Assembly: GCA_023144005.1 (NCBI GenBank) | Contig: JAGLGN010000006.1 | Coordinates: 148,440 to 212,439 of the forward strand | DNA: 64,000 nucleotides | Direction of reading: 5' to 3' | From: a bacterium | GTDB lineage: Bacteria > AUK180 | Part shown: positions 1 to 64,000 of the stretch, one piece after another | Layout: each line of letters starts with the position of its first letter | Numbering within the stretch: position 1 is the first letter of the stretch | Program-made: the position numbers and the translations under genes | The notes under the pieces: generated by a model | The model's database searches: none | The model's input: the letters and a program-made list of their open reading frames with translations, nothing else | What the model was told of the DNA's origin: nothing

Positions 1-602
1 ATATATATGATCTCGGCGCTTTCCACCGCGATATCTTTTTGTTTTATGGCATCCGCCACTACGAACAGGTCCTTATAATCACAGGTTATATAATATCCGT
101 CGTCCTCTGTTTTCAGGTCCTCGCCGCCGGCTTCGATGATGATATCCATAACGGTATCCTCGTCGGAGCTTTCCTTTTTTACAAAGACCTGGCCCTTCTT
201 GTCAAAGTTCCATGCGACACAGCCATCTTCACCCAGATTTCCGCCGTACTTGGAGAGGATATGCCGGATCTCGGAAGTTGTTCTGTTCTTATTGTCTGTG
301 ATAGTCATCATCATAAGCGCAATGCCTTTCGGGGCATAACCCTCATATAAATACTCTTCATAGACAACTCCGGGAAGCTCGCCCGTTCCTTTTTTTAATG
401 CCTTTTCTACATTGTCCTTTGGCATATTCGCGGCCTTCGCCTTATCAATGGCTGTCCTAAGGGCGGGATTTGAATCTGGATCGCCTCCACCTTTCGCCGC
501 AAGTGTAATTTCTTTCGCGATCTTTGTAAATATTTGCCCTCTTTTGGCATCTGCGGCACCCTTCTTACGTTTTATGGTGCTCCATTTATTGTGGCCTGAC
601 AT
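1..602 (-). CDS. yebC: YebC/PmpR-family transcriptional regulator, 5' part (C-terminus lies beyond the window start)
   Basis: Reverse translation from the ATG at 602 gives MSGHNKWSTIKRKKGAADAKRGQIFTKIAKEITLAAKGGGDPDSNPALRTAIDKAKAANMP..., the YebC signature. GGAGG lies 5 nt upstream of the ATG. The ORF track missed it because it runs off the edge. Confidence 0.85.
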   Translation of the reverse strand, partial: MSGHNKWSTIKRKKGAADAKRGQIFTKIAKEITLAAKGGGDPDSNPALRTAIDKAKAANMPKDNVEKALKKGTGELPGVVYEEYLYEGYAPKGIALMMMTITDNKNRTTSEIRHILSKYGGNLGEDGCVAWNFDKKGQVFVKKESSDEDTVMDIIIEAGGEDLKTEDDGYYITCDYKDLFVVADAIKQKDIAVESAEIIY

Positions 603-723
603 AGCTCCTCCAATTTCATTAAATAACTGTGTATAGTGGTCATTTTAGCAAAAAATAGAGGTTTTTTCAACCTTTACTTTACATTGGAATTTTGCTAAAA
701 TCCGTTAAGATAAAGGAGTTCAT

Positions 724-2367
724 ATGAAGAAGATCGTTGAATGCGTTCCCAATTTTTCAGAGGGAAGGGACCTGGCGAAGATCGAGGAGATCAGAAAAGC
801 CATACTTTCGGTAAAGGGCGTGACCCTGCTTGATGTGGATCCGGGAAATGCCACCAACAGAACTGTGGTTACAATCGTCGGCGAACCCGATGCGGTTGGC
901 GAAGCCGCCTTCCGTTCTATAAAGAAAGCGGCGGAGATCATTGATATGAGCGGACACAAGGGCGAACATCCGCGTATGGGCGCTACCGATGTATGTCCTT
1001 TTGTTCCGGTGGCGAATATGTCAATGGAAGAAGCGGTAGAGCTTAGTAAAACGGTGGCAAAAAGAGTGGGAGAGGAATTGAATATCCCCGTATTTTTATA
1101 TGAATATTCCGCATCCAACGAGAAACGCAAATCGCTCGCATATATCCGCGAGGGTGAATACGAAAAGATGGCGGAAAAGATAATCACAGAAGAATTCAAA
1201 CCCGATTTCGGGCCTCAGGACTTCAATGTGACCGCCGGCTGCACCGCCATCGGCGCGAGAGAGTTCCTGATAGCATATAATCTCAATCTCAATACCACAG
1301 ATGTCAAGCTTGCCAATAAGATCGCGAAAAGGATCAGAGAGAAGGGATGGAAAGAGAAGCAGACCGACGGCTCCAGGAAGCAGGTTCCCGGCCTATTAAA
1401 ATCGGTGCGAGCTGTGGGATGGTTTATAGAAGAATACGGTGTTGCGCAGATATCCGTTAATCTGATCAATTATAAAGTAACTCCTCTTTGGAAGCTTTTT
1501 GAGGCGGCGGAAGAGGTTGGAAGGCAATTCGGCATTCGTATAACAGGAAGTGAATTGGTGGGCTTGATCCCGCTTCAGGCATTGAGGGAGACCGGAGAAC
1601 ATTTTCTTCAGAAAACAGCGAACTCCACCGCGATACCGGAAAGGGATATTTTGAAGATCGGCGTTCTGTCGATGGGCCTCTCAGAACTCTACCCTTTCAA
1701 ACTTGAAGAAAAGGTCATTGAATATAAGATAGCTGAGGAGGGCATACTCTCTTCCATGAGAGTAGATGCTTTCTGTGATGAACTTTCTTCAAACTCCCCC
1801 GCTCCCGGCGGTGGTTCGGTTGCCGCTCTTTCCGGTGCTTTGGCAGCATCTCTGCTTTCAATGGTAGCAAATCTTACCCATGGGAAAAAGAAATACAAAG
1901 ATGCATGGGAAGAGATAGAAAAAGCCGGCAGAAAGGCACAGGATATTAAAAGCAGACTCGTCAGCATAGTCGATTCCGATACGGTCCTCTTCAATGAATT
2001 CATGGCAGTCAGAGGGATGCCGAAATCTACTGAAGAACAGAAAGAACTGCGAAAAAAGGCATTAGAGCAGGCATCTTTGAATATCACACTTTCTCCCTTG
2101 GAATTACTCCGAGTCATGAAAGAGCTGATCTTCCCCCTGAGAATGATCGCGGAAAAAGGCAATGTAAATTCCATTTCCGATGCGGGAGTAGCCGCGTCAA
2201 TGCTTAGAGCCGGGGCGGAAAGCGCCCTGCTGAATGTCCTGATAAATCTGCCTTCGCTCAGCGACAGCGCTAGAGCGGATGAAATTAAAATTGAGGCCGA
2301 TGCGCTTTATGCTGAACTCTTGAAGGGTTCGCAGGAAATATTCGAGCAGGTGAAGAACGATCTGTAA
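724..2367 (+). CDS. Bifunctional glutamate formiminotransferase / formimidoyl-tetrahydrofolate cyclodeaminase (FTCD-like)
   Basis: 547 aa. The N-terminus has VECVPNFSEGRD, typical of the formiminotransferase domain. The C-terminus is a cyclodeaminase-like helical domain. AAGGAG RBS is present. Confidence 0.8.
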   Translation: MKKIVECVPNFSEGRDLAKIEEIRKAILSVKGVTLLDVDPGNATNRTVVTIVGEPDAVGEAAFRSIKKAAEIIDMSGHKGEHPRMGATDVCPFVPVANMSMEEAVELSKTVAKRVGEELNIPVFLYEYSASNEKRKSLAYIREGEYEKMAEKIITEEFKPDFGPQDFNVTAGCTAIGAREFLIAYNLNLNTTDVKLANKIAKRIREKGWKEKQTDGSRKQVPGLLKSVRAVGWFIEEYGVAQISVNLINYKVTPLWKLFEAAEEVGRQFGIRITGSELVGLIPLQALRETGEHFLQKTANSTAIPERDILKIGVLSMGLSELYPFKLEEKVIEYKIAEEGILSSMRVDAFCDELSSNSPAPGGGSVAALSGALAASLLSMVANLTHGKKKYKDAWEEIEKAGRKAQDIKSRLVSIVDSDTVLFNEFMAVRGMPKSTEEQKELRKKALEQASLNITLSPLELLRVMKELIFPLRMIAEKGNVNSISDAGVAASMLRAGAESALLNVLINLPSLSDSARADEIKIEADALYAELLKGSQEIFEQVKNDL

Positions 2368-2537
2368 TCCAAATCCAATTGCAAAAACATCGAGAGCGGT
2401 GCGCTTGCTGTCTGCGGCCACTCTCATTTTCCTCTCGAACTGCGCTCATCTTCATAAAGGTACATTTAATATCCTTGGCTTTTGCTATTCCCAGTGAAAT
2501 TTGTTAGAATATAAAAACATTATAATTAGGAGAGCTT

Positions 2538-4328
2538 ATGTCGAAGGAAATGATGTCAGGAAACGAGGCCATTGCCCGAGCGGCTTACGAAGCCGGAGTT
2601 AAGGTTGCAGCAGCATATCCAGGCACGCCATCGAGCGAAATAATGGAAAATGTTGCTAAGTATGACGAGATCTTTTCCCAATGGGGGCCCAATGAAAAGG
2701 TCGCCTTCGAAGTCGCCTTAGGAGCTGCTTTTGCCGGAAAACGAGCCATCTGCGCAATGAAACATGTCGGGCTCAATGTTGCGGCAGACCCTTTCTTTAC
2801 CGCTTCATACTCAGGGGTCGAAGCCGGATTTGTGATCGTTTCGGCCGATGAGCCGGGGATGCATTCTTCACAGAACGAACAAGATAACAGGAATTACGCC
2901 AAATTTGCTAAGATCCCCATGCTCGAACCCTCCGACTCACAGGAGGCGAAGGACTTCACAAAACTTGCTTTCGATATTTCCGAAAAATTCGACACCCCCG
3001 TCCTGATGAGGGTCACGACCAGGATCTGCCATTCCAAGAGCATGGTGGAACTGAAAGAGCGGAAAGAGACGGGACTTAATGAATTCCCCAAGAAAAATAC
3101 AAGGAAGTATGTCGTAATCCCGGCACATGCCAGGATAAAGAGGGTCATGGTCGAGCAAAGGCTGAAAGACTTGGCGGAATATGCCGAAAACACCGACATC
3201 AACAGGATAGAAGAAGGAACCCGAGATCTTGCATTTATTACCTCCGGGTTCTCTCACAATTATGTTAAAGAAGTTTATCCGGACGCGCATTTTCTGAAAT
3301 TGGGCTTCACCTATCCGCTTCCTATGAAAATGATCCGGAAATTCGTGGATCAGCACAAGAAGGTGATCGTGGTGGAAGAATTGGACCCCTTCATGGAAGA
3401 TCAGATAAAAGTAGCGGGGATCAATGTTCATGGAATGGATATAATCACGAATATCGGGGAACTTAACTCTGATATTATACGCAACTCAATAGAGAATACG
3501 AAGGACGAGGTCAACGATATCGGGGTCAGCATACCCGTAAGGCCGCCCGCACTTTGCCCCGGCTGCCCTCATAGAGGCGTTTTCACGATCCTGAGAGAAC
3601 AGAGCGTACGCGTTATGGGAGACATAGGATGTTATACACTGGGAGTGCTGCCGCCGCTTGACAATCTTGATTGGTGCGTATGTATGGGAGCCGGCGTATC
3701 TATGGTGCAGGGACTTGAAAAAGCATGGGATGATGAACATGCCGATAAGATCGTAGGCATGGTCGGAGATTCCACATTCTTTCATTCCGGCATAACGGGC
3801 CTGGTAGATATTGTGTATAATCATGGTATCGGAACTATTTTCGTCCTGGACAATTCAACGACCGCTATGACAGGAACGCAGGAGAATCCCGCAACGGGAA
3901 AGGATATAAAAGGAAAGCCCGCCACGCGTGTAGATATCAGGAAGATATGCGAAGCAGTGGGGATCAAGGAGATCTACGATGTGGACCCACAGGACCTTGA
4001 TGCCTTGGGCGAAGTAGTGGCTAAGGCCTTGGCTTCAAAAAACCCTACGGTAATAATAACACACAGGGAATGTATTTTACTGCCGCTCCGAGCTAAAGTT
4101 AAATTTACGCCACTGAAGATAGATACGGAAAAGTGTATCGGCTGCAAGAGCTGTGTCTCGGTCGGATGCCCCGCGTTGGCTTATGATAAGAAGTTAAGAA
4201 AAACAAGGGTTCTCCCCGAACTCTGTGTCGGATGTGAAGTATGCTCAAGAATGTGCCCTAAAAGCGCCTTTACCAAGAACGGAGAACCTCTGGTCTATGA
4301 AAAACGGCATAAGATAAGGGGGAAATAA
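2538..4328 (+). CDS. iorA: Indolepyruvate:ferredoxin oxidoreductase alpha subunit
   Basis: 596 aa with a TPP-enzyme N-terminus (GNEAIARAAYEAGV...AYPGTPSSEI) and two C-terminal CxxCxxCxxxCP ferredoxin motifs. AGGAGAG RBS. Confidence 0.9.
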   Translation: MSKEMMSGNEAIARAAYEAGVKVAAAYPGTPSSEIMENVAKYDEIFSQWGPNEKVAFEVALGAAFAGKRAICAMKHVGLNVAADPFFTASYSGVEAGFVIVSADEPGMHSSQNEQDNRNYAKFAKIPMLEPSDSQEAKDFTKLAFDISEKFDTPVLMRVTTRICHSKSMVELKERKETGLNEFPKKNTRKYVVIPAHARIKRVMVEQRLKDLAEYAENTDINRIEEGTRDLAFITSGFSHNYVKEVYPDAHFLKLGFTYPLPMKMIRKFVDQHKKVIVVEELDPFMEDQIKVAGINVHGMDIITNIGELNSDIIRNSIENTKDEVNDIGVSIPVRPPALCPGCPHRGVFTILREQSVRVMGDIGCYTLGVLPPLDNLDWCVCMGAGVSMVQGLEKAWDDEHADKIVGMVGDSTFFHSGITGLVDIVYNHGIGTIFVLDNSTTAMTGTQENPATGKDIKGKPATRVDIRKICEAVGIKEIYDVDPQDLDALGEVVAKALASKNPTVIITHRECILLPLRAKVKFTPLKIDTEKCIGCKSCVSVGCPALAYDKKLRKTRVLPELCVGCEVCSRMCPKSAFTKNGEPLVYEKRHKIRGK

Positions 4329-4909
4329 TGGAAAATCTGAATATATTAATAGTTGGTGTTGGCGGACAGGGCGTGATCCTTGCTTCGGAAGTCCTTACTC
4401 TGGTTGGGATAAAAGCCGGATTTGATGTTAAAAAGAGCGAGATCCACGGCATGTCTCAGCGCGGTGGAAGTGTTTCCTCGGACATCAGATTCAACAAGGT
4501 CAAGGTGCATTCTCCTGTTATCGCCAGAAAAAGCGCTGACTTTCTTGTGGGATTTGAAAAACTCGAGGCACTGAGAGCCATCGATATGGTCGCTGACGAC
4601 GGTATAATAATATCATCCAATTACCGCCTGGATCCGATGACCGTCTCCGCCGGCAGTATGATATATCCCGACGATGTTGAGGGTATTGTCAAAGAGAACC
4701 ATGAGAAGACATATTTCTTTGATCACGTTGAGACCATTGAGAAGATAAAGAATCCAAGAGCGGTAAATATCTATATACTCGGCGCATTGGCTTCATTTAT
4801 TGATATTGATAAAGAGATCTGGATCGAAGTGATAAAGAGCCGCGTACCTCCCAAAACGGTTGAATTGAATCTCAATGCTTTTGAAGAAGGGTTGAAGATT
4901 GGCGGTTAA
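4328..4909 (+). CDS. iorB: Indolepyruvate:ferredoxin oxidoreductase beta subunit
   Basis: 193 aa with ILIVGVGGQGVILASEVL. Its ATG overlaps the iorA stop (ATAATG). Confidence 0.85.
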   Translation: MENLNILIVGVGGQGVILASEVLTLVGIKAGFDVKKSEIHGMSQRGGSVSSDIRFNKVKVHSPVIARKSADFLVGFEKLEALRAIDMVADDGIIISSNYRLDPMTVSAGSMIYPDDVEGIVKENHEKTYFFDHVETIEKIKNPRAVNIYILGALASFIDIDKEIWIEVIKSRVPPKTVELNLNAFEEGLKIGG

Positions 4910-6923
4910 CAACCTCGTATTCTCCATATTGACCGAAGATATCCCCTTTGACGAGATACTGAGAACAAGAAATGTTTTCAGAAATATGATAGAGAAGCTT
5001 TTCTCCGACAATTCCATTGAAAAATCGGATCTGAAATTCTTTGCCACCCGAAACAGATCCGGCTTCATCGCCATGGACATGGAAGAGAAGCAGCCGGATT
5101 ACCGCGAGGAAGTCTGGGGGCCGCCCAAAGCGATATGCTTCGACGGCGCCGAAGAACCCACAAAGGCATTATCCGGATTCTGTAAAAAAGCGGGCATCGA
5201 GATCGGCGAAGCGGAATTTCATGATAAAGGGGGCAAGCCCTACGCTTTTTTCAATAAAAGCATCAAAGGAGAACGGTCCGTAGACATTCTTTCAAGACAT
5301 CTTCCTGAGCTGATCAGCCGACTGCCTTACAAAAAAAAGATGAATTTCGACGGGAAACAAAATTATATCCGTCCGATAAGAAGGGTGCTGTATCTCCTTG
5401 GGGACAAGGTGATCCCCTTGAAGATATTTGATGTATGCAGTTCAAATACCACATTAACAGCCCACTTCTCCCGCGAGATCAAGATAGATAAGGCCGGGGA
5501 CTTTATCGGGCAAATGGAAGGTAACGGTGTTCTGATCGAGCTTCATAAGAGAAAGGACCTGATCCGCAAGCAATTAGCAGCTCTTTCAGGTAATGGAATG
5601 AATATCGAGCTGGAAGATGATAAATTAACATATCTGGCGTTCCTGAACGAGAACCCCAGAGTCCTGGCAGGCAGTTTTCCCGAAAATTTTCTTGACCTTC
5701 CCGCAGAGATCATTGACCAAACCCTTTGGAAGCATCAGAAATGCGTCACTCTTACTAAAGATAATAAGGTGACGAATTCCTATATCACCGTGGTTGAAGA
5801 AGGCTGCGATCTGGAAAAAGTAGAGGCCAATTATTCTGATGTTATGCTATCGCGTTTATATGATGCGCGTTTCTTCTTTAATAATGACCTGAAACATAAG
5901 CCCGATCAAATGCAGAAAAAGCTGGAGCATGTTGTGTATTTCAATGATTGGGGAACCCTCGCGAGGGCCTCTGAATACCTCGTAATAATCGGAGAGTATC
6001 TTGCCCGGAAATTGGACCTTGACCCAAAGATCACCAGAGATGCGGCGCATTATTCAAAAATAGACCTTGTCTCCGAAATAATTTCCGAAAAAACATACAC
6101 CGACCTTCAGGGAATAATGGCAGGATACTATCTCAAGGAAGCGGGATTCGCCAAAGGGATCAGCGCGGCAGTTTCACAGCAATACCTCCCGGCGGGAGAG
6201 AATTCAGCATTACCCGAGACCATCGAAGGAGCGATCCTGTCTTTATCCAATAAGATATTACTGATGGCGGTATCGCATTTTTTGAATCTTCCCGTTACCG
6301 GTTCAAAGGATATATACGGCGTCCGCAGGGCGGCATTGGGATTTTATAAGGTCCTTTCTGAATTCAATATCCATATTGATATAAGCGCTCTTTTGAACCG
6401 CATTGACTTTCTGAATGAAATGCAGAAGAAACAGGTTTATAGCTTTATCGTTGAAAGGATACGGGCATTTGAAAGTGAGGTACACGGTATAAGCCGAGAG
6501 ATAATCGACGCTGCCGCATATTCCCCGGAACCCGATCTTCTCATGCTTAAGAAGAAGATATATTCATTAGAGAAATTCTCCAGGAATCCTGCATTTAGCG
6601 ACACTAAAACTACCCTGAAAAGAGTATTGAACATACTAGAAAAGGGCAGGGCCTTTGAGTTCCAGGAAGATTTTCTGATAGAAGATGCGGAGAAGCAGCT
6701 CTTTGACGAATTCCTTTTATTCAAAGAAAAGGTGGAGGGCGCCGGCGCGGACTTTGACCGGATCTGGAGCGCTATTTTGGACCTTAAGCCCGAGATCGAC
6801 CATTTCTTTGACAAAGTAATGGTCAATGTTGAAGATGAAAAGATAAAAAATAATAGAAAGGGCCTTTTGGCCTTGATCGGCGATATGCTTTTGAAGATCG
6901 CCAACTTTAAAATAATTAGCTAG
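4899..6923 (+). CDS. glyS: Glycyl-tRNA synthetase beta subunit
   Basis: 674 aa, alignable to E. coli GlyS (LLGDKVIP, the C-terminal FFDKVMV block). TTG start overlapping the iorB end. No glyQ is adjacent. Confidence 0.85.
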   Translation: MAVNNLVFSILTEDIPFDEILRTRNVFRNMIEKLFSDNSIEKSDLKFFATRNRSGFIAMDMEEKQPDYREEVWGPPKAICFDGAEEPTKALSGFCKKAGIEIGEAEFHDKGGKPYAFFNKSIKGERSVDILSRHLPELISRLPYKKKMNFDGKQNYIRPIRRVLYLLGDKVIPLKIFDVCSSNTTLTAHFSREIKIDKAGDFIGQMEGNGVLIELHKRKDLIRKQLAALSGNGMNIELEDDKLTYLAFLNENPRVLAGSFPENFLDLPAEIIDQTLWKHQKCVTLTKDNKVTNSYITVVEEGCDLEKVEANYSDVMLSRLYDARFFFNNDLKHKPDQMQKKLEHVVYFNDWGTLARASEYLVIIGEYLARKLDLDPKITRDAAHYSKIDLVSEIISEKTYTDLQGIMAGYYLKEAGFAKGISAAVSQQYLPAGENSALPETIEGAILSLSNKILLMAVSHFLNLPVTGSKDIYGVRRAALGFYKVLSEFNIHIDISALLNRIDFLNEMQKKQVYSFIVERIRAFESEVHGISREIIDAAAYSPEPDLLMLKKKIYSLEKFSRNPAFSDTKTTLKRVLNILEKGRAFEFQEDFLIEDAEKQLFDEFLLFKEKVEGAGADFDRIWSAILDLKPEIDHFFDKVMVNVEDEKIKNNRKGLLALIGDMLLKIANFKIIS

Positions 6924-6933
6924 GAGGATATGA

Positions 6934-9636
6934 ATGGCTGAAAAAATGGTTTATTTTTATGGCGGAGGTGGAGCGGAAGGCAATACCTCTATGAGGAATT
7001 TGCTCGGAGGAAAGGGCGCAAATCTTCATGAAATGGCAAAGATCGGAGTTCCGGTTCCCCCCGGATTTACCATAACTACTGAAGTATGTGTTCATTACGC
7101 CAATTCTGGAAATTACCCGGAAGGCGTGAAAAAAGAAGTGGATGAGCATCTTGAGAAAATGGGAAAGGTACTCGGAAAAACTTTCGGTGACAATGACAAT
7201 CCGCTTTTAGTATCGGTCAGATCCGGCGCGAGAGTATCGATGCCCGGAATGATGGATACCGTTCTAAACTTAGGACTGAACGAGAACGCTCTCGCCGGAA
7301 TAATCAAAAGGACCGGAAATGAGAGATTCGCTTATGACTCATACAGACGATTCATTCAGATGTACGGCGATGTCGTCCTGGAAGTCGATCTTCATCATTT
7401 TGAAACAAAGCTCAGCCAGGTCAAGAAAGAATACGGCGTGAAGCTCGATACGGAACTCAGCGTCGAAGGACTGAAGAAAGTTATTGAAGAATACAAGAAA
7501 ACGGTCAAAGAACACGGCAAAGAATTCCCTGAAGACCCGAAAGAACAGCTTTGGGGCGCGATCTCCGCTGTTTTCGGTTCATGGAACAATCAAAGAGCCA
7601 TCGATTACAGAAAGATCAATTCAATTCCCGATAATTGGGGAACCGCGGTAAATATCTGCTCCATGGTCTATGGAAATATGGGAAATGATTCCGCAACCGG
7701 AGTTGCCTTCACAAGAGACCCCTCGACCGGGGAAAAGAAATTCTTCGGGGAATTCCTCATCAATGCACAAGGCGAAGATGTCGTCGCAGGCACCAGAACT
7801 CCTCAGCATGTCACAAAGAAGGACGCTGACGAGTGGGGAGCGGAGAACGGGATCGATGAAAAGGAAAGATCGGAGAAATTCCCTTCACTGGAAGAGTTCA
7901 TGCCTGAGAATTATAAGGAATTAGTTGAAATTTATCAAAATCTGGAAGAGCATTACAAGGATATGCAGGATCTGGAGTTCACCATTGAAAAAGGAAAGCT
8001 CTATCTTCTGCAGACAAGAACAGGAAAAAGAACAGGAAAGGCAGCCATCAGGATAGCCGTTGAAATGGTCAAAGAAGGCCTGATCGACAAGAAGACCGCC
8101 GTCCTCAGGGTTGATCCGGCTCAGCTTGATCAATTGCTGCACCCCATGCTGGACCCCGAAGCTATCAAGGCAAATAAGCCCGTCGCAAAGGGACTTCCCG
8201 CTTCACCGGGCGCAGTAAGCGGACAAATCGTCTTCACCGCATTGGAAGCCGATCAATGGGTCGAAAATGGGAAGAAAGTCATCTTGGTTAGACAGGAAAC
8301 CTCACCCGATGATATAAAAGGAATGCAGGTCTCCGAGGGAATCCTTACAGCAACAGGTGGAATGACCTCACATGCCGCGGTTGTCGGCAGAGGTATGGGT
8401 AAATGCTGTGTGGTCGGATGCGGTGATATATCCATTGATTACGGTAAAAAAGAAGTAGCGATCGAAAAGGCCGGACTGACTTTTAAGGAAGGGGATGTCA
8501 TCACCTTAGACGGAACCACCGGCAGAATTTATAAAGGTACTCTCGCAACGATCGATCCGGAATTTACAGACGAGTTCACAGAATTCATGACATGGGTCGA
8601 TGAGTTCAGAACAATGGGGGTGAAAACAAACGCGGACACTCCGGAAGATGCTCGGAGAGCAAGGGACTTTGGCGCTGAAGGTATCGGCCTTTGCAGAACC
8701 GAACACATGTTCTTCGGCGGAGACAGGATCAAAGCTATGAGAGAAATGATCTTAGCGGAAAATCTTGAGGACAGGGAAGAAGCATTGGCTAAACTCCTGC
8801 CTATTCAGGAAGAGGATTTCTACGGTATCATGAAAGTAATGAAAGACCTTCCCGTTATCGTCCGCCTTCTCGATCCACCATTGCATGAGTTCCTTCCCCA
8901 TGAAGAAAAAGATCAGAAGATCATGGCGGAAGAAATGGATGTTTCTGTCGAGAAGATCAAACATCTTGTCGAGGGACTGCATGAATTCAATCCGATGCTT
9001 GGCTTCCGCGGATGCCGTCTCGGCGTTACCTATCCCGAGATCAATAAGATGCAGGTCACCGCGATTTTGAGAGCAGCGGCACGCCTTCACAAAGAAGGGA
9101 TCAATGCAATTCCCGAGATCATGGTACCGCTTATCTGTGATGTCAATGAATTCATACCTGTTAAGAAAATGGCACATAAGATCGCGAAAGAGGTCTTTGA
9201 GGAATTCGGAGTGACCTTTAAGTATATGGTCGGAACGATGATCGAAATACCAAGAGCCGCATTACTTGCCGGCGGTGTCGCCAAAGAAGCGGAGTTCTTC
9301 TCCTTCGGCACGAATGACCTTACACAGATGACCTTCGGGCTTTCCAGAGACGATGCGGGAAAATTCCTGCCTCTCTATGTGGACAAGAAGGTATTGGCAT
9401 CCGATCCTTTCCAGCAGTTGGATCAAACCGGCGTGGGAATGCTCGTTGAAATGGCAACAAAGAACGGTAAAAAAGCAAATGACAAACTTGAGGTAGGGAT
9501 CTGCGGAGAGCACGGTGGAGAGCCGACTTCCGTTGAGTTCTGCTATAGAACGGGACTTGATTATGTTTCCTGTTCACCTTTCAGGATCCCGATAGCCCGT
9601 CTGGCAGCGGCACAGGCAGCGCTCAAGGATAAATAA
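6934..9636 (+). CDS. ppdK: Pyruvate, phosphate dikinase
   Basis: 900 aa with the MxxKxVYFYGGG start, the catalytic His region (GGMTSHAAVVGRGMGKCCVVG) and a PEP-utilizing C-terminal TIM domain. Confidence 0.95.
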   Translation: MAEKMVYFYGGGGAEGNTSMRNLLGGKGANLHEMAKIGVPVPPGFTITTEVCVHYANSGNYPEGVKKEVDEHLEKMGKVLGKTFGDNDNPLLVSVRSGARVSMPGMMDTVLNLGLNENALAGIIKRTGNERFAYDSYRRFIQMYGDVVLEVDLHHFETKLSQVKKEYGVKLDTELSVEGLKKVIEEYKKTVKEHGKEFPEDPKEQLWGAISAVFGSWNNQRAIDYRKINSIPDNWGTAVNICSMVYGNMGNDSATGVAFTRDPSTGEKKFFGEFLINAQGEDVVAGTRTPQHVTKKDADEWGAENGIDEKERSEKFPSLEEFMPENYKELVEIYQNLEEHYKDMQDLEFTIEKGKLYLLQTRTGKRTGKAAIRIAVEMVKEGLIDKKTAVLRVDPAQLDQLLHPMLDPEAIKANKPVAKGLPASPGAVSGQIVFTALEADQWVENGKKVILVRQETSPDDIKGMQVSEGILTATGGMTSHAAVVGRGMGKCCVVGCGDISIDYGKKEVAIEKAGLTFKEGDVITLDGTTGRIYKGTLATIDPEFTDEFTEFMTWVDEFRTMGVKTNADTPEDARRARDFGAEGIGLCRTEHMFFGGDRIKAMREMILAENLEDREEALAKLLPIQEEDFYGIMKVMKDLPVIVRLLDPPLHEFLPHEEKDQKIMAEEMDVSVEKIKHLVEGLHEFNPMLGFRGCRLGVTYPEINKMQVTAILRAAARLHKEGINAIPEIMVPLICDVNEFIPVKKMAHKIAKEVFEEFGVTFKYMVGTMIEIPRAALLAGGVAKEAEFFSFGTNDLTQMTFGLSRDDAGKFLPLYVDKKVLASDPFQQLDQTGVGMLVEMATKNGKKANDKLEVGICGEHGGEPTSVEFCYRTGLDYVSCSPFRIPIARLAAAQAALKDK

Positions 9637-9646
9637 TCTCATATCG

Positions 9647-9669
9647 GGGAGGGGCGGAAAGTCCCTCCC
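9647..9669 (+). terminator. Putative intrinsic terminator after ppdK
   Basis: GGGAGGG-9 nt loop-CCCTCCC hairpin 10 nt after the stop, followed by a U-rich tail (tgtatcattgttt). Confidence 0.4.
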
Positions 9670-9722
9670 TGTATCATTGTTTCATGACCATTGGAAAATA
9701 ATAGAAGACAAAGAGGGGTTTT

Positions 9723-10400
9723 ATGGAATTTACAGGAGTCGTTTTCGATTTTTATGACACGCTATGCAGGGTTGACGAAAAGATATTCGTCTCCGGCAGA
9801 AGACAGGTCGCCGAAGCAGTAAATATACCATTTGAAACCTTTTATACTGCGTGGAAAAAGTTCGGAAGAAAGAATATCACCGGCGAATTGCTAACTACTC
9901 AGGATCGTATGGCTGCCGTTTTAAAATCACTTGAAGTAGAGGCAGATGAAAATTCGATTTCCGAATACACCGCGATCTGCGACAATGCCTTTTTAAGGGC
10001 AGCAGAGCCGTACCCTGAAACATTTGAGACAATAAGCTCTCTGAAAGAGAAGGGCATCCCTCTGCATATACTCTCCAATGCTTCGCAGAACGCGCAATTG
10101 ATCGCGCGGAAACTTGAGCCTTTATTGAAGCAATTTGACTCCGTGTATTTCTCCTATGCCCACGGACTGGCGAAACCGGACATAGGATTTTATAAATTAC
10201 TGATCAGGGAACAGAATATTGATCCCCGGAAGTTTCTTTATTGCGGTGACGGAAATGACCGCGAACTTGATATCGCCACATCGCTTGGATTTACTTCGGT
10301 CAAGGTCGACCATGAGGTGATGGCATCATACCGATTCGGAGAATCCACAGATTTTGAACATACGATACCTGATCTGAGAGGAATACTAGAATTTTTCTGA
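9723..10400 (+). CDS. HAD-superfamily hydrolase (subfamily IA-like)
   Basis: 225 aa with motif I FDFYDTL and C-terminal GDGNDRELD. Confidence 0.7.
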   Translation: MEFTGVVFDFYDTLCRVDEKIFVSGRRQVAEAVNIPFETFYTAWKKFGRKNITGELLTTQDRMAAVLKSLEVEADENSISEYTAICDNAFLRAAEPYPETFETISSLKEKGIPLHILSNASQNAQLIARKLEPLLKQFDSVYFSYAHGLAKPDIGFYKLLIREQNIDPRKFLYCGDGNDRELDIATSLGFTSVKVDHEVMASYRFGESTDFEHTIPDLRGILEFF

Positions 10401-10412
10401 ACAGTAAGAATC

Positions 10413-10466
10413 GGTGATAGGATGATAAGTTGATAGGGTTGTAGGTGGAGAGTAGGATAAGAGAAA
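10413..10466 (+). repeat. C-free tandem degenerate 9-mer array (TGATAGGNN-like), copy 1
   Basis: 54 nt with no C on the + strand: GGTGATAGG ATGATAAGT TGATAGGGT TGTAGGTGG AGAGTAGGA TAAGAGAAA. About 80% identical to the array at 30917-30962. Confidence 0.5.
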
Positions 10467-10518
10467 TTTACATAATCCGTCATCTTGAGTGAAACGAAAG
10501 ATCCATCCCTCTCGTTTC

Positions 10519-11421
10519 CTACAATCTCTGAAATCGCTCTGTAACAATCTGAATTAATTTCTCTTTATATTCGGGATTTAACTGAGAATCATCGATCTGA
10601 TCAATAATTAATTGTTTCTTTGCCGTCATATTGTTCATTACTTTTTCAGGAATACTAAATTTATCGGAAAAGGCGGCGAAATCGGTAAGCTGAATATTAT
10701 TTTTCTTGCCATTCAATGCCAGGGCCAGATCCTCTTCGCGCGGGATCACTAATTTTGATGAAACAATATCATATGCGGGAGATAATCGTATATTATTCAT
10801 GTCTGTATAGATTACTGAATAATTCTTCAAATGCGCGTCACCGTTTCCGATTATAAAAGAAAATAGGACTCTTTCAAAGAGGTATTGAATGTCCAGGGCC
10901 GGTATTTCCGAGATCTCATTCAGCTTATTGGCTATCTGCTCCACCGATCCCGTATATTTGTCCTTTTTGGATTTTCCTAGAATCTGACAGAAATCTTCCT
11001 GATTGATCTTTCTGTTATTTTCACGGTCGAATCTCTTTACAATATAGGCATAGGAATCATCCTTCAATTTCATTAAAGCATGGGAAGGAATATCTATTCC
11101 GAGAAGTTCGGCTATTGTCATACAGAGATTTTCATTTTCAGGGATCTGATCATAAACCCGGCTTTGCGGCTTTAAAATATATTCTCCACCTTCTGTAACG
11201 GACATTAATTTCTTTGATCTTTTGTTCAATTTCATTGAAAGTTTTGGTTGAACTCCCGAAATTGACAACTTACCCGCCATCTCCTGAGCTTTAATGGTTA
11301 TTTCACTTAAAGCCAGATCAATACCGGGGATATAACTGACTCCAAAGAGTCTATTTATGCAGGATTTGTGCATTGCCTGATCTGTATTGAGTGGTTTTCC
11401 GCATACCGGACATCTGTTCAT
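10519..11421 (-). CDS. hipT: HipT-like Ser/Thr kinase toxin (HipA kinase core without the N-terminal subdomain)
   Basis: Gly-rich loop LSISGVQPKLS is HipA/HipT-like. The catalytic region has GNGDAHLKN (HipA D..H.KN motif). Preferred start is MNRCPVCGK at 11421, an ATGA overlap with the upstream stop with GAGGAG 6 nt upstream. The first residues form a CxxC...HxxC mini-motif. Confidence 0.75.
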   Translation of the reverse strand: MNRCPVCGKPLNTDQAMHKSCINRLFGVSYIPGIDLALSEITIKAQEMAGKLSISGVQPKLSMKLNKRSKKLMSVTEGGEYILKPQSRVYDQIPENENLCMTIAELLGIDIPSHALMKLKDDSYAYIVKRFDRENNRKINQEDFCQILGKSKKDKYTGSVEQIANKLNEISEIPALDIQYLFERVLFSFIIGNGDAHLKNYSVIYTDMNNIRLSPAYDIVSSKLVIPREEDLALALNGKKNNIQLTDFAAFSDKFSIPEKVMNNMTAKKQLIIDQIDDSQLNPEYKEKLIQIVTERFQRL

Positions 11422-11741
11422 AGGAGCTCCTCTACCGATATGGAGCCAATGGTTTCCCGGCATGTTGAAAGGAGTATTCCAAAATCATCATCCTTGTCTA
11501 TTTTCAATGTAGAAGACACTACTTCAAGATACCAACCCTCCGGAAGCAGTCCCTGAAAGAAGGGGAATAATTCATCGTCCTCATAAGGCGCTTTCCTTAA
11601 CGGTAATGAAATTGAGATCGGCACATTTTCTTGAATGAATTCCTTTTCATATGTGAATTTATACCCACCTTCTGTCTCTTCCAAGATACCCGCTTTTTGT
11701 TCATTTGAGTAAATCACTGCTTTTCTAAAATCACTTCTCAT
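11418..11741 (-). CDS. hipS: HipS-like protein (stand-alone HipA N-terminal subdomain)
   Basis: Matches the HipA N-terminus: ISLPL and FFQGLLPEGW (E. coli HipA SLSLPL / FFDNLLPD). Start is uncertain: ATG at 11741, or TTG at 11756 overlapping hipB. Confidence 0.65.
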   Translation of the reverse strand: MRSDFRKAVIYSNEQKAGILEETEGGYKFTYEKEFIQENVPISISLPLRKAPYEDDELFPFFQGLLPEGWYLEVVSSTLKIDKDDDFGILLSTCRETIGSISVEELL

Positions 11742-11931
11742 CTTTGATAATCTCAATATGATGTCCGAAAAACCGCAGAACCTGATTCAGCTTATCAAGC
11801 CGTATAGTTGCTTTGTTATTTTCCAGCTCTCGGATAAATCTTAGGCCTACACCGGCTCTTTCCGACAATTCAACTTGCGTTAAATCATATTTCTTTCTTA
11901 GTTCTTTAATTCTTTTACCAATATTGTTCAT
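11731..11931 (-). CDS. hipB: XRE/Cro-type HTH regulator (HipB-like antitoxin/repressor)
   Basis: 66 aa with LTQVELSERAGVGLRFIRELENNK HTH. It is the first gene of the three-gene operon. Confidence 0.7.
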   Translation of the reverse strand: MNNIGKRIKELRKKYDLTQVELSERAGVGLRFIRELENNKATIRLDKLNQVLRFFGHHIEIIKDEK

Positions 11932-11948
11932 AATTACCTTTCCGCTAC

Positions 11949-12100
11949 ATTATAATCCCTTTAGGGTATAATGTCAAGAGGATTGCTTAATTATTTATAC
12001 CTCATCGGGTATAATATGGCTGATTTATCGAATTATTAATCCCTTTCGGGTATATATTCACACATACACCCCCAGATTTGCACCCTATCGGGTATAATAT
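11949..12100 (-). promoter_or_regulatory. hipBST promoter (TTGACA-17-TATAAT on the minus strand) with four dyad operator repeats
   Basis: Minus-strand -35 at 11972-11977 and -10 at 11949-11954. Four repeats of TATACCC-N4/5-GGG(A/T)T are centred near 11961, 12005, 12055 and 12089. The first lies in the promoter spacer. Confidence 0.5.
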
Positions 12101-12410
12101 CTTGCATTAAAACATCTGTCGCTTTGGAATTAGTCCTAAAAATGTCTACTTTGTCCACCACCGGCCCCAATGTTTATGTAAACGACCGACTGTTCCAGAT
12201 AAAAATTCTCAAGCAGCTATCATCTTCGATAAAATAACATGATTCTAACATGACGCCGTATAATCGAATATTTAACCCCCTGTTCGACTTCAATTGATTT
12301 TTTTAGGTTTTTATGGTAGCCTTTAATCAGTTGTAGGATGGGAAGGTAGTAGTTGAGTAATTTTCAATATCTCCCAACCAGCGTAGATTTAGTGCTTCCT
12401 TATTGTTCTT

Positions 12411-12439
12411 TTGACAGCAGAAACAAAGTGATTTAGAAT
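12411..12439 (+). promoter_or_regulatory. Putative sigma70-type promoter for the 12468 gene
   Basis: TTGACA (12411-12416), 17-nt spacer, TAGAAT (12434-12439), about 28 nt before the ATG. Confidence 0.4.
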
Positions 12440-12467
12440 ATGATTAAATATTCCAGGGGTCCATTAT

Positions 12468-13742
12468 ATGAATATCGGTATTATTATTGGAAGGATTGGT
12501 GATGTTGATGGGGTTGCTCTAGAAACAGAAAAATGGATACAAGTTCTCAAAGGAATGGGGCATAGGATATTTATTATGTCGGGACGATATGCAAGACATA
12601 TCGTCGAACCGGAAGATGAAACACTTGTCCAGATGCTTTCTTTCTTTTCACCTGAATGTGAATGGGAACAAAAAAGAGCATTTTTTCTTCCGAGATTTGA
12701 AGATCTTGATGAGCTTCTTGATCAACTTGAATATTCCTCCAACAGAATTGCTGTTTATATTTTCAAATGGATCCTTACCAACAGGATAGACATACTGCTT
12801 TCTGAAAATGCCTCCACTCTGCCATGTCATCTTTCGATGGGAATGGGTATCAAAAAAGTTGTTAAAAATACAGGCCTCAGAATTGTGTGTCACGATCACG
12901 ATTTTCATTGGGAAAGGGGGGATAGATATAAATCACCGTTTAAAGAAATAAATGATCTTGTTAACGGTACCTTCCCGCTGCTTTCTCCAAATGCCTCCCA
13001 CGCGGTAATAAATACTTATTCAAAAAATACATTGAGGGAAAAATTTGACATCGATGCTACCCTGGTCCCCAATGTAATGGATTTCAATGAACCTTATGCC
13101 GAAATAGATGAATATAACAGGGATATGCTTGATAATATCGGACTGGGAAAGGGGGATATTCCAATTTTTCAAGCCACCAGAATAGTGAGACGAAAGGGAA
13201 TCGGAACGGCAATAGAACTTATTGAACGGATTCAGGACACTAAAGTGAAATTGATAATAACAGGGACTTATGCCGATGACGAGAGATATGGATATTACAA
13301 GGAACTAATGCAGCTTGTAAAAGATAAAAATCTTAATGGCCGTGTATTTTTTTCTCGCAACAGAATACTCAGTCATAGAACTCAGTCGCACACGGGGAAA
13401 AAAATATATTCCCTGTCAGATGCTTATGCTCATGCGATAGCCTGCACATATTTCAGCAAATATGAAGGATTTGGAAACGCATTTATCGAGGCGGTACTTG
13501 CGAAGCGCCCTGTTTTTGTAAACAATTATAAGCCTGTGTTCTGGCACGACATAGGTTCCAAGGGTTTTAAAACGGTTATGATCGAGGAAAATAATTTAAC
13601 AGATGCCGCTGTGGATGAAATCTTTAAAATAATACACAGTAAAAAATTAAGAGGGGAAATTGCCGAACATAATTACAAACTTGCTCAAAAGTACTTTTCT
13701 TATGATGTGCTGGAAGAAAAATTAGCAGAACTATTTTACTGA
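12468..13742 (+). CDS. GT-B-fold glycosyltransferase-like protein, paralogue of the N-terminal module of the 14038 gene
   Basis: 424 aa. The C-terminal half resembles a GT4-like Rossmann domain (RIVRRKGIGTAIELIE...). It shares CHDHDFHWERG with NNNHDFYWEGG in the 1390-aa protein. Confidence 0.5.
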   Translation: MNIGIIIGRIGDVDGVALETEKWIQVLKGMGHRIFIMSGRYARHIVEPEDETLVQMLSFFSPECEWEQKRAFFLPRFEDLDELLDQLEYSSNRIAVYIFKWILTNRIDILLSENASTLPCHLSMGMGIKKVVKNTGLRIVCHDHDFHWERGDRYKSPFKEINDLVNGTFPLLSPNASHAVINTYSKNTLREKFDIDATLVPNVMDFNEPYAEIDEYNRDMLDNIGLGKGDIPIFQATRIVRRKGIGTAIELIERIQDTKVKLIITGTYADDERYGYYKELMQLVKDKNLNGRVFFSRNRILSHRTQSHTGKKIYSLSDAYAHAIACTYFSKYEGFGNAFIEAVLAKRPVFVNNYKPVFWHDIGSKGFKTVMIEENNLTDAAVDEIFKIIHSKKLRGEIAEHNYKLAQKYFSYDVLEEKLAELFY

Positions 13743-13749
13743 ACAGGCT

Positions 13750-14022
13750 AGTGTACTGTTCCATAAATACCATAACAATGGCTGAAGCTATTTTGTTACG
13801 GATTCAAGGCGCGAGGAACATCGCATACCCACTGCGGTATGTAAGCGACGAGCAACGCAGAAGACAGGAAAAGAGCTTCAGCCCGAAGGGAATATCAGCT
13901 TTGGTCAATTTCTTTCTCTCTTTTCGTTTATGTACCACTAAGGGTACGCCGCACTCATCGTTCGTTGAGATTGACTCAAATCTAAGCATTCCATTGTTAT
14001 GGTATTTATGGAACCGTACACT
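13750..14022 (+). mobile_element. MITE-like non-coding element with 32-bp terminal inverted repeats, copy A
   Basis: TIRs AGTGTACTGTTCCATAAATACCATAACAATGG / CCATTGTTATGGTATTTATGGAACCGTACACT. The body is about 85% identical to copy B (43638-43910) and to the reverse-oriented copy C (62598-63042). No ORF is conserved beyond nucleotide identity. Confidence 0.6.
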
Positions 14023-14037
14023 TAGGGAGGTAAGTTT

Positions 14038-17000
14038 ATGAAAAGCGCAAAGGAAATGATGTTTTCTCTCAGGTCAGAAAAGATAGAAACATGGTTTGAT
14101 TTAGGACTCTATATAGACAGGATACGAGAAAGCAGAGATACACCGCAAACAGAAGGTTTTAATGATTTTGAGAGATTTACGGAGTTTGTTGCCGGGGGCA
14201 TTGCATTTATCACCTTCGATCTTTCAGTCGACGGTGTTTCCACTGAGATCGGGAAATATGCAAAATCCTTCAGGAAAATTATTAAAGATGTACCGGTGCA
14301 TTTTATCCTCGGTAAACTCAGCAATAGGGTAGGAAAAGATATTATAGACCCGTCCTATAAAATATTCGAGGTTCCTGAAATTGTTGGATTCAGTAAATGG
14401 AAACATTATAATGATTTTTTTCACACAGACCTTGAACGGGGGAGTGAGTCTTATAATAGTCTGATTTTGAATTTCTGGGATGAGGTTTTGAGTATAACAG
14501 AGAAATTGGGAAAGTATATTGAAGAAAATGATATAAGATTACTATTTTTAATCAATGCTTGTTCAAATCCCGGAAATGTATCCCTCGCGCTTGCAATGGT
14601 ATTTATTTCCGAGTTTATGGGTCTACCCGTCATAAACAATAATCATGACTTCTATTGGGAGGGGGGCAACAGCAGAATCGATATTGCAACTCAAAATCTA
14701 AACCCCGGACCAAGAGACCATTTTTTCCATAATTCACATATTGGGGAATTTTTTTCCCTGATTGAAGTTCTTTATACCTGGGAATCCCGTTCATGGCTGC
14801 AGATCAATATTAATAATTTTCAATCCCAACAACTTATTGAAAGGTACGGTCATAATCCAGCAAATATAACGGAGATAGGAACGGCAATAGATTTTAAATA
14901 TTATAGCGGCATAGAAAACGGAAGGATACTGGATATATATAAACAATTATTTGATATTTTTAGGAGTAAAAAGAAATATATCAATCCTCTTACTGCCAAA
15001 GAAGTAATTTCAAGAGAATTAATGTCAAAGGAAAATCCATTGCCCGTTTTCATAGGCAGGCGTAGGACCCTGTCATTAAAGGAAATAATTAATGATAATT
15101 TTATTTTTGTCCAACCGACCAGAATAGTAGCACGGAAAAAAATAGAGGTCAATTTTATTTTAATAAAGAAATTATTTGAAAACAAAGAATTTTCAAGATG
15201 CTTTGACAATAATCGACAGTTGAAATTAACTCTTTTAATAACCGGACCAATTGCGGGGGGGCATACCGAATATGCCGAAAGGCTTACTTGTTTGTTTTCC
15301 GAAATGCTGTCTAAAATGGATTCCCGTTATCGAAATAGAATATTTCTAGGATTTATTTTCAGTGAATTTGATCATCCTAATTTCAAAGGTCGATATGAAA
15401 AACCGATTTCAATACCGGAACTGTACAATATTGCATCACTTGTTCTGCTACCAAGTGAAACAGAAGGCCGTGGTCTGCCCATTATTGAGTCATCTGCCTG
15501 CGGGACACCTATTTTTGTTCGCAGGTATTACCCTGAGCATGTGTATTCCGCAGTGATTGGAGAACACCTTTCAATAGAAGAGCGTTTGAAAGTAATCGAG
15601 TTTAATAATGATAATATAGGAACGGAAATTATCGACAAGGTTGCAGATCATGTACTTCATCCCCAGGATTATATGATAGAAGCAGCTGAAAATAAACAAG
15701 TGGTCCGGAACAGATATACGCTCAACTCAATGAAAAACGATATCAGGAATGCGTTATATAAATTATTTCTTCAACTTTGTGATAATTCAGATAGCATGGG
15801 GCTTGCAATCTGGGCTTTAGAACAACATAACCATATTACCGAAAAAGATAATCTGGACTTGGAGAAAATACTGGATACCAATAATCGCCAATATTTGCCC
15901 GGATATGGGAAGATGCGGTTTATGATATTTCTCAAGTCGTTAATAGACCCAAGCTATTTCCGAGTAGAAGAACAGCGGTTCAAAGGGATGGCAATGAAAT
16001 TCGCAAGCAATCTTGTTCAATACAATCCAGACCCCACACCTCTTTCCCAGGAAAAAAAACACAAATTCTTTAACGCTGTGAATGATATATTTCTGTATAG
16101 AAAAGGTGATGTCCCCATAAGAATTGACCATTCCTTTAATTATAGACATCGAAACAAAAAGCATTATCCGTACAGGGACCTTACCTTTCAGGAGCTCACG
16201 GGGGTAATAACCATACTTTTTAATAAAATCGCATCTCCGCCCCCATATATAGAATTCAGGAATGAAGTCAGGCATTTAATTAATTTTAATCAGGCGATCC
16301 TTCAACTCACGAACAGCTCCGAACTTGCTATAGATCATAGAAAAAGATTAAAAGGAAGACTTGAAGAGAATGTCCCGGTAGCATTATTCCCCGGGAATTA
16401 TATAAATTACGAAATGGAGTTTTTTGTTCTTCAACCTATCCGTAAGCGGCTTGGGTTGATGGCGGAAGAGGAACTTACCGCTCAAATTCTTGAGTTAGCT
16501 GAAGATCTCGCTCCGATATACGTAATAAAACATAATGTCCCTATTGGACTTTCGATAACTGCCGATGCGTTAAAAAGCTATATTTCAAGTTCTGATAATT
16601 CAGAGATGAAACTTCTATTCGAATACGGGGTATGTAAAATAATTAAGAGTAATCAGGTAACGGTGGGAGTCCATTTTGAACAGCTTGGAAAGGAAGCTTT
16701 AAGAGCTTTAAGAGATGTAAAAGAGGGAAGTGGCTTTATTATCGCGAGTGGAGACCATTCCGCAATGATGACCGATCTTGTAAATATCGAAACATTTCAT
16801 ATTGGAAGAGCAACAAAAATATTAGCTTCAAAGATAATGGGGATCCCGGTTGGAAGCGGCTATCTTAATTGGGTGCCCGCCGGTCTGAGAAGTTGTCTTT
16901 CTTACCCCACTCCGGTGCAGACTTCTAGGGATTTCAGCGCGGCGCTGAAGAGCTCTGTTTTCAAAAGACTCTCTAAGAAATACGGTGAAGAGAAGATACT

Positions 17001-18210
17001 TGAAATTCTTAAGAAAGATGCCTCAACAAAGGGTTCCCCTGTAATGGATGTTTTAAACTCTCTTGTTTCGGATAAAGTATCAAATAAAGGTATTTCAACA
17101 TCTCAAATCATGGGGATTTACAAGGACGGTCTGCCTTGGGCAGGTGCGATGGCAAGGGTTGCGATAAAGGACAGCCGAAGACAATGGAATTTTAGTATTC
17201 AGGCCCGCGAGAACAATGAGACCATAACGGTACCGGAATTTTGCCGGGATTTTTATAAGAAGACCGGAAAGAAGCCTAATATTGCATGGAACGGCGGTTA
17301 TATACTGAATTCCGAGCTTGTCGGCAAACTTGGCATTTCGGCATCGTATATTGGTTCCTCACTCGGTCTAGTTATAACAGAGAAAAAGATAGTATCTCCG
17401 CCACTCTTCAATAAACCCGCATTTGGTATCTTTTCCAACGGCACATTGAAAATTGAGCGGGTAAATTGTTCTGAAGGAATTACCATTGTTGATACGAACA
17501 AGGAGATCGTTATTACAAAAGATCATTACAACATCTCCGATCCTGAAGACAAACCCTGTTTCTATGACCTTATGTATCCAGATGAATATATCAATGGCAA
17601 CGGCCATGTAATTTTCCGTTTTTCCCGAAATGTTATCAAAGAAATAATTCATACAAAAAAGGGAGAAAAAATTAAACTGTTGCCAGTGGGTCTCACCTTC
17701 TCATTTCCAAAACGATTAGTACCCGAGAGCTGGGATAGAATCGAAAAAGAGGCTATTTTCAAACTTCACTTCTGGAATGATGTTAAACACGCGCTTGAAG
17801 CCGGACCCATGCTTGTAGAGAACGGTAGGGTTTGTATAGATATGGAGTTGGAGGGATGGAAAACCACGAATTCCATTAGTACACAAGCCAGCAGACTTGA
17901 TTATCTTGATATGCGTGGCCCTAAAATAGCGGTTGGACTTGATATAGACGGAAATCTTATTGTCTTAACAGTAAATGGCAGAATAAGGGAATCGGTAGGC
18001 GCGACACATATAGATATGGCGGAAATTCTTTTATCAAAGGGAATAGTGACAGGTATGGGGTTTGACCCGGGCGGCAGCAGTACACTTGTAGTACATAATA
18101 AGATCCTGAATATTTCTCCGTATAATCATAAATATGAGAACGATATATATACCCTTCCACCGGAACCCAGAGCGGTATCAAATGTGGTGATCGGTTATTC
18201 AAGTAAGTAA
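14038..18210 (+). CDS. Large multidomain protein: GT-B glycosyltransferase-like N-terminal module + central unknown region + C-terminal phosphodiester glycosidase (NAGPA-like) domain
   Basis: 1390 aa with AGGGAGG RBS. The N-terminal 600 aa are paralogous to the 12468 gene. The C-terminus (AWNGGYILNS...LVENGRV...GATHIDMAEILLSKGIVTGMGFDPGGSSTLVV) is typical of the phosphodiester glycosidase family. Confidence 0.65.
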   Translation: MKSAKEMMFSLRSEKIETWFDLGLYIDRIRESRDTPQTEGFNDFERFTEFVAGGIAFITFDLSVDGVSTEIGKYAKSFRKIIKDVPVHFILGKLSNRVGKDIIDPSYKIFEVPEIVGFSKWKHYNDFFHTDLERGSESYNSLILNFWDEVLSITEKLGKYIEENDIRLLFLINACSNPGNVSLALAMVFISEFMGLPVINNNHDFYWEGGNSRIDIATQNLNPGPRDHFFHNSHIGEFFSLIEVLYTWESRSWLQININNFQSQQLIERYGHNPANITEIGTAIDFKYYSGIENGRILDIYKQLFDIFRSKKKYINPLTAKEVISRELMSKENPLPVFIGRRRTLSLKEIINDNFIFVQPTRIVARKKIEVNFILIKKLFENKEFSRCFDNNRQLKLTLLITGPIAGGHTEYAERLTCLFSEMLSKMDSRYRNRIFLGFIFSEFDHPNFKGRYEKPISIPELYNIASLVLLPSETEGRGLPIIESSACGTPIFVRRYYPEHVYSAVIGEHLSIEERLKVIEFNNDNIGTEIIDKVADHVLHPQDYMIEAAENKQVVRNRYTLNSMKNDIRNALYKLFLQLCDNSDSMGLAIWALEQHNHITEKDNLDLEKILDTNNRQYLPGYGKMRFMIFLKSLIDPSYFRVEEQRFKGMAMKFASNLVQYNPDPTPLSQEKKHKFFNAVNDIFLYRKGDVPIRIDHSFNYRHRNKKHYPYRDLTFQELTGVITILFNKIASPPPYIEFRNEVRHLINFNQAILQLTNSSELAIDHRKRLKGRLEENVPVALFPGNYINYEMEFFVLQPIRKRLGLMAEEELTAQILELAEDLAPIYVIKHNVPIGLSITADALKSYISSSDNSEMKLLFEYGVCKIIKSNQVTVGVHFEQLGKEALRALRDVKEGSGFIIASGDHSAMMTDLVNIETFHIGRATKILASKIMGIPVGSGYLNWVPAGLRSCLSYPTPVQTSRDFSAALKSSVFKRLSKKYGEEKILEILKKDASTKGSPVMDVLNSLVSDKVSNKGISTSQIMGIYKDGLPWAGAMARVAIKDSRRQWNFSIQARENNETITVPEFCRDFYKKTGKKPNIAWNGGYILNSELVGKLGISASYIGSSLGLVITEKKIVSPPLFNKPAFGIFSNGTLKIERVNCSEGITIVDTNKEIVITKDHYNISDPEDKPCFYDLMYPDEYINGNGHVIFRFSRNVIKEIIHTKKGEKIKLLPVGLTFSFPKRLVPESWDRIEKEAIFKLHFWNDVKHALEAGPMLVENGRVCIDMELEGWKTTNSISTQASRLDYLDMRGPKIAVGLDIDGNLIVLTVNGRIRESVGATHIDMAEILLSKGIVTGMGFDPGGSSTLVVHNKILNISPYNHKYENDIYTLPPEPRAVSNVVIGYSSK

Positions 18211-18243
18211 AAGAAAGAGGAAAGAAAGGTACCTGCTTTCAAG

Positions 18244-18271
18244 TTGAAATAATTATTACATGTGGTATAAT
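18244..18271 (+). promoter_or_regulatory. Putative promoter of the 18292 symporter gene (TTGAAA-16-TGgTATAAT, extended -10)
   Basis: -35 at 18244-18249 and -10 at 18266-18271 preceded by TGG. GAGGAGGA RBS. It has the same architecture as the promoter of the other symporter near 30842-30869. Confidence 0.45.
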
Positions 18272-18291
18272 TTCCAGAGAGGAGGATTCGA

Positions 18292-19791
18292 ATGACCGAC
18301 AAAGTTGTCCTTATGCTGAGTTTCGGTGGATATCTTACATTTATTCTCATTATCGGGATCATTGCATCCAAGTTCAATAAAACACTTTCTGATTTTTTAC
18401 TAGGCGGCAGAAAGCTCGGACCGTGGCTGCTCTCCATCTCCGAAAGGGCATCAGGAGAGAGCGCCTGGCTGATCGTCGGGTTTACGGGAACGGCTTTCGC
18501 CATGGGTCTGAAGGCGATCTGGATCGCGCTCGGATGCGCGCTCGGGATCATATTCAATTGGCTCTTCATCGCTAAAAAACTCAGAGAGGCGGGAGGGAAA
18601 TACGATTCCCTTACGATTCCCGATTATTTAGCGGAGCGCTACGGGGATAAGAGGCACATTCTACGCATCACATCTGCGGTAATGATCCTGATCTTCTATG
18701 TTCTTTATGTGTCAGGACAGTTCATGGGTACTCAGAAGATACTTGAGGTGGCATTTAACATACCGCCGACCACCGGAATACTTATAGGTGCGGCGATCAT
18801 TATCTTTTATACCGCGCTGGGCGGATTTATGGCGGTGGTATGGACTGATTTCTTTCAGGGACTTATTATGCTTGCAGCACTCGTTCTGCTCCCGATCCTC
18901 GGACTGATCAAACTGGGGGGATTCGGCGCCGCGATCGAGATGATCCGGGCGGCAAGAGGGCCCGAAGCGGCAGGGCTCTTTTATTCCGGCAATTTCTGGC
19001 AATCTGTAGCTCTTGTGATATCCGGCCTCGGATGGGGACTCGGATATATGGGACAGCCGCATCTTCTGGTGAGATTTATGGCATTTGATGATACAAAGAA
19101 CATAAAAAAGGGAGCCACGATTGCGATCATATGGACCGTGCTCGCATATACCGGTGCGGTGATAATAGGGATAATCGGACTGGCGGCGCTGAAAGGAAGT
19201 CTTGAGAACGGAACGCTTTTCGGGGCGGTGATCACGGACAAGGAACATGTGATGCCAATGCTTGCATTGAAACTTGTGCCGGCGTTCCTAGCGGGGATAT
19301 TCATTTCCGGCGCGATTGCCGCTATGATGTCTACCGCCGACTCCCAGTTGCTCGTATGTACCTCAACGGTCACCGAGGATTATCTGATCAAGGTGAAAAA
19401 GAAAGACCTCAGCAATAAGCAAATGGTCAGGATCAGCAGAATAGTGACCGTAGTGCTTGGCGTCATTGCTCTTGTGTTCGGTATGCTGGGAAGCAAGGTC
19501 TTTGACCAGGTACTGCACGCGTGGGCCGGGCTGGGCGCGACCATAGGCGTAACAATGCTTCTGTCCATTTACTGGAAAAGGTCAAATCTGAACGGAGCTC
19601 TCTGGGGTATGATCACCGGATTTTCCGTTGTCGTGATATGGAACGCGATAAAAATACTGACTCATCTTGAGGGTGTACCGAAATTCTTTGTTTACAGCTT
19701 TGACAATGAGATAGTGCCTGCGTTCATACTTGCGGTTGCCGTCCATATGATAGTTTCGATAGCAACAAAAAAAACAGAGGTTAGAGGGTAG
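18292..19791 (+). CDS. Sodium:solute symporter family (SSS, PutP-like) transporter
   Basis: 499 aa, multi-TM, N-terminal LGGRKLGPWLLSISERASGESAWLIVGFTG typical of SSF. Confidence 0.85.
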   Translation: MTDKVVLMLSFGGYLTFILIIGIIASKFNKTLSDFLLGGRKLGPWLLSISERASGESAWLIVGFTGTAFAMGLKAIWIALGCALGIIFNWLFIAKKLREAGGKYDSLTIPDYLAERYGDKRHILRITSAVMILIFYVLYVSGQFMGTQKILEVAFNIPPTTGILIGAAIIIFYTALGGFMAVVWTDFFQGLIMLAALVLLPILGLIKLGGFGAAIEMIRAARGPEAAGLFYSGNFWQSVALVISGLGWGLGYMGQPHLLVRFMAFDDTKNIKKGATIAIIWTVLAYTGAVIIGIIGLAALKGSLENGTLFGAVITDKEHVMPMLALKLVPAFLAGIFISGAIAAMMSTADSQLLVCTSTVTEDYLIKVKKKDLSNKQMVRISRIVTVVLGVIALVFGMLGSKVFDQVLHAWAGLGATIGVTMLLSIYWKRSNLNGALWGMITGFSVVVIWNAIKILTHLEGVPKFFVYSFDNEIVPAFILAVAVHMIVSIATKKTEVRG

Positions 19792-20016
19792 AGGCCTATA
19801 GAGAAATTAAAAATGGACAATTGACAGTTGACAATTGCAGAGAGAAATGAAGAATGACGCTTCGCAGTGAACCAGCAGACCCAGTGGAACACGATGCGCA
19901 ATGCACCAGGTAGGTGATAAGGTCGTACGTAGAGAGGGATGGATCCTTCGCGTGATAAGCTCAGGATGACAGAACAATATTAATAACATTCAAGGATGTG
20001 TGGAGAATGTTTCCAT

Positions 20017-20132
20017 GTGATTCTAAACATTGCGAAGAGTGTACAATTGCTTCACAATTTTCAACTCTTCGCTTGGAACCTTTACATCGGGACAGACGAA
20101 CGCCTGAAGCGTACGACATGTCCCATATCTTA
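20017..20132 (+). repeat. Second repeat family, copy 1 (hairpin-containing element of about 115 nt)
   Basis: About 85% identical to the reverse complement of 43549-43637 plus 43911-43938. The core CAATTTTCAACTCTTCGCTTGG...CATCGGGACAGACGAACGCC...GCGTACGACATGTCCCATATCTT contains GGGACA...TGTCCC inverted repeats. Confidence 0.45.
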
Positions 20133-20248
20133 CTTCGCTCCGGTATTCTATTGTTTGAACGGATGATTTTAATGAAAGGAGCGATATAGCGTTTTTCCGG
20201 TCTTACTCCCACTTCGTACTTTCCTTTTGAATGTTATTTCAAATTTTA

Positions 20249-20276
20249 TTGACTTAAAAGAAAAATAATGTAAAAT
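20249..20276 (+). promoter_or_regulatory. Putative promoter for tRNA-Ala (TTGACT-16-TAAAAT)
   Basis: -35 at 20249-20254 and -10 at 20271-20276, about 11 nt before the tRNA 5' end. Confidence 0.4.
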
Positions 20277-20287
20277 ATAACCCTAAT

Positions 20288-20360
20288 GGGGATGTAGCTC
20301 AGTTGGGAGAGCGATGCGTTCGCAACGCATAGGTCGTCGGTTCAAATCCGGTCATCTCCA
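20288..20360 (+). tRNA. tRNA-Ala (anticodon CGC)
   Basis: Cloverleaf GGGGATG/CATCTCC acceptor with G3:U70, D-arm GCTCAGTTGGGAGAGC, anticodon loop TTCGCAA, T-loop TTCAAAT. CCA is not encoded. Confidence 0.9.
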
Positions 20361-20922
20361 TTTTTTCCTTTATCATTTATCTCAAAACTAGTGATCTGAT
20401 TCATAAAACAATAAAAGCAGTCTGAAATGTGAAGTGTGAAGTGGTGAAAAGACGGGATGAAATAAAACTGGATCCCACGGTCGCCAACTCCCTCTGGATG
20501 ACACTTTCCACTTCTTTATTTCCTTCCCGCATCCGCTCAACGGGAGCCCGGCAGCGCCGGGCGACCAACCCAAAAGAGTTTTGAACCATTTAAGCGACAT
20601 TGACATTTTTAACGGCAAGAATGAATGGTGGCGAAGCCGAAAATATCCAATTGTCTGAGTGAGCGAAAGCTAACGAGTTTTGGGATTTTAATGAGTGATA
20701 GCCGTGGTGAGTATCGTTGCAAAAAATGACGTGAGAGCAAAAACGGATCAAAACTCAATTAAATAATCTTTATTCAATTGTCAATTTTACATTGACAATT
20801 CAAAGATGATATTCCCTTCGGGTAGATACTCTTTTTATGTCTTCTGCTTTCCTGCGGCTCTCATGCTGAACAAAATAGCATCAGCCATTGTCAATGGATT
20901 TATGAATTAGCTCACTAATAAA

Positions 20923-21414
20923 TTACTTGAATTTCTTAAGCAATGCGCCAAGAAAGGATGCCGGAAGGCCGTTCAGTATCGTATAATTGAAAACCTTATT
21001 CAGGAAATCATCACCCCAGAGGCCGATCTTCAGAAGCGCCATTGAGATGGTGATCAAAACGAATATAGAAAAGATAGCAAGAGCATTTCCGAGATAAGTC
21101 ATGACCTCATCGGCGATAATATCGTACATAAGATCAAAGTACAAGCCAAAAAGAATGATCGCCCAGATATGATTGGAGGGTCCCATTACACCTGTTTTCA
21201 ATACTGCCGCAATGATGCCCAATAGAAATCCTGTGTGCGGGAACACTATGAGCTTACGGGCAAAGAACAGGATACCCAATGCGATAAGCGACAGTATGGC
21301 AGATGAGAACATGACCTCATTACTAAAGAGAAATTCCCCGAGAAATATCTCAACAACACCCCAGAGCAGTCCGAAAACCAATATGCCAAGAAACTTTTTA
21401 GCTAAGGAACTCAT
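20923..21414 (-). CDS. Small polytopic membrane protein, about 5 TM (possibly an ECF-type substrate-capture component)
   Basis: 163 aa, hydrophobic. It overlaps the end of the upstream helicase gene by 17 nt. A QueT-like role is suggested only by queH in the same operon. Confidence 0.4.
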   Translation of the reverse strand: MSSLAKKFLGILVFGLLWGVVEIFLGEFLFSNEVMFSSAILSLIALGILFFARKLIVFPHTGFLLGIIAAVLKTGVMGPSNHIWAIILFGLYFDLMYDIIADEVMTYLGNALAIFSIFVLITISMALLKIGLWGDDFLNKVFNYTILNGLPASFLGALLKKFK

Positions 21415-23872
21415 CTAATTTCTCCAATGCGCTTTGCGTATCAATCAATTGAATCGAGATCGAAGGGTCGAGTTGAGTAAAAAAGGTCTCATATTGGCCC
21501 TGTCTGTATATCCGTTTATCCAGGATAAAGACTCCGCCCATATCAGTTTCGGTTCTGATAAGGCGGCCGATCGCCTGCTTAAAAGATAATTTCGCCTCAA
21601 AATCCATATAATTATTTATCATCTTTTTCCGTTTTTTCACAATAATATCATTCGGCGGAAGGTATGGCATCTTGAATATTACCAGGTATTTTAATATATC
21701 ACCCGGAAAATCGATGCCGTACCAATAGGCCTTTACGCCCATTAGAACCGCATTTGTAGAACTCCGGAATTTCTCATTGATATATTCCCTGTACCAGAGC
21801 CCCTGTTTTTGTAAAAGGATCTCATGTCCGCTATCGTTATTTGCCGATAATCTCTCGTAAATATTATGCATGTCAGCATAGCTTGTAAAGAGCATCATCA
21901 GGCGGCCGCCGGTGTGATCGACCATCTTCTTCATCGAATGATAGGCAGAATCCCTGAAATGATCCCTTGTGGAAAAAGAGTATGCGGGAATATCGTCTAT
22001 CACGAAGATCTTCATCTGCTCACCGAGATCGAACGGGGAAGACAATTGACGCCATCGGAAGTCTTCAACCCCGCAAAGCCGCGTGAAATACGCCAATGAG
22101 CGGTCCACCGAGATAGTCGCGGAGGTCATCAACAATGATTTGACCTTGGGATAAAAATATTTTTTTAGAAGAAGGTCCGCCAGAACCGGACGGACGCTCA
22201 ATGTCCATCCGCCGTTCTTGTCGGTGGAGAACAAAGATACCCATTCGGTCTCCTCTATGATGCTCTCTCCGGAAAGAGCTTTATTAAGGGTGTCGTATAT
22301 GAAAGACAGGTCCTCTATGAGATTGGATGTCCTCACATTCAGATATTTAGCGGCCGTGATCTCTTTTTCGTGATGATCCCGAATCAGGGAAAGGTATTCC
22401 AGAAGGAGCTTAACCTGAACCATAAGCTTTTGCAGGATGTTAAATACTCCCTCAAGATCATGATTCTCCGTCTCATCATAGAGATTTACATTAATAAACC
22501 GGGAATTCTCTGTTTTGATCACTGTTGACAAAAGTATCCTTATTCGCTTTAAGAATCTTTGGATCTCTTTGATAAATGCGTTCTTATCGGACATCGAGAT
22601 CGAATCCTCCAGATTAAAGAGCTCCTCAAAGGTTCTCATAAATGTACGTTTTCCGGTAGATATCCCCTTCAACACACGGAATATATAGTATGTGGATATC
22701 TCTTGAGTATATGCGGAAACGGCAGCGTCATCCAGTTTATCGGCCTCATCAATAACACAGTCGATATTTTCAAATTCACCCGAGGCGATATAGCCGAGCA
22801 TATTCCAGTGATTAACTACGCCTATATTTGATTTCTTGATCTTTTTGATCGCATTGAAGTAAGGACATTCCTTGAAGAATGTGCAGCGTTTATTTAAACA
22901 ATCCTCCCTTCGGGCGCAGATATCCCTGAAAGTGGAATAGAACTCGCTCTCATCCAGCGTTGCGTGGGGAAAGATAAATTGCGGGAGGTCCTCTTCAAGA
23001 TGGGCATGGATATATTGCGAAATTATGCCGAAAAAGATCAGTTTTTCCCTTTTTGAAAAGAGAGTGGAGCCGCCGCTGCTTTCCACCATCTCCATCTTCA
23101 GAAGGCAGGGATAATTCTCCCGCCCGAAGAGAACGGCAGGACGGAACGGCGGAAGGATCTGCTTCAAAAGGTTCAGTTCCTTTTTATAAACCTGGACTTG
23201 AAGGGATTTTGTATATGTGGAAATGAATACGGGCTCTTTCTTGAAATATGAACGCAGCAGCGCGGGGATCAGATAGCCGAGCGTCTTTCCGGTTCCTGTG
23301 GGCGCTTCAATTACCACCGACCCTGTTGAGTTGAATGCGTCATTGGCAAGGCGCGCCATTTCGATCTGCGACTCTCTCTCCACATACCCTTTGCTTTTCA
23401 TCGTTGAGATCAATGCCGAAAGGGCTTCAAGAACCTTCTCTTCTTCAATGGGAGCGGAGTTCTCTTGGCGGAAAGTCTCATACTTGACCGGTTTAAGCAT
23501 GGCCTTGAAGAGATCCCTTGAACTTATTTCAGGAACCGTTTTCATAGCCAATCGCTTGCGGTCTTCTTTCAGCATAAGAAAAAGAGGTGAAAATCTTCGG
23601 TACTCCTTTGAAGATGAAAGGATCTCCAATGATTGATAAATATATTCCCTTAGCATTGACGGAAGGGCGTAATGCCGAGCCAGAGCTGCTTCTGCCGCTT
23701 CGGCGATATCATGTGTTTCTCCTTCCCCGAAAAAGTTCTTCATAATTCCGGAAAGGGTAAAAGCCACATCCTTGGGAGAAAGGAAGAATACCAGATCCCT
23801 TAATGACAGGTTCCCTGAATCTCCTTCATCGGAAGGGTCTAAAGTTATGCCTTTGAAATTAAGACCGGTCAT
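21398..23872 (-). CDS. DinG/XPD(Rad3)-family ATP-dependent DNA helicase with Fe-S domain and a unique 150-aa N-terminal extension
   Basis: 824 aa with Walker A EAPTGTGKTLGYL, DEAH-type VIDEADKL, a four-Cys cluster (YPCLL...CARREDCLNKRCTFFKECPYF) and a C-terminal helicase motif VI region. Confidence 0.8.
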   Translation of the reverse strand: MTGLNFKGITLDPSDEGDSGNLSLRDLVFFLSPKDVAFTLSGIMKNFFGEGETHDIAEAAEAALARHYALPSMLREYIYQSLEILSSSKEYRRFSPLFLMLKEDRKRLAMKTVPEISSRDLFKAMLKPVKYETFRQENSAPIEEEKVLEALSALISTMKSKGYVERESQIEMARLANDAFNSTGSVVIEAPTGTGKTLGYLIPALLRSYFKKEPVFISTYTKSLQVQVYKKELNLLKQILPPFRPAVLFGRENYPCLLKMEMVESSGGSTLFSKREKLIFFGIISQYIHAHLEEDLPQFIFPHATLDESEFYSTFRDICARREDCLNKRCTFFKECPYFNAIKKIKKSNIGVVNHWNMLGYIASGEFENIDCVIDEADKLDDAAVSAYTQEISTYYIFRVLKGISTGKRTFMRTFEELFNLEDSISMSDKNAFIKEIQRFLKRIRILLSTVIKTENSRFINVNLYDETENHDLEGVFNILQKLMVQVKLLLEYLSLIRDHHEKEITAAKYLNVRTSNLIEDLSFIYDTLNKALSGESIIEETEWVSLFSTDKNGGWTLSVRPVLADLLLKKYFYPKVKSLLMTSATISVDRSLAYFTRLCGVEDFRWRQLSSPFDLGEQMKIFVIDDIPAYSFSTRDHFRDSAYHSMKKMVDHTGGRLMMLFTSYADMHNIYERLSANNDSGHEILLQKQGLWYREYINEKFRSSTNAVLMGVKAYWYGIDFPGDILKYLVIFKMPYLPPNDIIVKKRKKMINNYMDFEAKLSFKQAIGRLIRTETDMGGVFILDKRIYRQGQYETFFTQLDPSISIQLIDTQSALEKLDEFLS

Positions 23873-24908
23873 TGCCCCCCTTCACCAGATTGTCAACCGC
23901 TTCCATATATGCTTTGGTAATAGCGGAGTCGGGCAGGGAATCCACAATGGGATGGCCTGAATCGCCATGTTCGGTAATGCTTCCGTCGATCGGGATCTGT
24001 CCTATCAAAGGTACATCATGCTCTTTTGACACCAGCTCTCCTCCGCCTTTGCCGAATATATGATGTTTTTTGCCGGTATCGGGACATTGGAAATAACTCA
24101 TATTTTCAATAATACCTATTACGGGGATCTCGAGGCGCTTGAACATTACAATGCCCTTAATGGCATCGATATACGCCACTTTCTGCGGAGTTGTAACTAT
24201 TACCACTCCATCGATCTTTGCCTCTTGTGTCAGCGTCAGCTGCACATCACCGGTTCCCGGAGGCAGATCGATAAAAAGATAGTCAAGGTCGGGCCAGCGT
24301 ACATCCGTCATGAACTGTTTAAGGGCTCCCACAACAAGCGGGCCGCGCCAGATCACCGGCATATTCTTTTCAACAAAATACCCGATGGACATCATTTTTA
24401 TTCCGTGATTTTCAATAGGCATGATCTTCTTCTGCTCGTCTGCAAAAGGCTGTTCGTCTTCGGTACCCATCATTGTGGGAATGGAGGGGCCCAATATATC
24501 CGCGTCCAGAAGTCCCACACTATAGCCTTTCTTAGCGGTAGCGATAGCGAGATTCACGGCAACTGTCGATTTTCCGACACCGCCCTTTCCCGAACCCACA
24601 GCGATCACATGCTTGATATTGCTGAGCAGCTTACTTATCTTCACTCCGGGTTTCGGTGCCTGCCCGGGAGGGGAGGCTTTCTTCAATTCCACATTGCACT
24701 TCTCTCCCAGTCCGGCTTCCTTTACCAATGAAAGTATCTGCTCTTTGATCGTATTGAATTTCCCCTGGTCCGTGATATTCTTTATCAGTATACTCACCTC
24801 CCCGTCTGGGCTGATCTCCGCCTTTTCTATCATATGGAAATCCACGATATCCCTTTCCATTCCGGGATAATTCACTTTTGCTAAGATCTTTAATAATTTC
24901 TCATCCAT
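23859..24908 (-). CDS. apbC: Mrp/ApbC/NBP35 Fe-S cluster carrier ATPase
   Basis: 349 aa with an N-terminal DUF59-like domain and P-loop VIAVGSGKGGVGKSTVAVNLA. Confidence 0.9.
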   Translation of the reverse strand: MDEKLLKILAKVNYPGMERDIVDFHMIEKAEISPDGEVSILIKNITDQGKFNTIKEQILSLVKEAGLGEKCNVELKKASPPGQAPKPGVKISKLLSNIKHVIAVGSGKGGVGKSTVAVNLAIATAKKGYSVGLLDADILGPSIPTMMGTEDEQPFADEQKKIMPIENHGIKMMSIGYFVEKNMPVIWRGPLVVGALKQFMTDVRWPDLDYLFIDLPPGTGDVQLTLTQEAKIDGVVIVTTPQKVAYIDAIKGIVMFKRLEIPVIGIIENMSYFQCPDTGKKHHIFGKGGGELVSKEHDVPLIGQIPIDGSITEHGDSGHPIVDSLPDSAITKAYMEAVDNLVKGGNDRS

Positions 24909-25482
24909 TTTTCACCTTCTCTTCTTGAAAGTTCTCTTTTTCTTTCAAGCTGTATTCACATCCGCAGTAATCCTGGCGGTATATATTAAGGGCCTTGGAT
25001 AACCTGATACTCATCATGTATCCGTCCTTCTTCTTGAAATTCGTTCTCAAATAAGCGATCTTCGTTTTCTCTTCGATCTTCGCGCCGAGCTCATCAAGCA
25101 TCTGGATCTTTTTTCTGGGGGAATTAGTCAGTGTAGTGGCGAACATATCAAAATCCTCGCTTTTTGCCTTGAGCGCAGTTTTATAAAGGGAGTTCATGAT
25201 GCATCTTCTACATCTTTCGGAATACTCGCAGAGATGCTCAAATCCCTTTACCGCATCGTGCCATTGATCCGGCTCATACTCCCCTTCCAAAAGCCGGTAA
25301 TGCTGCAATTTGGCAAGGGCCTTGACATCGTTCAATCTCTTTTCATATTCCCTGCGGGGATATATGTTCGGATTGTAAAAATAACCGGTAATTTCATGAT
25401 CTTGTCTCAAGAGCGGTACGGAGTACACGGCATCAGGGGCACAACATATATGTATAAGGACCTTCTTTTTATCTTGACGCAA
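24901..25482 (-). CDS. queH: Epoxyqueuosine reductase QueH (DUF208)
   Basis: 193 aa with LIHICCAPDAVYS and a C-terminal CGCEYS Cys cluster. Confidence 0.8.
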   Translation of the reverse strand: MRQDKKKVLIHICCAPDAVYSVPLLRQDHEITGYFYNPNIYPRREYEKRLNDVKALAKLQHYRLLEGEYEPDQWHDAVKGFEHLCEYSERCRRCIMNSLYKTALKAKSEDFDMFATTLTNSPRKKIQMLDELGAKIEEKTKIAYLRTNFKKKDGYMMSIRLSKALNIYRQDYCGCEYSLKEKENFQEEKVKNG

Positions 25483-25996
25483 GTTCCCTGCCCAGGGTAA
25501 AGGCCTGAAGATTCTCTTTTATATACCGCTTGAAGCCGGTCTCTATCGCATTAATAAAATGCCTTTTCTCAATTTCTTTAAAAAGATGGGAGACCGCGCC
25601 GAGCATTATGATATTCGCAAGGCCGGGCATATTGAATTTCTCCAGGGATAATTCTGTCGCTGCGATCGGCATCTTGCTGCCTTTTGAATCCTCAGTGGGA
25701 ACAAATATGGAGCTGTCATAAATCACCACACCGTCTGCCTTGAGATATTTATTATACTTTTCAAAGGCGGCAAGGTTGAAGGCAGCGTGAATATCGCCAT
25801 CGTGAACATGCGGGAAATCAATGACATCAGAAGAGAGTATCGTCTCACCCTCCGTTATGGCGCCGCGTGCCGCGGCATCATATCTTGCCGTTTGCGCCGC
25901 ATAAAGCCCGGCGAGCATGCCGGCTTCAGCAAGAAGTATCGCGGATTTAACTATCCCCTGTCCGCCGATGCCTGTAAATATTACTTCTTTTTTCAT
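25469..25996 (-). CDS. korG: 2-oxoacid:ferredoxin oxidoreductase gamma subunit
   Basis: Start corrected to MKKEVIFTGIGGQGIV (ATG 25996, an ATGA overlap with the korB stop). The upstream extension in the ORF track is unsupported. Confidence 0.8.
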   Translation of the reverse strand: MKKEVIFTGIGGQGIVKSAILLAEAGMLAGLYAAQTARYDAAARGAITEGETILSSDVIDFPHVHDGDIHAAFNLAAFEKYNKYLKADGVVIYDSSIFVPTEDSKGSKMPIAATELSLEKFNMPGLANIIMLGAVSHLFKEIEKRHFINAIETGFKRYIKENLQAFTLGRELASR

Positions 25997-26748
25997 TTGA
26001 ACTCTCCGATCACGATCTTGCCTTTCAATTCCTCGGAAGTCATCTCCGCCGATTTCTTGATACGCACAGAATTCTTCTTGTAATATTCCAGCATTGCAGG
26101 GGCATCGAGACCCATCGTTTTTCCATAATGCGTCGGGCATTGAGAGATCGCTTCTATGAAAGAGAAGCCGGGATTCTTAAATCCTTCCCTTATGCTTGAG
26201 ATCAACTCCCTTACCTGAAAAGCAGTGAAGCGCGCAACATATGAAGCACCCGCGGCCTTGACCAGGCCGGCGAGGTCAAATCCGTCATATTTATTTCCCT
26301 GGGGGTCGGTAACTGTTTTGAATCCCTTCGGCGTAGTGGCGGAGGTCTGTCCGCCTGTCATGCCGTAAATAGAGTTATTGGCGCAGATCACCGTGATATC
26401 GATGTCTCTTCTTGCGGCATGGATCAGATGATTCCCGCCGATCGTCGCGAGATCGCCGTCACCGGAGATAACAATAACATTCAGATCAGGGCGGGCGGTC
26501 TTAACACCGACCGCGGCAGCGATAGCGCGTCCGTGGGTGGTATGAAGCGTATCCGCGTTAATATTAGGAGAAGATATCCAGCCGCCGCAACCGATACCTG
26601 AAACAAATACCGTTTTATCGATATCAATATTCTCTGCCTGCAGGGCTCTAATGACGGAGCCGAGAACTATGCCGTGCCCGCAGCCCGGACAGAACTTCGT
26701 TGGCTGAGCAGCCATTCTTATATGTTGAAATACCGGACTTGGTCTCAT
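25993..26748 (-). CDS. korB: 2-oxoacid:ferredoxin oxidoreductase beta (TPP-binding) subunit
   Basis: 251 aa with CPGCGHG and GDGD TPP motifs. Confidence 0.85.
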   Translation of the reverse strand: MRPSPVFQHIRMAAQPTKFCPGCGHGIVLGSVIRALQAENIDIDKTVFVSGIGCGGWISSPNINADTLHTTHGRAIAAAVGVKTARPDLNVIVISGDGDLATIGGNHLIHAARRDIDITVICANNSIYGMTGGQTSATTPKGFKTVTDPQGNKYDGFDLAGLVKAAGASYVARFTAFQVRELISSIREGFKNPGFSFIEAISQCPTHYGKTMGLDAPAMLEYYKKNSVRIKKSAEMTSEELKGKIVIGEFK

Positions 26749-27878
26749 ATGACACTCCTGAACTTTCTTATGATCTCTGAGGGATACAAGGGCTCTGAAT
26801 TGATCTTATTAATACCGTATACGGGACATTTTGAGATCTTCTTCACCTCTCCCGCTATCTGTCCCATATTCAGCTCGGGGACAAAGACATCCTTGACTTT
26901 GAGCGAAAGGGCTTTGATCGTTTTATACGGGAACGGCCAGATGGTATTCAGCGTCATCAGCCCCGCCTTTATTCCTTCTTCTCTAAGGGCTTTCACGGAA
27001 GACAGGGTTGAACGAGCGGAAATGCCGAAAGAGATAAAGAGATATTCCGCATCATCCATCATATATCCGTCCCAATCTTCGATTTTCGAACTATTCTTTT
27101 CGATCTTATCGTTCAAACGGTTCACCAATTTTTCATGAGCATCATTATCGGCGGTCTTTCTTATGCCGTTCTCGTCATGAGTGGAGCCGGTGATCATCAA
27201 TTTCTTGCCGTCGCCGAATTTGGGCATATCGGGGACCAAACGGCCGCCGAACGGCGGTGTTTCTCCCTTATTCTCCCGGTTGAAAGCCTCATATTCCTGC
27301 GCGATATCCAGAGTTTCACGGGCATGTGATACGGTTTCATCCAGAAGAAGAATTACAGGAACACGATACTGCTCCGAAATATTGAAGGCCTTGATGGTCT
27401 GCTCGAATGCACTTTGCACCGAGTGAGCCGCAAGGACTATATTATTATGTATTCCGTGCGTTCCCCATCTTGCTTGAAGGACATCGCCCTGCGAAACCTT
27501 GGTCGCCTGGCCGGTGGAAGGGCCTGAACGCTGAACATCCACCACCACACAGGGTGTTTCTGTCATTATGGCAAGCCCTATGTTCTCAAGCATCAGAGAA
27601 AGGCCGGGGCCCGATGTGGCGGTCATTGATTTTACTCCACCCCACGAACCGCCTATCAAAGCGGCCATAGAACCGATCTCGTCTTCCATCTGAATGAACT
27701 TACCGTCGACCTCAGCAAAATATTTTATGACGGATGTCATGATATCACTGGCGGGAGTGATCGGGTAACCCGCAAAAAACCGGCAGCCGGCGGTAACTGC
27801 GCCCAATGCGCAGGCCTCATTGCCGGACATCAGATAACGGCCCGGTGAGACCACCGGTGTAACCTTGATACTACCCAT
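26745..27878 (-). CDS. korA: 2-oxoacid:ferredoxin oxidoreductase alpha subunit
   Basis: 377 aa with N-terminal MSGNEACALGAVTAGCRFFAGYPITPASDI. Confidence 0.85.
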   Translation of the reverse strand: MGSIKVTPVVSPGRYLMSGNEACALGAVTAGCRFFAGYPITPASDIMTSVIKYFAEVDGKFIQMEDEIGSMAALIGGSWGGVKSMTATSGPGLSLMLENIGLAIMTETPCVVVDVQRSGPSTGQATKVSQGDVLQARWGTHGIHNNIVLAAHSVQSAFEQTIKAFNISEQYRVPVILLLDETVSHARETLDIAQEYEAFNRENKGETPPFGGRLVPDMPKFGDGKKLMITGSTHDENGIRKTADNDAHEKLVNRLNDKIEKNSSKIEDWDGYMMDDAEYLFISFGISARSTLSSVKALREEGIKAGLMTLNTIWPFPYKTIKALSLKVKDVFVPELNMGQIAGEVKKISKCPVYGINKINSEPLYPSEIIRKFRSVI

Positions 27879-28095
27879 TTTCCACCTCCTCTATGAATAT
27901 GACCTGATCAGGACATAAGAACTCGCAATTCTTACATCCGATACATTTTTCGGGAAATGCTATATCAGTCAATACATAGCCCTTGGGAGATATCTCATCC
28001 CCTCTTTTATAGAGCTTTACGGGGCAGACATCTATGCAGATGCCGCAACCCTTGCATATCTCTCTGTTCAAGTGAATAATAAATTTCTTTGCCAT
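27871..28095 (-). CDS. korD: 2-oxoacid:ferredoxin oxidoreductase delta subunit (2x[4Fe-4S] ferredoxin)
   Basis: 74 aa with two CxxCxxCxxxCP motifs. Confidence 0.8.
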   Translation of the reverse strand: MAKKFIIHLNREICKGCGICIDVCPVKLYKRGDEISPKGYVLTDIAFPEKCIGCKNCEFLCPDQVIFIEEVENG

Positions 28096-28105
28096 GATAT
28101 TCCCT

Positions 28106-29290
28106 TTAAACCGCGCCGTCGCTTTTCAATTCTTCGATCTGATCCTCATCGTAGCCGTATTCCTTGAGGATCTCGTCTGTATGCTCTCCCAGAAGTGGGG
28201 GGTGTCTGTCTATCGACAGGTCAATATTGGAAAAATGTATCGGGTTCTTCATTAATTTGATCGTACCTGCCGTAGGATGCTTAACTTCCTGAACAAAATC
28301 CCTGGCAGCCATCTGTGGATCCGCGAATGTTCTGTCCATTGTATTGATCGGTGCACAGGGTATATGCTCTTTCCTGAAGAGCTTGATCCATTCATCCCCT
28401 GATTTTTCGGCGATACGCTCAGAGATCATTTTTATTATCTGCTCTCTATTGCTTACCCTTACATCATTCGTTCTATATTTCTCGTCCGAGGCCCATTCGG
28501 GATGACCGAGCAAAGCGGATAATTTACCGAATTGCCTGTCATTTCCGATGCCTATGATGATATAGATATCTTTCGCGTGGAAGGCCTGATAGGGAACTAT
28601 ATTCGGATGTGCGGTGCCATGCGGCTTCGGGATCTGATCACCGATCAAGTAATTATTGGCGATATTGACCAATGCCGAGGTCATACATTCATATAAGCTG
28701 TTGTCTATCATAGAACCCAGTCCGGTTTTATCTTTATATCTGAGAGCGGCCTGTATGGCAATGACCGTATATAATGCGGTAAAGACATCCGCTACGGCAA
28801 CACCGACCTTAACGGGAGCACCGCCTTCTTCGCCGGTGACGCTCATCAAGCCGGACATTCCCTGTATCATAATATCGTATCCCGGAAGATGCGCACTCGG
28901 GCCGTGAAGTCCGAATCCGGAAATATTCGCCCAGATGATATCTTCTTTTATCCCGCGCGCCCATTCATATGTGAGGTTGAGTTTTTCCAATGTCTGTACG
29001 GGGAAATTCAACAATACCACATCTGAGGCCTTCAGAATATCTTCAATTATCTTCTTACCTTTCTCATTTTTGAAATTGACCGTAATGCTTCTTTTATTTC
29101 TGTTTGCGGACAAATAATAGGCAGATTCGGTATCAGCCCAAGGCGGGCCCCATCCCCGAGTCTCATCACCGCCATTCGGATTTTCAACCTTAATGACATC
29201 GGCTCCAAGATCTCCCAGTATCGCTGATGTTGTCGGCCCCGCCAGCACGCGTGACAGGTCAAGTATGCGTAATCCGCTAAGAGGTTTCAT
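28106..29290 (-). CDS. Family III CoA-transferase (CaiB/BaiF-like)
   Basis: Start corrected to MKPLSGLRILDLSRVLAGP (ATG 29290). The TTG-extended version in the track would overlap the symporter gene. Confidence 0.8.
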   Translation of the reverse strand: MKPLSGLRILDLSRVLAGPTTSAILGDLGADVIKVENPNGGDETRGWGPPWADTESAYYLSANRNKRSITVNFKNEKGKKIIEDILKASDVVLLNFPVQTLEKLNLTYEWARGIKEDIIWANISGFGLHGPSAHLPGYDIMIQGMSGLMSVTGEEGGAPVKVGVAVADVFTALYTVIAIQAALRYKDKTGLGSMIDNSLYECMTSALVNIANNYLIGDQIPKPHGTAHPNIVPYQAFHAKDIYIIIGIGNDRQFGKLSALLGHPEWASDEKYRTNDVRVSNREQIIKMISERIAEKSGDEWIKLFRKEHIPCAPINTMDRTFADPQMAARDFVQEVKHPTAGTIKLMKNPIHFSNIDLSIDRHPPLLGEHTDEILKEYGYDEDQIEELKSDGAV

Positions 29291-30812
29291 TTTTCTGCAC
29301 CATTGTAAGCCGTACCTTCTGCTTTTGAAAAATAGAGATCCCGAGGGCAAGAACAAATGTTACGATAAGGGAAACATATATCTTGTCCAGGAAAATATTC
29401 TTAGCGTAATGCTGCGCCCAATAAGCCGCGCCCTCTGTGGAAACCACCGAGATCTTGAAAAGGACCACACCGAGAGATGCAAGAGACGCGGTAACTATCG
29501 CGAATTTGGCGGCGACCGGAGTGATGAAGTGGAACTTATCATTCTGCCGCTTGACGATCAGAAGGAGACCCAGGATGACGATGACCGAACCTGAAGCCCT
29601 GATCGCATAGGAGATATATGAGGTATCAAGAATATAGCCCTTAAAGAACATGGCTGCCGGAATAACGATAAGGCCGACCACAAGGGTTACCAATTGCGAA
29701 ACCTTGAGGAGCTTTTTATCATCAGCTTCCTTATGCAGTATCAGGTGATATACATCCTTTGTCATGATCGTTGATATCGCCAGCATAACAGGGGAAATAG
29801 TTGACAGTATGGCGGCAAGTATACCCGCCATTGCCAGGCCGCCCAGCCACGGAGGCATGAAATCCGGGTTCATAAAGAGATGCGGAAGCGCCTGCTTGGC
29901 TGTTGCCGGCAGGCCGAATTTCCCTGTGGCGACTATCATTCCCAATGTGGAAACAAGCAGACCCAGAGGAGCTATGAACAATGCCGAAAGCAGTGAAGCG
30001 TTTCTGGCGGTCTTGATATCTTTTGTCGCAAAGACCGGCTGTATCGATGCCTGGGAAGCAAATGCCGCCAGCATACCGCCCAGTATCCACGAAATCGCTT
30101 TGAAAACACCGAACCCGAACGGAGATTTAAAGGTCTCTACCGTGGCATTCGCCTGGTAAAGCTCGGGCCGCGCCTGTATGGCACCGTCAAGAAGTTCAAA
30201 AAGCCCCGAAAATCCGCCTACCTTTATAAGCCCTATTGTAAAGGCGACGATAAGCGTGGAATACATAAGAATAACATGCGCCATATTGGTAAATGATACC
30301 GCCCAGATGCCGCCGAATACGGTATATGCGGTAACAACAATGCCGCCGATCAATGTGCACCATTGAGGAGATAGGCCCAATACGGGAGACAAGAGCGAAC
30401 CGATAGCGCGCAATTGAACAAATGCAAGTATATAAAAAGCGATCAAAAAGGCGAAAGATGCCACGACCCTGGTCTTTCTATTGTATATCTTTTCTATCAT
30501 CTCTCCCACGGTATGCACCTTGTTCCGCCTGTAAACCATAGAAAGTGTGAGTGCGAAGATCACCATTCCCAATGCGGTGGAAACATTGTACCAGAGCGGG
30601 GAAAATCCGCTGCGGAATGCCATTTCCGAGGTTCCGATAGTGGAATTGGCACCGAGCCATTCACCCACGATGGTAACCGTGGCGAGCGAGATACCCAGGC
30701 TCCTGCCGGCAAGCAGAAAGTCCGATGATGTCTTTGCTTTTGACTTGGCGAGCCAGCCCAGAAAGATCAAAAAGGCAAAGTACGCAATAATTATGAAAAG
30801 TTGGATCGACAT
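29277..30812 (-). CDS. Sodium:solute symporter family transporter
   Basis: 511 aa, multi-TM, with SDFLLAGRSLG...GANSTIGTSE. Confidence 0.85.
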   Translation of the reverse strand: MSIQLFIIIAYFAFLIFLGWLAKSKAKTSSDFLLAGRSLGISLATVTIVGEWLGANSTIGTSEMAFRSGFSPLWYNVSTALGMVIFALTLSMVYRRNKVHTVGEMIEKIYNRKTRVVASFAFLIAFYILAFVQLRAIGSLLSPVLGLSPQWCTLIGGIVVTAYTVFGGIWAVSFTNMAHVILMYSTLIVAFTIGLIKVGGFSGLFELLDGAIQARPELYQANATVETFKSPFGFGVFKAISWILGGMLAAFASQASIQPVFATKDIKTARNASLLSALFIAPLGLLVSTLGMIVATGKFGLPATAKQALPHLFMNPDFMPPWLGGLAMAGILAAILSTISPVMLAISTIMTKDVYHLILHKEADDKKLLKVSQLVTLVVGLIVIPAAMFFKGYILDTSYISYAIRASGSVIVILGLLLIVKRQNDKFHFITPVAAKFAIVTASLASLGVVLFKISVVSTEGAAYWAQHYAKNIFLDKIYVSLIVTFVLALGISIFQKQKVRLTMVQKNETS

Positions 30813-30841
30813 CTCTTAAAATCCTCCATAATAATAGTGAA

Positions 30842-30896
30842 ATTATACCACTTTAACATTAAAATTCAATCAATTCCATTATCACATAGATAATGG
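30842..30896 (-). promoter_or_regulatory. Putative promoter of the 30812 symporter (TTGAAT-16-TGgTATAAT) with an upstream 8-bp-arm palindrome
   Basis: Minus-strand -10 at 30842-30847 and -35 at 30864-30869. Palindrome CCATTATC-acata-GATAATGG at 30876-30896, just upstream of the -35. Confidence 0.4.
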
Positions 30897-30916
30897 AAGG
30901 TACGAGACGTGAAAAT

Positions 30917-30962
30917 GGATGATAGGGTGATAGGTTGATAGGTTTGTATGTGGAGAAAGAAA
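30917..30962 (+). repeat. C-free tandem degenerate 9-mer array, copy 2 (plus an inverted G-poor partner at 31047-31091)
   Basis: GGATGATAGG GTGATAGGT TGATAGGTT TGTATGTGG AGAAAGAAA. The partner arm AACTAACCTCTAACCTCCAGCCTCTAACCTCTATCCTACTTATCC is of the same type in reverse-complement orientation. Together they flank a GGGACA..TGTCCC hairpin. Confidence 0.5.
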
Positions 30963-31130
30963 CAAATGTAATTGATATTTGACTTCTTCACGGGACACGT
31001 GAAACCTTGTCCCTTGTGCACTGCGAAGCGTCATTCTTCATCTCTTAACTAACCTCTAACCTCCAGCCTCTAACCTCTATCCTACTTATCCCTTTATTGC
31101 ATTTGCGCCGCAAAAGAATTATAATTATCT

Positions 31131-32579
31131 ATGCTGGAAGGAATAAAAAAGATCCTACAAAAATCCTTTAATAAAGATAATCTGGAATTCATCCGACATT
31201 CCAAAAATTATGTGTCGGGGGAATTGATAAAGAAATTCGCCGCCTTTCTGGTTCTGCCCATATTCACACGCTTGATCAATCCCGCTCAATACGGGCTTTT
31301 GTCGCTATTCAATACCCTTCTGGGGTTGATCACTGTTATCATATTTTTTAATATACAGGGAGCATTTTCCAGATACTGGTATGAGAAGGCGGATGATTAT
31401 AATGATTTCGTTCTTTCCAATCTGATTTTTGCCGCATTCCTTTTTGCTGTTTTTTCCCCTTTGCTGATCATCTTTTCAAAGGAAGTGTCAGCTTTCATCG
31501 GACTGCCTACGGGAAATAATATTGTCATTTTCGCGGTATGCGGAGCGGCAGCGGGATTTCCTTTCATAGTATTTCTGAAATACCTTAACACATCTAAACA
31601 GAGCAAGAAATACACTTTTATAAATGTAGTCGAAAGCGTCTCATTATTGCTGATCTCCGTTCTCCTGGTCTATTTGCTGAAAGAGGAGCGGTATCTGGGA
31701 AGGATATACTCAATAATAGGGATAACGGGAGCTTTTTCCCTGTACTCGCTTGCCAAACTGCTGGGAATGAAGGGCAGGTTCAAATTTAAACATATCAAGT
31801 ATGCCCTGCTCTTTGGCGTACCGCTCGTACCGCATGCTCTATCGGGATATGTTTTAGGGTATTTTGACCGCATCATAATCCAGCAATTAACATCATCAAC
31901 TCAGACGGGATTGTATTCATTTGCCTATAATGTGGGACTTATAATGAATATGATAGTTATCGGACTCAATAAAGCATGGGTACCGCAATTCTACGGATTT
32001 CTTCGCGACGAGCGAAGAGAAGCGATCGTGGGAGTGGTAAGAAATTACAGCCGTATCATCTATTTCTTTGCGGGTTCCCTTATCCTCTTTTCAAAGGAGC
32101 TTGTTTTCATATTAGCTGGGAAACAATATCATTCTTCCGCGCCTTTGGTCCCCATTATCGTTCTGGGATATGTTTCATATTTCATCTATACTATTTATGC
32201 CAATTATGCTTTCGCCAGAAAAAAAACATTGTTGATATCAATAAGCACTCTAATCGCGGCCACTGTGAATATTATTCTCAACTATACATTTATTCCGATC
32301 TATGGATATGCGGCGGCGGCGTATACTACCTGGGCATCATGGACACTTTTGATCTTCCTGCACTATTGCAATGTCAGGGTAATATTAAGAGAAAAGGTCA
32401 TATCTCCGCTGATCGTATTATCCCGATATCCGCTGCTGATATGCGCGGCATTGTTCTACTACCTGCAGGAGCGTTTCATCGGAGGACTGCCGGGATTCTT
32501 GTTTAAGGTACTCTTTTATGGTATATTCACATGGATGATGTTCAGAGGTAAATATGGGAATCATAAACAAAGCGGGTAA
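31131..32579 (+). CDS. Wzx-type polysaccharide/oligosaccharide flippase
   Basis: 482 aa with about 12 TM segments. TATAAT lies 5 nt upstream of the ATG, so the transcript may be leaderless. Confidence 0.7.
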   Translation: MLEGIKKILQKSFNKDNLEFIRHSKNYVSGELIKKFAAFLVLPIFTRLINPAQYGLLSLFNTLLGLITVIIFFNIQGAFSRYWYEKADDYNDFVLSNLIFAAFLFAVFSPLLIIFSKEVSAFIGLPTGNNIVIFAVCGAAAGFPFIVFLKYLNTSKQSKKYTFINVVESVSLLLISVLLVYLLKEERYLGRIYSIIGITGAFSLYSLAKLLGMKGRFKFKHIKYALLFGVPLVPHALSGYVLGYFDRIIIQQLTSSTQTGLYSFAYNVGLIMNMIVIGLNKAWVPQFYGFLRDERREAIVGVVRNYSRIIYFFAGSLILFSKELVFILAGKQYHSSAPLVPIIVLGYVSYFIYTIYANYAFARKKTLLISISTLIAATVNIILNYTFIPIYGYAAAAYTTWASWTLLIFLHYCNVRVILREKVISPLIVLSRYPLLICAALFYYLQERFIGGLPGFLFKVLFYGIFTWMMFRGKYGNHKQSG

Positions 32580-33066
32580 ACCCTTCAGAAAATTAAAGTC
32601 CTTCTGCCTGACGCGCGGCGCAAAAAGCCGTCTCGGAGCTTATGGAAAAGGTCTTCGAGTAAATCATAAGTGCCGTTTCAGCAAGCACACATATATAGGA
32701 AATAATTGCCATTTTAACGGGATCTCCATCGAAGGCGGCGGCAAGGTGACCATCAGGGACAACTTCCATTCGGGCCACTCGATAATCCTCATCACACAAA
32801 ATCATAATTATGAAGGAGACGAGCTTCCTTATGATTCAAAATACACTCTCAAAGACATAGTTATCGAAGAAAATGTGTGGCTGGGAAGCAGAGTGATAAT
32901 ACTGGGAGGAGTTACCATCGGCGAAGGCGCGATCATACAGGCGGGAAGCGTTGTTGTAAATGACATTCCTCCGCTCGGCATAGCGGGAGGCCATCCGGCG
33001 AAGGTCTTCAGAAGCAGGGACAAGGATCATTATCAAAAATTAAAATTTCAGAAGAAATTTCATTAG
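32554..33066 (+). CDS. Hexapeptide-repeat (LbH) acetyltransferase
   Basis: 170 aa with repeated [LIV]G hexapeptides (VWLGSRVIILGGVTIGEGAIIQAGSVVV). Confidence 0.75.
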   Translation: MGIINKAGKPFRKLKSFCLTRGAKSRLGAYGKGLRVNHKCRFSKHTYIGNNCHFNGISIEGGGKVTIRDNFHSGHSIILITQNHNYEGDELPYDSKYTLKDIVIEENVWLGSRVIILGGVTIGEGAIIQAGSVVVNDIPPLGIAGGHPAKVFRSRDKDHYQKLKFQKKFH

Positions 33067-34193
33067 AATTTATCGATATAACCCTTCATTATCTTTTCAG
33101 CTGAATTGATAGTGTCTTCAAGAGACGAAAAGCCGATCCAATCGTTCCCAATATGATCCTCTATTATTTTCTTTGTCTGCTCTACCATTCTTCTTGAAGA
33201 TGATGTGACAGGAAATATCTTTCCTATCGCTTTTCTGATAAACACACTATTGACCGTATTGCTTATCTTGCCGAAAAATGTGTATCTCCAACCGTCTATG
33301 CTGTTCAAAGAGAAGGCGGCCTGGACACCGCGGCCGCGCCCGTCCTCATTGATCAGAATAGAGGGCGCCAATCGGCTGAGAAAGTGTATATGGGCATGTA
33401 CGCGATAGCCTACGTGCAGGTCGCAATCGGAGTAGAAGGCGATATTGTCAAGATCATAGGAAGTATCATGGATGCTTATTCTATCCGGAGACAGGGCTCG
33501 TAGTTTATCCGCAAGCGCACGGGCGGTATCGGCTTCCGTTTCGGTCGTGAACTCATCGGCTGAAAGCCCCCGATGAAAGGAAATCTGGAACTTCGCATTG
33601 GGAAAAATTCGGCTCAATTGCAATAGCAGCTCCGCGCTTTGCTCGTGATACACGGATAATTGCGGGGGTGTAAATGCGATCGAGTTTATCTCGGCAGGCG
33701 GCAGGAAGCTATCGGGCAAACCTTCTGGGCGATACCATGCCGGGCAGCCGGTCATTAATGCCGGAAAGCCGTTTTTTTCTAAAACTGTTGCGGTTAAAGG
33801 GTCGCGGCAGCTCAAAGGACCGACGCATTCTTTCATTCTATTCAGCAATCTCAAGGAATCTCCGCTGAATCTATATCCCTTAAGATCAAGCATGTCGCCG
33901 GGAAAACTCTTCCAGCCCAGGCCAAGAGGAATGATAGGGACTTTGATCTGGTCCAGGTCGGCAAAGAGTTTGTAAATACCGGGATACATCTCGCGCCGAT
34001 ACCCCGGACCGCCCAATATTATTATACCTTTGGAAGAATTGATCTTTTCAAGTTGAGAAACGGAGAACTCCTGCCAATGAGGAAGCACCTCGAATTCTTC
34101 GTCCGGTTTATGTTTTTTTAATAATTTCAATGCTCTGTCTGTTATGAGGAAATCACCCAAATTCTTCTTTGCTCCGGTAAGACAAATATACAT
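33063..34193 (-). CDS. Polysaccharide pyruvyl transferase family protein
   Basis: 376 aa with N-terminal LTGAKKNLGDFLI, typical of the CsaB/WcaK family. Confidence 0.65.
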   Translation of the reverse strand: MYICLTGAKKNLGDFLITDRALKLLKKHKPDEEFEVLPHWQEFSVSQLEKINSSKGIIILGGPGYRREMYPGIYKLFADLDQIKVPIIPLGLGWKSFPGDMLDLKGYRFSGDSLRLLNRMKECVGPLSCRDPLTATVLEKNGFPALMTGCPAWYRPEGLPDSFLPPAEINSIAFTPPQLSVYHEQSAELLLQLSRIFPNAKFQISFHRGLSADEFTTETEADTARALADKLRALSPDRISIHDTSYDLDNIAFYSDCDLHVGYRVHAHIHFLSRLAPSILINEDGRGRGVQAAFSLNSIDGWRYTFFGKISNTVNSVFIRKAIGKIFPVTSSSRRMVEQTKKIIEDHIGNDWIGFSSLEDTINSAEKIMKGYIDKF

Positions 34194-35260
34194 TAATTCC
34201 CTAACATATCAAAATTTATTGTCGTATCGTCCGGAATATCCCGGAGTGCGGTCTTGCCCAATGCTTCATCCGCTCTATATGGCGGGATACCAGTGCCGGG
34301 TCTTTTAAAGGTAATATTGTCGATAGTGAGTTTTTCTCCTTTTTTGATCTTGCCGTTTGAGACCAGTGATCTGCGGGCAAAGGACTTGGAGTTCTCCTCC
34401 CCCGGTAGACAGGCTTTCTCTTTAGAGCCGGCAAGTTTGATGAATCTGGAGGCCTTATTCAGAAATTTCTTTGCGTCCTTTGCATCCATGGCATGGTAGT
34501 GGTCATTGCCGGCGAGTGCTTTGTTCAGAGTAAAATGCTTTTCAATGACGCGAGCTCCCAGTACGAAAGCTGAAAATAAATTATCCATTTCAGAGTCGGG
34601 AACCGTATGGTCCGAATAACCCAATACAAGATCAGGAAAATGCTCTTTAAGGTCTCTGATCATAAGAAGATTCGCGTCCTCATCGGGAGTCGGATACTCC
34701 AGAATGCAATGCATGACACCTACCATCTTATTGCCGGTAGAAAAAACCGCGTCAACGGCGCGCCGGATCTCCCTGATCTCGGCTGCGCCCGTAGAAATAA
34801 GCATTGGCTTTTTCTTTTTTGCCATATACTTGATGAACGGTATATTATTTATATCTGAAGAGGAGACCTTGTAAATATCCATAAGGCCCTCTAAATAATC
34901 CGCGGCTTCCTCATCAAAGGGAGTTGACATAAAATCTATTTCCTTCTCCTTAGAATACAGAGACAGTTCTTCGTATTGTTCGGCGCCGAAATGGTCGAAT
35001 TTTTCAAAGAGCTCCCTCTGGGACCCGATACTTTCCTTGCTGGTATCCCAATAGGAAGGGGCTGAGGCGGTAACCAGTTTATCACCCTTATAGCTTTGGA
35101 ATTTGACGCAATGTATTCCGGCGGCAACGGCTTCGTCTATCATGAGTTTGGCGGCGGCAAGCGGGCTTATTTCCCTTTCTTTCGCGATATCATAATAATT
35201 CACGCCGATCTCGGCTATCAGATACACATCCCCGAAACATTTAAACTCTTCAAATCTCAT
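34193..35260 (-). CDS. Nonulosonic acid synthase (NeuB/PseI/LegI family)
   Basis: 355 aa with an N-terminal TIM-barrel (IAEIGVNYYD) and a C-terminal SAF antifreeze-like domain. Confidence 0.85.
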   Translation of the reverse strand: MRFEEFKCFGDVYLIAEIGVNYYDIAKEREISPLAAAKLMIDEAVAAGIHCVKFQSYKGDKLVTASAPSYWDTSKESIGSQRELFEKFDHFGAEQYEELSLYSKEKEIDFMSTPFDEEAADYLEGLMDIYKVSSSDINNIPFIKYMAKKKKPMLISTGAAEIREIRRAVDAVFSTGNKMVGVMHCILEYPTPDEDANLLMIRDLKEHFPDLVLGYSDHTVPDSEMDNLFSAFVLGARVIEKHFTLNKALAGNDHYHAMDAKDAKKFLNKASRFIKLAGSKEKACLPGEENSKSFARRSLVSNGKIKKGEKLTIDNITFKRPGTGIPPYRADEALGKTALRDIPDDTTINFDMLGN

Positions 35261-36903
35261 TTTTTCCTCTCATATGAAAGGATAAAGCCAACCACCCGGG
35301 AGGCACCGGAACCGAGATCGTGCGCGCAGAGGCGGTCGTACATCTTTTTTCTGAATGATGTTGAGCTTGCTATTTTTTTCAATGCCCTTTCCAGCCGGGC
35401 CGGCGAAACAAGATCTCCCCTGCCTAAAAAAAATATTCCGTTTTTCAAAGAAGCAAAACGGTGGCGCATCTCACGCGGGTTCTGTGCCATTACAAGCGTC
35501 GGTACGGCAAGGGATGAGAATTCATAAACCGTACGGCCGGCTGAGGTTATGCCGAGATCTGCTTTCCCCATGAATTCCCCCATATTCTTCACATCCCTGT
35601 AGATATTTACTTTACCATTGTTTCTGTATGTCTTTTCAAGTTCTTTGCTGCCCTTGAATCCCAGTCCGAGAACAACATTGATATCGGCTTGAATATTCAA
35701 ACGGCAAAGCGCATCTAGTGTCTTGGATGTAAGGCCAGCTTCATCGACGCCGCCGAAAGTCACGAGAATATTGTCTATTTTCTTTGCAAAAGGCCTTCTT
35801 GGGATTATTCTGAGATCATTTCTAAGGCAGTAATATTTCCTTCCCGAAAAATGATTGCCGGCGGGATGAGGGGTTTCATACAGGGCATTTATCACCAGAT
35901 CCGCTTCTTTCGAACCGGGACCCATATCCTCAAAACTTACGGTTAATTTCGAATGGCTCTTTAGAAGCTTCATTTCTTTCAAATTCGTATCGAGCGTGTC
36001 ATTGATTATTATATCGGGCGAAAATTGCTCCAGAATGCGCCGGAGGCCCTGAGAATTCTCAAATAATTCCAAGGGATAATTGCTTGATCTTAATTTCTCG
36101 ATACCTTCCTTATGATTTTTTGGAATGGTGAAAAGGACATTGTGATCGACCAGTTCATCCGCAAGGATCAGCCCTCTGTATATATGGCCGAGACCGGTGC
36201 TTCTTTTGCCGATCAGGTTGATCAGTATTTGTTTTTTACCGAGAATATGCGATGCAGAAGCCCAATCTGTCTGGTTATCAATATCAATGCTTTCCTCACG
36301 GGTCAGCGGGAAGACGGCAATTTTTTTTCCGAAGCGGGAACCACTCGCGAGGACAGCTCTATCACAGATCACAAAGCCGCCTGTCTCTTTGAATCTTAGT
36401 GGAAGCTGCTGTCGATTCACTCGCTTTTCATAAAGGGGCGTGTACTTACCTTTGCTGATGCCCCATGCAAGATGCGTATCGGGGGCAGCGGAAAGCAAAC
36501 TGTCATGTCTTTCATTTGAGAATGTTTCCATGGCTTTGTCAATAGAGGATACCTTGAGTGTGGGAGATGTAGGCTGCAGAGTAATAATTATTTTGAAGCT
36601 TCGGGAAAGCATTGCCTCTACTTCTTTGACACCGTGAGCGATAACCGGCTCCAATGTAACATCGTCCGATGCCAGCTGCGAAGGCCTGTTCAGAACCCGC
36701 GCTCCGCATTGCCGGGCATAATATGCGATCTCATCATCATCGGTGGAGACAAAGACCACGTCTATGTATTTTGAGTTAAGGGCATTTTCGATAGAATAGC
36801 CCAATAACGGCTTCCCTTTTAAGAAACGGACATTCTTTCTGGGAATGCCTTTGGAGCCGCCGCGGGCAGGGATCAGGCATAAAACGCTTTTACCGTCTAT
36901 CAT
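35257..36903 (-). CDS. Fusion of CMP-nonulosonate cytidylyltransferase (NeuA/PseF-like) with a PseG-like GT28-type UDP-sugar hydrolase domain
   Basis: The N-terminus CLIPARGGSKGIPRKN is the cytidylyltransferase signature. The C-terminal half (LIGKRSTGLGHIYRGLILADEL ...) is PseG/MurG-C-like. Confidence 0.7.
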   Translation of the reverse strand: MIDGKSVLCLIPARGGSKGIPRKNVRFLKGKPLLGYSIENALNSKYIDVVFVSTDDDEIAYYARQCGARVLNRPSQLASDDVTLEPVIAHGVKEVEAMLSRSFKIIITLQPTSPTLKVSSIDKAMETFSNERHDSLLSAAPDTHLAWGISKGKYTPLYEKRVNRQQLPLRFKETGGFVICDRAVLASGSRFGKKIAVFPLTREESIDIDNQTDWASASHILGKKQILINLIGKRSTGLGHIYRGLILADELVDHNVLFTIPKNHKEGIEKLRSSNYPLELFENSQGLRRILEQFSPDIIINDTLDTNLKEMKLLKSHSKLTVSFEDMGPGSKEADLVINALYETPHPAGNHFSGRKYYCLRNDLRIIPRRPFAKKIDNILVTFGGVDEAGLTSKTLDALCRLNIQADINVVLGLGFKGSKELEKTYRNNGKVNIYRDVKNMGEFMGKADLGITSAGRTVYEFSSLAVPTLVMAQNPREMRHRFASLKNGIFFLGRGDLVSPARLERALKKIASSTSFRKKMYDRLCAHDLGSGASRVVGFILSYERKK

Positions 36904-36973
36904 AAGAACATTATACAGGATTTAAAGAAAATTTCCAGATTGGAATAAATGAGCAAATAAGTTAAAATACTTC

Positions 36974-38359
36974 ATGGACCCCTATTTGAAAGCATATGAG
37001 GAATTTACTGAATTGGAGATCGCCTTCGATCTTGATACTCTTCGGCTGAATGAAGCGAATCCCTGGGAATTGATCCGCTTCTTCGCCTATAATGAATTGA
37101 TGAAGGCACGGGGGGTATTCGGTGAGGGCCAGCACAGAGCACACAAGGGAGTTCTTAAAAAGCTCAAAGAGCATTCTGTGCCGTTCTTCGGCCATGATCC
37201 CATCACTGCACCGAGAGACAGGGTGCTCGTTATCGGCCATCAGAGGCGCATCAAAACGGATCAAGGACTTTATCGCGATGTCTATTGTGAGCCGTATCTC
37301 GAAATTATGCAGAAAAACAATATCCCGTTCAATTATATGGAGCGTCCCTATTCTCTGCCGGCACATTTCACTCCGACAGAAACAAAGAAGGTCTTTTACC
37401 TTGACAATATACTGCTTGGGAAACACGACAGCGGAAGCAAGGAGAACTTTGTTTCTCTGTTAAAAACAAAAGCTGCGCAGTTTTGCAAGGAACTGGGCAT
37501 ACCAAGCGGCCCTTTAATGGCATATATTGACAATGCCGGAAGGCATTTTTCAGCAGGAACTGATAATATCCGCCGTCTTCTTAAAAAGATAGTCCCGAAA
37601 AAGATCGTTATGGCGATAGGATATATAAGGGTAAATCAGCTCATTTCACTGGAAGCGAAAAAAATGGGCATCGAAGTGATCGAGATACAGCATGGGATAA
37701 TCTCCAAATTCCATATGGGATATTCATATGAGAAGTGGCGGAAAAACCCGCCGGCATTTCCTGACAAGATACTTCTTTTCGGAGATGACTGGGCCGCTTG
37801 CGCCCCATTCCCAATAGACAATAAAGAGCTCATAACCTTGGGCGCTCCGCGTTTTCAGGATAAAAAGAAGATATCTCAAGGCATCGGGGCAAGGAAGAAT
37901 ATTCTATTTATTTCACAGGGATCCATAGGAGAAAATATCATTTCGGCGGCACTGGAGCTGGAAAAATCGGTAGATGAAGAATTACATATCGGAATTAAGC
38001 TGCATCCGGCGGAAGTGGGAAGAAAGTCGAAGATATACGATCAATTAAGGCAAAACGGAAATATTGATATATTTGACGGAAATGAGGACATATACGCCTT
38101 ATATGAACAGTACGGGACGGCGGTCGGGGGATATTCCACCGCTTTATTGGAAGCCAGAGAGTTCGGACTGGTTGCCTATTGTCTCGATGTGCCGGGGGTA
38201 CATTATTTCGATAGATTTATTACAAACAAGAAAGTGAGTCTTATTTCCTCTATTCATCATTTAGCCGAAACGATCAAAAAACAGGGCGATAGCAAAAATA
38301 GAAATACGGGGAATATCTTTTCCGATTTCCGGCCGGATAAGTTTCTGGAACTACTGTAA
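36974..38359 (+). CDS. Hypothetical protein, possibly a capsule-type (KpsS/KpsC-like) ulosonic-acid glycosyltransferase
   Basis: 461 aa. The call rests only on genomic context within the polysaccharide locus and a vaguely GT-B-like C-terminus (GGYSTALLEAREFGL). Confidence 0.3.
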   Translation: MDPYLKAYEEFTELEIAFDLDTLRLNEANPWELIRFFAYNELMKARGVFGEGQHRAHKGVLKKLKEHSVPFFGHDPITAPRDRVLVIGHQRRIKTDQGLYRDVYCEPYLEIMQKNNIPFNYMERPYSLPAHFTPTETKKVFYLDNILLGKHDSGSKENFVSLLKTKAAQFCKELGIPSGPLMAYIDNAGRHFSAGTDNIRRLLKKIVPKKIVMAIGYIRVNQLISLEAKKMGIEVIEIQHGIISKFHMGYSYEKWRKNPPAFPDKILLFGDDWAACAPFPIDNKELITLGAPRFQDKKKISQGIGARKNILFISQGSIGENIISAALELEKSVDEELHIGIKLHPAEVGRKSKIYDQLRQNGNIDIFDGNEDIYALYEQYGTAVGGYSTALLEAREFGLVAYCLDVPGVHYFDRFITNKKVSLISSIHHLAETIKKQGDSKNRNTGNIFSDFRPDKFLELL

Positions 38360-39217
38360 CCGCTTCTTGCCGGTTTTAAAAAATATCCCTCGAAACAATC
38401 CGTTTAAATATGCTGCCGCGAGTATAATAAAAAGCAGTCGCTCACGAAGAGTCAATCTGATGGATAAGGTTTGGGATACTGACGCACCGGCCTTTTTGAA
38501 AGGGTAGGATACTAACTTGATCAGAAAACTTTTGACACTCATCGTCCCGGTCTGGGCATGACCGATGCCAATTCTGTATCTCTTCTTCCACATCGACACA
38601 AAGGTTTTCTTGGAATGATGAAGCACGCGCACATCGGGAGCGTATATCATTGAGAAGCCTTTCTCCGTCGCGCTTTTACTCCATAACATATCGGCGCCGG
38701 AAACGATTTCCACAGGAAAGATACCCTGGGAAAGAAAGACAGAATTTCTGATCAATAAATTCCCCCCGGCTGACATCCCCTTTTTGGAATAATTGCGTTG
38801 ATTCACATGCATCTTAGCATCCATTTGTTCCCAGATATTATGATCCGATTCCCTGTATAGCTCGATATGTCCCGCCACCATATCATATTTCCTCAAGTAC
38901 TCCAGAGCATTTTCCAGCCAATCAGCAAGCGGTATACAATCATCGTCTATGAAAGCGATAAGATCGCCCGATACTGATGCCAATCCAAGATTGCGGGCGG
39001 CATAAGATGAGGCGATCGTATCTTCTCTTACTATCTGAACATCCAATCCGTTCAATGATCTGAGATATTTCTCCGAATCATCTGTCGTCAGGTTCAAGAC
39101 CACTATCACCTCGAAGTTATTATATGTCTGTGCCTTCAGAGCCTCCATGCATTGCGGTAATACGCCCATGCCGTTATGAGAAGGTATAATAATCGAAAAT
39201 TTTTCTTCGCTTTTCAT
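38351..39217 (-). CDS. Family 2 glycosyltransferase
   Basis: 288 aa with FSIIIPSHNG and DDDC motifs. Confidence 0.8.
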   Translation of the reverse strand: MKSEEKFSIIIPSHNGMGVLPQCMEALKAQTYNNFEVIVVLNLTTDDSEKYLRSLNGLDVQIVREDTIASSYAARNLGLASVSGDLIAFIDDDCIPLADWLENALEYLRKYDMVAGHIELYRESDHNIWEQMDAKMHVNQRNYSKKGMSAGGNLLIRNSVFLSQGIFPVEIVSGADMLWSKSATEKGFSMIYAPDVRVLHHSKKTFVSMWKKRYRIGIGHAQTGTMSVKSFLIKLVSYPFKKAGASVSQTLSIRLTLRERLLFIILAAAYLNGLFRGIFFKTGKKRLQ

Positions 39218-39248
39218 TGTCCAGCCTTCATATATTTATCTCATATCC

Positions 39249-40601
39249 TCATATGATTATATCATCCATACGGGGAAATTTAAATCCGCTCTGTGTAAAT
39301 TTCGAAATTTCTTCCGTGTATTCAGCGATCTCACCCATTGACCGCTCAAATTGCCTTTTTCTCCGCACTTTTTTACTATAGACGCTACCGTCAAGCAGTC
39401 CGAAATTCGCGCTCATGGGTTTGAACCCGGATTTGCCGGGAGGGGAAGAAAGATATCGCAAAAGCGCGCCGGTCATCGTATTTTCCCCGGGTATAATGAA
39501 CTCTCCTTTCTGCAGGTCCTGCAGCATCGCCAGGCCCGCAACGATACCGCTTACGGCGGATTCAATATAGCCCTCCACGCCGGTCAGCTGACCAGCGAAG
39601 AAGATCCTCTTTTTTCCAGAGTCGATCAGTTTTATCCCATTCTGCAATATGCCTGGTGAATTGATATATGTATTTCTGTGCATGATGCCGTATCTCAGGA
39701 ACTTGGCACCCTGAAGGCCGGGGATCATTCTCAACACTCTCTTCTGCTCCTCAAATTTCAATCGTGTCTGAAAACCGATAAGCTCCACTGCATCGTATAG
39801 ATTGTTCTCAGGTCGCGCCTGGACCACAGCGTGCGGACGCTTCTCAATATAATCCCTGAATCCAACAGGGCGGAGCGGGCCGAAACACAGAGACTCCTTC
39901 CCCCTTGAGGCGATCTCCTCAACCGGAAGACAAGCCTCAAAAAAGAGTTTTTCATCAACATCGTTCAGGGGAACCGTGCCAGCATTTATCAGCTCATCGT
40001 AAAATGCGGAATATTGAGCTTCATCCATAGGAAAATTCAAGAGCTTACCTTCGCCCTTTCCATATCTCAGCCCCCAAAAGGTCTGGGACATATCTATTGT
40101 ATCGGTTCTTATAACAGGTGAGACAGCATCGTAAAAATATAAGCTGTCAGCGCCAGTAAGGGTCTGAATAAAAGAGGAGAAGGACGGAGAAGTAAGCGGG
40201 CCTGTCGCGATGATGATGTTCTCAAAGGCGGTAAGGTCAAGGACCTCTTCCCTCTTGATCTTGATATTGGGATCATTTGACAATTCTTCTGTGATCATGC
40301 GCGAAAACTCTTCGCGGACCACATTAAGGGATCGCCCGGCAGGAACCCTTGTTTCTACGGCAATTTTCAGCACTAGGGAATTCAGACGGCGCATCTCTGC
40401 CTTTAACAGTCCCTTGGAGGTCAGCGGATCCATGCTCTTAAGAGAGTTGGAACAGACTATCTCGGCAAGGTCGCCGGTTATATGGATCCCTGTCATCTTC
40501 TTGGGGCGCATCTCCCAAAGGGTCACCTTTACGCCATTGCTTGACAGAATACTGGCGGCTTCCACTCCGGCCAAACCGCCGCCGATAATATCAACCTTCA
40601 C
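39249..40601 (-). CDS. trmFO: Methylenetetrahydrofolate--tRNA-(uracil54-C5)-methyltransferase TrmFO
   Basis: 450 aa with an FAD-binding N-terminus (VDIIGGGLAGVEAA...LWEMRP) and TrmFO/Gid family body. Confidence 0.9.
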   Translation of the reverse strand: MKVDIIGGGLAGVEAASILSSNGVKVTLWEMRPKKMTGIHITGDLAEIVCSNSLKSMDPLTSKGLLKAEMRRLNSLVLKIAVETRVPAGRSLNVVREEFSRMITEELSNDPNIKIKREEVLDLTAFENIIIATGPLTSPSFSSFIQTLTGADSLYFYDAVSPVIRTDTIDMSQTFWGLRYGKGEGKLLNFPMDEAQYSAFYDELINAGTVPLNDVDEKLFFEACLPVEEIASRGKESLCFGPLRPVGFRDYIEKRPHAVVQARPENNLYDAVELIGFQTRLKFEEQKRVLRMIPGLQGAKFLRYGIMHRNTYINSPGILQNGIKLIDSGKKRIFFAGQLTGVEGYIESAVSGIVAGLAMLQDLQKGEFIIPGENTMTGALLRYLSSPPGKSGFKPMSANFGLLDGSVYSKKVRRKRQFERSMGEIAEYTEEISKFTQSGFKFPRMDDIII

Positions 40602-43384
40602 TATTTACCACCGATGCTTCTGATCACTCCGAGGTAATCTTCATGATATTCTTTATTTACGGGGCGGTCATTCAGCAGATCGGGATACCATTTCTGTATG
40701 AACCGCCCGATACGCGAGATCCTTGTATTATCCTTTTTTCCAGAATAGACCGCCCTTTGAAGTTCAAGCAATTCCACAGCAACCCGGCGGCCCGCATCGA
40801 CAAGATCATCGGACAATTGCTCTTTTCTTAATGCCTCTTTGATCGCTTCCATTTTTTCCTCAATCTTCCCGGAGGTTCCGGCAAGTTCGCCTTTTTCCTT
40901 GCTTTCTTTGATATCTTCGGACAATTTTGAGAGTCGTTCCTGCAGTTCCTGCTGCTTATCAGCAGCCTGCTTCACGGCATCGCTCATCCTCTTATTCATA
41001 CCGGAAGAACGGTATTGTTCCATCATTTTCTCCAGATAACTATTGAGTTTCTGCTGATCTTGTGAAAGGGAGTTGAGCTTTTCAAAAAGATTCATTGAGC
41101 TGCCCGAAGAACAAGAGGAGGCATCCATTCTATCCATGAGGACTATCAGTTTATTTAAAAAGATCGCATTGGAATTCTTGAATTGAGAAAAATATCTCTG
41201 CTCCTTTTTCAGGCGGTAATTTTGAAAACTATTGTATGTATTTTGAAAAGAACTGTGAAGCGAGTGGTCGAACATCATCAGGATCGCGGCAAAAGAAGCC
41301 ATCTCATCTTTCATTGCGGCAAGATTCGATTCCGCCCAGCTCTCCATCTCAGGCGTAAAGTGCGACATCACATCAAGAGCGACGGTCTTCTCGACAAGGG
41401 GCGAAAGGTCAGGAGAGCTATTGGAACGGTTGTTCAATTTATCCGCGGAATAATCTTTGAAATCCGATGATAATTTTTTCTTGCTTTGCTCAAAGGTCTT
41501 TTGCTGCATCTTTTGATTCATCTTTGATAATTCATTTCTTGCTTTATCGGGGTCAAGAAGCTTTTCGTCCTCTTTATCAAAACGCGAGAACAGATCAGAT
41601 ACATCGCTCTTGATCTCGTCCAATTTATCGGTTTGCTTCTGTTCTAATTGATCCAATTTCTTTGAAATACGGGCAGCGTCTAACCCTTTTTTATATTCTT
41701 CGAGCTGTTTGATGATCCTCTCTAATTCCCAGGATATCTTCTCAAGATCGGCCTGTGATACCTTTTGTGACGATGGGCGGGAATCCAATCCCTGCTCCAT
41801 TTTCTGCCGCAGCAGATCCAGCACTTCTTTATTCAAAAGTTCTTTCATGAGCTCCTGCTGCCTTTTTACCTGCTCGATGATCTTCTTTTCAACCTTCAGT
41901 TCTTCCAGTGCTGCCTCCAAGTATTCCATGGTCTTCTCTATCGTTTCGCCACGCTTCTGGATCTCTTGTGTAAGTTCGTTGCTCTTTGAAGTTTTCGGAT
42001 CGAATTTCTTGTCACCGCCATCCAGCGGCTCCGCCTTCATCATCTCAAGTTCCCCGAAAAGCGTACTGCCGACCTCCTCCCAAATATCCTGCAAAGCATT
42101 ATTATCCATAAGAGAAAGAGTGAGCTTTCTTGAGCGGCCTTCCTTTCCATAGCCGTCAAAAGACCTTATATAGATATAGACGTAGCTGTCTGATATATCC
42201 GTTATTCTTTCCAACGGGATCATGTATTTCCCGGAGAGAGACAGCGAACCCTTATTCACTCTCAACTCCCTTATGCCGGCTATTCCTCCGCTTTCCTTCT
42301 CCCAGGCAAATTCAACCCTGTATATCCCATCGGGATCTGTAATTTCGTACCGCAATTCATAATCTCCATAAAAACCGTCCAGTTCAACATCTTCAAGCGG
42401 TTTCGTTATCTTTACCGATGGACCTGAATTGGGCGCGATGGGGATCCTTTTATAGAACTTCCCTGCAAGATAGCCGCTCTTATAAAAGTAAGCGAGAAAC
42501 TCACAGTCATTGAAGGGAATGATGGAAGAGGCAAGCAGATCAGAGCGGTTGCCATCCACGGTCAGAACAAAGGTATCATAATCCCCCTGCGGCTCGATCT
42601 TGTAATGCAGCGTTTCACCCTCAAGCGGTATTCTGTCCCCGGGTTCCAAATTCCTGCCTTGTCTTTTGATATGGAAGTGCGAGCGGAAACTAAGGGGAAG
42701 TATGAATTCCACAGGGATCTCCTTGCTTCCGCCTTTCCAGGTAACGATCAGAGGAGAGCGCTCTATCGCTGGAAGCTCGATCTCTGAATTATTAACACTT
42801 TGCTTAAATAATGGGTCCCTCCCGTCAGAGATAGAGATTTCAATGGCATCGCCATAGGTATGGATATTCATTCTTACTGGATCGGCTGTGAAGCGGTTAT
42901 ACACCAGTCTGTCGGGTGATATCCGCACAAAGGAAGCGGTGGAAAGACCGGTATTCATCCCTGTCAGCAGCCAAGAGAACGCGATGATGAAAAATATCTG
43001 AATATATACCGCTCTGAACAACCAGAAAGGCGGGATGACCGGAGAAGTCCTCTGCATGAGCAGGTCATAGAGTTTCAATATCTCAAAATCGACGGCACCG
43101 GCGTCAGCACCGCTTTTCAATATCAGCGCGTGATATAATCTGTTCCCTTCATCACCGCAATCCTTTTTGATCATTCTCAATACTCCCCGATCCGAAATAT
43201 ACAGAAGAATAATTAATATCAACGGTATCAGAATAAGAAATACGGGCAATCGCGCCCAGATCACGATCGCAAGAAGAATAGGAAGAAGGCAGAGGGATAT
43301 CAGAAGGCCGCGTACAAATTGATACATTCTGAAATGATTGAGAAGCTCCTTTGCTTTTCTCCCGATGCCAGTGTGCTGTTTCAT
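40601..43384 (-). CDS. Membrane-anchored protein with N-terminal TM helices, a beta-rich middle domain and a long C-terminal coiled coil (unknown function)
   Basis: 927 aa. Its stop overlaps the trmFO start by 1 nt. The final 500 aa show heptad-like charged repeats. Confidence 0.6.
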   Translation of the reverse strand: MKQHTGIGRKAKELLNHFRMYQFVRGLLISLCLLPILLAIVIWARLPVFLILIPLILIILLYISDRGVLRMIKKDCGDEGNRLYHALILKSGADAGAVDFEILKLYDLLMQRTSPVIPPFWLFRAVYIQIFFIIAFSWLLTGMNTGLSTASFVRISPDRLVYNRFTADPVRMNIHTYGDAIEISISDGRDPLFKQSVNNSEIELPAIERSPLIVTWKGGSKEIPVEFILPLSFRSHFHIKRQGRNLEPGDRIPLEGETLHYKIEPQGDYDTFVLTVDGNRSDLLASSIIPFNDCEFLAYFYKSGYLAGKFYKRIPIAPNSGPSVKITKPLEDVELDGFYGDYELRYEITDPDGIYRVEFAWEKESGGIAGIRELRVNKGSLSLSGKYMIPLERITDISDSYVYIYIRSFDGYGKEGRSRKLTLSLMDNNALQDIWEEVGSTLFGELEMMKAEPLDGGDKKFDPKTSKSNELTQEIQKRGETIEKTMEYLEAALEELKVEKKIIEQVKRQQELMKELLNKEVLDLLRQKMEQGLDSRPSSQKVSQADLEKISWELERIIKQLEEYKKGLDAARISKKLDQLEQKQTDKLDEIKSDVSDLFSRFDKEDEKLLDPDKARNELSKMNQKMQQKTFEQSKKKLSSDFKDYSADKLNNRSNSSPDLSPLVEKTVALDVMSHFTPEMESWAESNLAAMKDEMASFAAILMMFDHSLHSSFQNTYNSFQNYRLKKEQRYFSQFKNSNAIFLNKLIVLMDRMDASSCSSGSSMNLFEKLNSLSQDQQKLNSYLEKMMEQYRSSGMNKRMSDAVKQAADKQQELQERLSKLSEDIKESKEKGELAGTSGKIEEKMEAIKEALRKEQLSDDLVDAGRRVAVELLELQRAVYSGKKDNTRISRIGRFIQKWYPDLLNDRPVNKEYHEDYLGVIRSIGGK

Positions 43385-43417
43385 AAATACGATGACAGTC
43401 GTTCACGTGGCGAACGA

Positions 43418-43447
43418 TGTGTGAAGTGTGATGTGTGATGTGTAAAG
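43418..43447 (+). repeat. Tandem heptamer repeat TGTGA(A/T)G x4 (C-free)
   Basis: TGTGTGAAG TGTGATG TGTGATG TGTAAAG immediately upstream of the 927-aa gene. A related TGTGAAG x2-3 array lies at 20428-20451. Confidence 0.5.
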
Positions 43448-43548
43448 CGAGGAGAACAAGGCAATATCCACATCCGTAATCGGAAAATCAATATTTCGTT
43501 TAACACTGTAATTTTCCTGTTCCAATCATATCACGCCGGATCCCAATC

Positions 43549-43938
43549 AAGATATGGGACATGTCGTACGCCATCGGCGTTCGTCTGTCCCGATGTAAAA
43601 ATACCAAGCGGAGAGTTGAAAATTGCGAAGCAATACGAGTGTTCTGATTCATAAAGACGGTAACAATGGCTGATGCTATATTGATCCGTATTCTAGGCGC
43701 GAGGAATGGTGCATACCCAGCACGGTATGTAAGCGACGAGCAACGCAGAAGACGGAAAAAGAGCTTCAGCCCGAAGGGAATATCATCTTTGATCAATTTC
43801 TTCCTCTCTCTTCGCTTATGTACCACTAAGGGTACGCAACGCTCATTGTTCGTTGGAATTGACTCAAACCTAAACATTCCATTGTCACTGTATGTATGAA
43901 TCAGAGCACTAAACTCTTCGCAATATATAAAATCACAC
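43549..43938 (-). repeat. Second repeat family, copy 2 (reverse orientation), carrying a nested MITE copy
   Basis: The flanks 43549-43637 and 43911-43938 match 20017-20132 in reverse complement. The 273-bp element sits between them at the position corresponding to 20038-20044. Confidence 0.45.
43638..43910 (+). mobile_element. MITE-like element copy B (273 bp, diverged TIRs)
   Basis: TIRs AGTGTTCTGATTCATAAAGACGGTAACAATGG / CCATTGTCACTGTATGTATGAATCAGAGCACT. The body is about 85% identical to copy A. Confidence 0.6.
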
Positions 43939-43948
43939 GATAACATAC

Positions 43949-44506
43949 TTAACGCTCCTCAGAAAATACAAATGCTTCAAAGGTCAGAAGTTCCGTTGAA
44001 GGGTCTTTCCAGGCCTCGGCCGGAAGGCCGGCTTTACCGAAGCACAGATGAGAAAGAAAGGTCGGAAGATCCCAACCCGTTTCTGTGGCCACCTGAGGGA
44101 GAAATACTCCCTGGCTGAAACCTTTTTTCACCAGCACTCCATGCTGGCCCAATATGATATCTTTGTATGAATTTACTTTTTTCATTGGTGACAATACCGA
44201 TAATTCCACGGTCAGGTCAGTAAGCTCCTCAGGGCGGACATCAGGAAAACGGGGATCGCCCAATGCTGACTCAACGGATGTTTCCAATACGGATTTCCAC
44301 AATGGATCGCGGGCGATGATAAAGCCGATGCAACCTCTTAATTCCCCCGCTTTCTTCAAAGTGGTAAAAACGCCGTATGGCTTACCGTACTTATTTTTCA
44401 ATTCCAAAGACATCTTCATATACTCATTGTTCTTGAGATAAAAAACAATGCTGGAACGGGCAAGGGATAACAATTCTTTCTGGTCGGCGGAGGAGAAATT
44501 TATCAT
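43949..44506 (-). CDS. AMMECR1-domain protein (AmmeMemoRadiSam system protein A-like)
   Basis: 185 aa with the LRGCIGF motif. Confidence 0.8.
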   Translation of the reverse strand: MINFSSADQKELLSLARSSIVFYLKNNEYMKMSLELKNKYGKPYGVFTTLKKAGELRGCIGFIIARDPLWKSVLETSVESALGDPRFPDVRPEELTDLTVELSVLSPMKKVNSYKDIILGQHGVLVKKGFSQGVFLPQVATETGWDLPTFLSHLCFGKAGLPAEAWKDPSTELLTFEAFVFSEER

Positions 44507-45390
44507 TTTTTCACCTTATCATAAAATATGAAGGAGCCGTAAGTGGTAATGAGGCTTCCTTCAAAAAGCAGCACGGCATCATCCGTGTATTTGATCAATT
44601 CCATGTGACCGGCCCGGCGGGCATCTTCTGAAAAGGAATTGAAAAACGCGGTGAGGGCGGCTGAACCCCTTACTTCCCCTTGGTCAGAATAACATTTCTC
44701 TATTGAGGAGATATCTCTGCTTATTATACTCTTGATGAGCGCGGCATCAAATTTCTCTGCCACAGCGCCGGGCTTGGAATAGGAAAGATTGACTGAGGAG
44801 ATAATAAGTGAAGAACCGCAGTGTTCCCTCACCAGGCGGCTCACCTTTAATGCTGTTTCAGGATCTCCCTCGGGCAGCAACACGGGCAGGACGGGAAGCC
44901 CGGGAAAGTGCTTGTGAATAAAGGGTAAGTGCACCTCCATCTGATAGAAAGTATTGAAGCGTTTATAGTCCGCGTCGACAGCAGGAGAGGCGGCGAACGA
45001 TCGGGCTTTACTTCTGTCCATCGGCATACGGGCGCCGGGGATAATAAAAATATCAAAATCCGGCACAAGAGCAATTTCACCCTCATACTCCGCCAGAATG
45101 ACCACTCCATCATAGGCCGCATAATTCTCAGATGAAAGCTCTGCATATGCCATCCCCATTGTCTGGCCGGCGAATCTATAGGCCGCATGAGGAACTATCA
45201 TCCCTCTGATGGTCTTTGGGATCGTATTCGTCGGGGACGTGCTCTCCAGTGTTGTTATCATTTTTTCTAAAAGGGCGGTAGGGCCCGGATAATATGCTCC
45301 CACTCCACCGGGGAGAACTTCAAGGGGTTTGGCGGAACAGATCAAAAGAAGGGCTAGAAAAAGAATGCAGGGATCAGCTTTGGCTCTCAT
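44503..45390 (-). CDS. Memo1-family protein (AmmeMemoRadiSam system protein B-like) with a signal-peptide-like N-terminus
   Basis: Contains GAYYPG and MIVPHAAYRFAG (Memo signature). The N-terminal 22 aa are hydrophobic (MRAKADPCILFLALLLICSAKPL). Confidence 0.75.
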   Translation of the reverse strand: MRAKADPCILFLALLLICSAKPLEVLPGGVGAYYPGPTALLEKMITTLESTSPTNTIPKTIRGMIVPHAAYRFAGQTMGMAYAELSSENYAAYDGVVILAEYEGEIALVPDFDIFIIPGARMPMDRSKARSFAASPAVDADYKRFNTFYQMEVHLPFIHKHFPGLPVLPVLLPEGDPETALKVSRLVREHCGSSLIISSVNLSYSKPGAVAEKFDAALIKSIISRDISSIEKCYSDQGEVRGSAALTAFFNSFSEDARRAGHMELIKYTDDAVLLFEGSLITTYGSFIFYDKVKK

Positions 45391-47209
45391 TTCTGAGTTT
45401 TTTTCCTAACTCCCTATATTTCTCCTCTTTATCCTTATCCGAAGTATTTTTATAGTAAAGGTACAGAATCGCCGCCGACTCAAGAGAATCGACCTCACCT
45501 TCTTCCAAGAAATCAATGATCTTGCTTAGCCACCATATATTTTCAGAAATATCCGCCTTCTTCATGTAGTCGAGCACCTTTTTGATATTCCCGGCAAAAT
45601 AGAAATGTATATTCTTGAAAACCGGCATCATCTCATCTGACTTATGCTTTATTACGAATTGCTTCTCGGCATCCGCATCTCCGTCGGAGGCTATTTCAAG
45701 GTACATAGAAAGAATTTCTTCTCTTGAGAGCTCAGCCGGTTTATCCTTTTCGTCAGGCACCGTGTCTGGTTCGGCTTCCGCTTCTTCGGAAGAGATTTTC
45801 TCGTCATCGTCTACGGGGGCTTTATCTTCGTCTTCGCTTGCAGCTTCAGCAAGCGCTTTTTCCGGTTCCGGCTCGAGTTCAATTGCTTCCGGCTCTTCTG
45901 CAAGTGCGGGTTCTTCCTCGGCAACTGCCTCCGGTTCTTTTTCGGTTGCGGATTCTTCTTCGGTAATTGATTCCGATTCTTCAGCATCAACGGCAGCAGT
46001 ATCCTGCGCTTGCTCTTCTTCCGAAGAGGTGATCTCCTCCACGGCAACATCTTGCGAAGAGGTGGAGGCCGGTTCGGGCTCAATTTCCGCAGGGGATTCT
46101 TTTTTTGCTTTATCCTTCTTTATTTTTTCCTTCTTTGCCTTTTCTTTCTTTACCTTCTCTATTTTAGGCTTTTTGATCTTTTCTTTTTTCGGCCGGGCTT
46201 TTATTTTTTTCACCAAAGTATTGATCCCGCTTATCGTTAAAAATATGATTACAATGGTTCCTAAGCCACCGCTGATATAGATCGCCAATTTCTTGAACAA
46301 GGCCTTCTTCTTAGTCTCTAACTTCCTGCGAAAACCCCCTAATTTCTTTTCCGGATATTTCTTTTCCATCCTGAACAGCAGTTGTTCGGCTGGTTTGAGG
46401 CTGCCGCCGGTCAAAAGGAGATTCAATTCCGCGAGGTCCTTTTTGAAGGACTGGGTTCTTGTATATTTCTTTAGCCATTTCTCTATTCTTGGTGAATCTA
46501 TTCCGCTATTTTTGACATCCTTCAAGAAAGTAAGCCGTTGAGGCAGCCCCTTTAATTCCTGGGCTTTTTCGATTAAATAATCTATGACAAGATTTTCCGT
46601 ATTGATATTTGCCGTTTCCTTTGAAGCAGTGTAGCTTTCACTGAAATACTTCAGGCCCTGGGCCAGCTTTTCTCCGTTCAATTCCTCTCCGGCACCATGA
46701 AAATACATTTCACCGAGATAATAGAGGAGTAGCGGGTTCTTCTGCCAGCCTGTTTCCGATTTTATCTGTTCTTCGGCTTCCGGAAATCGCTGCAATTCCA
46801 CCAGGATCAGATACTTCAGCCTTTTCAAATGATTGGATGTGATAATATCCGTAGAGAGTCGAAGGCCTTTATTGGCCTTTTTCAAGGCTGGTTCAAGATC
46901 TTTCATCTCTATCAGCACCTTGACATATGTTTCATAGTCCAGGGATTTTGTTGCGCGTGGACTACTTGAGTTCTCTAATCTTCTTATATAAACAAGAGCC
47001 TCGGCATACTCTTCTATTTGAAAAAGAGACTCGATCAAGTACTTGTACATTGGATAATTAATGGGAGTTTCTCTGATAATTTCGCGGAATATGGGAGCCG
47101 CGTCTTCGTACTTATTTTCCCTGTACAGCGCCATCCCTTCTTTAGGAGATGCGCCGAATATCATTACCGAGAATAATACCGAGATCAGGAATAGAATTTT
47201 CATCTTCAT
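45374..47209 (-). CDS. TPR-like / membrane-spanning protein with Lys-rich and acidic low-complexity linker
   Basis: Start corrected to MKMKILFLISVLF (signal peptide). Followed by a TPR-like region, a TM helix, then a KEK-rich stretch and an E/A/P-rich acidic stretch. Confidence 0.55.
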   Translation of the reverse strand: MKMKILFLISVLFSVMIFGASPKEGMALYRENKYEDAAPIFREIIRETPINYPMYKYLIESLFQIEEYAEALVYIRRLENSSSPRATKSLDYETYVKVLIEMKDLEPALKKANKGLRLSTDIITSNHLKRLKYLILVELQRFPEAEEQIKSETGWQKNPLLLYYLGEMYFHGAGEELNGEKLAQGLKYFSESYTASKETANINTENLVIDYLIEKAQELKGLPQRLTFLKDVKNSGIDSPRIEKWLKKYTRTQSFKKDLAELNLLLTGGSLKPAEQLLFRMEKKYPEKKLGGFRRKLETKKKALFKKLAIYISGGLGTIVIIFLTISGINTLVKKIKARPKKEKIKKPKIEKVKKEKAKKEKIKKDKAKKESPAEIEPEPASTSSQDVAVEEITSSEEEQAQDTAAVDAEESESITEEESATEKEPEAVAEEEPALAEEPEAIELEPEPEKALAEAASEDEDKAPVDDDEKISSEEAEAEPDTVPDEKDKPAELSREEILSMYLEIASDGDADAEKQFVIKHKSDEMMPVFKNIHFYFAGNIKKVLDYMKKADISENIWWLSKIIDFLEEGEVDSLESAAILYLYYKNTSDKDKEEKYRELGKKLRNESQS

Positions 47210-47240
47210 ATAAGAATTATAACTAATATGAGTAAATAAA

Positions 47241-48188
47241 TCAATACGGAGAGTGTATTGACTGTGGTTTAGGGAAGAAATTCGAAAAGGACGGGCATTT
47301 CTCATAAGGCAGGTGAACACTCAGGTCATTACCGGTCACGGGATGTTCCATCTCAAGCCCGACAGCGGTCAGGAGATGATGATCAAGCTCTATCACTTCG
47401 CCGGAACCTGCCTTTATCTTTCTTCCGGCGGAAGAATATTGAATATCTCCCACAATAGGGTGGTTCAATGCCTTCATATGTACCCTGATCTGATGAGTCC
47501 TGCCGGTTACAAGCCCGAAGGAAAGAAGCGTAAATCTGTCATTTCTGTCTATGACCCTGAACAGGGTTATGGCCGAACGCGGGTTGATCCCGCCTTTTGT
47601 GAACAATTTCCTGTCGGAAGTGGATCTGCCGATGGGGTACCTGATCTCTCCCCTCTCATCCTTGACAATTCCCCAGCATATACCCAGATATATTTTTTTT
47701 ATCCTATGTTCTTTCTGCATTTCCACAAGGTTTTGAAAACAGCGGTCGGTAAGGGCTACCATAAGAAGGCCGGAGGTATCCTTATCAAGGCGATGAACGA
47801 TCCCGGGGCGCTGACGGCCGCCGATATCGGGAAGCGAATCACCATAAAGCTTCATAAGCCCGTTAACTATAGTATCATTCTGATGGCCGATGCCGGGATG
47901 AACGACTTGGCCGGAAAGTTTATTGATGATCAGCAGGTCATTGTCTTCGTATATCTTTTCTATCTTTATATCCGCAGGAAGGATCTCAACTGTTTCGCTA
48001 TCCGTTTCATCCGGAAAGCTGATCTCATCACCCGGATTGAGTTGCTTTGAGGCTTTGGCTGCATGCCCATTTATGCTTACCAGTCCGTCCTTTATTATCT
48101 TTTTTATCCTTGAACGCGACAGTTCGGGCAGGACTTGTGACAGAAAATAATCAAGACGCAGGCCCGGTTCGGTACATCTCAGAAGCAT
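47241..48188 (-). CDS. rluD: RluD-family 23S rRNA pseudouridine synthase
   Basis: Start corrected to MLLRCTEPGLRLDYFL. S4 domain followed by a catalytic HRLDKDTSGLL motif. Confidence 0.85.
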   Translation of the reverse strand: MLLRCTEPGLRLDYFLSQVLPELSRSRIKKIIKDGLVSINGHAAKASKQLNPGDEISFPDETDSETVEILPADIKIEKIYEDNDLLIINKLSGQVVHPGIGHQNDTIVNGLMKLYGDSLPDIGGRQRPGIVHRLDKDTSGLLMVALTDRCFQNLVEMQKEHRIKKIYLGICWGIVKDERGEIRYPIGRSTSDRKLFTKGGINPRSAITLFRVIDRNDRFTLLSFGLVTGRTHQIRVHMKALNHPIVGDIQYSSAGRKIKAGSGEVIELDHHLLTAVGLEMEHPVTGNDLSVHLPYEKCPSFSNFFPKPQSIHSPY

Positions 48189-48189
48189 C

Positions 48190-48558
48190 TTATCCACCGG
48201 GAGTACTGAGAAGATCCCAAAGAACGAAAACCGCCGAGATAGAGACCCCCACAAGAAGCACATTAGTGGTTTCTGCTTTGGAGAGGGGATAAGTAGGATC
48301 ACTTGTGGCAAAGATCATATACCACTTGTACGCCAGAAGCGAATAGGTAAGCGTCAGCGGGAGAGAGGAAAGAAAAATAATGAGCGATCTTTTAAAGGAC
48401 GATTCCTTCTTCGTATCCAATGTTAATTGGAGATCCGGGCCTTCCGGTGCGCTCAGTTGGAACGAGCGGAAAGCCGTACTCGTGGGAAGACAGTCCGGCA
48501 CTGAATGTGAGATCATTATAAAGAGAAGTATAAGAAAAATCGTTCTTTTACCTGCCAT
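48190..48558 (-). CDS. Hypothetical small exported/membrane protein
   Basis: 122 aa with an N-terminal signal-like segment and a C-terminal TM. Lies between lgt and rluD on the same strand. Confidence 0.35.
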   Translation of the reverse strand: MAGKRTIFLILLFIMISHSVPDCLPTSTAFRSFQLSAPEGPDLQLTLDTKKESSFKRSLIIFLSSLPLTLTYSLLAYKWYMIFATSDPTYPLSKAETTNVLLVGVSISAVFVLWDLLSTPGG

Positions 48559-49291
48559 ATTTTCTTAAGATATAATATACACCGGACATGACCGGAACAA
48601 AAATGATGATTATAAGCTGGGAGAAGGTCAGGCCCCAGATAAAGAGATGCTGGTAGTCTCCGCGGAAAAACTCCAGGATGAATCTCAAAATACCGTAAAT
48701 GATAAGATAGATAATAAAATTTTCACCTTTGAATTTCCGCTTGGGAAAGACAATGAGAAGGATGGCAAAGATAATGAACTCACCCATTGATTCAAAGAGT
48801 TGTGTTGGAATATGCCAGCCGGGAATGGTCATGAACCTTGTCGCGAAAAATGAGGTCTCACATATTTCCTTTCCATAACAGCAGCCGTTGAGCAGACACC
48901 CTTGCCGGCCGACCGCATGGCCGAAAGCCAAGCCGGTCACAAAGATATCCGCAAGGTCCCAAAGGTGAAGCTTCTTGTGGATCGCATACGGAATACCGAA
49001 GGCCAGAGCGCCTATAAAACCCCCGAGAAAAACAAACCCAGAGCGGGAAAATATATAATCCATCGGTGAAGACAGAAAGTCCTTCCAATTGAGAATGATA
49101 TAAAAGAGCCGGGCGCCGAGAATCGCGGCAATGACCAGCATTATTCCAAGATCAAAGACCTTATTTCCGTCGATACCGGCAGAAAAGGCAAGCCTTTGCG
49201 CTATCAGAAGGCCGACCAATACTCCCGTGGCGACCATAAGGCCGTAATAAGAAATTACAAAATTACCTATGCTGAATATTTCAGGATGCAT
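48548..49291 (-). CDS. lgt: Prolipoprotein diacylglyceryl transferase
   Basis: Start corrected to MHPEIFSIGNF. Carries the Lgt signature region GARLFYI. Confidence 0.85.
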   Translation of the reverse strand: MHPEIFSIGNFVISYYGLMVATGVLVGLLIAQRLAFSAGIDGNKVFDLGIMLVIAAILGARLFYIILNWKDFLSSPMDYIFSRSGFVFLGGFIGALAFGIPYAIHKKLHLWDLADIFVTGLAFGHAVGRQGCLLNGCCYGKEICETSFFATRFMTIPGWHIPTQLFESMGEFIIFAILLIVFPKRKFKGENFIIYLIIYGILRFILEFFRGDYQHLFIWGLTFSQLIIIIFVPVMSGVYYILRKYGR

Positions 49292-49814
49292 TTTTTCTAC
49301 CTGTGAACTGCATGAGGATGTAAAGCCCGATGCCGACATCTATACAGATGTCCGCGACATTGAAGGTCGGCCATTGACGGTTCTTAATATAGAGAAGAAG
49401 GAAGTCAAAGACCGCGCCGTTTATCATTCTATCAATAATATTTCCGAGGCCGCCGCCGAATATAAGAGCAAAGGCCCATAACTCGCCCTTAAGAAATTCA
49501 TTATAGTGACGGAAAACATAGTACCCCAGAAAAAGGATGCCGACAAGCATTGCTCCCAGTTTTATCCACAGGGGCATGCGAGAAAATAATCCAAAAAGAA
49601 GGCCGTGGTTCTCAACATATACGATCCTGAAAAACCCGGGGATCACCGTGATGCTCCCGAACGGGTCACTCAAAATGTACTTTACTAAATACTTTACCCC
49701 GAGATCAAGGGCAAAGACGATCGCGGTAATGGAAAAGAAGAGATGCTTCTTCAAGAGATCAGACCTTACCTTCTTTTTCCAGTTTTTCCCGGCAGGAAAC
49801 ACAGTATTCCGCAT
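49281..49814 (-). CDS. lspA: Lipoprotein signal peptidase II
   Basis: 177 aa with NxGxxFG-like and FNVAD motifs. The annotated 5' end overlaps the dksA-like gene by 56 nt, so the true start may be internal. Confidence 0.8.
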   Translation of the reverse strand: MRNTVFPAGKNWKKKVRSDLLKKHLFFSITAIVFALDLGVKYLVKYILSDPFGSITVIPGFFRIVYVENHGLLFGLFSRMPLWIKLGAMLVGILFLGYYVFRHYNEFLKGELWAFALIFGGGLGNIIDRMINGAVFDFLLLYIKNRQWPTFNVADICIDVGIGLYILMQFTGRKNAS

Positions 49815-50124
49815 AGGGTTTTGAATTTAACCGGCCTTTTTCTATCTCTTTTCCGCATCCGCTGCAAACGCCGTAATTTCCGTTCTCGACCCTGTCAATG
49901 GCATTATCCACCAATTCAAGTATAGATTGGTCAACATTGATAATATTGTACGATTTTGCTTTTTCAAACTCGTCCCCAGCCATAAGACTGGGATCATCCG
50001 GATAATGAGAGGTGCTGTCACTCGGGGTGATCACATCCTCATTCAAACCGTCAAGAGCATTTTCAATACTTCTTTTCAATTCAATGAGTATTCTCTTATA
50101 GCTTTCAAGTTCCTTGCTTTTCAT
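49759..50124 (-). CDS. DksA/TraR-family C4 zinc-finger protein
   Basis: 121 aa with a coiled-coil N-terminus and a C-terminal CSGCGKEI...CVSC motif. Confidence 0.75.
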   Translation of the reverse strand: MKSKELESYKRILIELKRSIENALDGLNEDVITPSDSTSHYPDDPSLMAGDEFEKAKSYNIINVDQSILELVDNAIDRVENGNYGVCSGCGKEIEKGRLNSKPYAEYCVSCREKLEKEGKV

Positions 50125-52842
50125 CTATCCCTCCTCATTCCATCTATCGATCTGTTCTTCGCAGCGGCGGCAGATGCCCTCCGCAGACAATTCGGTATTA
50201 TAACTCCAGCAACGGGAACATTTCTCTCCCGGCGCCTTACTAATATCTATCTTATATGTTTCGGACATCTTCATGTCTTTTTCAAGAATAACCTCTGAAA
50301 CTATGAAGAACTCCCTTAGGTCGAAATTATTCAATATCTCTTCAAATTTATCATTATTGAAGGAGAGCGTAAGAGAGGCGTCCAAGGAGAGCCCGATCTC
50401 TTTATTTGCCCTCAGATCCTCCATGATCTTCTGGACCTTTTCCCGCAATTCGAACATTATATCCAATTCTCGGTCCCACTCCGCCCACTCTGCCGGAATA
50501 TCATCCCATCTCTCAAGAAAAACCGATTCCTTTTCGGAGAAGAGGTATTTAAATACTTCTTCCGCCGTGAAGGAGAGAACGGGAGACATTCGCTGGACAA
50601 GGAGTTTCACCATATTAAAGAGAACGGTCTGCGCGGAACGCCGCTCCTTTGATCTCGAGGGAGATGTATAGAGACGTGATTTTATCATATCGAAATACTG
50701 CGCGCTCAATGTTACAGTAGAGAATTCTGTCAGCAGATGGTAGATCTTATGGAACTCGAATCTTTCATAGGCGGAATCCAGTTTATTGATCAGGATGTAC
50801 AGCTGATTCAATGCCCATCGGTCAAGCGTCAGCAATTCTGAATATTCGATCTGATCCTTCTGCGGATCGAAATCTTCAATGTTCATTAAAGAAAAGCGCA
50901 ATTTATTTCTGATATTCTTATAGGTATCAACGGTTTGCTTCAAAACATTATGTGAGAATCGGAAATCCTCCGTATAATCGATGCTGGATACCCATAATCT
51001 CAATATTTCGGCACCGTACTGTTTTATCACATCCAGGGGAGATATAACATTTCCGCGTGATTTGGACATAGGCCGGCCGTTCGCGTCAAGGGAAAATCCA
51101 TGTGTCAGAACCTTCTTATAAGGAGGAGAGCCGGTTATTCCGGCAGCGGGCCACATGCTGGACTGGAACCATCCGCGGTATTGATCGGTACCTTCCAAAT
51201 ACATATCTACGGGAACATCTTCACCCATTTTTTTCTTGACAACGGCATACCACGATACTCCGGAGTCAAACCAGACATCCAGGATATTGGATCCTTTTTT
51301 TAGCTTGGCAGAACCACAGGAAGGGCATTTGATATTTCCCGGTTCAAGGTCTTTAAGTTCTTTTGAAAACCATATATCTGTGGAATCTTTTCTTATCTGC
51401 TCAACAAGTGTATCGGTAAAATCAGCGTCGATGAATTCTTCCTCACATTCTTCACAAACAAGAGAAGGAATGGGAACTCCCCAACTGCGCTGGCGCGATA
51501 TACACCAATCAACACGATTCTCTATCATATTTACAAAACGGGTCTCGCCCCATTTGGGAACCCATTGAGTATCCTTAGAAAATCTCAATACGGATGATTT
51601 CAATTTTTCATTCATCGTATCAATGAACCATTGAGGGGTCGCCCTGAAGATCAGTGGTTTGTGACAGCGCCAGCAATGCGGATATGAATGGCTGAACTCT
51701 GCGTATTTCACAAGCAGTCCTTTTTCTTTAAGTTTCTCTACTATAAGAGGATTTGCCTTGAATATATGCATTCCCTCGAACATCTTGAACTCATCGGTGA
51801 ACCTGCCCTTGTCATCGACGGGGGCGAAGATATCAAGGCCGTATTTCTTGCCCACCTGAAAATCATCCGCACCGTGGCCGGGAGCGGTATGCACACAGCC
51901 CGTCCCCTGCTCCAGAGTAACATGATCGCCCAGTACAACAGGACACTCCTTATCTAAAAGAGGGTGGGAATATTTCAACCCTTCCAGTTGATTTCCCTTT
52001 TCTTCTGAAATCACTTCATATTCTGAAATTTCCATTTCTTCCATGGCTTTTGACAGAAGATCTCTGGCTATGATCCAAGTCTCATCCCCGACTTTCACCC
52101 TGGTATAAACAAATTTCGGATGTACCGTGACGGCAAGATTCGCGGGAAGCGTCCACGGTGTTGTGGTCCAGATGACCAAGGAAGTGTTCTCTTCTGACAG
52201 GAGGGGCATTTTCACATAAATGCTGGGAGATGTGTGGTCTTCAAATTCCACCTCTGCTTCAGCAAGGGCGGTCTGACATGAAAAACACCAGTGAATCGGC
52301 TTGCTCCCTTTATAAATATACCCTTTTCGGTACATCTTATTGAAGGCCTCTAAGATATCCGCTTCATAATCATGATCCATTGTGAAATAGGGATCTTCCC
52401 AATCTCCGAGGATACCAAGGGATTTGAATTCCTCTTTTTGTATCTCAATGAATTTGGCGGCATAATCCCGGCACTTTTTTCTGAAAACCGTTACATCGTC
52501 ACCCTTATAATCGCCCTTGACCTTGAGCTCAATAGGCAGGCCGTGGCAATCCCAGCCCGGGACATACGGAGAATGATGCCCCTTCGCCCAATAATATTTA
52601 ACTACAAAATCCTTCAATATCTTATTCAGGGCATGGCCGATATGAAGATGACCGTTAGCATACGGAGGGCCGTCATGCAGTATCTTCTTATCTCCATCCT
52701 TGTTTCTGCCGATGATCTTCCCATAGATGTCGTTCGTGTTCCAGAATTCAACTAACTTGGGCTCTTTCTCCGAAAGATTGGCCCTCATGGAAAAATCGGT
52801 CTTCAACAGATTTAAAAACTCTTTATTGTCTTTAGCGGACAT
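50125..52842 (-). CDS. ileS: Isoleucyl-tRNA synthetase
   Basis: 905 aa with HIGH (PPYANGHLHIGHALN), KMSKS and a C-terminal Zn-binding Cys motif. Confidence 0.95.
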   Translation of the reverse strand: MSAKDNKEFLNLLKTDFSMRANLSEKEPKLVEFWNTNDIYGKIIGRNKDGDKKILHDGPPYANGHLHIGHALNKILKDFVVKYYWAKGHHSPYVPGWDCHGLPIELKVKGDYKGDDVTVFRKKCRDYAAKFIEIQKEEFKSLGILGDWEDPYFTMDHDYEADILEAFNKMYRKGYIYKGSKPIHWCFSCQTALAEAEVEFEDHTSPSIYVKMPLLSEENTSLVIWTTTPWTLPANLAVTVHPKFVYTRVKVGDETWIIARDLLSKAMEEMEISEYEVISEEKGNQLEGLKYSHPLLDKECPVVLGDHVTLEQGTGCVHTAPGHGADDFQVGKKYGLDIFAPVDDKGRFTDEFKMFEGMHIFKANPLIVEKLKEKGLLVKYAEFSHSYPHCWRCHKPLIFRATPQWFIDTMNEKLKSSVLRFSKDTQWVPKWGETRFVNMIENRVDWCISRQRSWGVPIPSLVCEECEEEFIDADFTDTLVEQIRKDSTDIWFSKELKDLEPGNIKCPSCGSAKLKKGSNILDVWFDSGVSWYAVVKKKMGEDVPVDMYLEGTDQYRGWFQSSMWPAAGITGSPPYKKVLTHGFSLDANGRPMSKSRGNVISPLDVIKQYGAEILRLWVSSIDYTEDFRFSHNVLKQTVDTYKNIRNKLRFSLMNIEDFDPQKDQIEYSELLTLDRWALNQLYILINKLDSAYERFEFHKIYHLLTEFSTVTLSAQYFDMIKSRLYTSPSRSKERRSAQTVLFNMVKLLVQRMSPVLSFTAEEVFKYLFSEKESVFLERWDDIPAEWAEWDRELDIMFELREKVQKIMEDLRANKEIGLSLDASLTLSFNNDKFEEILNNFDLREFFIVSEVILEKDMKMSETYKIDISKAPGEKCSRCWSYNTELSAEGICRRCEEQIDRWNEEG

Positions 52843-52960
52843 TTTCTACTCCTGCAAATGAATCGTGTATTTTATCATAATAATTCTACATGTCAAAATT
52901 TTGTATAGGAAGGATGGATGGATGTGTTGAATTCCTACACTAACTGTGGTAAAATCTCAC

Positions 52961-53986
52961 ATGAAAGGAAAGATCCTGCTTCTTACGATATTCCTCTTAT
53001 TCGCCACAAGCAACGCGTCCGCGCAAACGGTGACCATCAAAGCCGTCGGTGATATTATGATGGGGACCAAGTATCCCACCCCTAATCTGCCTCCCGATGA
53101 CGGAAGGGGGTTATTTCTGAATGTCGAGGACACGCTTAAAGGCAGCGACCTGCTGCTCGGAAATCTCGAAGGGGTCTTCTCTGTTTACAATAAGAGCGAG
53201 AAAAATGTAGGCACAGGGAAGTATTACGCCTTCAATATGCCGATATATTATGCGCAATACCTTAAGGACGCGGGATTTGATGTCCTTAATATAGCCAATA
53301 ATCATTCTCGGGATTTCGGCGAGAACGGGCTTTCCGACACGATCTTCACACTGCAGCTCAACGACCTCAAATACACAGGACTCAGGGACACCTTGACAGT
53401 TGTTGATAGAAATGGATTAAAGATCGGCATAATGGGATTCTATTGGAATGATTATTTCAATTCAATACTGGACCTTGAAAGTACGATGCGCAGAGTATCC
53501 GAGAACCGCAACAAGGTTGATATTCTTATCGTGACCTTTCACGGCGGAGCGGAGGGAACGGCTGCGGCGCATACATCCGATAAGATGGAATATATGGGGA
53601 AAACCCCGCGGGGAAATGTCGTCGCCTTCGCAAGGAGCGCTGTAGAGGCCGGAGCGGACCTCGTATTGGGGCATGGGCCGCATCTTCCCCGGGCAATGGA
53701 GATCTACGGCGGAAGGCTGATCGCCTATTCTCTTGGTAATTTCTGCACCTACGGGAGTTTCAGCATGAAGGCTACATTGAAATACTCCCTGATACTAGAA
53801 ATTGAGATGGATGAGCACGGATTCTTCAGATCCGGCAGGATACATCCAATTATTCTGCTAGATCGTGGCATCCCCCATCATGACCCCGAAAAAACTACCA
53901 TCGGGTTGATACAAGAGCTTACAAAAACAGATTTTCCCGACACGCCTCTTCATATAAGCGATAAAGGGGAAATTTCCATCAAATAA
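52961..53986 (+). CDS. CapA/PGA_cap-family metallophosphatase-like capsule biosynthesis protein (secreted)
   Basis: Start at MKGKILLLTIFLL (signal peptide), then VGDIMMG and NIANNHSRDFG. Confidence 0.7.
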   Translation: MKGKILLLTIFLLFATSNASAQTVTIKAVGDIMMGTKYPTPNLPPDDGRGLFLNVEDTLKGSDLLLGNLEGVFSVYNKSEKNVGTGKYYAFNMPIYYAQYLKDAGFDVLNIANNHSRDFGENGLSDTIFTLQLNDLKYTGLRDTLTVVDRNGLKIGIMGFYWNDYFNSILDLESTMRRVSENRNKVDILIVTFHGGAEGTAAAHTSDKMEYMGKTPRGNVVAFARSAVEAGADLVLGHGPHLPRAMEIYGGRLIAYSLGNFCTYGSFSMKATLKYSLILEIEMDEHGFFRSGRIHPIILLDRGIPHHDPEKTTIGLIQELTKTDFPDTPLHISDKGEISIK

Positions 53987-54012
53987 CACATTAATGTGAA
54001 GGAGTTATCGAT

Positions 54013-55140
54013 ATGTCAAAAGTCGCGCTGGTAAAATGTGATTCCTATGATTCGAAGAATGTATTCGAGGCGGTCAAAAGAGCCGTGATGCTGCTGGGTG
54101 GGCCGGAAGAACTTGTTAGCGGAAAAAAGATCCTGCTCAAGCCCAATCTTCTTTCGGCAAAAGACCCTGAAAAGGCCGTCACCACGAATCCCGCTGTTTT
54201 CGAAGCAGTGATCAAGGTATTCGCAAATGACAATAAGGAACTCTTTTACGGAGATTCCCCAGGATTCGGATCCCCGAAAAAGGTTGCTCAGAAGACGGGA
54301 ATATTTGATATCGGAGAAAAGTACGGATTGAAAATGGGGGATTTCACCACCGGTAAAACCGTGAGTTTCCCCGAGGGGCGGACCTGTAAGAATTTCGAGA
54401 TCGCCGCGGCCGCTTTGGAAGCTGATTCCGTGATCAATATATGCAAGATGAAAACACATCAGCTGACAAAAATAACCGGAGCCGTGAAAAATTCACTTGG
54501 GTTGGTCTATGGCCTTAATAAGGCCGGATTTCACGCAAAATACCCCGACGCATTATCTTTTTCGCGAATGCTCATCGACTTAAATCTTCTTTTAAGGCCC
54601 GCGCTTCATATAATGGACGGTGTTATAGCGATGGAGGGCAATGGCCCCGGAGCAGGAGACCCCCGGCATATGGGTGTTATCATCGCCTCGAAGGATCCGG
54701 TGGCGGTGGACAGTTTATTCTGCAAGCTCATTGATCTTGACCCGGAATATGTACCGACCAATGTCTTCGGACAGAGCGATGGGTTGGGATTCATGGATGA
54801 TCTTGAAATACTGGGAGATGATCCGGAAGAGTTCATCAAGAAAGATTTTAATGTAGTTAAGCGGCCGGTGAAAAGCGAGAGCTTCTCGAAATTAAATTTT
54901 TTAAAGCAGTTGATATTAAGAAAACCGTATATCGAAGCGCAGAAATGCGTTAAATGCGGCATATGTATAGAGGCATGCCCCATTGACCCCAAAGCGCTCT
55001 CTTATAAGAAGGGAAAGGATAACCCGCCGGTATATGACTACGGCAAATGCATCAGATGCTATTGCTGTCAGGAGATGTGCCCGCAGAAAGCGATCGATGT
55101 AAAAACTCCGCTTTTCGGAAAATGGTTCGTTTATAAATAA
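54013..55140 (+). CDS. DUF362-domain protein with C-terminal 2x[4Fe-4S] ferredoxin domain
   Basis: 375 aa with C-terminal CVKCGICIEACP and CIRCYCCQEMCP. Confidence 0.65.
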   Translation: MSKVALVKCDSYDSKNVFEAVKRAVMLLGGPEELVSGKKILLKPNLLSAKDPEKAVTTNPAVFEAVIKVFANDNKELFYGDSPGFGSPKKVAQKTGIFDIGEKYGLKMGDFTTGKTVSFPEGRTCKNFEIAAAALEADSVINICKMKTHQLTKITGAVKNSLGLVYGLNKAGFHAKYPDALSFSRMLIDLNLLLRPALHIMDGVIAMEGNGPGAGDPRHMGVIIASKDPVAVDSLFCKLIDLDPEYVPTNVFGQSDGLGFMDDLEILGDDPEEFIKKDFNVVKRPVKSESFSKLNFLKQLILRKPYIEAQKCVKCGICIEACPIDPKALSYKKGKDNPPVYDYGKCIRCYCCQEMCPQKAIDVKTPLFGKWFVYK

Positions 55141-55178
55141 GCAAAATGCCGGAACGGCAAAGATCCATTCCAAAGAGA

Positions 55179-58100
55179 TCAGTCGTCGCCCAATGTTATT
55201 TCAAAGTCTTTTAGAAATTGATCCAGGTTATTCTTCTCGACCTCTGTGGCATCGGCTTTCAGGGATTTGAATATTTCAATACCACTATTACCCTCTGACC
55301 GGTAAAGGTACAGGCCATAGGTCATCCGCGTCATGAACGCATCCTCATTTCTTTCATATTTCCAACTTATTGAGTAGGCCCGTTTTACCAGATCGGCAGC
55401 TTCCGGCAACCTGCCGTTCATGATCAGATATTGGGCGTATGCGCTCATATGGTACATTGCATTGAATTCAAGGGAGAATTTTTCCGCATTTTCAATAGCC
55501 TTAACGAAAGTCATCTCAGCCTCTTCTTTTCGGCCTAAGCGATGATATGCTTCTGCGATATTTCCAAGAGTATAGCACAGACCCTCTGGGTCTTCCAGTT
55601 TTTTTACCAGTATCAATTTCTTCTTATATGTCTCGATCGCCTTGAGATAGTCATTTTTCATCGCATACATCGTACCGATATTCCCGATCGCCTTCATCAG
55701 GATCCTGACATTCCCGATCTCAAGAGCGCTGTCTCTTGTTCTTTCATAGGTTTTCAGGGCTTTGTCATAGTCCTTTTGATGAAAATATACACCGCCAAGG
55801 TTCAAAGACATGACGGAAATATTCTTCTGATCGCCGACCTGAAGCGCCAGCTCCAGTGCTTTCTCAAAATGTTCCTCCGCCAAAGACATATTTCCCCTCG
55901 TATAATGAATGGTACCGATATTCCCCAGGGCAATGCTCTCGGCATCGATCGCCTGCGCTGAACGGGAGATCTCCAATGCTTTCTTGTACTGGGCCATGGC
56001 TCTGCTGATCTTACCTTCCTTGAGAAGGATCAATCCGTTATTGACGCATAAGGCGCTTCGCTCTGTCTTCCTGCGCTTACGGGAAAGCTGAGGAATAATC
56101 GCCAAGGCATTTTTCATTGCCTGCCTGGCAGCGGGGAAGTTCAGAAGATAATATTCTATCAAACCCGTGATCCGGTATGAGGAAATAAGCTTTTTATAAT
56201 CTTTTGCTTTCAGAAAATATGCCCTTGCCTGCGCAATTTCTTTTAGCGATTCATCATATTCGCCGAGACGCATAAGTACCCTGCCAAGTATGAAACGTGC
56301 AGCATTGATCTGCTTTTTCTCTCTCGAACGCAATGCGGTCAGGAGGGTCTGCCGACATATCGGAAGTGACTTGCGCCACATTCCCGCGGCGACCATTGTC
56401 GTAAGGTATCTGATCTCCAATTCAAGGGATCGTCTTTTTCCTTTTTCAATTTTCTGCAGCATACTTATCATTTCCAATGCTTCAACATTTCTAAAATTGC
56501 GCGTCAGGTAAGCGATCGCTTTCGGCAGAAGTTCCTTGCTCTTTGAAATATTTCCGCTCAAAAAGCAATGGCGCGCCATTTCGGGAAGATAAGCATTCTC
56601 AAGACCGAATAAACGGAACAAGGCATTGGCGGTCTTGCGGTGCAGTGACTTTCTTTCATCGCCTAATTGAAGAGAATACGCACTTTCTCTGAGCATGCCG
56701 GAAACAAAACCTATTTCATCCGTCTCGTGGTTCAATGTCCAGATCCCCGCCGTCTCGCCTTCCGCGACTATCGCAGAAATATTTTCTGATCTTCCGGATA
56801 TTTCTCTTAAAAGTCCGACGCTGAATGTGGGGCCCAGTATGGACGCTATTTTCACAAGCCGGTTCAATTTTAAAGGCAATGAATCGATGCGGGAAATAAG
56901 CAGATGCGTCAGGTCATTGGGCAGATCTTTCAGATCGGTTTTTAAAAATATCATGTCCCCCCGCTTCTCCATCAGGGAATTTTCCTTTATAAAGGTTGCC
57001 AATTGCTTTGCGAAAAGCGGATTACCCCTGCTCTTTTTTAGGATCATCTCTACCATCGGCATTGACAGCTCACCTTCGATTATCTGAGAGACCAGGCCGC
57101 GAAGCTCGTCTTTGGAAAAAGGCGAAAGTTCTATTTCTTCATATAGCTCTTCGCGCAAAGCATCAAAATCCGTCCCATCCCTCGATGCCATAATAAGGGC
57201 AAATTTCTCATTTTGCATATTTACCGTAAGATTATTGGCCAGAGCGCGGGATTCTTCGGAATACCAGCTGACATCTTCACATATCAATACCATCCCTTCG
57301 CTTTGTGATATGATCTTACAGAATGTCTTTATGGCCATTCCGATCGCTTTGTGGCGCATTTCAGGAGAAAGTCCTGAAACGGATCTTCCGCCGTCGCCAA
57401 GCGCCAGAAAGTACTCTAAGAACCCCTGAAGATGGGGAAATTCTTCCCATAGAGGATTATCTCGGGTCTTCTCTCTCAATGTTGAAAAATAAGAATTGAA
57501 TAATTCAAGCCTTCCTTCGGGGCTATTCTCCATTCTGATCCCGACAAAGCTCTTTATCGCCTCAGAAAAGGGGACCAGGCCTTCTGCTCCCATTTCATTT
57601 CCCCTTATCACAAGATGCCTGTAACCGCTATCCGTTACAGCTTTCATCCAAAGTGTTGTCTTTCCGATACCTGCAGGGCCGGAAATAAAAAAGGGCGAAT
57701 AAAACCCCTTTGCCGTTGAAATGAAGATATACTTCTGCAGTTCTTTTAATTCCGATTGCCTGCCGAAAAATAGGGCATCGGATACAGTGGTAATCACATT
57801 CCCTCTCAGCCGCATCAATTTTGAGATATGATATTTCCCTTCTTTTCCTTTGAAATCAGCGATTTTATAATATTTTGTGTCGAATATGGGGTCAAAGTGT
57901 TTCAAGGCGGACTGTGGAAGTAGTATATTACCCTTGGACAAGGACATTATCCGCGCTGAAAGGTTAGCTGTATCTCCCAAGACCGTATATGCCGAGCGGC
58001 GGGCGCTTCCCACAAAGCCGCAGAACGCCAGCCCGGAAGCGAGGCCGATGGCAACACCGAAATCTTTCGAGGCCTTCAGCGCCATTGTTCCCGCATTCAC

Positions 58101-58922
58101 GACATCCTGTTCATATGCGGAGGGAGCGCCGAACACAGCAAGAATATGCGGACCCTTATCATTAAAGAACAATCCGTTGAAATAGCCGCCGTAACGCTGT
58201 ATCAGCTCCTTTATACTTCGCGCGGTATCAAAGATCGAATCGATCGGAGCCTCGGAAGAAAGGCCGATAAATGCGGTGATCACATGACGGAACTCTCCCT
58301 TGACCCTCATTGTCATGATCTTGGACGGGATGAAGATCCGCTGCGCTTCATAGGGCGGGGAAGAGATCTTGTTTTTTTGATGTGGCATCTCGCGTTTTAT
58401 GCCTGCTGCGCTCTTATGAATACGGTACTCGCCGGGAGGGCATTCCGCCTGAAGTTCACAGGCCCTGAGTATGGCATCTCCGAAAAAAGAATATGACGGA
58501 TTATCCTTGCCGCCGAAGATTCTCCATTTCACCGTACCGGCGGCCGCACCCTGTTTTATCTTCAATAAAAAACTCTGGCTTTCAAAGGACTGCTCTTTGC
58601 TTTTTATCATTTCCTTATTTATGCTCTTGCAGAGCTCTGGCAGATCCGCTTTGCACGGAAGGGGGAAGATCGCGGTGAACGCGTCGCCGGCAAATTCGGA
58701 AACGAATCCACCCTGATCATACACCACCTTCATTAATTTTGTAAAAACACGGTTTATAACCTGAGAAAGGAATTCCGCGCCAGTGCGGCCTTGCTTTAGC
58801 AGGGCCTCTGTCATTGATGTAAATCCTGAAATATCCGCGAATATTACCGCCGCATCAAGTTCTCCTTCGGCATTATCTCTTTTGTACTGATCTAGTATGA
58901 AGCGGGGTATTAATTTTCTCAT
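55179..58922 (-). CDS. STAND-type signalling protein: tandem class-III nucleotidyl cyclase homology domains + AAA/NB-ARC ATPase + TPR repeats
   Basis: 1247 aa. Cyclase motifs are AVIFADISGFT and FAGDAF, with a second cyclase-like domain around residues 200-370. Walker A is FISGPAGIGKTTL. The C-terminal 500 aa are TPR-like. Confidence 0.75.
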   Translation of the reverse strand: MRKLIPRFILDQYKRDNAEGELDAAVIFADISGFTSMTEALLKQGRTGAEFLSQVINRVFTKLMKVVYDQGGFVSEFAGDAFTAIFPLPCKADLPELCKSINKEMIKSKEQSFESQSFLLKIKQGAAAGTVKWRIFGGKDNPSYSFFGDAILRACELQAECPPGEYRIHKSAAGIKREMPHQKNKISSPPYEAQRIFIPSKIMTMRVKGEFRHVITAFIGLSSEAPIDSIFDTARSIKELIQRYGGYFNGLFFNDKGPHILAVFGAPSAYEQDVVNAGTMALKASKDFGVAIGLASGLAFCGFVGSARRSAYTVLGDTANLSARIMSLSKGNILLPQSALKHFDPIFDTKYYKIADFKGKEGKYHISKLMRLRGNVITTVSDALFFGRQSELKELQKYIFISTAKGFYSPFFISGPAGIGKTTLWMKAVTDSGYRHLVIRGNEMGAEGLVPFSEAIKSFVGIRMENSPEGRLELFNSYFSTLREKTRDNPLWEEFPHLQGFLEYFLALGDGGRSVSGLSPEMRHKAIGMAIKTFCKIISQSEGMVLICEDVSWYSEESRALANNLTVNMQNEKFALIMASRDGTDFDALREELYEEIELSPFSKDELRGLVSQIIEGELSMPMVEMILKKSRGNPLFAKQLATFIKENSLMEKRGDMIFLKTDLKDLPNDLTHLLISRIDSLPLKLNRLVKIASILGPTFSVGLLREISGRSENISAIVAEGETAGIWTLNHETDEIGFVSGMLRESAYSLQLGDERKSLHRKTANALFRLFGLENAYLPEMARHCFLSGNISKSKELLPKAIAYLTRNFRNVEALEMISMLQKIEKGKRRSLELEIRYLTTMVAAGMWRKSLPICRQTLLTALRSREKKQINAARFILGRVLMRLGEYDESLKEIAQARAYFLKAKDYKKLISSYRITGLIEYYLLNFPAARQAMKNALAIIPQLSRKRRKTERSALCVNNGLILLKEGKISRAMAQYKKALEISRSAQAIDAESIALGNIGTIHYTRGNMSLAEEHFEKALELALQVGDQKNISVMSLNLGGVYFHQKDYDKALKTYERTRDSALEIGNVRILMKAIGNIGTMYAMKNDYLKAIETYKKKLILVKKLEDPEGLCYTLGNIAEAYHRLGRKEEAEMTFVKAIENAEKFSLEFNAMYHMSAYAQYLIMNGRLPEAADLVKRAYSISWKYERNEDAFMTRMTYGLYLYRSEGNSGIEIFKSLKADATEVEKNNLDQFLKDFEITLGDD

Positions 58923-59048
58923 CTGCTTCTCATTTCATCCACAATTAGAATATACCGCTTTTTTGCCGAATTTGCAAAATATGATGACCGTACAACCCTA
59001 GTGTACTGTAAATGCTTGAAATAATCGCAGTAATCATTATAATAAAGG

Positions 59049-59882
59049 ATGAATACAATACTTCTATTGGGCTCAACCGGACTTCTGGGAAATGATCTCC
59101 GCAAAAAGGCGGAAGGCCGATTCAATATCATTGCGCCCTCATCATCGGAATGTGATCTTCTGAAACCGGGGAGCGTCGCGGAATTCATTGAGAGAATTTC
59201 GCCCGATATTATTATCAATTCCGCCGCTATGACCAATGTGGATGACGCTGAATTATACAAAGAAAAAGCAATGCAGATCAATGCGTACGCTGTCAGAGAG
59301 ATCGCCAAAGCGGCCAAGGAAAAGAATATTCTCTTTGTGCATATCTCCACTGATTATGTATTCAACGGGACCTCTGAAGAACCCTATTCCGAGGAAGACC
59401 CGCGCAATGCCGCCAACTTCTACGGCTACACCAAGGTAATAGCGGAAGAATTCATACAAGAGACAGCGGAGGATATGCTGATATTCAGGGTGGCTTGGCT
59501 TATCGGAAAGAGAAGAAAAACATTGTTCGATATGATCCGGGAGTTCGACGGAAAACATCTGAAGATCATCGATGATCAATGGGGAGATCCCACATTTTCT
59601 TTCTGGGCAGCTGAGATCATCCTGGAGTCTATTGAAAAAAGGATCCCCCGGGGCATTTACAATCTCACTTCATCCGCAAATATAACAAGATTTGAATTCG
59701 CGAAAAAATTAAAGGAGAAGCTGGGACTGAAATTTGAACTCAGCGCGATCGGATCAACCGCTCTGAAACGCCCCGCATTGCGCCCACGGGCGACATCTCT
59801 GATCAATCAAAAACTCAGCAATGCCCTGAAAAGAAAACTCCCCTCATGGGAAGAGCAGTTAGATCTGTTTTTACAGGGATAA
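59049..59882 (+). CDS. dTDP-4-dehydrorhamnose reductase-like SDR (RmlD family)
   Basis: 277 aa with LLLGSTGLLG Rossmann start and a YxxxK region (YGYTK). Confidence 0.7.
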   Translation: MNTILLLGSTGLLGNDLRKKAEGRFNIIAPSSSECDLLKPGSVAEFIERISPDIIINSAAMTNVDDAELYKEKAMQINAYAVREIAKAAKEKNILFVHISTDYVFNGTSEEPYSEEDPRNAANFYGYTKVIAEEFIQETAEDMLIFRVAWLIGKRRKTLFDMIREFDGKHLKIIDDQWGDPTFSFWAAEIILESIEKRIPRGIYNLTSSANITRFEFAKKLKEKLGLKFELSAIGSTALKRPALRPRATSLINQKLSNALKRKLPSWEEQLDLFLQG

Positions 59883-59887
59883 TGCCG

Positions 59888-62029
59888 ATGAACAAGGAGC
59901 TTGGGAAGCCATCCGAGGTATTTAACGAAGATAAGGTAAAAAAGATCCTTATCGACACCATTCAGAATATGAGGGGAATAGTCCTTACAAAAAGCGATAA
60001 TGAACAGATCGCAATGGCGGTGCAGTTCCTTTTAAAATTCCTCGGCCCCAAACACCGTATGGACTATCATCCCGCAGCGCTTCACTCGATCAGAGTGGCT
60101 ATTAAATGCGTTACTTACTACAAGATATACGACAAAGAGATGATAATGGCGGCGCTTTTGCATGATGTCGTGGAGGATTCCAAGGTCTCTATTGACGAGG
60201 TCAGAAAGAAGTTCGGCTACAATGTCGCTTATCTGGTGGACGGCCTTACAAAATATAAATTCGCCGAAGAAGATGTCTCAAAGATGGTAAAAGAAGCGAC
60301 TTCCCTGATCAAGCTGATCCTTTTTGCGCAGAAAGATATCAGGATCATCCTAATTAAATTCATGGACCGGATAGACAATATCGAGACCATCAGAGCGACG
60401 CCGAATATACAGAAAATCGTAAAAACAAAAGAAACCTTCGACATATACATCCCCATCGCGGACGCCTTGAATATGTGGAAAGTGAAGATGTACCTGGAGA
60501 ACCTCGCTTTCAAGATCCAATACGGTGAATTCGCCCATCTGGTTTACGAGGAATTCTACAATTTCAAGAGCGAGAAATTCAAAGGGACCAATTCGGAAGC
60601 GTATATCAAGGGAAATATCATTAAGAAGATCGCGAGGGAATTAAAAAAGAGAAAGATAAAGATCATGAATCTCAAGTACCGCGAGAAGAGCCTTTACGGC
60701 ATACATAAAAAAATGCAGAAGGTCGCCACCTCCATCGATCTGATCTATGATCTTTTCGGGATCAAGGTCATTGTCGACAGAGAGATCGAATGTTATCAGG
60801 CGCTGGAAGCTATACAGAAGATATTTCCGACATTCATCCGAGTGAAGGATTACATTAAGAATCCGAAGAATAACGGATATAAATCAATTCATCTGGACAT
60901 TCAGGATCCTAAATTGAAGATATGGATAGAATTGCAGATCAAAACAGATGAAATGGAGGCTTATAATGAATACGGGCCTGCGGCACACCCCCTTTACAAG
61001 GGGTGGGAATTTCATTCCTATCAATTCCAGGACATCGGAAAGGTGTATGAGATGCTTGAGAATGTTCTGAAATCCAGAAGATTGAATCCCGAGGTCCTTG
61101 ATATCAATATCCTCACTCCCGCCGGTGACAAGATTACCCTTCCTTACGGCTCAACCGTTCTTGACCTCGCATACCGTATTCACTCCGACATCGGATATCA
61201 TTGCAAACAGGCCAAGATCAACAGGGTCAATATTCTCGGCGAATTGATCGTTTCCCCTGAAGAAATACTGCATGACGGTGACCGGATCGAGATCATAGTG
61301 GATCCGGAAACACATCCCGCGATCGACTGGCTCTTACATGTAAGAACACATGATGCCTTTAAATCAATTAAGAACTGGCTGTATCATTATTATAACTCCG
61401 AAGAAATCGGGAATGCGTTGTCGCGGTCCATTGCCGATCTCGAGAAAAAAGGGAGAAATTCTCCAATATACTCCGTTGTTAAAGGCATTTACAAAGATAT
61501 TTATCCCGCTGACCTGAAGAAGATCAAAAAGGATCCCGTAAAAACAAAGCTCCCTTTAACGGCCATGTATAAGGTTGTAGTGCCAAAGACCGGTGAAGAG
61601 ATCGTTGATTTCAAATTGGCGCTTTGCTGCAGCCCGCTTCAGGGAGAGCCGATAGTCGGGATCAGATCCAAGGACGGAATGGTAATACACAAAGAGAACT
61701 GCCTTACCGCTGGTGCAAAAGCGATACCGATCAGATGGGCCACCGACCATAATGCAAAGAAATGGAAGACAAAGATCTATTTCTCTTTAGAGCAGAAAAC
61801 AGACCGCAGGAAGGCACAGAAGAAATTAGAAAAGATCTTAAAGATGGCGCTAAGCGGATATGAGGGGTATTATGAAAATCTCGAGATCCAATTTTCATCC
61901 GTGGACGAACAAAAGACCTCTTCGGGGTATATTTTCATTGATGTGAATACTTCCAGGGTCACAAGAAAAATAAAGGAGGCTTTCCTGGATGATAAAAGCA
62001 TCTCCGGAGTTCTTCCGAACTGCTGGTAA
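59888..62029 (+). CDS. Bifunctional (p)ppGpp synthetase/hydrolase (RelA/SpoT homologue)
   Basis: Start at MNKELGK, with AGGGA 8 nt upstream. Contains an HD hydrolase domain (LLHDVVED), a synthetase domain (YKSIHLDI), then TGS and ACT-like C-terminal domains. Confidence 0.9.
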   Translation: MNKELGKPSEVFNEDKVKKILIDTIQNMRGIVLTKSDNEQIAMAVQFLLKFLGPKHRMDYHPAALHSIRVAIKCVTYYKIYDKEMIMAALLHDVVEDSKVSIDEVRKKFGYNVAYLVDGLTKYKFAEEDVSKMVKEATSLIKLILFAQKDIRIILIKFMDRIDNIETIRATPNIQKIVKTKETFDIYIPIADALNMWKVKMYLENLAFKIQYGEFAHLVYEEFYNFKSEKFKGTNSEAYIKGNIIKKIARELKKRKIKIMNLKYREKSLYGIHKKMQKVATSIDLIYDLFGIKVIVDREIECYQALEAIQKIFPTFIRVKDYIKNPKNNGYKSIHLDIQDPKLKIWIELQIKTDEMEAYNEYGPAAHPLYKGWEFHSYQFQDIGKVYEMLENVLKSRRLNPEVLDINILTPAGDKITLPYGSTVLDLAYRIHSDIGYHCKQAKINRVNILGELIVSPEEILHDGDRIEIIVDPETHPAIDWLLHVRTHDAFKSIKNWLYHYYNSEEIGNALSRSIADLEKKGRNSPIYSVVKGIYKDIYPADLKKIKKDPVKTKLPLTAMYKVVVPKTGEEIVDFKLALCCSPLQGEPIVGIRSKDGMVIHKENCLTAGAKAIPIRWATDHNAKKWKTKIYFSLEQKTDRRKAQKKLEKILKMALSGYEGYYENLEIQFSSVDEQKTSSGYIFIDVNTSRVTRKIKEAFLDDKSISGVLPNCW

Positions 62030-63204
62030 CGGCTCGCTGATTTTCCTTGATACTCCTTTCGTATCTGCCTTTACAACAAGGTTAAATGGTGTTTCTTCGG
62101 GCAATTTCTCATCTTTCAATCTATACTTCGGTAGAGGGGATAAACTGGAAGATGTTGAGCGTAACTGGGAGATTTTGCGCGAATATCTTGATTTTAACGG
62201 CAAGATCGTCTTGCCGCAGCAAATACACTCATCTACGATAAAATATGTTCCTGAAAATCTCGAACAAGGCGGTATCAACCATATTCCTCAATGTGATGGA
62301 TTGATAACGGACAAAAAAGGGGTCCTCACAGGAGTAATGTTCGCCGATTGCCTTCCGGTGCTTATCTGGGGTACGAGATATGCCGCTATTCTGCATGCCG
62401 GATGGCGGGGACTCGCGTCCGGGATCATTGGAAATGGGGTACGCGAACTTATCTCCAAGGGAGAAAACCCATCAGAACTCAATGCGGCCTTGGGACCGTG
62501 TATAGCCGCGGAAGATTATGAAGTAGGTCAAGAAGTTGTCCGTGCCTTCACCGACGCCGGGCTTGAAAATGCCGTTGAACGGTCAGGCAGCAGCTATAGT
62601 GTACTATTCCATATATACCATATCAATGGAATGTTTAGATTTGAGTCAATTCCAACGAACAATAAGCGCAGCGTACCCTTTGTGGTCCGTAAGCGAAGAG
62701 AGAGGAAGAAATTGACCAAAGATGATATTCCCTTCGAGCTGAAGCTCTTTTTCTGTCTTCTGCGTTGCAAGTGCTCTGATTTAAAATCCGCTGACAATGG
62801 AATGTTTAGATTTGAGGCAATTCCAACGAATAATGAGCACGGCGTACCCTTGGTGGTCCGTGAGCGAAGAATGAGGAAGAAATTGACCAAAGATAAGATT
62901 CCCTCTGGGCTGAATCTCTTTTGCCGTCTTCTACGTTCCTCGTCCCTTACATACCGCCTGCGGGTATGCAGCGCTCCTCGCTCCTTGAATACGACACAAA
63001 ATAGTTTCAGCCATTGTTGTGGTATTTATGGAACAGCACACTCGAGCATCTCTTGTCAAAGGTGCTGTCTTTCAATTGATCGAATTCAAAGTTGCCAATA
63101 TCTATTTTGAAAGGTATAATACATACGGACAGAGTGAGAAATTTTTCTCTTACCGAAGGGACGGAGCGAAGGTAGGAGAGATGCTGATGTTTTTTATCCT
63201 ATAG
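61989..63204 (+). pseudogene. pgeF: pgeF/yfiH (DUF152 purine nucleoside phosphorylase / peptidoglycan editing factor) interrupted by a 445-bp element
   Basis: The 5' part (61989-62597) aligns to YfiH up to ...AFTDAGLENAVERSGSSY (ADCLPV, HAGWRGL). The 3' part (63043-63204) encodes RASLVKGAVFQLIEFKVANIYFERYNTYGQSEKFFSYRRDGAKVGEMLMFFIL, matching the YfiH C-terminus (ETFFSYRRD). Removing 62598-63042 joins the two in frame. Confidence 0.7.
62598..63042 (-). mobile_element. MITE-like element copy C (composite, 445 bp, reverse orientation) inserted in pgeF
   Basis: Outer TIRs AGTGTACTATTCCATATATACCATATCAATGG / CCATTGTTGTGGTATTTATGGAACAGCACACT. An internal partial body is followed by a second B-type start-TIR (AGTGCTCTGATTTAAAATCCGCTGACAATGG) near 62775, then a complete body. 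Confidence 0.65.
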
Positions 63205-63212
63205 GAGAGATT

Positions 63213-63563
63213 ATGAAGATAAATTTTTTTGAACATGGAAAAATCGAAATTGACGGTATAGTTTACACAAATGATCTGATAATCTCTCCGGAAAAAGTGA
63301 TCAAAGACTGGCGAAGGAAAAAAGGGCACAGGCTTTTAAAGGAAGATATCGAGCGTTATAAGGAAATGATCCTGAACTCGGGATATCTGCTCTGCGGATG
63401 CGGTACTTCAAAGAAGGTCAAACTGGACAAGGAGTTTCTGGAGTGGGTCAAGATAAATGACATAATATTTTTTCATGGAGAAACGGGTAGCATCACTAAA
63501 TTATACAATGAAGCCGTGGAGCGGGGGCATAAACCCATCGCGCTGCTGCATTTGACTTGCTGA
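63213..63563 (+). CDS. Small conserved hypothetical protein (possibly Mth938-like/DUF498)
   Basis: 116 aa, soluble. Assignment is by recollection of family features only. Confidence 0.35.
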   Translation: MKINFFEHGKIEIDGIVYTNDLIISPEKVIKDWRRKKGHRLLKEDIERYKEMILNSGYLLCGCGTSKKVKLDKEFLEWVKINDIIFFHGETGSITKLYNEAVERGHKPIALLHLTC

Positions 63564-63595
63564 TGGTATCTATCTATATTCCATAGATCAGAACA

Positions 63596-64000
63596 CTATC
63601 TTCCGGAATATATCTTATTCTTCAATCTTTCGAGTTTTAATTTGAAATCAGAATCCGTTATTCTGAGTTTATCGATCTTTCTTACGGCGTTCAATACGGT
63701 AGTGTGGTCCTTTCCACCGAATTCATTCGCGATAGACGGATAGGAAAGCTTCAAGAGTTTTTTCATGAAATACATGGCGACCTGCCGTGGAATAAGAACA
63801 TTCTTTGTGCGTCTTGTGGAGGTTATTTCCGAAAGCCGGATATCAAAGAATGCGGAGGTTTGCGTCATTATCGAATCAATATTAAGTACACTTTGAGGGA
63901 TAAGCGAACACAATAGGGATTTGATCTGATCGTCAGAAAATTGTTTGCCCTCGATCTTCTGTTTCATGCTTATCCTTTTCAATGCGGTGATAAGGTCCCT
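63596..64000 (-). CDS. dnaA: Chromosomal replication initiator DnaA, C-terminal part (domain IV). The N-terminus lies beyond the window end.
   Basis: The frame is open to the window edge. LIPRQVAMYFMKKLLKLSYPSIANEFGGKDHTTVLNAVRKIDKL matches DnaA DNA-binding domain IV (PRQVAMYL...GGRDHTTV). Confidence 0.8.
   Translation of the reverse strand, partial: RDLITALKRISMKQKIEGKQFSDDQIKSLLCSLIPQSVLNIDSIMTQTSAFFDIRLSEITSTRRTKNVLIPRQVAMYFMKKLLKLSYPSIANEFGGKDHTTVLNAVRKIDKLRITDSDFKLKLERLKNKIYSGR

What the first reader, a model, noticed from the sequence alone, without database searches (positions are those of the whole stretch)
10519..11931. Tripartite HipB-HipS-HipT-like toxin-antitoxin operon (split HipA) with ATGA translational coupling
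Gene order HTH(hipB) -> 108-aa HipA-N-subdomain protein -> 300-aa kinase core. The small protein carries the HipA N-terminal motifs (ISLPL, FFQGLLPEGW). The kinase has the Gly-rich loop LSISGVQPKLS with the SxS arrangement (the two phospho-serines reported for HipT) and the D..H.KN catalytic motif. The hipS stop and the hipT ATG overlap as ATGA. HipT begins with a Cys-x2-Cys...His-x2-Cys mini-motif (MNRCPVCGKPLNTDQAMHKSC) that I cannot assign. This matches the HipBST architecture described for E. coli O127, transferred here to a distant anaerobe.
Basis: partly seen in the sequence, partly recalled or inferred. Interest (0 to 1): 0.55.

Follow-up and report, generated by a model that had tools for sequence, protein, structure and literature searches.

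The report
HipBST kinase toxin-antitoxin operon
This is an intact three-gene HipB-HipS-HipT toxin-antitoxin cassette, a known kind that is very common in uncultivated bacteria, and its unexplained cysteine motif looks like a conserved zinc-binding knuckle that the two best-studied model HipT proteins (E. coli, Legionella) have lost.

Summary
On the minus strand lie hipB (11931-11731, 66 aa), hipS (11741-11418, 107 aa, not 108) and hipT (11421-10519, 300 aa). hipS and hipT overlap as ATGA.

The best solved relatives are Legionella HipT/HipS (8e-54, 8e-21), then E. coli O127 HipT/HipS. The predicted fold matches HipT(Lp) at TM 0.89. The catalytic residues, the S53-I-S55 loop and the HipS inhibitory Trp70 are all in place.

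Added here:
- A perfect sigma-70 promoter with four phased operators, TATACCC-N4-GGGTATA. The same motif is 87-fold enriched upstream of hipB in related loci from many phyla.
- The CxxC...HxxC motif is invariant in close homologues and present in 102 of 114 diverse representatives with a scorable N-terminus. It is either complete or lost. It lies in the HipT N-terminal mini-domain, whose role is unknown.

The kinase target is uncertain. The protein is closer to HipT(Lp), whose target is not TrpS or GltX. The identical protein is already in NCBI.

Verdict: an ordinary new member of a known family, with two modest family-wide additions.

The parts
11731..11931 (-). hipB: 66-aa XRE/Cro-type HTH protein, the predicted autorepressor
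   Evidence: HTH_19/HTH_3 at 1e-10. NCBIfam TIGR03070 couple_hipB/Y4mF scores 75.5 bits against a cutoff of 71.65. Weak match to HipB(Lp) 8ezt, E 3e-4. No C-terminal Trp or extension.
11418..11741 (-). hipS: 107-aa stand-alone HipA N-subdomain-1 homologue, the predicted antitoxin. It overlaps hipB by 11 nt.
   Evidence: Couple_hipA 1.2e-26 and TIGR03071 4.4e-27. HipS(Lp) 8e-21, HI_0666 7e-16, HipS O127 6e-10.
11532..11534 (-). Codon for HipS Trp70 in the PEGW motif, equivalent to E. coli HipS Trp65
   Evidence: Aligned to 'apegw' of 7ab3_B; position. Trp65 inserts into the HipT active site in E. coli (PMC10627512). PEGW is present in 65 of 76 related loci.
10519..11421 (-). hipT: 300-aa HipA-core Ser/Thr kinase, the predicted toxin. 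Its ATG overlaps the hipS stop as ATGA.
   Evidence: HipA_C 1.5e-52. HipT(Lp) 8e-54 over the full length; HipT O127 9e-23. AF2 model pLDDT 90.1; Foldseek TM 0.89 to 7wcf.
11359..11412 (-). Codons 4-21 of hipT: C4-x2-C7 ... H18-x2-C21, the putative zinc knuckle inside the N-terminal mini-domain
   Evidence: All four residues are invariant in 49 homologues of 53-95% identity. Present in 102 of 114 diverse representatives with a scorable N-terminus. Complete or absent in related loci. The model shows a beta-hairpin followed by a helix starting at residue 19, with pLDDT 88.
11242..11271 (-). Codons 51-60: Gly-rich loop KLSISGVQPK, with S53 and S55 forming the S-psi-S motif
   Evidence: Aligned to Ec HipT residues 57/59. 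SIS is found in 73 of 76 related loci. pLDDT is below 50 here, consistent with a mobile loop.
10822..10839 (-). Codons 195-200: catalytic motif D-A-H-L-K-N
   Evidence: Read directly from the sequence. D195 aligns with Ec D210 and Lp D197. D195, H197 and N200 are invariant in A1.
10768..10770 (-). Codon for D218, the Mg-binding Asp (= Ec HipT D233)
   Evidence: Alignment. Invariant in A1.
11949..11977 (-). Sigma-70-type promoter TTGACA-17-TATAAT, 12 of 12 consensus matches
11953..11970 (-). Operator O1, TATACCCTAAAGGGATTA. It fills the -35/-10 spacer and overlaps the -10 hexamer.
11996..12013 (-). Operator O2, TATACCCGATGAGGTATA
12037..12054 (-). Operator O3, TATACCCGAAAGGGATTA
12079..12096 (-). 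Operator O4, TATACCCGATAGGGTGCA

Best explanation
This is a functional, autoregulated tripartite type II toxin-antitoxin module of the HipBST kind.

Inferred by homology to the E. coli O127 and Legionella systems:
- HipT is a HipA-core Ser/Thr kinase. When free, it phosphorylates an essential cellular target, most likely an aminoacyl-tRNA synthetase, and stops growth.
- HipS, which corresponds to the detached N-subdomain 1 of HipA, is the antitoxin. It docks on the N-lobe of HipT and inserts Trp70 beside the Gly-rich loop, holding the loop in its outward, ATP-incompetent state.
- S53 and S55 in that loop are probable autophosphorylation sites that tune toxicity and neutralisation by HipS.

Inferred from the sequence and from comparative footprinting:
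- HipB is not the antitoxin. It is a dimeric HTH repressor that binds four palindromic operators (TATACCC-N4-GGGTATA) spaced 41-43 bp apart, about four helical turns. One operator lies inside the promoter spacer, so the operon shuts itself off.
- The overlapping stop and start codons couple translation, which fixes the HipS:HipT ratio.
- The first 25 residues of HipT form a small Cys2-His-Cys zinc knuckle. It stabilises the N-terminal mini-domain that leads into the Gly-rich loop.

Shown here: gene structure, family membership, conservation of every catalytic and interface residue, predicted fold, promoter and operator anatomy, and conservation of these features across phyla.
Not shown: toxicity, neutralisation, DNA binding, metal binding, or the identity of the target.
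For: Family and fold
- Family and PDB matches.
- Fold: pLDDT 90.1; TM 0.89 to HipT(Lp) and 0.85 to HipT(Ec).

Residue mapping
- S53/S55, D195, H197, K199, N200 and D218 all align with their counterparts.
- The residues of HipT(Lp) shown by mutation to bind HipS (D133, R134, E144, R154, K157, K201; PMC9325769) correspond here to D132, R133, E142, K152, K155 and K199.
- HipS E68/W70 equal Ec E63/W65 (PMC10627512).
- HipB is only 66 aa and has no C-terminal Trp.

Promoter and operators
- In E. coli and Legionella, HipB alone represses or binds the promoter.
- The promoter matches consensus 12 of 12.
- The window has four operators, against 0.03 expected by chance for the pattern.
- ACCC-N4-GGG occurs at 3.99 per kb upstream of hipB in 73 related loci, against 0.046 per kb elsewhere.
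- 73 of 74 upstream regions, the window's included, carry at least one site. Spacings cluster at 31, 41-42, 52, 72-73 and 82-83 bp.

Conservation of the cassette
- The hipB-hipS-hipT order holds in 75 of 80 related loci.
- An NTGA overlap of hipS and hipT occurs in 47 of 76.
- The ORFs are intact and identical on several independent assemblies.

Zinc knuckle
- The four ligands are invariant in close homologues.
- 102 of 114 diverse representatives with a scorable N-terminus have all four.
- In related loci the motif is complete or absent.
- The model shows a confident hairpin-plus-helix at the N-terminus.
Against: - There is no experimental evidence for this copy.
- The kinase target cannot be assigned. 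The protein is much closer to HipT(Lp) (8e-54) than to HipT(Ec) (9e-23), and HipT(Lp) toxicity is not rescued by TrpS or GltX; its target is unknown (bioRxiv 10.1101/2022.11.26.518041).
- HipS(Lp) neutralises by remodelling the P-loop and has no Trp at this position, so the exact inhibitory mechanism varies within the family.
- Zinc binding is inferred only from ligand pattern, conservation and predicted secondary structure.
- About half of the close relatives, mostly Omnitrophota, lack the knuckle entirely, so it is dispensable for basic function.
- The HipB match to solved HipB(Lp) is weak (3e-4).
Confidence: 0.85

Rival explanations
1. The module architecture is as described, and the target is specifically tryptophanyl-tRNA synthetase, as for E. 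coli O127, H. influenzae and T. auensis HipT. On this reading it is a straightforward TrpS-inhibiting, stringent-response-inducing HipBST.
For: It shares the S-psi-S Gly-rich loop (S53-I-S55) and the HipS Trp with the E. coli type. S-psi-S is the largest HipT group (PMC10627512). E. coli TrpS rescues HipT from three species (PMC6581861, as cited).
Against: Overall sequence and fold are closer to HipT(Lp), whose toxicity is not rescued by TrpS or GltX. Identity to HipT(Ec) is only 23% in the structural alignment, and the E. coli protein carries insertions in loops proposed to bind the target. No TrpS gene or paralogue lies in the window.
Confidence: 0.4
2. The cassette's main biological role is anti-phage abortive infection or stabilisation of a mobile island, not persistence. 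The biochemistry is the same, but the kinase is released on infection or on loss of the element.
For: The nearest relative (74% identity, same sample series) sits in a completely different neighbourhood with Fic, RadC, RhuM and PLD genes, typical of mobile or defence islands. Here the cassette is wedged between housekeeping genes (PPDK, HAD) and glycosyltransferases. Weak PADLOC hits point to the candidate defence system PDC-M03, which pairs a HipA-like kinase with a HipS-like partner (1e-11 and 5e-5).
Against: The PADLOC matches are partial and weak. No phage, integrase or other defence genes flank this copy. GC content is similar to the right-hand flank. No phage-challenge data exist for any HipBST system in the papers read.
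Confidence: 0.3
3. HipB is the real antitoxin, as in canonical HipBA, and HipS is merely a structural lid supplied in trans.
For: HipB and the kinase core are homologous to HipBA components. In E. coli, HipB augments neutralisation (PMC8262856).
Against: HipB here is 66 aa and ends ...EIIKDEK. It has no C-terminal extension or Trp that could reach the kinase. In both characterised HipBST systems, HipS and not HipB neutralises HipT. The HipS Trp and the HipS-contact residues of HipT are conserved.
Confidence: 0.05
4. The operon is a decayed, non-functional remnant or a pseudokinase.
For: None specific. TA loci are often degenerate in genomes.
Against: All three ORFs are intact. Every catalytic and ATP-binding residue is conserved. 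The promoter is a perfect consensus match. The identical sequence was recovered from several independent samples.
Confidence: 0.03

Closest known systems
Legionella pneumophila HipBST (Lpg2368-Lpg2369-Lpg2370; PDB 7vkb, 7vkc, 7wcf, 8ezr, 8ezs, 8ezt)
   Same: - Closest solved relative of both HipT (E 8e-54 over the full length, TM 0.89, 34-38% identity) and HipS (8e-21).
- Short HipB (72 aa against 66 aa here).
- 4-nt gene overlap.
- Same size and domain layout.
- HipS-contact residues of HipT conserved.
   Different: - Legionella has an S-V-Q loop with one phospho-serine; this copy has S-I-S.
- HipS(Lp) has PEGI where this copy has PEGW.
- Legionella HipT keeps only the first Cys of the N-terminal motif (KHCPITYEKI...), so it has no zinc site.
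- It is reported as a translocated effector, and its target is unknown.
E. coli O127:H6 HipBST (PDB 7ab3, 7ab4, 7ab5)
   Same: - hipB-hipS-hipT order with overlapping genes.
- S-I-S Gly-rich loop (S57/S59).
- HipS E63/W65 motif.
- Catalytic D210 and D233 equivalents.
- N-terminal mini-domain in HipT.
- HipB acts as the repressor.
   Different: - Only 23% identity in the structural alignment (E 9e-23).
- E. coli HipT is 335 aa, with loop insertions.
- E. coli HipB is 107 aa, with an extra N-terminal helix.
- The mini-domain lacks three of the four Zn ligands (MANCRILLTPL...).
- TrpS is a proven target there and unproven here.
Haemophilus influenzae HipS (HI_0666; PDB 7czo), part of that species' hipBST
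   Same: HipS homologue at E 7e-16 with the PEGW motif. Its HipT toxicity is rescued by TrpS.
   Different: Only the HipS structure is solved. It comes from a proteobacterial host.
Canonical HipBA (E. coli K-12, Shewanella oneidensis)
   Same: - Same kinase core and catalytic motifs (E 1e-11 to 1e-15, TM about 0.68).
- HipB HTH repressor.
- Multiple palindromic operators in the promoter.
   Different: - HipA carries N-subdomain 1 in the same polypeptide.
- HipB is the antitoxin.
- Per my own knowledge of the hipBA literature, not checked here, the E. coli operator is TATCC-N8-GGATA, not TATACCC-N4-GGGTATA.
- There is no N-terminal mini-domain.

Membership tests
HipBST tripartite TA system (HipT clade III of Gerdes et al. 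2021) | Three co-directional genes in the order hipB, hipS, hipT, closely packed or overlapping | tested here: met
   11931..10519 on the minus strand, with an 11-nt and a 4-nt (ATGA) overlap. Public gene calls give the same genes. The same order holds in 75 of 80 related loci.
HipBST tripartite TA system (HipT clade III of Gerdes et al. 2021) | HipS is a stand-alone protein of about 100 aa, homologous to HipA N-subdomain 1 | tested here: met
   107 aa. Couple_hipA 1.2e-26 and TIGR03071 4.4e-27. Best PDB hits are HipS(Lp), HI_0666 and HipS(Ec).
HipBST tripartite TA system (HipT clade III of Gerdes et al. 2021) | HipT is a HipA core kinase that lacks N-subdomain 1 but keeps the Gly-rich loop, catalytic motif and Mg-binding motif | tested here: met
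   HipA_C 1.5e-52 over residues 52-266. Gly-rich loop at residues 51-60, D195-x-H-x-K-N200, and D218. Fold TM 0.89 to HipT(Lp) and 0.85 to HipT(Ec).
HipBST tripartite TA system (HipT clade III of Gerdes et al. 2021) | [quoted passage not shown] | tested here: met
   Residues 1-48 align to residues 2-49 of HipT(Lp) and 4-52 of HipT(Ec). They are modelled with pLDDT 88-95. Unlike both models, this copy carries all four Cys/His ligands.
HipBST tripartite TA system (HipT clade III of Gerdes et al. 2021) | Ser/Thr autophosphorylation positions in the Gly-rich loop (S-psi-S group) | tested here: met
   S53-I54-S55 align with Ec S57-I-S59. Only the sequence was tested; phosphorylation itself cannot be tested with these tools.
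HipBST tripartite TA system (HipT clade III of Gerdes et al. 2021) | HipB is an HTH protein without the C-terminal toxin-contacting residue of HipBA HipB | tested here: met
   TIGR03070 at 75.5 bits against a cutoff of 71.65. 66 aa ending ...HHIEIIKDEK, with no Trp.
HipBST tripartite TA system (HipT clade III of Gerdes et al. 2021) | HipT is toxic and is neutralised by HipS, not by HipB | not testable with these tools
   Supported only indirectly, by conservation of HipS Trp70/Glu68 and of the HipS-contact residues of HipT.
HipBST tripartite TA system (HipT clade III of Gerdes et al. 2021) | HipT phosphorylates TrpS. This defines the E. coli-type subgroup only; it is not true of the Legionella system. 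| not testable with these tools
   No TrpS gene in the window. The closest characterised homologue does not use TrpS.
Canonical HipBA | A single HipA polypeptide of about 440 aa with N-subdomain 1 fused to the kinase core | tested here: not met
   The two parts are separate ORFs in different reading frames, joined by an ATGA overlap. Matches to HipA cover only residues 50-267.
PADLOC candidate defence system PDC-M03 | Full-length match of both proteins to the PDC-M03A and PDC-M03B models | tested here: not met
   Only partial, weak matches: 1e-11 over residues 96-240 for M03A, and 4.6e-5 over residues 17-63 of a 245-position model for M03B.

The most novel reading that the evidence does not exclude
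The Cys2-His-Cys knuckle at the HipT N-terminus is more than a structural staple. On this reading it is a metal- or redox-sensitive switch, or a target- or HipB-docking element, that controls the adjacent Gly-rich loop and so controls toxin activation. It would be the ancestral, majority state of the HipT clade and of fused HipS-HipT kinases. The two best-characterised model proteins (E. coli O127 and Legionella) are degenerate exceptions, which would explain why the mini-domain is still described as being of unknown significance.
Probability: 0.12. Interest if true: 0.55.

Novelty: new member of a known kind. Interest (0 to 1): 0.3.

Why it matters
As a single locus it matters little. It adds one more HipBST cassette, and the protein is already deposited and annotated as a HipA-domain protein.

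The comparative by-products are more useful.

1. The published HipT phylogeny used 48 orthologues. The databases hold thousands, mostly in uncultivated phyla. The E. coli-type regulatory features, the S-psi-S loop and the HipS Trp, dominate there.

2. The HipT mini-domain, described as being of unknown significance, carries a near-universal four-ligand metal motif. Both well-studied model proteins lack it. This gives a concrete handle for mutagenesis and metal analysis.

3. A conserved, helically phased 18-bp operator gives a testable model for HipB autoregulation across phyla.

4. This copy combines a Legionella-like overall sequence with E. coli-like regulatory motifs. That makes it, or a cultivable relative, a useful test case for what determines HipT target choice.

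Tried and rejected
- Looked for a target synthetase or paralogue in the window. It holds GlyS-beta (4896-6923) and IleS (50125-52845, minus strand), both ordinary housekeeping genes, and no TrpS or GltX.
- Looked for a compositional island. The operon's GC (0.36-0.41) is lower than PPDK's (about 0.47) but equal to the glycosyltransferase flank, so this is not informative.
- PADLOC gave only weak partial hits to PDC-M03, so the operon was not filed there.
- Pfam hits on HipT to Rad50_zn_hook (E 0.014) and EF-hand (E 0.01-0.02) fall below their cutoffs and were discarded as noise.
- Considered the longer 314-aa hipT start (MPGNHW...). Rejected because 97 of 120 homologues start within a few residues of the first Cys, public gene calls use the 300-aa start, and an AGGAG sits 7 nt upstream of it.
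- Considered the TTG start for hipS, which would give 112 aa. Rejected on the same grounds.
- Tried to read the model coordinates to measure the Zn-ligand geometry. They are not exposed to scripts.
- Host taxonomy could not be resolved. The GTDB representative scan found no match better than 69% for HipT. IleS falls from 98% (an unclassified 'bacterium') to 50% or less for every named phylum.
- The literature search for HipT plus zinc found nothing relevant.
Full report
**1. What is in the sequence.**

The region 10519-11931 holds three co-directional ORFs on the minus strand:
- hipB, 11931..11731, 66 aa, MNNIGKRIKELRKK...
- hipS, 11741..11418, 107 aa from its ATG, MRSDFRKAV...
- hipT, 11421..10519, 300 aa, MNRCPVCGK...

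hipB and hipS overlap by 11 nt. An AGGAG lies 7 nt upstream of the hipT ATG. Gene calls on identical public contigs from several independent assemblies give the same 66/107/300-aa genes.

There are small corrections to the finding:
- HipS is 107 aa, not 108.
- The catalytic motif is D-x-H-x-K-N (GDAHLKN).
- The operon is on the minus strand.

**2. Family assignment.**

Profile matches:
- HipT matches Pfam HipA_C at 1.5e-52.
- HipS matches Couple_hipA at 1.2e-26 and TIGR03071 at 4.4e-27.
- HipB matches HTH_3/HTH_19 at about 1e-10. It also passes the curated cutoff of TIGR03070, the HipB-type 'couple_hipB'/Y4mF antitoxin model (75.5 bits against 71.65).

Solved structures:
- HipT is best matched by Legionella pneumophila HipT (8ezr/7vkb, E 8e-54, end to end). 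E. coli O127 HipT follows (7ab3, 9e-23), then HipA (1e-11 to 1e-15).
- HipS is best matched by HipS(Lp) (8e-21), H. influenzae HI_0666 (7e-16) and E. coli O127 HipS (6e-10).

An AlphaFold2 model of HipT was built on 49 homologues. It has mean pLDDT 90.1 and pTM 0.90. Foldseek places it on HipT(Lp) at TM 0.89, on HipT(Ec) at 0.85 and on HipA at about 0.68.

**3. Functional residues.**

On the HMMER alignments:
- S53 and S55 correspond to the two autophosphorylated serines of E. coli HipT, S57 and S59.
- D195 corresponds to the catalytic Asp (Ec D210, Lp D197).
- D218 corresponds to the Mg-binding Asp (Ec D233).

These residues, together with K84, H197 and N200, are invariant in a 49-sequence alignment spanning 53-95% identity.

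The residues of HipT(Lp) that bind HipS by mutagenesis are D133, R134, E144, R154, K157 and K201 (PMC9325769). Here they map to D132, R133, E142, K152, K155 and K199.

HipS carries P67-E68-G69-W70, which aligns with E. coli HipS E63/W65. In E. coli, Trp65 is wedged beside the Gly-rich loop and is essential for antitoxin function (PMC10627512).

HipB ends ...HHIEIIKDEK and has no C-terminal Trp. This resembles HipB of HipBST and differs from HipB of HipBA.

The Gly-rich loop (residues 49-56) is the only part of the model with pLDDT below 50. That fits its known in/out mobility.

**4.

Immediately upstream of hipB is a perfect TTGACA-17-TATAAT promoter at 11977..11949. Four 18-bp palindromes of the form TATACCC-N4-GGG(T/A)TA lie at 11953-11970, 11996-12013, 12037-12054 and 12079-12096. 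They are spaced 41-43 bp apart, about four helical turns. The first fills the -35/-10 spacer and overlaps the -10 hexamer. The pattern that finds three of the four is expected 0.03 times in the window by chance.

This is not peculiar to this copy:
- In 73 related loci from many phyla, ACCC-N4-GGG occurs at 3.99 per kb in the 220 nt upstream of hipB. Elsewhere in the same loci it occurs at 0.046 per kb, an 87-fold difference.
- The flanking bases complete a TATACCC-twwa-GGGTATA palindrome.
- With the 18-mer consensus (at least 11 of 14 matches), 73 of 74 upstream regions, the window's included, have at least one site, and most have two to four.
- Spacings fall at 31, 41-42, 52, 72-73 and 82-83 bp, which is three, four, five, seven and eight helical turns.

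In E. coli and Legionella, HipB alone represses or binds the hipBST promoter, and HipT enhances this. I therefore infer autorepression by HipB dimers bound on one face of the DNA. The HipBST papers I read describe no operator sequence.

**5. The unassigned Cys/His motif.**

C4, C7, H18 and C21 are as invariant as the catalytic residues in the 49-sequence alignment.

Among 76 related loci in reference genomes, 36 have all four ligands. The other 40, mostly Omnitrophota, lack a complete motif, and most lack the first ~17 residues altogether, starting at the equivalent of residue ~17.

Of 149 diverse cluster representatives (34-63% identity), 35 were N-terminally truncated or could not be parsed. 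Among the other 114:
- 102 carry CxxC...[H/C]xxC.
- 12 do not. Several of these have the Legionella-like 'C-P-[IL]-T-Y-E-P-L' N-terminus together with an S-[IV]-Q loop.

Fused HipS-HipT proteins of 440-460 aa carry the motif between the two domains (for example P0166, P0181, P0203).

The model puts C4/C7 in a short beta-hairpin and H18/C21 at the start of helix 19-26, with pLDDT 88. This is the arrangement of a zinc knuckle plus helix N-terminus, and is treble-clef-like by my own reading.

[quoted passage not shown] E. coli and Legionella HipT keep only the first Cys. None of the four HipBST papers I searched mentions zinc or cysteine ligands, and a library search for HipT plus zinc found nothing relevant.

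I conclude that this is most likely a structural Zn site that is ancestral in the clade and has been lost in the model systems. Metal binding itself is an inference. I could not read the model coordinates to check the geometry.

**6. Distribution, host and context.**

- The exact HipT sequence is already in NCBI as 'HipA domain-containing protein [bacterium]'.
- More than 7,498 proteins match at E <= 1e-10 in the 90% clusters. Among the 50%-identity representatives, 7,803 match at E <= 1e-3 and 316 at E <= 1e-30.
- In GTDB representative genomes, 230 loci matched two narrow peptide patterns. They come from Omnitrophota, Elusimicrobia, Verrucomicrobiota, Aminicenantes, Clostridia, Planctomycetes, Spirochaetota and others. 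75 of the 80 kept loci have the hipB-hipS-hipT order.
- An NTGA overlap of hipS and hipT occurs in 47 of 76.

The host is not a GTDB representative. Its IleS has a 98% match labelled only 'bacterium', and identity then falls to 64-66% and to 50% or less for every named phylum. A pyruvate:ferredoxin-oxidoreductase-type gene in the window fits an anaerobe.

Here the cassette lies between housekeeping genes (GlyS-beta, PPDK, a HAD hydrolase) and glycosyltransferase genes. The closest relative (74% identity, same sample series) lies among Fic, RadC, RhuM and PLD genes. The cassette therefore moves between contexts, as TA modules do.

**7. What remains uncertain.**

The main open point is the target. 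E. coli, H. influenzae and T. auensis HipT act on TrpS. HipT(Lp), the closest characterised relative of this protein, is not rescued by TrpS or GltX, and its target is unknown.

This copy combines a Legionella-like overall sequence with E. coli-like regulatory motifs (S-I-S loop, HipS Trp). I put TrpS at roughly 0.4.

The biological role (persistence, addiction or stabilisation, phage defence) cannot be decided from sequence. PADLOC gives only weak partial matches to a candidate HipA-like system, PDC-M03.

**8. Verdict.**

This is an ordinary, intact member of the known HipBST family, so novelty is low.

Two family-wide observations came out of the check and are, as far as the papers I could read show, undescribed:
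- the near-universal Cys2-His-Cys knuckle in the HipT mini-domain;
- the conserved, helically phased TATACCC-N4-GGGTATA operators.

Both are incremental and directly testable. Interest 0.3.

Noticed in passing
window 13750-14022 and 43638-43910; a diverged piece at 62926-62955 (-): A repeated element of about 273 nt, with the two full copies 89% identical. It is closed by a 32-nt terminal inverted repeat (97% and 84% complementary in the two copies), and some differences between the copies in that stem are compensatory. It folds far better than shuffled sequence on either strand (z about -8.6) and matches no Rfam family. It could be a MITE-like element or a structured RNA/DNA repeat. One copy lies just upstream of the 1390-aa glycosyltransferase/NAGPA gene.
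   Followed up: partly
window 50125-52845 (-): The isoleucyl-tRNA synthetase has a 98% match labelled only 'bacterium'. Identity then falls to 64-66% and to 50% or less for all named phyla. The source organism therefore belongs to a poorly sampled lineage and is not among the GTDB species representatives searched.
   Followed up: partly
proteins P0166, P0181, P0203, P0211, P0230, P0242 (440-460 aa) and P0151, P0178, P0182, P0185, P0186 (about 620-630 aa): Relatives of this HipT exist in two other forms. In one, a HipS-like domain is fused in front, with the Cys/His knuckle between the two domains. In the other, there is a C-terminal extension of about 300 aa. The fusions suggest the knuckle occupies the position of the HipA inter-subdomain linker.
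   Followed up: no
locus L086 1-12000 (contig ZHAN22-2_SAMN18200493 scaffold_169): The closest hipBST relative (74% identity) sits in an island with Fic, an HTH protein, RadC, RhuM, a metallo-beta-lactamase-fold protein and a PLD-family protein. This looks like a mobile or defence island, unlike the housekeeping context in the window.
   Followed up: no
window 14038-18210 (+): A very large (1390-aa) protein combines a group-1 glycosyltransferase region with a C-terminal NAGPA phosphodiester-glycosidase domain. It follows a 424-aa glycosyltransferase gene (12468-13742) that is transcribed divergently from hipBST.
   Followed up: no

What the first reader, a model, noticed from the sequence alone, without database searches (positions are those of the whole stretch)
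12468..18210. Paralogous pair of atypical GT-B-like genes. The second is a 1390-aa fusion ending in a phosphodiester-glycosidase (NAGPA-like) domain, and the pair is separated by a MITE.
The 424-aa protein and the first 600 aa of the 1390-aa protein share an unusual HDF(H/Y)WE(R/G)G block plus a GT4-like C-terminal Rossmann region. The giant protein then has about 450 aa of unassigned sequence followed by an uncovering-enzyme-type phosphodiester glycosidase domain. A glycosyl (or glycosyl-phosphate) transferase physically fused to a phosphodiester glycosidase suggests a two-step add-then-uncover sugar-phosphate modification, analogous to the eukaryotic GlcNAc-1-P transferase / NAGPA logic. I do not know a characterised bacterial example. 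No signal peptide is seen.
Basis: partly seen in the sequence, partly recalled or inferred. Interest (0 to 1): 0.6.

Follow-up and report, generated by a model that had tools for sequence, protein, structure and literature searches.

The report
Conserved two-gene sugar-transferase cassette, three-module giant
Two neighbouring genes form a horizontally spread, uncharacterised cytoplasmic sugar-transferase cassette: the 1390-residue protein joins a working-looking glycosyltransferase to a phosphatase-derived domain that has lost its catalytic aspartate and to a domain like the "uncovering" phosphodiester glycosidase, and a small mobile element recently landed between the genes.

Summary
ORFs 12468-13742 (424 aa) and 14038-18210 (1390 aa) are distant, colinear paralogues over the GT-B region (25% identity, E 3e-8 and 3e-6). 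Both keep the HDFxWE block and the GT4 EX7E motif. A 273-bp element with 32-nt terminal inverted repeats separates them and is absent from a 97%-identical relative, so the insertion is recent.

The 1390-aa architecture has a fixed length, is about 50% identical across at least ten phyla including DPANN archaea, and occurs in 367 species-level genomes; the 80 best matches listed are nearly all MAGs. It usually sits next to the small GT, which is MggS-like. A Cloacimonetes contig carries the two GTs alone.

Best reading: a cytoplasmic soluble-glycoside (compatible-solute-type) synthesis cassette with a sugar-phosphate-handling accessory half.

The parts
12411..12439 (+). Sigma-70-like promoter candidate (TTGACA-17-TAGAAT, 11 of 12 matches), 29 nt upstream of the small GT start codon
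   Evidence: Consensus scan only. Function is not shown.
12468..13742 (+). Small GT, 424 aa: a retaining GT4-type GT-B glycosyltransferase and a distant homologue of mannosylglucosylglycerate synthase (MggS). It carries H141-x-HDFHWER and the EX7E motif (E333...E341).
   Evidence: Orthologues are 60-98% identical across many phyla, with 97 invariant positions among 41 sequences.
13750..14022 (.). MITE-like non-autonomous element of 273 bp with 32-nt terminal inverted repeats (13750-13781 and 13991-14022). It inserted into the small-to-big intergenic spacer.
   Evidence: It is absent from the 97%-identical L005. As RNA it folds end to end (-105 kcal/mol, z -6.5).
14025..14030 (+). Shine-Dalgarno-like GGGAGG, 7 nt upstream of the ATG of the large gene and just outside the element
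   Evidence: Read directly from the sequence.
14038..15777 (+). Large protein, module 1 (aa 1-580): retaining GT4-type GT-B glycosyltransferase, paralogous to the small GT. It carries H203-D-F-Y-W-E208, Q359-P-T-R362...K367 and the EX7E motif E476...E484.
   Evidence: AF2 pLDDT 86. Foldseek against HepE, SPS, MshA, GlgM and BshA gives E about 1e-13. A stand-alone 584-aa version exists in L087.
15835..17082 (+). Large protein, module 2 (aa about 600-1015): DUF89/ARMT1-derived domain (helical subdomain plus Rossmann-like sheet). The Asp nucleophile position is G786. Conserved: D697, D913 in all 146; R617, R703, R705 in 144-145; H698 in 141.
17092..18210 (+). Large protein, module 3 (aa about 1019-1390): NAGPA/DUF2233-type phosphodiester-glycosidase fold. 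It carries N1085-G-G, R1293, R1315, R1317, S1319, D1343-P-G-G-S1347 and R1378.

Best explanation
The two genes are one horizontally transferred cytoplasmic operon. It encodes two paralogous Leloir-type retaining glycosyltransferases of the MggS-like branch of GT4. I infer that they act in sequence on a small soluble acceptor to build a glycoside of the compatible-solute type, comparable to glucosylglycerate or mannosylglucosylglycerate. The large protein carries a separable C-terminal half with two domains. One is a DUF89-derived domain that can no longer form the aspartyl-phosphate intermediate but keeps a fully conserved charged pocket, so it most likely binds a phospho-ligand or carries out different chemistry. 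The other is a NAGPA-type domain that keeps the Asp, the glycine-rich loop and the Arg required to cleave a glycosyl-C1-O-phosphate bond. I infer that this half binds and cleaves a sugar-1-phosphate-type linkage, which would give the synthase a processing, turnover or regulatory activity. Shown: domain identities, residue conservation, gene pairing, cytoplasmic location, mobility, and the recent MITE insertion. Inferred: the substrate class, the order of the reactions, and the role of the C-terminal half.
For: Both GT modules have an intact fold and intact motifs: EX7E is conserved in 145-146 of 146 sequences, and R362/K367 are conserved. The only named relative of both is MggS, NF041101, a soluble compatible-solute enzyme (PMC3736172). 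The nearest structures are GT4 enzymes that act on small phosphorylated or acidic acceptors: SPS, MshA, GlgM and BshA. There is no signal peptide or membrane-spanning segment. The small GT lies directly upstream or within a few kb in 56 of 82 loci across phyla, and no other neighbour is conserved across phyla. A cassette with the two GTs only exists in Cloacimonetes. Some members have a degenerate NAGPA motif but an intact GT, which identifies the GTs as the core. The family is about 50% identical between Bacteroidota, Anaerolineales, KSB1, Calditrichota, Planctomycetota and DPANN archaea. In the window the cassette has GC3 of 0.33-0.36 against 0.46-0.57 in the flanking genes, consistent with horizontal transfer of a self-sufficient module. 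In the NAGPA domain, D1343 is present in 142 of 146 sequences, G1345, G1346 and S1347 in 142-144, and R1378 in 141; these match the residues whose mutation abolishes human NAGPA activity (PMC13474241). A PutP-like Na+/proline symporter lies directly downstream in this lineage, which is a weak hint of osmoadaptation.
Against: No substrate or product is known for any member. MggS homology is far below the equivalog cut-off (219 and 33 bits against 640). No gene for an acceptor pathway (gpgS, a glycerate-related gene or a dedicated phosphatase) is conserved next to the cassette. Roughly 8-9 loci with full flanks lack the small GT nearby. The model does not explain why a solute synthase would carry an 800-residue C-terminal half conserved at about 50% identity. 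The NAGPA loop has Pro where human G287 uses its backbone NH to read the N-acetyl group, so the sugar specificity, and even whether the domain is catalytic, are uncertain. The marine-sediment bias rests only on MAG names.
Confidence: 0.4

Rival explanations
1. Add-then-uncover. The GT module attaches a sugar-1-phosphate, or a sugar onto a phosphate, on a cytoplasmic target. The NAGPA-like domain then removes the sugar and leaves a phosphate mark, as in the eukaryotic GlcNAc-1-P transferase / NAGPA pathway.
For: The NAGPA fold and its key residues are retained. The physical fusion is conserved at constant length in 146 or more sequences. A phosphatase-derived domain sits between the two modules and could bind the phosphorylated intermediate.
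Against: The GT module is an EX7E GT4 Leloir enzyme and not a Stealth or GlcNAc-1-P-transferase type. The GT pair functions without the C-terminal half in L087. Some members have lost the NAGPA motif. G287 is replaced by Pro, which removes the contact that reads GlcNAc.
Confidence: 0.15
2. Glycosyl-phosphate relay, with GlgM/GlgE-like logic. The GT module glycosylates a sugar-1-phosphate to make a disaccharide-1-phosphate. The NAGPA-like domain uses its retaining, SNi-like chemistry to cleave the C1-O-P bond and pass the glycosyl unit to water or to an acceptor, building or trimming a cytoplasmic oligo- or polysaccharide. The DUF89-derived pocket holds the phosphate.
For: GlgM (maltose-1-phosphate synthase) is among the top structural neighbours. 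NAGPA cleaves the glycosidic C-O bond with phosphate as the leaving group and retains configuration. The NAGPA-like domain has extra invariant Arg residues, R1293, R1315 and R1317. The middle domain has a conserved Arg/His/Asp pocket.
Against: This reading is purely inferential. No glucan-pathway genes are linked to the cassette. Glycogen synthases score below the small-molecule GT4 enzymes in the fold search.
Confidence: 0.15
3. Cytoplasmic steps of cell-envelope or exopolysaccharide biosynthesis, which is the usual annotation ('glycosyltransferase involved in cell wall biosynthesis').
For: GT4 enzymes are common in envelope glycan pathways. HepE and WaaG are structural neighbours. JGI uses this name for several homologues.
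Against: No flippase, polymerase, priming transferase or other polysaccharide gene is conserved next to the cassette in any phylum. The cassette is a self-contained two-gene unit and is also present in DPANN archaea.
Confidence: 0.1
4. A conflict or defence system built around a GT4 of the 'GT4-conflict' type.
For: There is a weak PF20706 hit (E 0.067). In the window the cassette lies beside a HipA island, and in L001 it lies beside CRISPR-Cas and YafQ genes. Its composition suggests horizontal transfer.
Against: Neither protein hits PADLOC. No copies were found in viral contigs. In Bacteroidales the gene sits in stable housekeeping synteny with pheS, ruvB, nadA, rpiB and a hemW-like gene. The HipA island is a separate recent insertion that L005 lacks.
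Confidence: 0.05

Closest known systems
Mannosylglucosylglycerate synthase MggS (Petrotoga mobilis / Thermotoga; NCBIfam NF041101)
   Same: It is the best-scoring named family for both GT modules. The small GT aligns end to end (residues 1-421 against model positions 1-429 of 431). Both are soluble Leloir retaining GT4-type enzymes that act on a small glycoside acceptor.
   Different: The scores of 219 and 33 bits are far below the 640-bit equivalog cut-off. No gpgS, ggS or mggB partner genes are linked. The large paralogue has a ~50-residue N-terminal extension, a ~130-residue longer GT region, and an 800-residue C-terminal half that is unknown in MggS.
Two-step compatible-solute systems that pair a GT with a phosphatase (sucrose-phosphate synthase/phosphatase, OtsA/OtsB, MpgS/MpgP, MggA/MggB)
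   Same: A retaining GT-B synthase is physically or genetically coupled to a phosphatase-fold domain. SPS is among the top structural neighbours of the GT module.
   Different: Here the phosphatase fold is DUF89, not HAD, and its Asp nucleophile is replaced by Gly in 134 of 146 members. The canonical dephosphorylation step is therefore not expected.
DUF89 / ARMT1-like damage-control phosphatases (PH1575, At2g17340, YMR027W, S. pombe Duf89)
   Different: The DN(x)GE nucleophile motif is F-P-G-x here. DUF89 is not known fused between a GT and a NAGPA domain. This version of the middle domain occurs only in this architecture.
NAGPA, the mannose-6-phosphate uncovering enzyme, and bacterial DUF2233 proteins (3ohg, 5h3k Slr0280, 6ozd BPSS2145)
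   Different: The domain is cytoplasmic, with no signal peptide or membrane anchor. The loop reads DPGGS where the reported invariant motif is DGGGS. The E226/T227 GlcNAc-reading positions are not evidently conserved. No partner GlcNAc-1-P transferase is present.

Membership tests
GT4-type retaining GT-B glycosyltransferase (Pfam PF00534 Glycos_transf_1) | Pfam model matched above the gathering score | tested here: met
   Small GT 41 bits and large protein 30.4 bits, against a 26.4-bit cut-off.
GT4-type retaining GT-B glycosyltransferase (Pfam PF00534 Glycos_transf_1) | Two-Rossmann GT-B fold | tested here: met
   The AF2 model of residues 1-620 has pLDDT 86. Foldseek against HepE, SPS, MshA, GlgM and BshA gives E about 1e-13 with target TM-scores of 0.55-0.74. 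The small GT was not modelled.
GT4-type retaining GT-B glycosyltransferase (Pfam PF00534 Glycos_transf_1) | EX7E motif in the C-terminal domain | tested here: met
   Large protein: E476 in 146 of 146 sequences and E484 in 145 of 146. Small GT: E333...E341 are conserved in at least 90% of 41 orthologues.
Mannosylglucosylglycerate synthase (NF041101 equivalog) | Whole-protein score at or above the curated 640-bit cut-off | tested here: not met
   219 bits for the small GT and 33 bits for the large protein. Both are homologues, not equivalogs.
Mannosylglucosylglycerate synthase (NF041101 equivalog) | GDP-mannose:glucosylglycerate mannosyltransferase activity | not testable with these tools
   Requires an enzyme assay.
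DUF89 / ARMT1-like metal-dependent phosphatase (PF01937) | DUF89 fold | tested here: met
DUF89 / ARMT1-like metal-dependent phosphatase (PF01937) | Pfam model matched by the window protein | tested here: not met
   The window protein has no hit, even at E up to 10. Only 3 of 20 divergent family members hit PF01937, the best at 3.3e-10.
DUF89 / ARMT1-like metal-dependent phosphatase (PF01937) | Asp nucleophile followed by the metal-binding Asn (the D-N of DNxGE), which is essential for activity (PMC9062747) | tested here: not met
   The HMM alignment to PH1575 places the D-N on G786-N787. Position 786 is Gly in 134 of 146 sequences and Asp in 3. This rests on a sequence-profile alignment, because a structure superposition could not be inspected.
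Phosphodiester glycosidase NAGPA/DUF2233 (PF09992) | Pfam model above the gathering score, and the fold | tested here: met
Phosphodiester glycosidase NAGPA/DUF2233 (PF09992) | Invariant DGGGS loop (PMC13474241) | tested here: inconclusive
   The loop is D1343-P1344-G-G-S1347. Asp is present in 142 of 146 sequences, Pro in 142, and G, G and S in 142-144. The second position is Pro, not Gly, and Pro lacks the backbone NH that human G287 uses to bind the sugar.
Phosphodiester glycosidase NAGPA/DUF2233 (PF09992) | Phosphate-binding Arg (human R316) | tested here: inconclusive
   R1378 is present in 141 of 146 sequences and aligns with the Arg of guinea-pig 'PRRVS'. Its equivalence to human R316 is inferred from position only.
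Phosphodiester glycosidase NAGPA/DUF2233 (PF09992) | Secretory or exported location (signal peptide or membrane anchor) | tested here: not met
   There is no signal-like N-terminus. The only hydrophobic peak (residues 181-199) lies in the N-terminal Rossmann half of the GT-B fold.
GlcNAc-1-phosphotransferase / Stealth-type sugar-phosphate transferase (needed for the 'add-then-uncover' analogy) | Presence of a Stealth or phosphotransferase domain in the cassette | tested here: not met
   Neither protein hits such a model in Pfam or NCBIfam.
MITE (non-autonomous DNA transposon) | Short length, terminal inverted repeats, no transposase, several copies, and an empty site in a relative | tested here: met
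   The element is 273 bp with 32-nt repeats. It is too short to encode a transposase; the only ORF across it is a mechanical 96-aa GTG ORF at 13751-14041. A related copy lies at 62598-63042. L005 has the empty site.
MITE (non-autonomous DNA transposon) | Target-site duplication and an identifiable parent transposon | tested here: inconclusive
   The flanks read ...ggcT|AGTGTAC...GTACACT|Tagg. A TA or T duplication is possible, but the empty site has diverged. The parent IS element was not searched for.

The most novel reading that the evidence does not exclude
The large protein is the founding member of an unrecognised family of cytoplasmic three-module enzymes: an MggS-like GT4, a DUF89-derived phospho-ligand module and a NAGPA-like module that cleaves glycosyl-phosphate bonds. 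Together with its small GT partner it would make a so far undescribed glycoside or glycosyl-phosphodiester solute or oligosaccharide in anoxic-sediment bacteria and DPANN archaea. That would give the first defined role for a prokaryotic phosphodiester glycosidase domain and an example of a DUF89 fold repurposed after losing its nucleophile.
Probability: 0.3. Interest if true: 0.7.

Novelty: new variant of a known kind. Interest (0 to 1): 0.55.

Why it matters
All three domain kinds are known, but this fixed combination is not described in any paper I could find. Databases label it only "phosphodiester glycosidase family protein" or "hypothetical". It is nevertheless conserved at about 50% identity over 1390 residues, from Bacteroidales to DPANN archaea, in 367 species-level genomes. 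Nearly all of the 80 best-matching records are labelled MAGs. This points to a selected, transferable metabolic capability of anoxic-sediment microbes whose product is unknown. Bacterial NAGPA/DUF2233 domains and prokaryotic DUF89 domains both lack defined physiological roles. This family offers a tractable two-gene system in which to find one, with natural controls already available: a lineage with the GTs only, and lineages with a decayed NAGPA motif.

Tried and rejected
1. Neighbourhood analysis for a functional hint. ORFs from 84 loci were clustered and the neighbours were run against Pfam. Apart from the small GT, only lineage-specific synteny appeared: a hemW-like gene, rpiB, nadA and ruvB in Bacteroidales; a LacI regulator in Anaerolineales; and LysR, a creatininase-family protein and DinB elsewhere.

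2. A search for the middle domain in other architectures. It occurs only in this roughly 1390-aa layout. Shorter hits look like fragments; P0123, for example, is a truncated gene on a 3-kb contig.

3. Defence-system membership. There are no PADLOC hits.

4. Viral carriage. None was found.

5. Direct Pfam or PDB sequence detection of DUF89 with the window protein alone failed. Detection needed a family profile and the fold searches.

6. A search for the MITE repeat in the 88 fetched loci found no copies, so the element family could not be traced beyond this genome. The parent transposon was not looked for.

7. A structure-based check of the DUF89 and NAGPA active sites was not possible, because model coordinates cannot be inspected. 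The residue mapping therefore rests on HMM alignments.

8. The HAD hydrolase upstream (9723-10400) was considered as the missing phosphatase. Its linkage holds only in this lineage (L005) and its family assignment is generic.
Full report
**1. What is in the sequence**

The window carries ORFs at 12468-13742 (+, 424 aa) and 14038-18210 (+, 1390 aa).

The two proteins are distant paralogues. BLASTP aligns them in two colinear segments:
- Small 13-152 against big 64-211: 25% identity, E 3e-8. This segment ends in HDFHWE/HDFYWE.
- Small 235-409 against big 359-560: 25% identity, E 3e-6.

Both pass the Pfam Glycos_transf_1 gathering score. For both, the best NCBIfam model is NF041101, mannosylglucosylglycerate synthase (MggS). 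The small protein matches it end to end at 219 bits and the large one at 33 bits, against a cut-off of 640. They are therefore homologues of MggS, not equivalogs.

Residues 1237-1383 of the large protein match PF09992 NAGPA at 60.8 bits, and they match solved NAGPA chains by sequence.

Neither protein has a signal-like N-terminus or a membrane-spanning segment. The one hydrophobic peak (residues 181-199) lies in the N-terminal Rossmann half of the GT-B fold.

**2. The intergenic element**

Positions 13750-14022 form a 273-bp element with 32-nt terminal inverted repeats that are 97% complementary.
- The repeat sequence occurs four times in the window, against 0 expected in 100 shuffles.
- The second locus, 62598-63042, is a composite of related copies.
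- Contig L005 (JAGLWT010000145) is colinear with the window at 96-97% identity. It has 4 bp where the window has 13752-14030, so the small-GT stop and the large-gene start are about 20 nt apart there.
- The gap is also short in a 71% relative (27 nt, L001) and in a Planctomycetota contig (30 nt, L085).

The two genes were therefore a tight operon, and the MITE insertion is recent. As RNA the element folds into one end-to-end hairpin (-105 kcal/mol, z -6.5). It contains no promoter-like or terminator-like site. The GGGAGG ribosome-binding site of the large gene lies just outside it. Whether it affects expression is unknown.

**3. The "unassigned" 450 residues**

AlphaFold2 models were built on 45-sequence alignments, covering residues 580-1390 (pLDDT 83) and 1-620 (pLDDT 86).

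The C-terminal model matches two unrelated folds:

Sequence evidence agrees. A profile of the middle region hits PH1575 (2g8l) at E 2.4e-6. Three of 20 divergent family members hit PF01937 on their own, the best at 3.3e-10.

DUF89 enzymes work through an aspartyl-phosphate intermediate on the Asp of a D-N motif, and mutating that Asp abolishes activity (PMC9062747). The profile alignment places that D-N on G786-N787. Position 786 is Gly in 134 of 146 family members and Asp in 3. One divergent member, P0172, still reads CDGAGEIVFD.

The domain is therefore DUF89-derived but has lost the canonical nucleophile. It is not decaying, however:
- D697 and D913 are present in 146 of 146 sequences.
- R617, R703 and R705 are present in 144-145.
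- H698 is present in 141.
- D697 sits in a low-confidence flexible loop (model residues 117-123), which recalls the DUF89 lid aspartate.

I read this as a conserved phospho-ligand pocket, or as different chemistry. This is an inference.

This middle domain occurs in no other architecture. Among 1.84 billion representative proteins it gave only 110 hits. The full-length hits (about 1380-1560 aa) carry it at about residues 600-1060, and the shorter hits look like gene fragments.

**4. The catalytic modules**

*GT module (aa 1-580).* It is a GT-B fold whose closest structures are HepE, sucrose-phosphate synthases, MshA, GlgM and BshA (E about 1e-13). These are all retaining GT4 enzymes, and several act on small phosphorylated or acidic acceptors. 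EX7E (E476/E484), R362/K367 and H203-D-F-x-W-E are essentially invariant. The small GT keeps the same three signatures in its orthologues.

*NAGPA-like module.* According to PMC13474241, human NAGPA depends on D286 within an invariant DGGGS loop and on R316. E226, T227 and the backbone NH of G287 read the GlcNAc N-acetyl group. Here:
- The loop is D1343-P-G-G-S1347. Asp is present in 142 of 146 sequences, Pro in 142, and G, G and S in 142-144.
- R1378, present in 141 of 146, aligns with the Arg of NAGPA's 'PRRVS'.

The residues needed to cleave a glycosyl-phosphate bond are thus present. Pro at the G287 position, however, removes one contact that reads the sugar. The sugar is therefore probably not GlcNAc, and activity itself remains unproven.

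**5. Distribution and context**

The full-length architecture is widespread:
- The word-indexed search returned 799 proteins.
- The genome scan found relatives in 367 species-level genomes.
- Length is nearly constant at 1377-1476 aa among the 120 best hits.
- Identity to the window protein is 46-53% for most matches in other phyla. These include Bacteroidales (the majority), Anaerolineales, KSB1, Calditrichota, Gemmatimonadota, Deferribacteres, Fermentibacteria, Thermodesulfobacteriota, Planctomycetota, and Woesearchaeota and Nanobdellati archaea.
- The nearest relatives (97%) are labelled "bacterium RS_12_30" and "Candidatus Atribacteria".
- Nearly all of the 80 best-matching records listed are labelled MAGs.

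In 56 of 82 loci an orthologue of the small GT (50-98% identical) lies close to the large gene:
- Outside Bacteroidales it is usually directly upstream on the same strand.
- In most Bacteroidales loci it is 1-5 kb downstream on the opposite strand.
- It is duplicated in tandem in KSB1 and Caldithrix.

No other neighbour is conserved across phyla.

Several observations point to the two GTs as the functional core, with the DUF89-derived and NAGPA-like half as a separable addition:
- A Cloacimonetes contig (L087) has the small GT followed by a stand-alone 584-aa copy of the GT module. That copy is 46% identical and stops at the module boundary. An unrelated selA gene starts 126 nt later, and there is no remnant of the C-terminal half.
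- Several divergent members have an intact GT but a degenerate NAGPA motif.

In the window the cassette has GC3 of 0.33-0.36, against 0.46-0.57 for the flanking glyS, PPDK, HAD and putP-like genes. It sits in different contexts in different relatives. Both points fit horizontal transfer. There are no PADLOC hits and no viral copies.

**6. Interpretation**

The best-supported reading (confidence about 0.4) is a self-contained cytoplasmic operon of two MggS-like retaining glycosyltransferases. They would build a small soluble glycoside of the compatible-solute type. The large enzyme carries an accessory half that binds, and probably cleaves, a glycosyl-phosphate-type linkage for processing, turnover or regulation.

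- *Shown:* the domain identities, motif conservation, gene pairing, modularity, mobility and cytoplasmic location.
- *Inferred:* the substrate class and the role of the C-terminal half.

The rivals are:
It is weakened because the transferase is a Leloir GT4 and not a sugar-phosphate transferase, and because the C-terminal half is dispensable in some lineages.
- A GlgM/GlgE-like glycosyl-phosphate relay.
- Envelope polysaccharide synthesis, for which no pathway genes are linked.
- A defence role, for which there is no support.

**7. Novelty**

I found no paper describing this fusion. It is a new, fixed combination of known domain kinds, with a repurposed DUF89 fold and an atypical cytoplasmic NAGPA-type domain. 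I classify it as a new variant of a known kind, of moderate to good interest. The product and the chemistry remain to be found experimentally.

Noticed in passing
window 10405-12082: This 1678-bp segment is absent from the 97%-identical contig L005, which has 156 bp in its place. It carries a HipA-family toxin split into two overlapping minus-strand ORFs: the HipA N-terminal domain at 11418-11756 and HipA_C at 10519-11463. A perfect sigma-70 consensus (TTGACA-17-TATAAT) lies on the minus strand at 11977-11949. GC is 0.375. It looks like a recently inserted toxin-antitoxin islet next to the cassette.
   Followed up: partly
window 62598-63042: A second, composite copy (about one and a half units) of the same MITE family, with terminal repeats differing by 2-3 mismatches. 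It lies inside the mechanical ORF 61989-63110.
   Followed up: partly
L087 4189-7292 (ENA ERZ23498665 scaffold_1119, Cloacimonetes-labelled): A natural unfused variant. The small GT orthologue is followed by a stand-alone 584-aa GT module, 46% identical to residues 7-580 of the large protein, with no DUF89-like or NAGPA-like part.
   Followed up: yes
L017 6485-9233 (KSB1) and L032 380-2981 (Caldithrix): Two tandem copies of the small GT gene (about 59-63% identical to the window protein) lie upstream of the large gene.
   Followed up: no
L015 4399-9957 (Nanobdellati archaeon) and L040 (Woesearchaeota): DPANN archaeal MAG contigs carry the full 1380-aa protein at 51-52% identity to this bacterial copy. 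In L015 a canonical 386-aa GT4 (Glyco_transf_4 plus Glycos_transf_1) sits upstream in place of the MggS-like small GT.
   Followed up: partly
proteins P0124, P0135, P0172, P0213 (family members found): These divergent members have lost the DPGGS and NGG motifs of the NAGPA-like domain but keep the GT EX7E motif. P0172 alone keeps a near-canonical DUF89 motif, CDGAGEIVFD. P0205 and P0219 (about 1560 aa) show the opposite pattern: a canonical DGGGS loop and no EX7E.
   Followed up: partly
window 12468-18210 compared with its flanks: The cassette has GC 0.38 and GC3 0.33-0.36. The flanking glyS, PPDK, HAD and putP-like genes have GC3 0.46-0.57. This suggests horizontal acquisition.
   Followed up: yes
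window 18292-19791 and 20287-20361: A PutP-like Na+/proline symporter (420 bits against a 515-bit cut-off) lies directly downstream of the cassette, and is also there in L005 and L016. It is followed by tRNA-Ala(CGC).
   Followed up: partly
window 13751-14041: A mechanical 96-aa GTG ORF runs the whole length of the MITE. It is almost certainly not a gene.
   Followed up: no

Follow-up and report, generated by a model that had tools for sequence, protein, structure and literature searches.

Nested and partly mosaic repeats of Atribacterota: a probable new MITE family

The 273-bp repeats described here, together with their longer relatives, most probably constitute a new MITE family of Atribacterota, whose members are nested in one another and mosaic in composition. 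The initial annotation of the window (the whole 64-kb stretch of DNA analysed) had offered two readings, a MITE or a mobile structured-RNA gene. The first is supported by elements that are small, bounded by inverted repeats, devoid of a coding signal, multi-copy, dispersed and nested, and that differ in presence between related genomes, while the second found no support. In the proposed mechanism, a transposase encoded elsewhere would bind the two matching ends and insert the element at TA or similar dinucleotides, whether through cut-and-paste or copy-and-paste, each insertion adding 2 bp to an element of 271 bp to give 273. Judging by the flanks, the family can be assigned tentatively to a superfamily, possibly of the IS630/Tc1-mariner type or of an IS5/Harbinger type that duplicates 2-3 bp.

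Reading of the regions upheld the outline of the initial annotation, in which copies A and B are each 273 bp in length and C is a 445-bp composite in reverse orientation. The accompanying count of three copies was correct as to A, B and C, but too low (Table 1). BLAST and a terminal-repeat search of the window recovered the type-2 elements D and E and a solo terminal repeat, and an internal fragment is also present. Read on the opposite strand, composite C consists of the full copy C1 followed by the partial copy C2, the latter being the remainder of the element that hosts C1; the same nested layout is complete in the related locus L035. Copy A follows the stop codon (13742) of a glycosyltransferase gene and precedes the ribosome-binding site of the next gene, whose ATG is at 14038; outside GTG..CAC, the copy is flanked by TA on the left and TT on the right. 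Copy B is inserted in the loop of the stem-loop of element E, for which the uninterrupted site in locus L002 reads GCAATTGTAAACTCT, and about 13 bp more of E follow beyond B (43911-43923). Element D lies 30 bp downstream of the only tRNA gene in the window (20288-20360) and has about 90 bp in common with type 1 (positions 13-48 and 102-154 of copy A), the remainder being different.

Table 1. Elements in the window, the interrupted pgeF gene, and elements with the same ends on metagenome contigs.
Feature	Sequence	Coordinates	Strand	Remarks
Copy A	window	13750-14022	+	type 1, 273 bp; terminal repeats 13750-13781 and 13991-14022
Internal fragment	window	20032-20196	-	resembles type-2 interior, 74.7% over 166 bp; far side of the tRNA gene
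Element D	window	20390-20916	-	type 2, 527 bp; same terminal repeats; TA on both sides
Element E	window	43370-43637	+	truncated type-2 element of which the left end and the body remain; terminal repeat 43370-43401; hosts copy B
Copy B	window	43638-43910	+	type 1, 273 bp; flanks GA (left) and TA (right)
pgeF/yfiH 5' part	window	61989-62597	+	matches Cu-oxidase_4 (Pfam) over positions 1-179 of the 238 in the profile; gene interrupted here by composite C
Composite C	window	62598-63042	-	445 bp; C1 and C2
Copy C2	window	62598-62768	-	positions 103-273 of a second type-1 element
Copy C1	window	62770-63042	-	full-length type 1; inner or recombinant member of the composite in pgeF
pgeF 3' part	window	63043-63213	+	ends ...FFSYRRDGAKVGEMLMFFIL and stop; in frame with the 5' part after removal of 62598-63042
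Solo terminal repeat	window	63573-63596	-	24 bp, GTGTTCTGATCTATGGAATATAGA; TA on both sides
Same-end element	L065	8331-8590
Same-end element	L077	5880-6131
Same-end element	L088	6442-6700
Same-end element	L083	2346-2507
Same-end element	L069	1606-1767

The long terminal inverted repeats reported initially were borne out, matching at 31 of 32 positions in A and at 27 of 32 in B, as was the similarity of the bodies at about 85% (85.4% over 261 bp between A and B). The hairpin CATACC-N6-GGTATG and the repeat GGCTGA(A/T)GC...GCTTCAGCC are present in the window's elements, and a 35-nucleotide degenerate core pattern matches five times in the window compared to no match in 100 shuffles. The core had been described as strictly conserved, which does not extend to copy C, with three mismatches in the 30-mer.

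Across 41 full copies, the modal length is 273 bp and the mean column identity is 87%, and the relatives measure 527-644 bp, sizes in keeping with a MITE. Type-1 elements and the longer mosaic relatives share a terminal inverted repeat of about 30 bp, GTG-NN-CTG-W-T-Y-CATAAATAC. The element as a whole is a long imperfect foldback, in which positions 1-95 resemble the reverse complement of positions 184-273 at about 75% and the outer 32 bp are near-perfect. Each arm carries a small subterminal hairpin, CATACC-N6-GGTATG on the left and GGACC/GTACC-N6-GGTAC on the right. The ends fall into two types, A-type (GTGTACTGTTCC..) and B-type (GTG-N-TCTGATTC..), and within a single copy the left and right ends almost always belong to one type, with 88.7% of terminal-repeat cells paired across the family. 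Such co-variation is to be expected where a single protein has to bind both ends. Type-2 elements (527-644 bp) and several other forms combine the common ends and short modules with otherwise unrelated non-coding interiors.

Comparison of filled, empty and nested sites indicates that the elements are mobile, with insertions inside one another, between the genes of operons and within genes. In the window, composite C interrupts pgeF, the missing C-terminus of which (...FFSYRRDG...) is found just downstream of the composite in another frame. Exact deletion of the composite yields an intact pgeF of 256 amino acids, and in L002 (from JAGLWT01), which is about 96% identical to the window over 58.5-64 kb, the site is empty and the 256-aa pgeF uninterrupted. 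L002 also contains a complete 644-bp type-2 element (2686-3329), flanked by TA, at the place where the window keeps the 24-bp solo end. A second pair of sites is filled in L045 and empty in the orthologous L010. Nesting of type 1 in type 1 occurs at position ~100, with the complete pattern X(1-103)-Y(1-273)-X(99-273) in L035 and derivatives of it in L021, L029, L005 and composite C of the window. Nesting of type 1 in type 2 is represented by copy B and its relatives, which occupy the loop of the type-2 stem-loop; in L099, an insertion at the same TA of this stem-loop has clean TA on both sides. In all four comparisons, two to four junction bases differ between the filled and empty states, which counts against the MITE reading, as do the irregular TA flanks and the lack of an autonomous partner in the loci scanned. 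Where composite C entered pgeF (window 62590-62600 and 63040-63050; L002 3850-3865), the filled site reads ..GCTAT/CGAGC.., with the slash marking the insertion, and the empty site ..GCTCAATAGC.., so that 4-5 bases differ despite 96% identity in the surroundings.

Several insertions bear on the genes around them. Owing to the frameshift by composite C, pgeF is probably inactive in the population from which the window derives, and gene calls render it either as two genes or as a 373-aa chimera. Copy A would place a hairpin with a 32-bp stem into the transcript between two co-directional genes, and may thereby affect their expression. A different outcome is seen in L010 (612-1928) and L045 (5242-5278), where a Beta_elim_lyase ORF stays open through an in-frame 273-bp copy, an insertion of 91 amino acids, and still matches its profile from end to end. 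This looks like a tolerated in-frame insertion, and one that has persisted since the divergence of the two Atribacterial MAGs (~93% nucleotide identity), because it is present in both. The solo terminal repeat stands immediately after the stop codon of dnaA, the C-terminal end of which occupies 63596-63982 on the minus strand (NCBIfam TIGR00362, E = 3e-32), the gene running off the right edge of the window. Elsewhere in the window, a HipA kinase toxin is encoded on the minus strand (10519-11756) in two overlapping ORFs, couple_hipA (11418-11756) and HipA_C (10519-11463), which could reflect either a frameshift or a genuinely split gene. In L095, a type-1 copy (716-986) lies between rplL and an rpoBC-like gene, a single gene call of 2799 amino acids (1062-9461, also found in L096) that carries RpoB-type as well as RpoC-type domains of Pfam, suggesting that rpoB and rpoC are fused in this lineage. 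The same locus has a gene at 11141-11494, about 1 kb from a type-1 copy, with Pfam hits to 23S_rRNA_IVP / bAvd, the kind of accessory protein known from diversity-generating retroelements.

The initial annotation had proposed a search for further copies, and these were found. In a core-pattern scan of 185,579 genomes, one per species, there were 54 matches in 48 stretches, all within two Atribacterial MAGs, JAGLWT01 ('bacterium RS_12_30') and JAIVYW01 (Candidatus Atribacteria). The true copy number exceeds 54, because many of the matches sit at contig ends. A protein search with the longest frame of the repeat returned only 17 short hits among 5.8 billion proteins. Five repeat-ORF proteins that were traced, as well as the RelA/SpoT of the window, all come from ZHAN22-2 metagenomes (ENA) or from the NCBI MAG GCA_030631245.1, and it is the RelA/SpoT protein that places the population of the window in the ZHAN22-2 metagenomes. 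Neither the terminal repeat nor the element in full had a relevant BLAST match in the plasmid and phage collections. With hits of the species scan in two MAGs, 17 protein hits and no plasmid or phage match, the family is thus confined to a narrow Atribacterial lineage. Composite C is present at 99.5-100% identity in five independent assemblies, which rules out an assembly artefact; no empty site occurs among these near-identical strains. A literature search on MITEs in Atribacterota, by topic and with the repeat as a text string, found nothing relevant.

The observation that no transposase is in sight was confirmed, in that none of the sizeable window ORFs scanned against Pfam or NCBIfam (two others already being annotated) encodes a transposase or recombinase. 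The window ORFs are of a housekeeping nature, including tRNA synthetases, PFOR subunits, polysaccharide synthesis, RelA and the C-terminus of DnaA, and four are without a significant Pfam/NCBIfam match (40601-43384, 927 aa; 45374-47320, 648 aa; 36974-38359, 461 aa; and 20923-21414, 163 aa). Likewise, no transposase was found in ~310 kb of related loci and ~65 kb of Pfam-annotated loci, and in the former there is no pair of terminal repeats spaced 1-3 kb apart. No IS630 signature (PYSPxLNPIE) appears in the six frames of all loci, and neither this motif search nor Pfam yielded a DDE_3-type transposase between the same ends. No DDE_Tnp_1/4-type gene was found in the loci scanned, nor did any locus show a gene for RAYT or TnpA. 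Multi-copy ORFs in the related loci proved to be either frames of the repeats or genes for response regulators and carbamoyltransferases. The repeat ORF was considered as an N- or C-terminal remnant of a transposase and rejected, its 17 short hits being MITE-derived.

An autonomous element between the same terminal repeats, which the initial annotation had suggested looking for, was absent from the window, from the related loci and from the viral, metagenome, plasmid and phage collections searched with the ends. The terminal-repeat scan gave 0 hits in viral contigs and 41 in metagenome contigs. Nine of the latter extend beyond the pattern, to 21-28 bp, each of them a small non-coding element or a contig-end stub with an unrelated interior, from another organism; the remaining matches are due to chance or to an unrelated conserved region. 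The outer terminal repeat (GTGCTCTGATTCATAAATACGGTGACG) thus occurs on small non-coding elements of unrelated metagenome contigs, the interiors of which are completely different (Table 1). Where both ends are readable (L065, L077 and L069), the flanks are a 3-bp TAA or TTA. From the presence of the same outer repeat on these unrelated elements, it would follow that the ends are recognised more widely than by the Atribacterial family alone.

The initial annotation stated that there is no target-site duplication, because the flanking A/T had been counted as part of the repeat. With the element boundary taken as GTG...CAC (271 bp) and the outermost A/T counted as flank, TA adjoins the element at 76 of 152 ends (50%), compared to a background of 5.9%, so that the apparent lack of a duplication, which had given the element an unusual look, is largely due to the boundary chosen. 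The wider flank consensus is H-T-A before the element and T-A-D after it, and the third position out is T in 33%, C in 36%, A in 28% and G in 3%. Among 40 MAG copies, TA is found on both sides of 5, on one side only of 29 and on neither side of 6. In the material as a whole, TA on both sides is found for element D, the type-2 element of L002, the solo end, L099, L100 and the copy between rplL and the RNA polymerase gene (L095a). In the ZHAN22-2 assemblies, which are better, about half of the copies have clean TA on both sides (~4 of 9 by hand count). The flank data come mostly from low-coverage MAGs (JAIVYW, 2-3x) that are possibly chimeric at repeats, and the irregular TA pattern may in part be due to low coverage, to nested insertions nearby and to decay. 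Perfect 3-bp flanking repeats are found in 4 of 40 copies, against ~0.6 by chance, and three of them read as TWA. A direct-repeat test for duplications of 1-5 bp at several boundary offsets gave no single clean answer. Relative to the family consensus, the nested insertion in L035/L030 shows a net gain of 271+2 bp, and similarly the 445 bp in pgeF equal 443+2, with the frame restored on removal. In L035/L030, the consensus ..CAACGA/GCAACG.. (slash at the insertion point) becomes ..CAATGA, followed by the element (GTG..CAC) and TAGCAACG... On the left the GA of the target itself remains, and on the right stands a new TA, which is absent from the target consensus.

Other explanations of the repeats can be weighed against this background. 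A protein-gene reading was rejected on account of a neutral codon-position pattern and of stop codons in all six frames of the consensus, any open frame being present in only 10-15% of copies. The initial annotation had noted no conserved ORF; in fact, about two in three copies have an open 77-codon frame that starts from the ATG of ..CAATGGC.., yet this frame carries no coding signature, with substitutions of 195/248/253 by codon position (no third-position excess) and a synonymous share of 27% versus 23% expected. It is highly improbable that the repeats are instead a structured non-coding RNA gene family (a mobile sRNA or ribozyme-like), in which the core and hairpins would form the functional RNA and the terminal repeats its closing stem. 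At -103.5 kcal/mol (z = -8.6), the fold of the whole element is indeed far better than that of its shuffles; conservation is high in the core and in the CATACC/GGTATG hairpin, and the paired ends co-vary. However, the fold signal stems entirely from the terminal repeats, as the body without them has z = -1.7, and high conservation is expected for young transposon copies as well. The co-variation of the ends is no argument for RNA, because a transposon needs one protein that binds both ends. The RNAalifold covariation term is -0.63 kcal/mol, and by pair counting in the helices named initially, two-sided changes occur almost only in the terminal-repeat helices. Compensatory changes, which the initial annotation had advised looking for, are confined to these ends. 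Helices 3 and 5 show such changes in 1-2 sequences each and helix 4, the CATACC-N6-GGTATG hairpin, in none. That hairpin is present and conserved as first described, but the kept stem and changing loop represent conservation rather than compensation, as the stems never co-vary. Furthermore, the window as a whole matched only tRNA in Rfam at the gathering threshold, copy A at E<=10 gave only chance-level snoRNA and CRISPR-repeat hits, and copy A and its surroundings lack promoter-like and terminator-like sites. Copies in both orientations within the window, inside coding sequences and nested in each other also speak against an RNA gene.

Two further alternatives concern the manner of movement. 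Transfer of a hairpin repeat as single-stranded DNA by an HUH/Y1 enzyme, as for REPIN/RAYT or IS200/IS605, would join the element 3' of a motif without duplication. It could explain the many copies in which just one side, on either strand, has T (or TA), the near-absence of G before that T (never G by hand count) and the long imperfect foldback with a small subterminal hairpin in each arm. It is nevertheless very unlikely, given the net gain of 271+2 bp, the extra TA that the target lacks in the nested case, the several copies with clean TA on both sides, terminal repeats that are not palindromes themselves, unlike REP units, and the absence of a RAYT/TnpA gene from all loci viewed. Alternatively, the TA could be carried along by the element, as a retained overhang (like the TTAA of piggyBac) or as the 2 bp at which a serine or tyrosine recombinase makes its crossover or couples the strands; it would pair with a near-TA target, and replication would resolve the heteroduplex into one TA and one target-derived flank. 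By hand tally, TA is on exactly one side in 20 of 24 copies with non-repeat flanks, and 22 of 28 non-TA flanks are one mismatch from TA (GA, AA, CA or TG). The GA..TA flanks of L035/L030 also fit, whereas GA..GA would result from a staggered cut and gap filling of the ordinary kind. Against this, the sample is small and mostly from low-coverage MAGs, TA on both sides is common in the better ZHAN22-2 assemblies, no recombinase was found in the loci scanned, and decay, neighbouring nested insertions or mis-assembly could mimic the pattern, leaving a carried TA of this kind quite unlikely. The more general proposal of a non-standard mechanism, in which the element keeps TA from its previous site and joins TA-like targets, with replication sorting out the mismatch, is likewise regarded as unlikely. 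If true, it would point to an undescribed transposase or recombinase.

These repeats give the uncultured phylum Atribacterota a family of an ordinary kind of element, and they leave the understanding of such elements unchanged. Their presence explains why these MAGs break at particular places, with many core matches at contig ends. They also set traps for annotation, including the split or chimeric pgeF, the 91-aa insertion in the lyase, and 'hypothetical proteins' of 77-134 amino acids that are frames of the repeat. In addition, copies could serve as strain-level markers, and the common outer repeat on unrelated metagenome elements hints at a widespread, still unnamed transposase.

Among known systems, REPINs are about 70-110 bp in length and built from two REP palindromes. 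The Atribacterial elements resemble REPIN/RAYT systems as symmetric, hairpin-forming, dispersed, non-coding repeats without a clean duplication, and differ in having ends of 32-bp non-palindromic repeats around a 209-bp body, with no RAYT gene seen. Rickettsia palindromic elements (RPE) are palindromic repeats that are able to sit inside protein-coding genes while leaving the frame unbroken, and a similar case is the one 273-bp (91-codon) copy that is read through in the Beta_elim_lyase ORF in two genomes. In contrast to RPE, the Atribacterial consensus has stops in six frames and the pgeF insertion is disruptive. The in-frame tolerance looks incidental, rather than a property of the family, because few copies have an open frame.

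Two groups of MITEs come into question for the superfamily. The MITEs of IS630/Tc1-mariner (Stowaway-like; RUP of Streptococcus pneumoniae) are similar in their TA within a CTAG-like palindromic context and in the 2-bp gain, and the Atribacterial ends resemble the (C)AGTG.. ends of Tc1-like transposons. They differ in that TA would be duplicated on both sides of every copy, whereas this is so in only a minority of Atribacterial copies, and no IS630-type transposase or motif was found. The likeness to IS5/PIF-Harbinger (Tourist-like) lies in the 3-bp TAA/TTA of the same-end metagenome elements and in the 4 of 40 Atribacterial copies with 3-bp repeats, while most Atribacterial copies lack T at the third position out and a DDE_Tnp_1/4-type gene was not encountered. 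CACTA, Helitron, IS110, Tn3-derived elements and integron attC were dropped for a mismatch in the sequence of the ends, in the length of the duplication or in size.

Correia elements (CREE/NEMIS) of Neisseria are small and gene-less, have terminal inverted repeats of ~26-32 bp and a TA target, and are often co-transcribed with neighbouring genes. To our knowledge, no cognate transposase is known in their host. The two families belong to different phyla and have no sequence similarity, the Atribacterial elements measuring 273 bp compared to about 100-155 bp for Correia elements. Unlike the latter, Atribacterial elements often have TA on one side only, nest at a preferred internal site and have longer mosaic relatives with the same ends. 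For both, no cognate transposase has been found, and they are alike as small gene-less elements with end repeats of similar length, an association with TA and many dispersed copies.

Follow-up and report, generated by a model that had tools for sequence, protein, structure and literature searches.

Bacterial MITEs are exemplified by the Correia/NEMIS elements of Neisseria, the RPEs of Rickettsia, and Nezha of cyanobacteria. MITEs derived from IS630/Tc1-mariner transposons insert at TA, often within CTAG, and the end of Tc1 itself is CAGTG. Members of the IS30 family target their own inverted repeats, with (IS30)2 junctions and a fixed spacer; Tn916-like and other recombinase-driven elements integrate without a target duplication and with variable "coupling" nucleotides; and IS200/IS605-derived elements lack terminal inverted repeats and have a conserved 4-5 nt target directly 5' of the left end.

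The element considered here resembles bacterial MITEs in its length (273 nt), lack of coding capacity, long terminal inverted repeats, and many copies per genome; its copies lie mainly between genes and sometimes within them, form mosaic and nested arrangements, and break assemblies. It differs in that no target-site duplication is detectable and no parent insertion sequence is found, and in its host, a member of the Atribacterota. It is an ordinary nested MITE, a new family of a known kind, not found described for this phylum in the literature searched (a full-text search returns no report of a MITE for Atribacteria or Atribacterota). The arrangement in the window (the whole 64,000-nt stretch of DNA that was analysed) is probably a nest of non-autonomous transposons in an Atribacteria genome, in which the MITE entered a second repeat, rep2, on one occasion, the composite was copied, the heptamer AGTGTAC belongs natively to rep2, and solo termini are remnants. 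The features of the window are given in Table 1; L-numbers designate related loci.

Table 1. Positions of the repeat elements and their parts in the window.
Feature	Position	Strand	Description
MITE copy A	13750-14022	+	termini AGTGTAC.../...GTACACT; present or absent among closely related strains
Uninterrupted rep2 copy	19940-20200	+	homology reaches past 20017-20132, the span of the preliminary description
527-nt element	20390-20916		same inverted repeats at its ends; right part is a short MITE derivative (D)
Remainder of mosaic element with rep2	43370-43548	-	homologous to L033 1278-1603 and L024 1-250
3' arm, interrupted rep2 module	43549-43637	-	includes junction nucleotides 43635-43637
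MITE copy B	43638-43910	+	273 nt; left end AGTGTTCTGATTCATAAAGACGGTAACAATGG, right end ...CCATTGTCACTGTATGTATGAATCAGAGCACT; terminal inverted repeats of ~32 nt
5' arm, interrupted rep2 module	43911-43949	-	...TTGCGAAGAGTTT up to the junction, on the minus strand; reaches the AMMECR1 stop codon
30-nt block with solo terminus CTAGTGTACTGT	58981-59010	+	orthologous position in L009 has an unrelated 141-nt repeat fragment; flanks shared
Composite MITE, 445 nt	62598-63042	-	full C1 (62770-63042) abuts the 3' 171 nt of C2 (62598-62768)
Second solo terminus (AGTGTTCTGATC...)	63570-63597	-	28-nt remnant at the exact place of the 642-nt element of L009

The preliminary description placed copy B inside a member of a second repeat family, and rep2 does resume on both sides of the element: positions 43549-43634 are 90% complementary to 20046-20131, and positions 43910-43949 are 80% complementary to 20004-20043. 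The case for nesting is strengthened by the occurrence of the same rep2::MITE junction at at least seven loci in three genomes. In reverse complement the interrupted copy reads TGCGAAGAGTTT-[273 nt]-CGTATTGCTTCGC, with the longer 5' context ...TTGCGAAGAGTTT; the layout is as first described, except that three T's precede the element where two were given, a trivial difference. The junction nucleotides at 43635-43637 are ACG on the plus strand and CGT on the minus strand; uninterrupted rep2 copies have ACA there. Copy B is 84% identical to copy A (13750-14022), and its termini are AGTGTTC and AGTGCTC, that is, other than AGTGTAC. As single-stranded DNA, copy B is predicted to form a long terminal stem through its terminal repeats (z = -4.6). 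A promoter and terminator scan of 43300-44000 gives nothing above shuffled controls, and Rfam gives no match with E < 0.2 in 43380-43960 or 19790-20290. Public assemblies carry a 148-aa gene call over rep2 and copy B (43500-43946, minus strand), which has no Pfam match and is almost certainly spurious. The gene next to the composite is annotated with two starts (43174/43384; 857 or 927 aa), and the longer version of its open reading frame begins within the inverted repeat at 43370-43401.

Copies of the MITE are numerous. A 25-base core pattern matches five times in the window versus 0 expected, and is present at 46 loci of two Atribacteria MAGs and in no other among 185,579 species representatives. 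The catalogue of these loci and the window (356 kb) contains ~140 inverted-repeat ends and 33 full 273-nt copies. Copies A, B, and C and the 33 full copies in related loci are bounded on either side by terminal repeats of ~32 nt (consensus AGTGTNCTGNTNCATAAATACNNTNACAATGG), and the interior is well conserved in the family consensus. A protein-coding reading of this interior is rejected: variability has no codon periodicity (0.077/0.091/0.065 for the three phases), stops occur in five of the six consensus frames, and the open reading frames of 96 aa (copy A) and 148 aa (copy B) are read-through artefacts. A structured-RNA reading is rejected as well, since the one Rfam match at gathering score in the window is tRNA-Ala and permissive E-values add none. 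The terminal repeats and conserved non-coding interior, together with the existence of further families that share the repeat, identify the element as a MITE of a mosaic non-autonomous superfamily; these further families have the same 20-30 nt terminal repeat and other interiors (window 43370 and 20390; L028 1640-1961; L030 898-1201). Of the features by which a MITE is recognized, terminal inverted repeats, small non-coding size, and dispersed copies with filled and empty sites are present, and a target-site duplication is not. Three short elements of 331-379 nt in JGI metagenomes (L081 201-531, L086 1085-1463, L093 2733), which belong to an unrelated GC-rich organism, have the outermost 21-24 nt of the inverted repeat in common with the MITE (AGTGTCCTGTTTCATAAATAC). 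The repeat is thus not confined to these Atribacteria, and the same presumably holds for its transposase family. The flanks of the L081 copy are CT/AGTG...CACT/AG (here and below, a slash marks the element boundary).

The superfamily was recently active in uncultivated Atribacterota, because copy A is missing from a strain that is 98% identical (L065, empty allele ACAGGGAGGTAAATTTATG) and copy C lies in a gene that is intact in L009. This gene, assigned by Pfam to Cu-oxidase_4 (PgeF/YfiH-like; window 61989-63110), contains the 445-nt composite ~55 codons ahead of its end; the orthologue (L009 3690-4460, MAG RS_12_30) is empty and encodes 256 aa. The composite insertion is found in all population contigs of the window's organism. 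At the copy A site (window 13743-14037), the 98% identical strain has the compact spacer ACAGGGAGGTAAATTT (L065 1600-1625), and a third allele, ACAGG-TGATGAATAAA-TTT, is present at L058 1545-1565 with flanks identical to the window. The L058 allele is not regarded as an excision scar of copy A: TAAATTTATG is present both in this allele and in the empty one, and L058 has the appearance of a third variant of the spacer. Several assemblies end exactly at GAACAGG near copy A.

The uninterrupted rep2 copy at 20 kb reads TGCGAAGAGT-GTAC-AATTGCTTC (longer stretch ...TTGCGAAGAGTGTACAATTGCTTCAC...), and AGTGTAC is present, as claimed, at the position homologous to the insertion point (20038-20044). Homology with other rep2 copies spans at least 19940-20200, subsets of which vary from copy to copy. 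The heptamer is also the terminus of copy A and of C2, and the preliminary description suggested on this basis that the element either prefers targets resembling its own end or left a footprint on excision. Neither suggestion is borne out by the other members of the family. The site has the same length in nine uninterrupted copies from four related genomes, with AGTGTAC in five, AGTTTAC in three, and AGCGTAC in one. The alignment of eight of these copies is gap-free at the site, GAG(T/C)(G/T)TACAATTGC (GAGTGTAC in four, GAGTTTAC in three, GAGCGTAC in one); the ninth, from another strain (L096), is orthologous to the 20-kb copy, likewise uninterrupted, and carries AGTGTAC in a spacer that is 88% identical. 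Because AGT is common to filled and empty rep2 copies, the extra match to the MITE terminus amounts to GTAC only (4 nt). In the window AGTGTAC occurs seven times versus 1.35 expected, a weak excess in which three occurrences are MITE termini and four lie elsewhere. An alignment of filled and empty sites, which the preliminary description proposed for deriving an insertion rule, gives no recurrent motif of this kind: scored within ~20 nt of the insertion point, the best match to AGTGTAC is five of seven positions at five other empty sites, three of them orthologous (copy A/L065, copy C/L009, L050/L017, the uninterrupted MITE position 100, and the L042/L047 site, the last compared with window 20.7 kb and L009). 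This is the outcome by which, on the preliminary description's own terms, the heptamer is a coincidence. AGTGTAC in the uninterrupted copy is native and polymorphic sequence of the rep2 family, which resembles the terminus of another MITE subfamily by coincidence. More generally, when an empty site resembles the end of a transposon over 7 nt, the resemblance can be purely a matter of family sequence.

In the predicted fold of rep2, a 9-bp stem (GCGAAGAGT/ACTCTTCGC) has AGT as its final 3 nt, and GTAC (KTAC in the family) is a 4-nt internal loop located 5' of a 5-bp hairpin. The z-score of the fold is -4.3, with values of about -4 on both strands, and the stem shows weak covariation (compensatory changes in 2 of 13 pairs among eight copies); it could represent either a structured RNA or a protein-binding DNA hairpin. 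In 20004-20098 and eight other copies, a second predicted hairpin (GGGACAG...TGTCCC), which has no Rfam match, follows the first.

The idea that the 20-kb rep2 formerly held the MITE, with GTAC or AGTGTAC left behind on its excision, is already close to refutation and is considered barely credible. Remnants that retain 10-12 nt of a terminus do exist, namely the 28 nt at 63570-63597, where L009 has a 642-nt element, and the 23 nt at L020 6060-6082, which include both termini. However, independent footprints would be expected to differ from each other, whereas the nine uninterrupted copies, at various loci and in various genomes, show no variation in length at the site, only single-base differences. 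Moreover, excision from the filled state as it is known ought to leave GAGTTT followed by AGTG..., which is seen in no copy; the bases at the site belong to the stem and internal loop of the predicted fold, in which two compensatory stem changes occur among eight copies; and the orthologous 20-kb copy has the same sequence in another strain.

The filled copies, by comparison, share one junction in one orientation, GAGTTT/AGTG...CACT/CGTATTGC, in the window, L012, L035, L036, and L046, and the 5' side of the same junction is also found in L010, L038, and L049. GAGTTT beside the element is the T variant of rep2, not the G variant, and all filled copies have CGT at the site of ACA in the uninterrupted ones. 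An identical junction in all interrupted copies (at least seven loci) fits a single old insertion with later copying of the composite, and one old insertion into one rep2 subfamily is the simplest reading of the alignments. The interrupted copies could instead be independent insertions at a hot spot. Copy B is nearest to the MITEs of L035 and L010 (91-95%) and is no closer to those of L036 and L012 than to unrelated copies; the exact pre-insertion subfamily (CGTATTGC) is found without a MITE at none of the loci. With a single insertion, the 273-bp MITE would have entered a T-variant rep2 copy (GAGTTTAC...) at the internal loop, right after the 9-bp stem, and the rep2::MITE composite would then have been copied to several loci. 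A composite of ~580 nt has itself inserted between AMMECR1 and the next gene. The movements were presumably driven in trans, by a transposase binding to the 32-bp repeat that the elements have in common.

The insertion next to AMMECR1 is indicated by L095, in which AMMECR1 is 89% identical and only ~40 nt separate it from the next gene; the block at 43370-43948 (~580 nt) is absent as a whole, so the entire composite is itself an insertion. In a strain that is 97% identical (L094) the copy B site is also filled, and with this strain filled and the 89% relative free of the whole composite, an orthologous empty site for copy B is not recovered. The outer end of the mosaic element is at 43370, where its terminal inverted repeat begins (43370-43401, AGTGTGCTGTTTCATAAATACGATGACAGTCG); in the window, L033, L018, and L024, rep2 runs on for ~150 nt into a canonical repeat of this kind. 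In L009 a rep2 module lies inside an inverted-repeat-bounded element of 642 nt (2683-3324), to which window 20390-20916 is homologous, although its central segment is different. The presence of rep2 within several elements bounded by inverted repeats makes it a cargo module of larger mosaic elements. The 527-nt element at 20390 starts 29 nt after tRNA-Ala (20287-20361). The related strain contig L096 departs from the window ~20 nt past tRNA-Ala, and the site at 20390-20916 may be polymorphic too.

Solo termini are a further part of this repeat landscape. The 12-nt solo terminus noted at 58998-59009 (CTAGTGTACTGT) is real and also occurs at 13748; its rarity holds as well, with 0.03 matches expected by chance when up to one mismatch is allowed. 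The search for additional solo termini, proposed at the same time, yields five exact 11-mers versus 1.5 expected. The one at 63570-63597 has flanks in common with L009 on both sides and is a decay remnant of an older element. The terminus at 58998 is probably the decay remnant of a degraded element in a repeat-rich spacer; L020 6060-6082, a 23-nt mini-palindrome built of both termini, is probably a decay remnant too.

The flanks of the MITE show a bias but not a duplication. The base at -1 is T at 61% of ends, G is found at -2 in 2 of 124, the right flank begins with AG in half of the copies, and CT/AGTG and CACT/AG are the commonest junctions; T and A flank the element on its two sides in 10 of 28 independent copies. 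In a set of 22 independent copies, the two flanks share direct repeats of 2-4 nt, in registers of 0-4 nt, no more often than chance predicts, which rejects any 2-4 nt target-site duplication in shifted registers. Comparison with empty sites gives a net gain of 6 nt for copy A (CAG/GGAGG becoming CAG-GCT[273]TAG-GGAGG), a net change of 0, in frame, for copy C versus the empty gene of L009, and a net change of -1 nt for L050 versus L017. A target-site duplication is thus undetectable, and the junction nucleotides are somewhat variable. At the insertion point, TA is lacking in the empty site of copy A (CAGGGAGG) and in that of L050 (CCCGAATTC); TA is present in those of C and rep2, so a TA rule fails at two of four informative sites.

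These properties resemble several known systems in part. Like the IS630/Tc1-mariner elements, the MITE has an (N)AGTG terminus similar to CAGTG, T at -1 in the majority of ends, and CT/AGTG and CACT/AG junctions, the L081 copy included; unlike them, it lacks TA at the empty sites of copy A and L050, has T...A on both sides in only a minority of copies and spacers of 1-5 nt, and is accompanied by no DDE transposase that could be seen. An IS630-like TA/CTAG duplication is rejected: the flanks show the appropriate bias, yet TA is missing at two of the orthologous empty sites. The likeness to Tn916-like elements lies in the missing target-site duplication and in variable junction nucleotides that come from neither target nor repeat (6 extra nt at copy A, three on each side in one register, and, at copy B, ACG where uninterrupted rep2 has TGT). 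In contrast, near-perfect inverted repeats of 32 bp and small size are atypical of such elements, no recombinase is found, and net changes of +6, 0, and -1 in three orthologous pairs give no evidence of a fixed coupling length. Derivation from a palindrome-associated IS200/IS605 element is rejected on two grounds: the element has long terminal inverted repeats, and no fixed tetranucleotide is common to the left flanks.

A likeness to IS30 is apparent in the way the ends of different elements abut far above chance. A perfect terminus motif (AGTGNNCTG) is found within 20 nt of the flank at 5 of 100 independent ends versus 0.09 expected, and all five are end-to-end abutments in which the motif faces the element at a spacing of 0-3 nt; matches at six of seven positions are not enriched in the flanks (one observed versus 1.8 expected). 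Further abutments occur at L022 2998 and L034 144, a solo 10-nt terminus lies 3 nt away from the element at L037 5707, and AGTGTAC is found 3 nt past the right end in L015. The MITE has also inserted twice, independently, into another copy of itself, at points a few nt apart near position 100 (junctions GAC-TAT/../TG-CAACGC and AAGC-AATG/../AG-CAACGC). Five abutments versus 0.09 expected show that members of the family do stack against resident copies, and hence that the family has end-directed targeting of some form. Unlike IS30, the family has a variable spacer, no 2-3 bp duplication, and no IS30-type transposase that was found, and rep2 does not stand in the abutted orientation.

These cases would also be explained, together with the rep2 insertion, if the transposase favoured sequences like or beside its own terminal repeat and the rep2 site had been chosen because AGT(G/T)TAC mimics a terminus. 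This extension to rep2 is quite unlikely: the rep2 motif lies upstream of the junction and points in the same direction as the inserted end, whereas every enriched case is face-to-face; five empty sites (those for copy A, copy C, and L050, MITE position 100, and the L042 site) do not have the motif; T replaces G (AGTTTAC) in 3 of 9 uninterrupted rep2 copies and in the flank of the filled copies; and the spacers from CAC to GTG at abutted ends are 1, 1, 2, 3, 4, and 5 nt, where an IS30-type mechanism has a fixed spacer. With this orientation, the rep2 insertion is not an instance of end-to-end stacking.

DNA structure offers another route to both the rep2 loop and the site within the MITE, if insertion is favoured at the junctions or loops of DNA that forms hairpins or cruciforms. 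The insertion point in rep2 is, by prediction, the 4-nt internal loop between the 9-bp and 5-bp stems, the MITE-in-MITE site falls between small predicted hairpins, and MITE ends occur at further rep2 boundaries (positions ~22, 128, and 147). Such a preference is nevertheless very unlikely, because no obvious hairpin is present at three orthologous empty sites, that of copy A in a ribosome-binding-site spacer, that of copy C in coding sequence, and that of L050, and selection by itself would leave surviving insertions concentrated in non-essential repeats; the folds, moreover, are predictions with weak covariation (2 of 13 pairs). A broader proposal is that this Atribacteria inverted-repeat family integrates without target-site duplication, with a few non-templated or carried-over junction nucleotides and a preference for the ends of resident copies, by an unusual, perhaps recombinase-type or IS30-like, end-directed mechanism and not by standard DDE staggered cut-and-paste, with hairpin modules such as rep2 serving as preferred landing pads; taken as a whole it is unlikely. 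If a complete genome bears them out, the missing target-site duplication and the stacking of ends would be mechanistically interesting.

Searches for the source of mobility cover the related loci and the window. No pair of inverted repeats 700-3000 nt apart encloses an open reading frame, no multi-copy open reading frame is found in the 356 kb, and no transposase Pfam match occurs among the called genes of the 64 kb and its flanks. A plasmid BLAST, a viral contig scan, and two scans of JGI metagenomes give only chance matches and three short MITE-like relatives, and the open reading frames beside two of the metagenome matches are unrelated genes. As neither an autonomous copy nor a transposase is found, mobilisation in trans is something that we infer.

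The MITE family accounts for assembly breaks, for the spurious 148-aa call across copy B, and for the ambiguous start of the gene next to the composite. Copy C has broken a PgeF/YfiH-like gene, and copy A varies among closely related strains; the practical value of these observations is modest.

Some other loci show additional rearrangements. L042 3898-4170 and L047 600-872 are homologous sites that have the same flanks and the same variants of the outer inverted repeats, with the MITE interior inverted in one relative to the other, which suggests flipping via recombination between the 32-bp inverted repeats. At L049 1550-1822 there is a full 273-nt MITE; in the other genome, at the orthologous L051 4810-4954, that element's 28-nt inverted repeat runs into 117 nt of unrelated low-complexity sequence, and a second repeat is lacking. 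Short low-complexity motifs (among them GACAATTGACAGTTGACAATTG, GTGAAGTGTGAAGTGG, and CACAAGTGACAAGTG) occur among the intergenic repeats of the window (19800-19850, 20425-20445, and 43420-43445) and of many loci, and they recur beside the inverted repeats of several element families.
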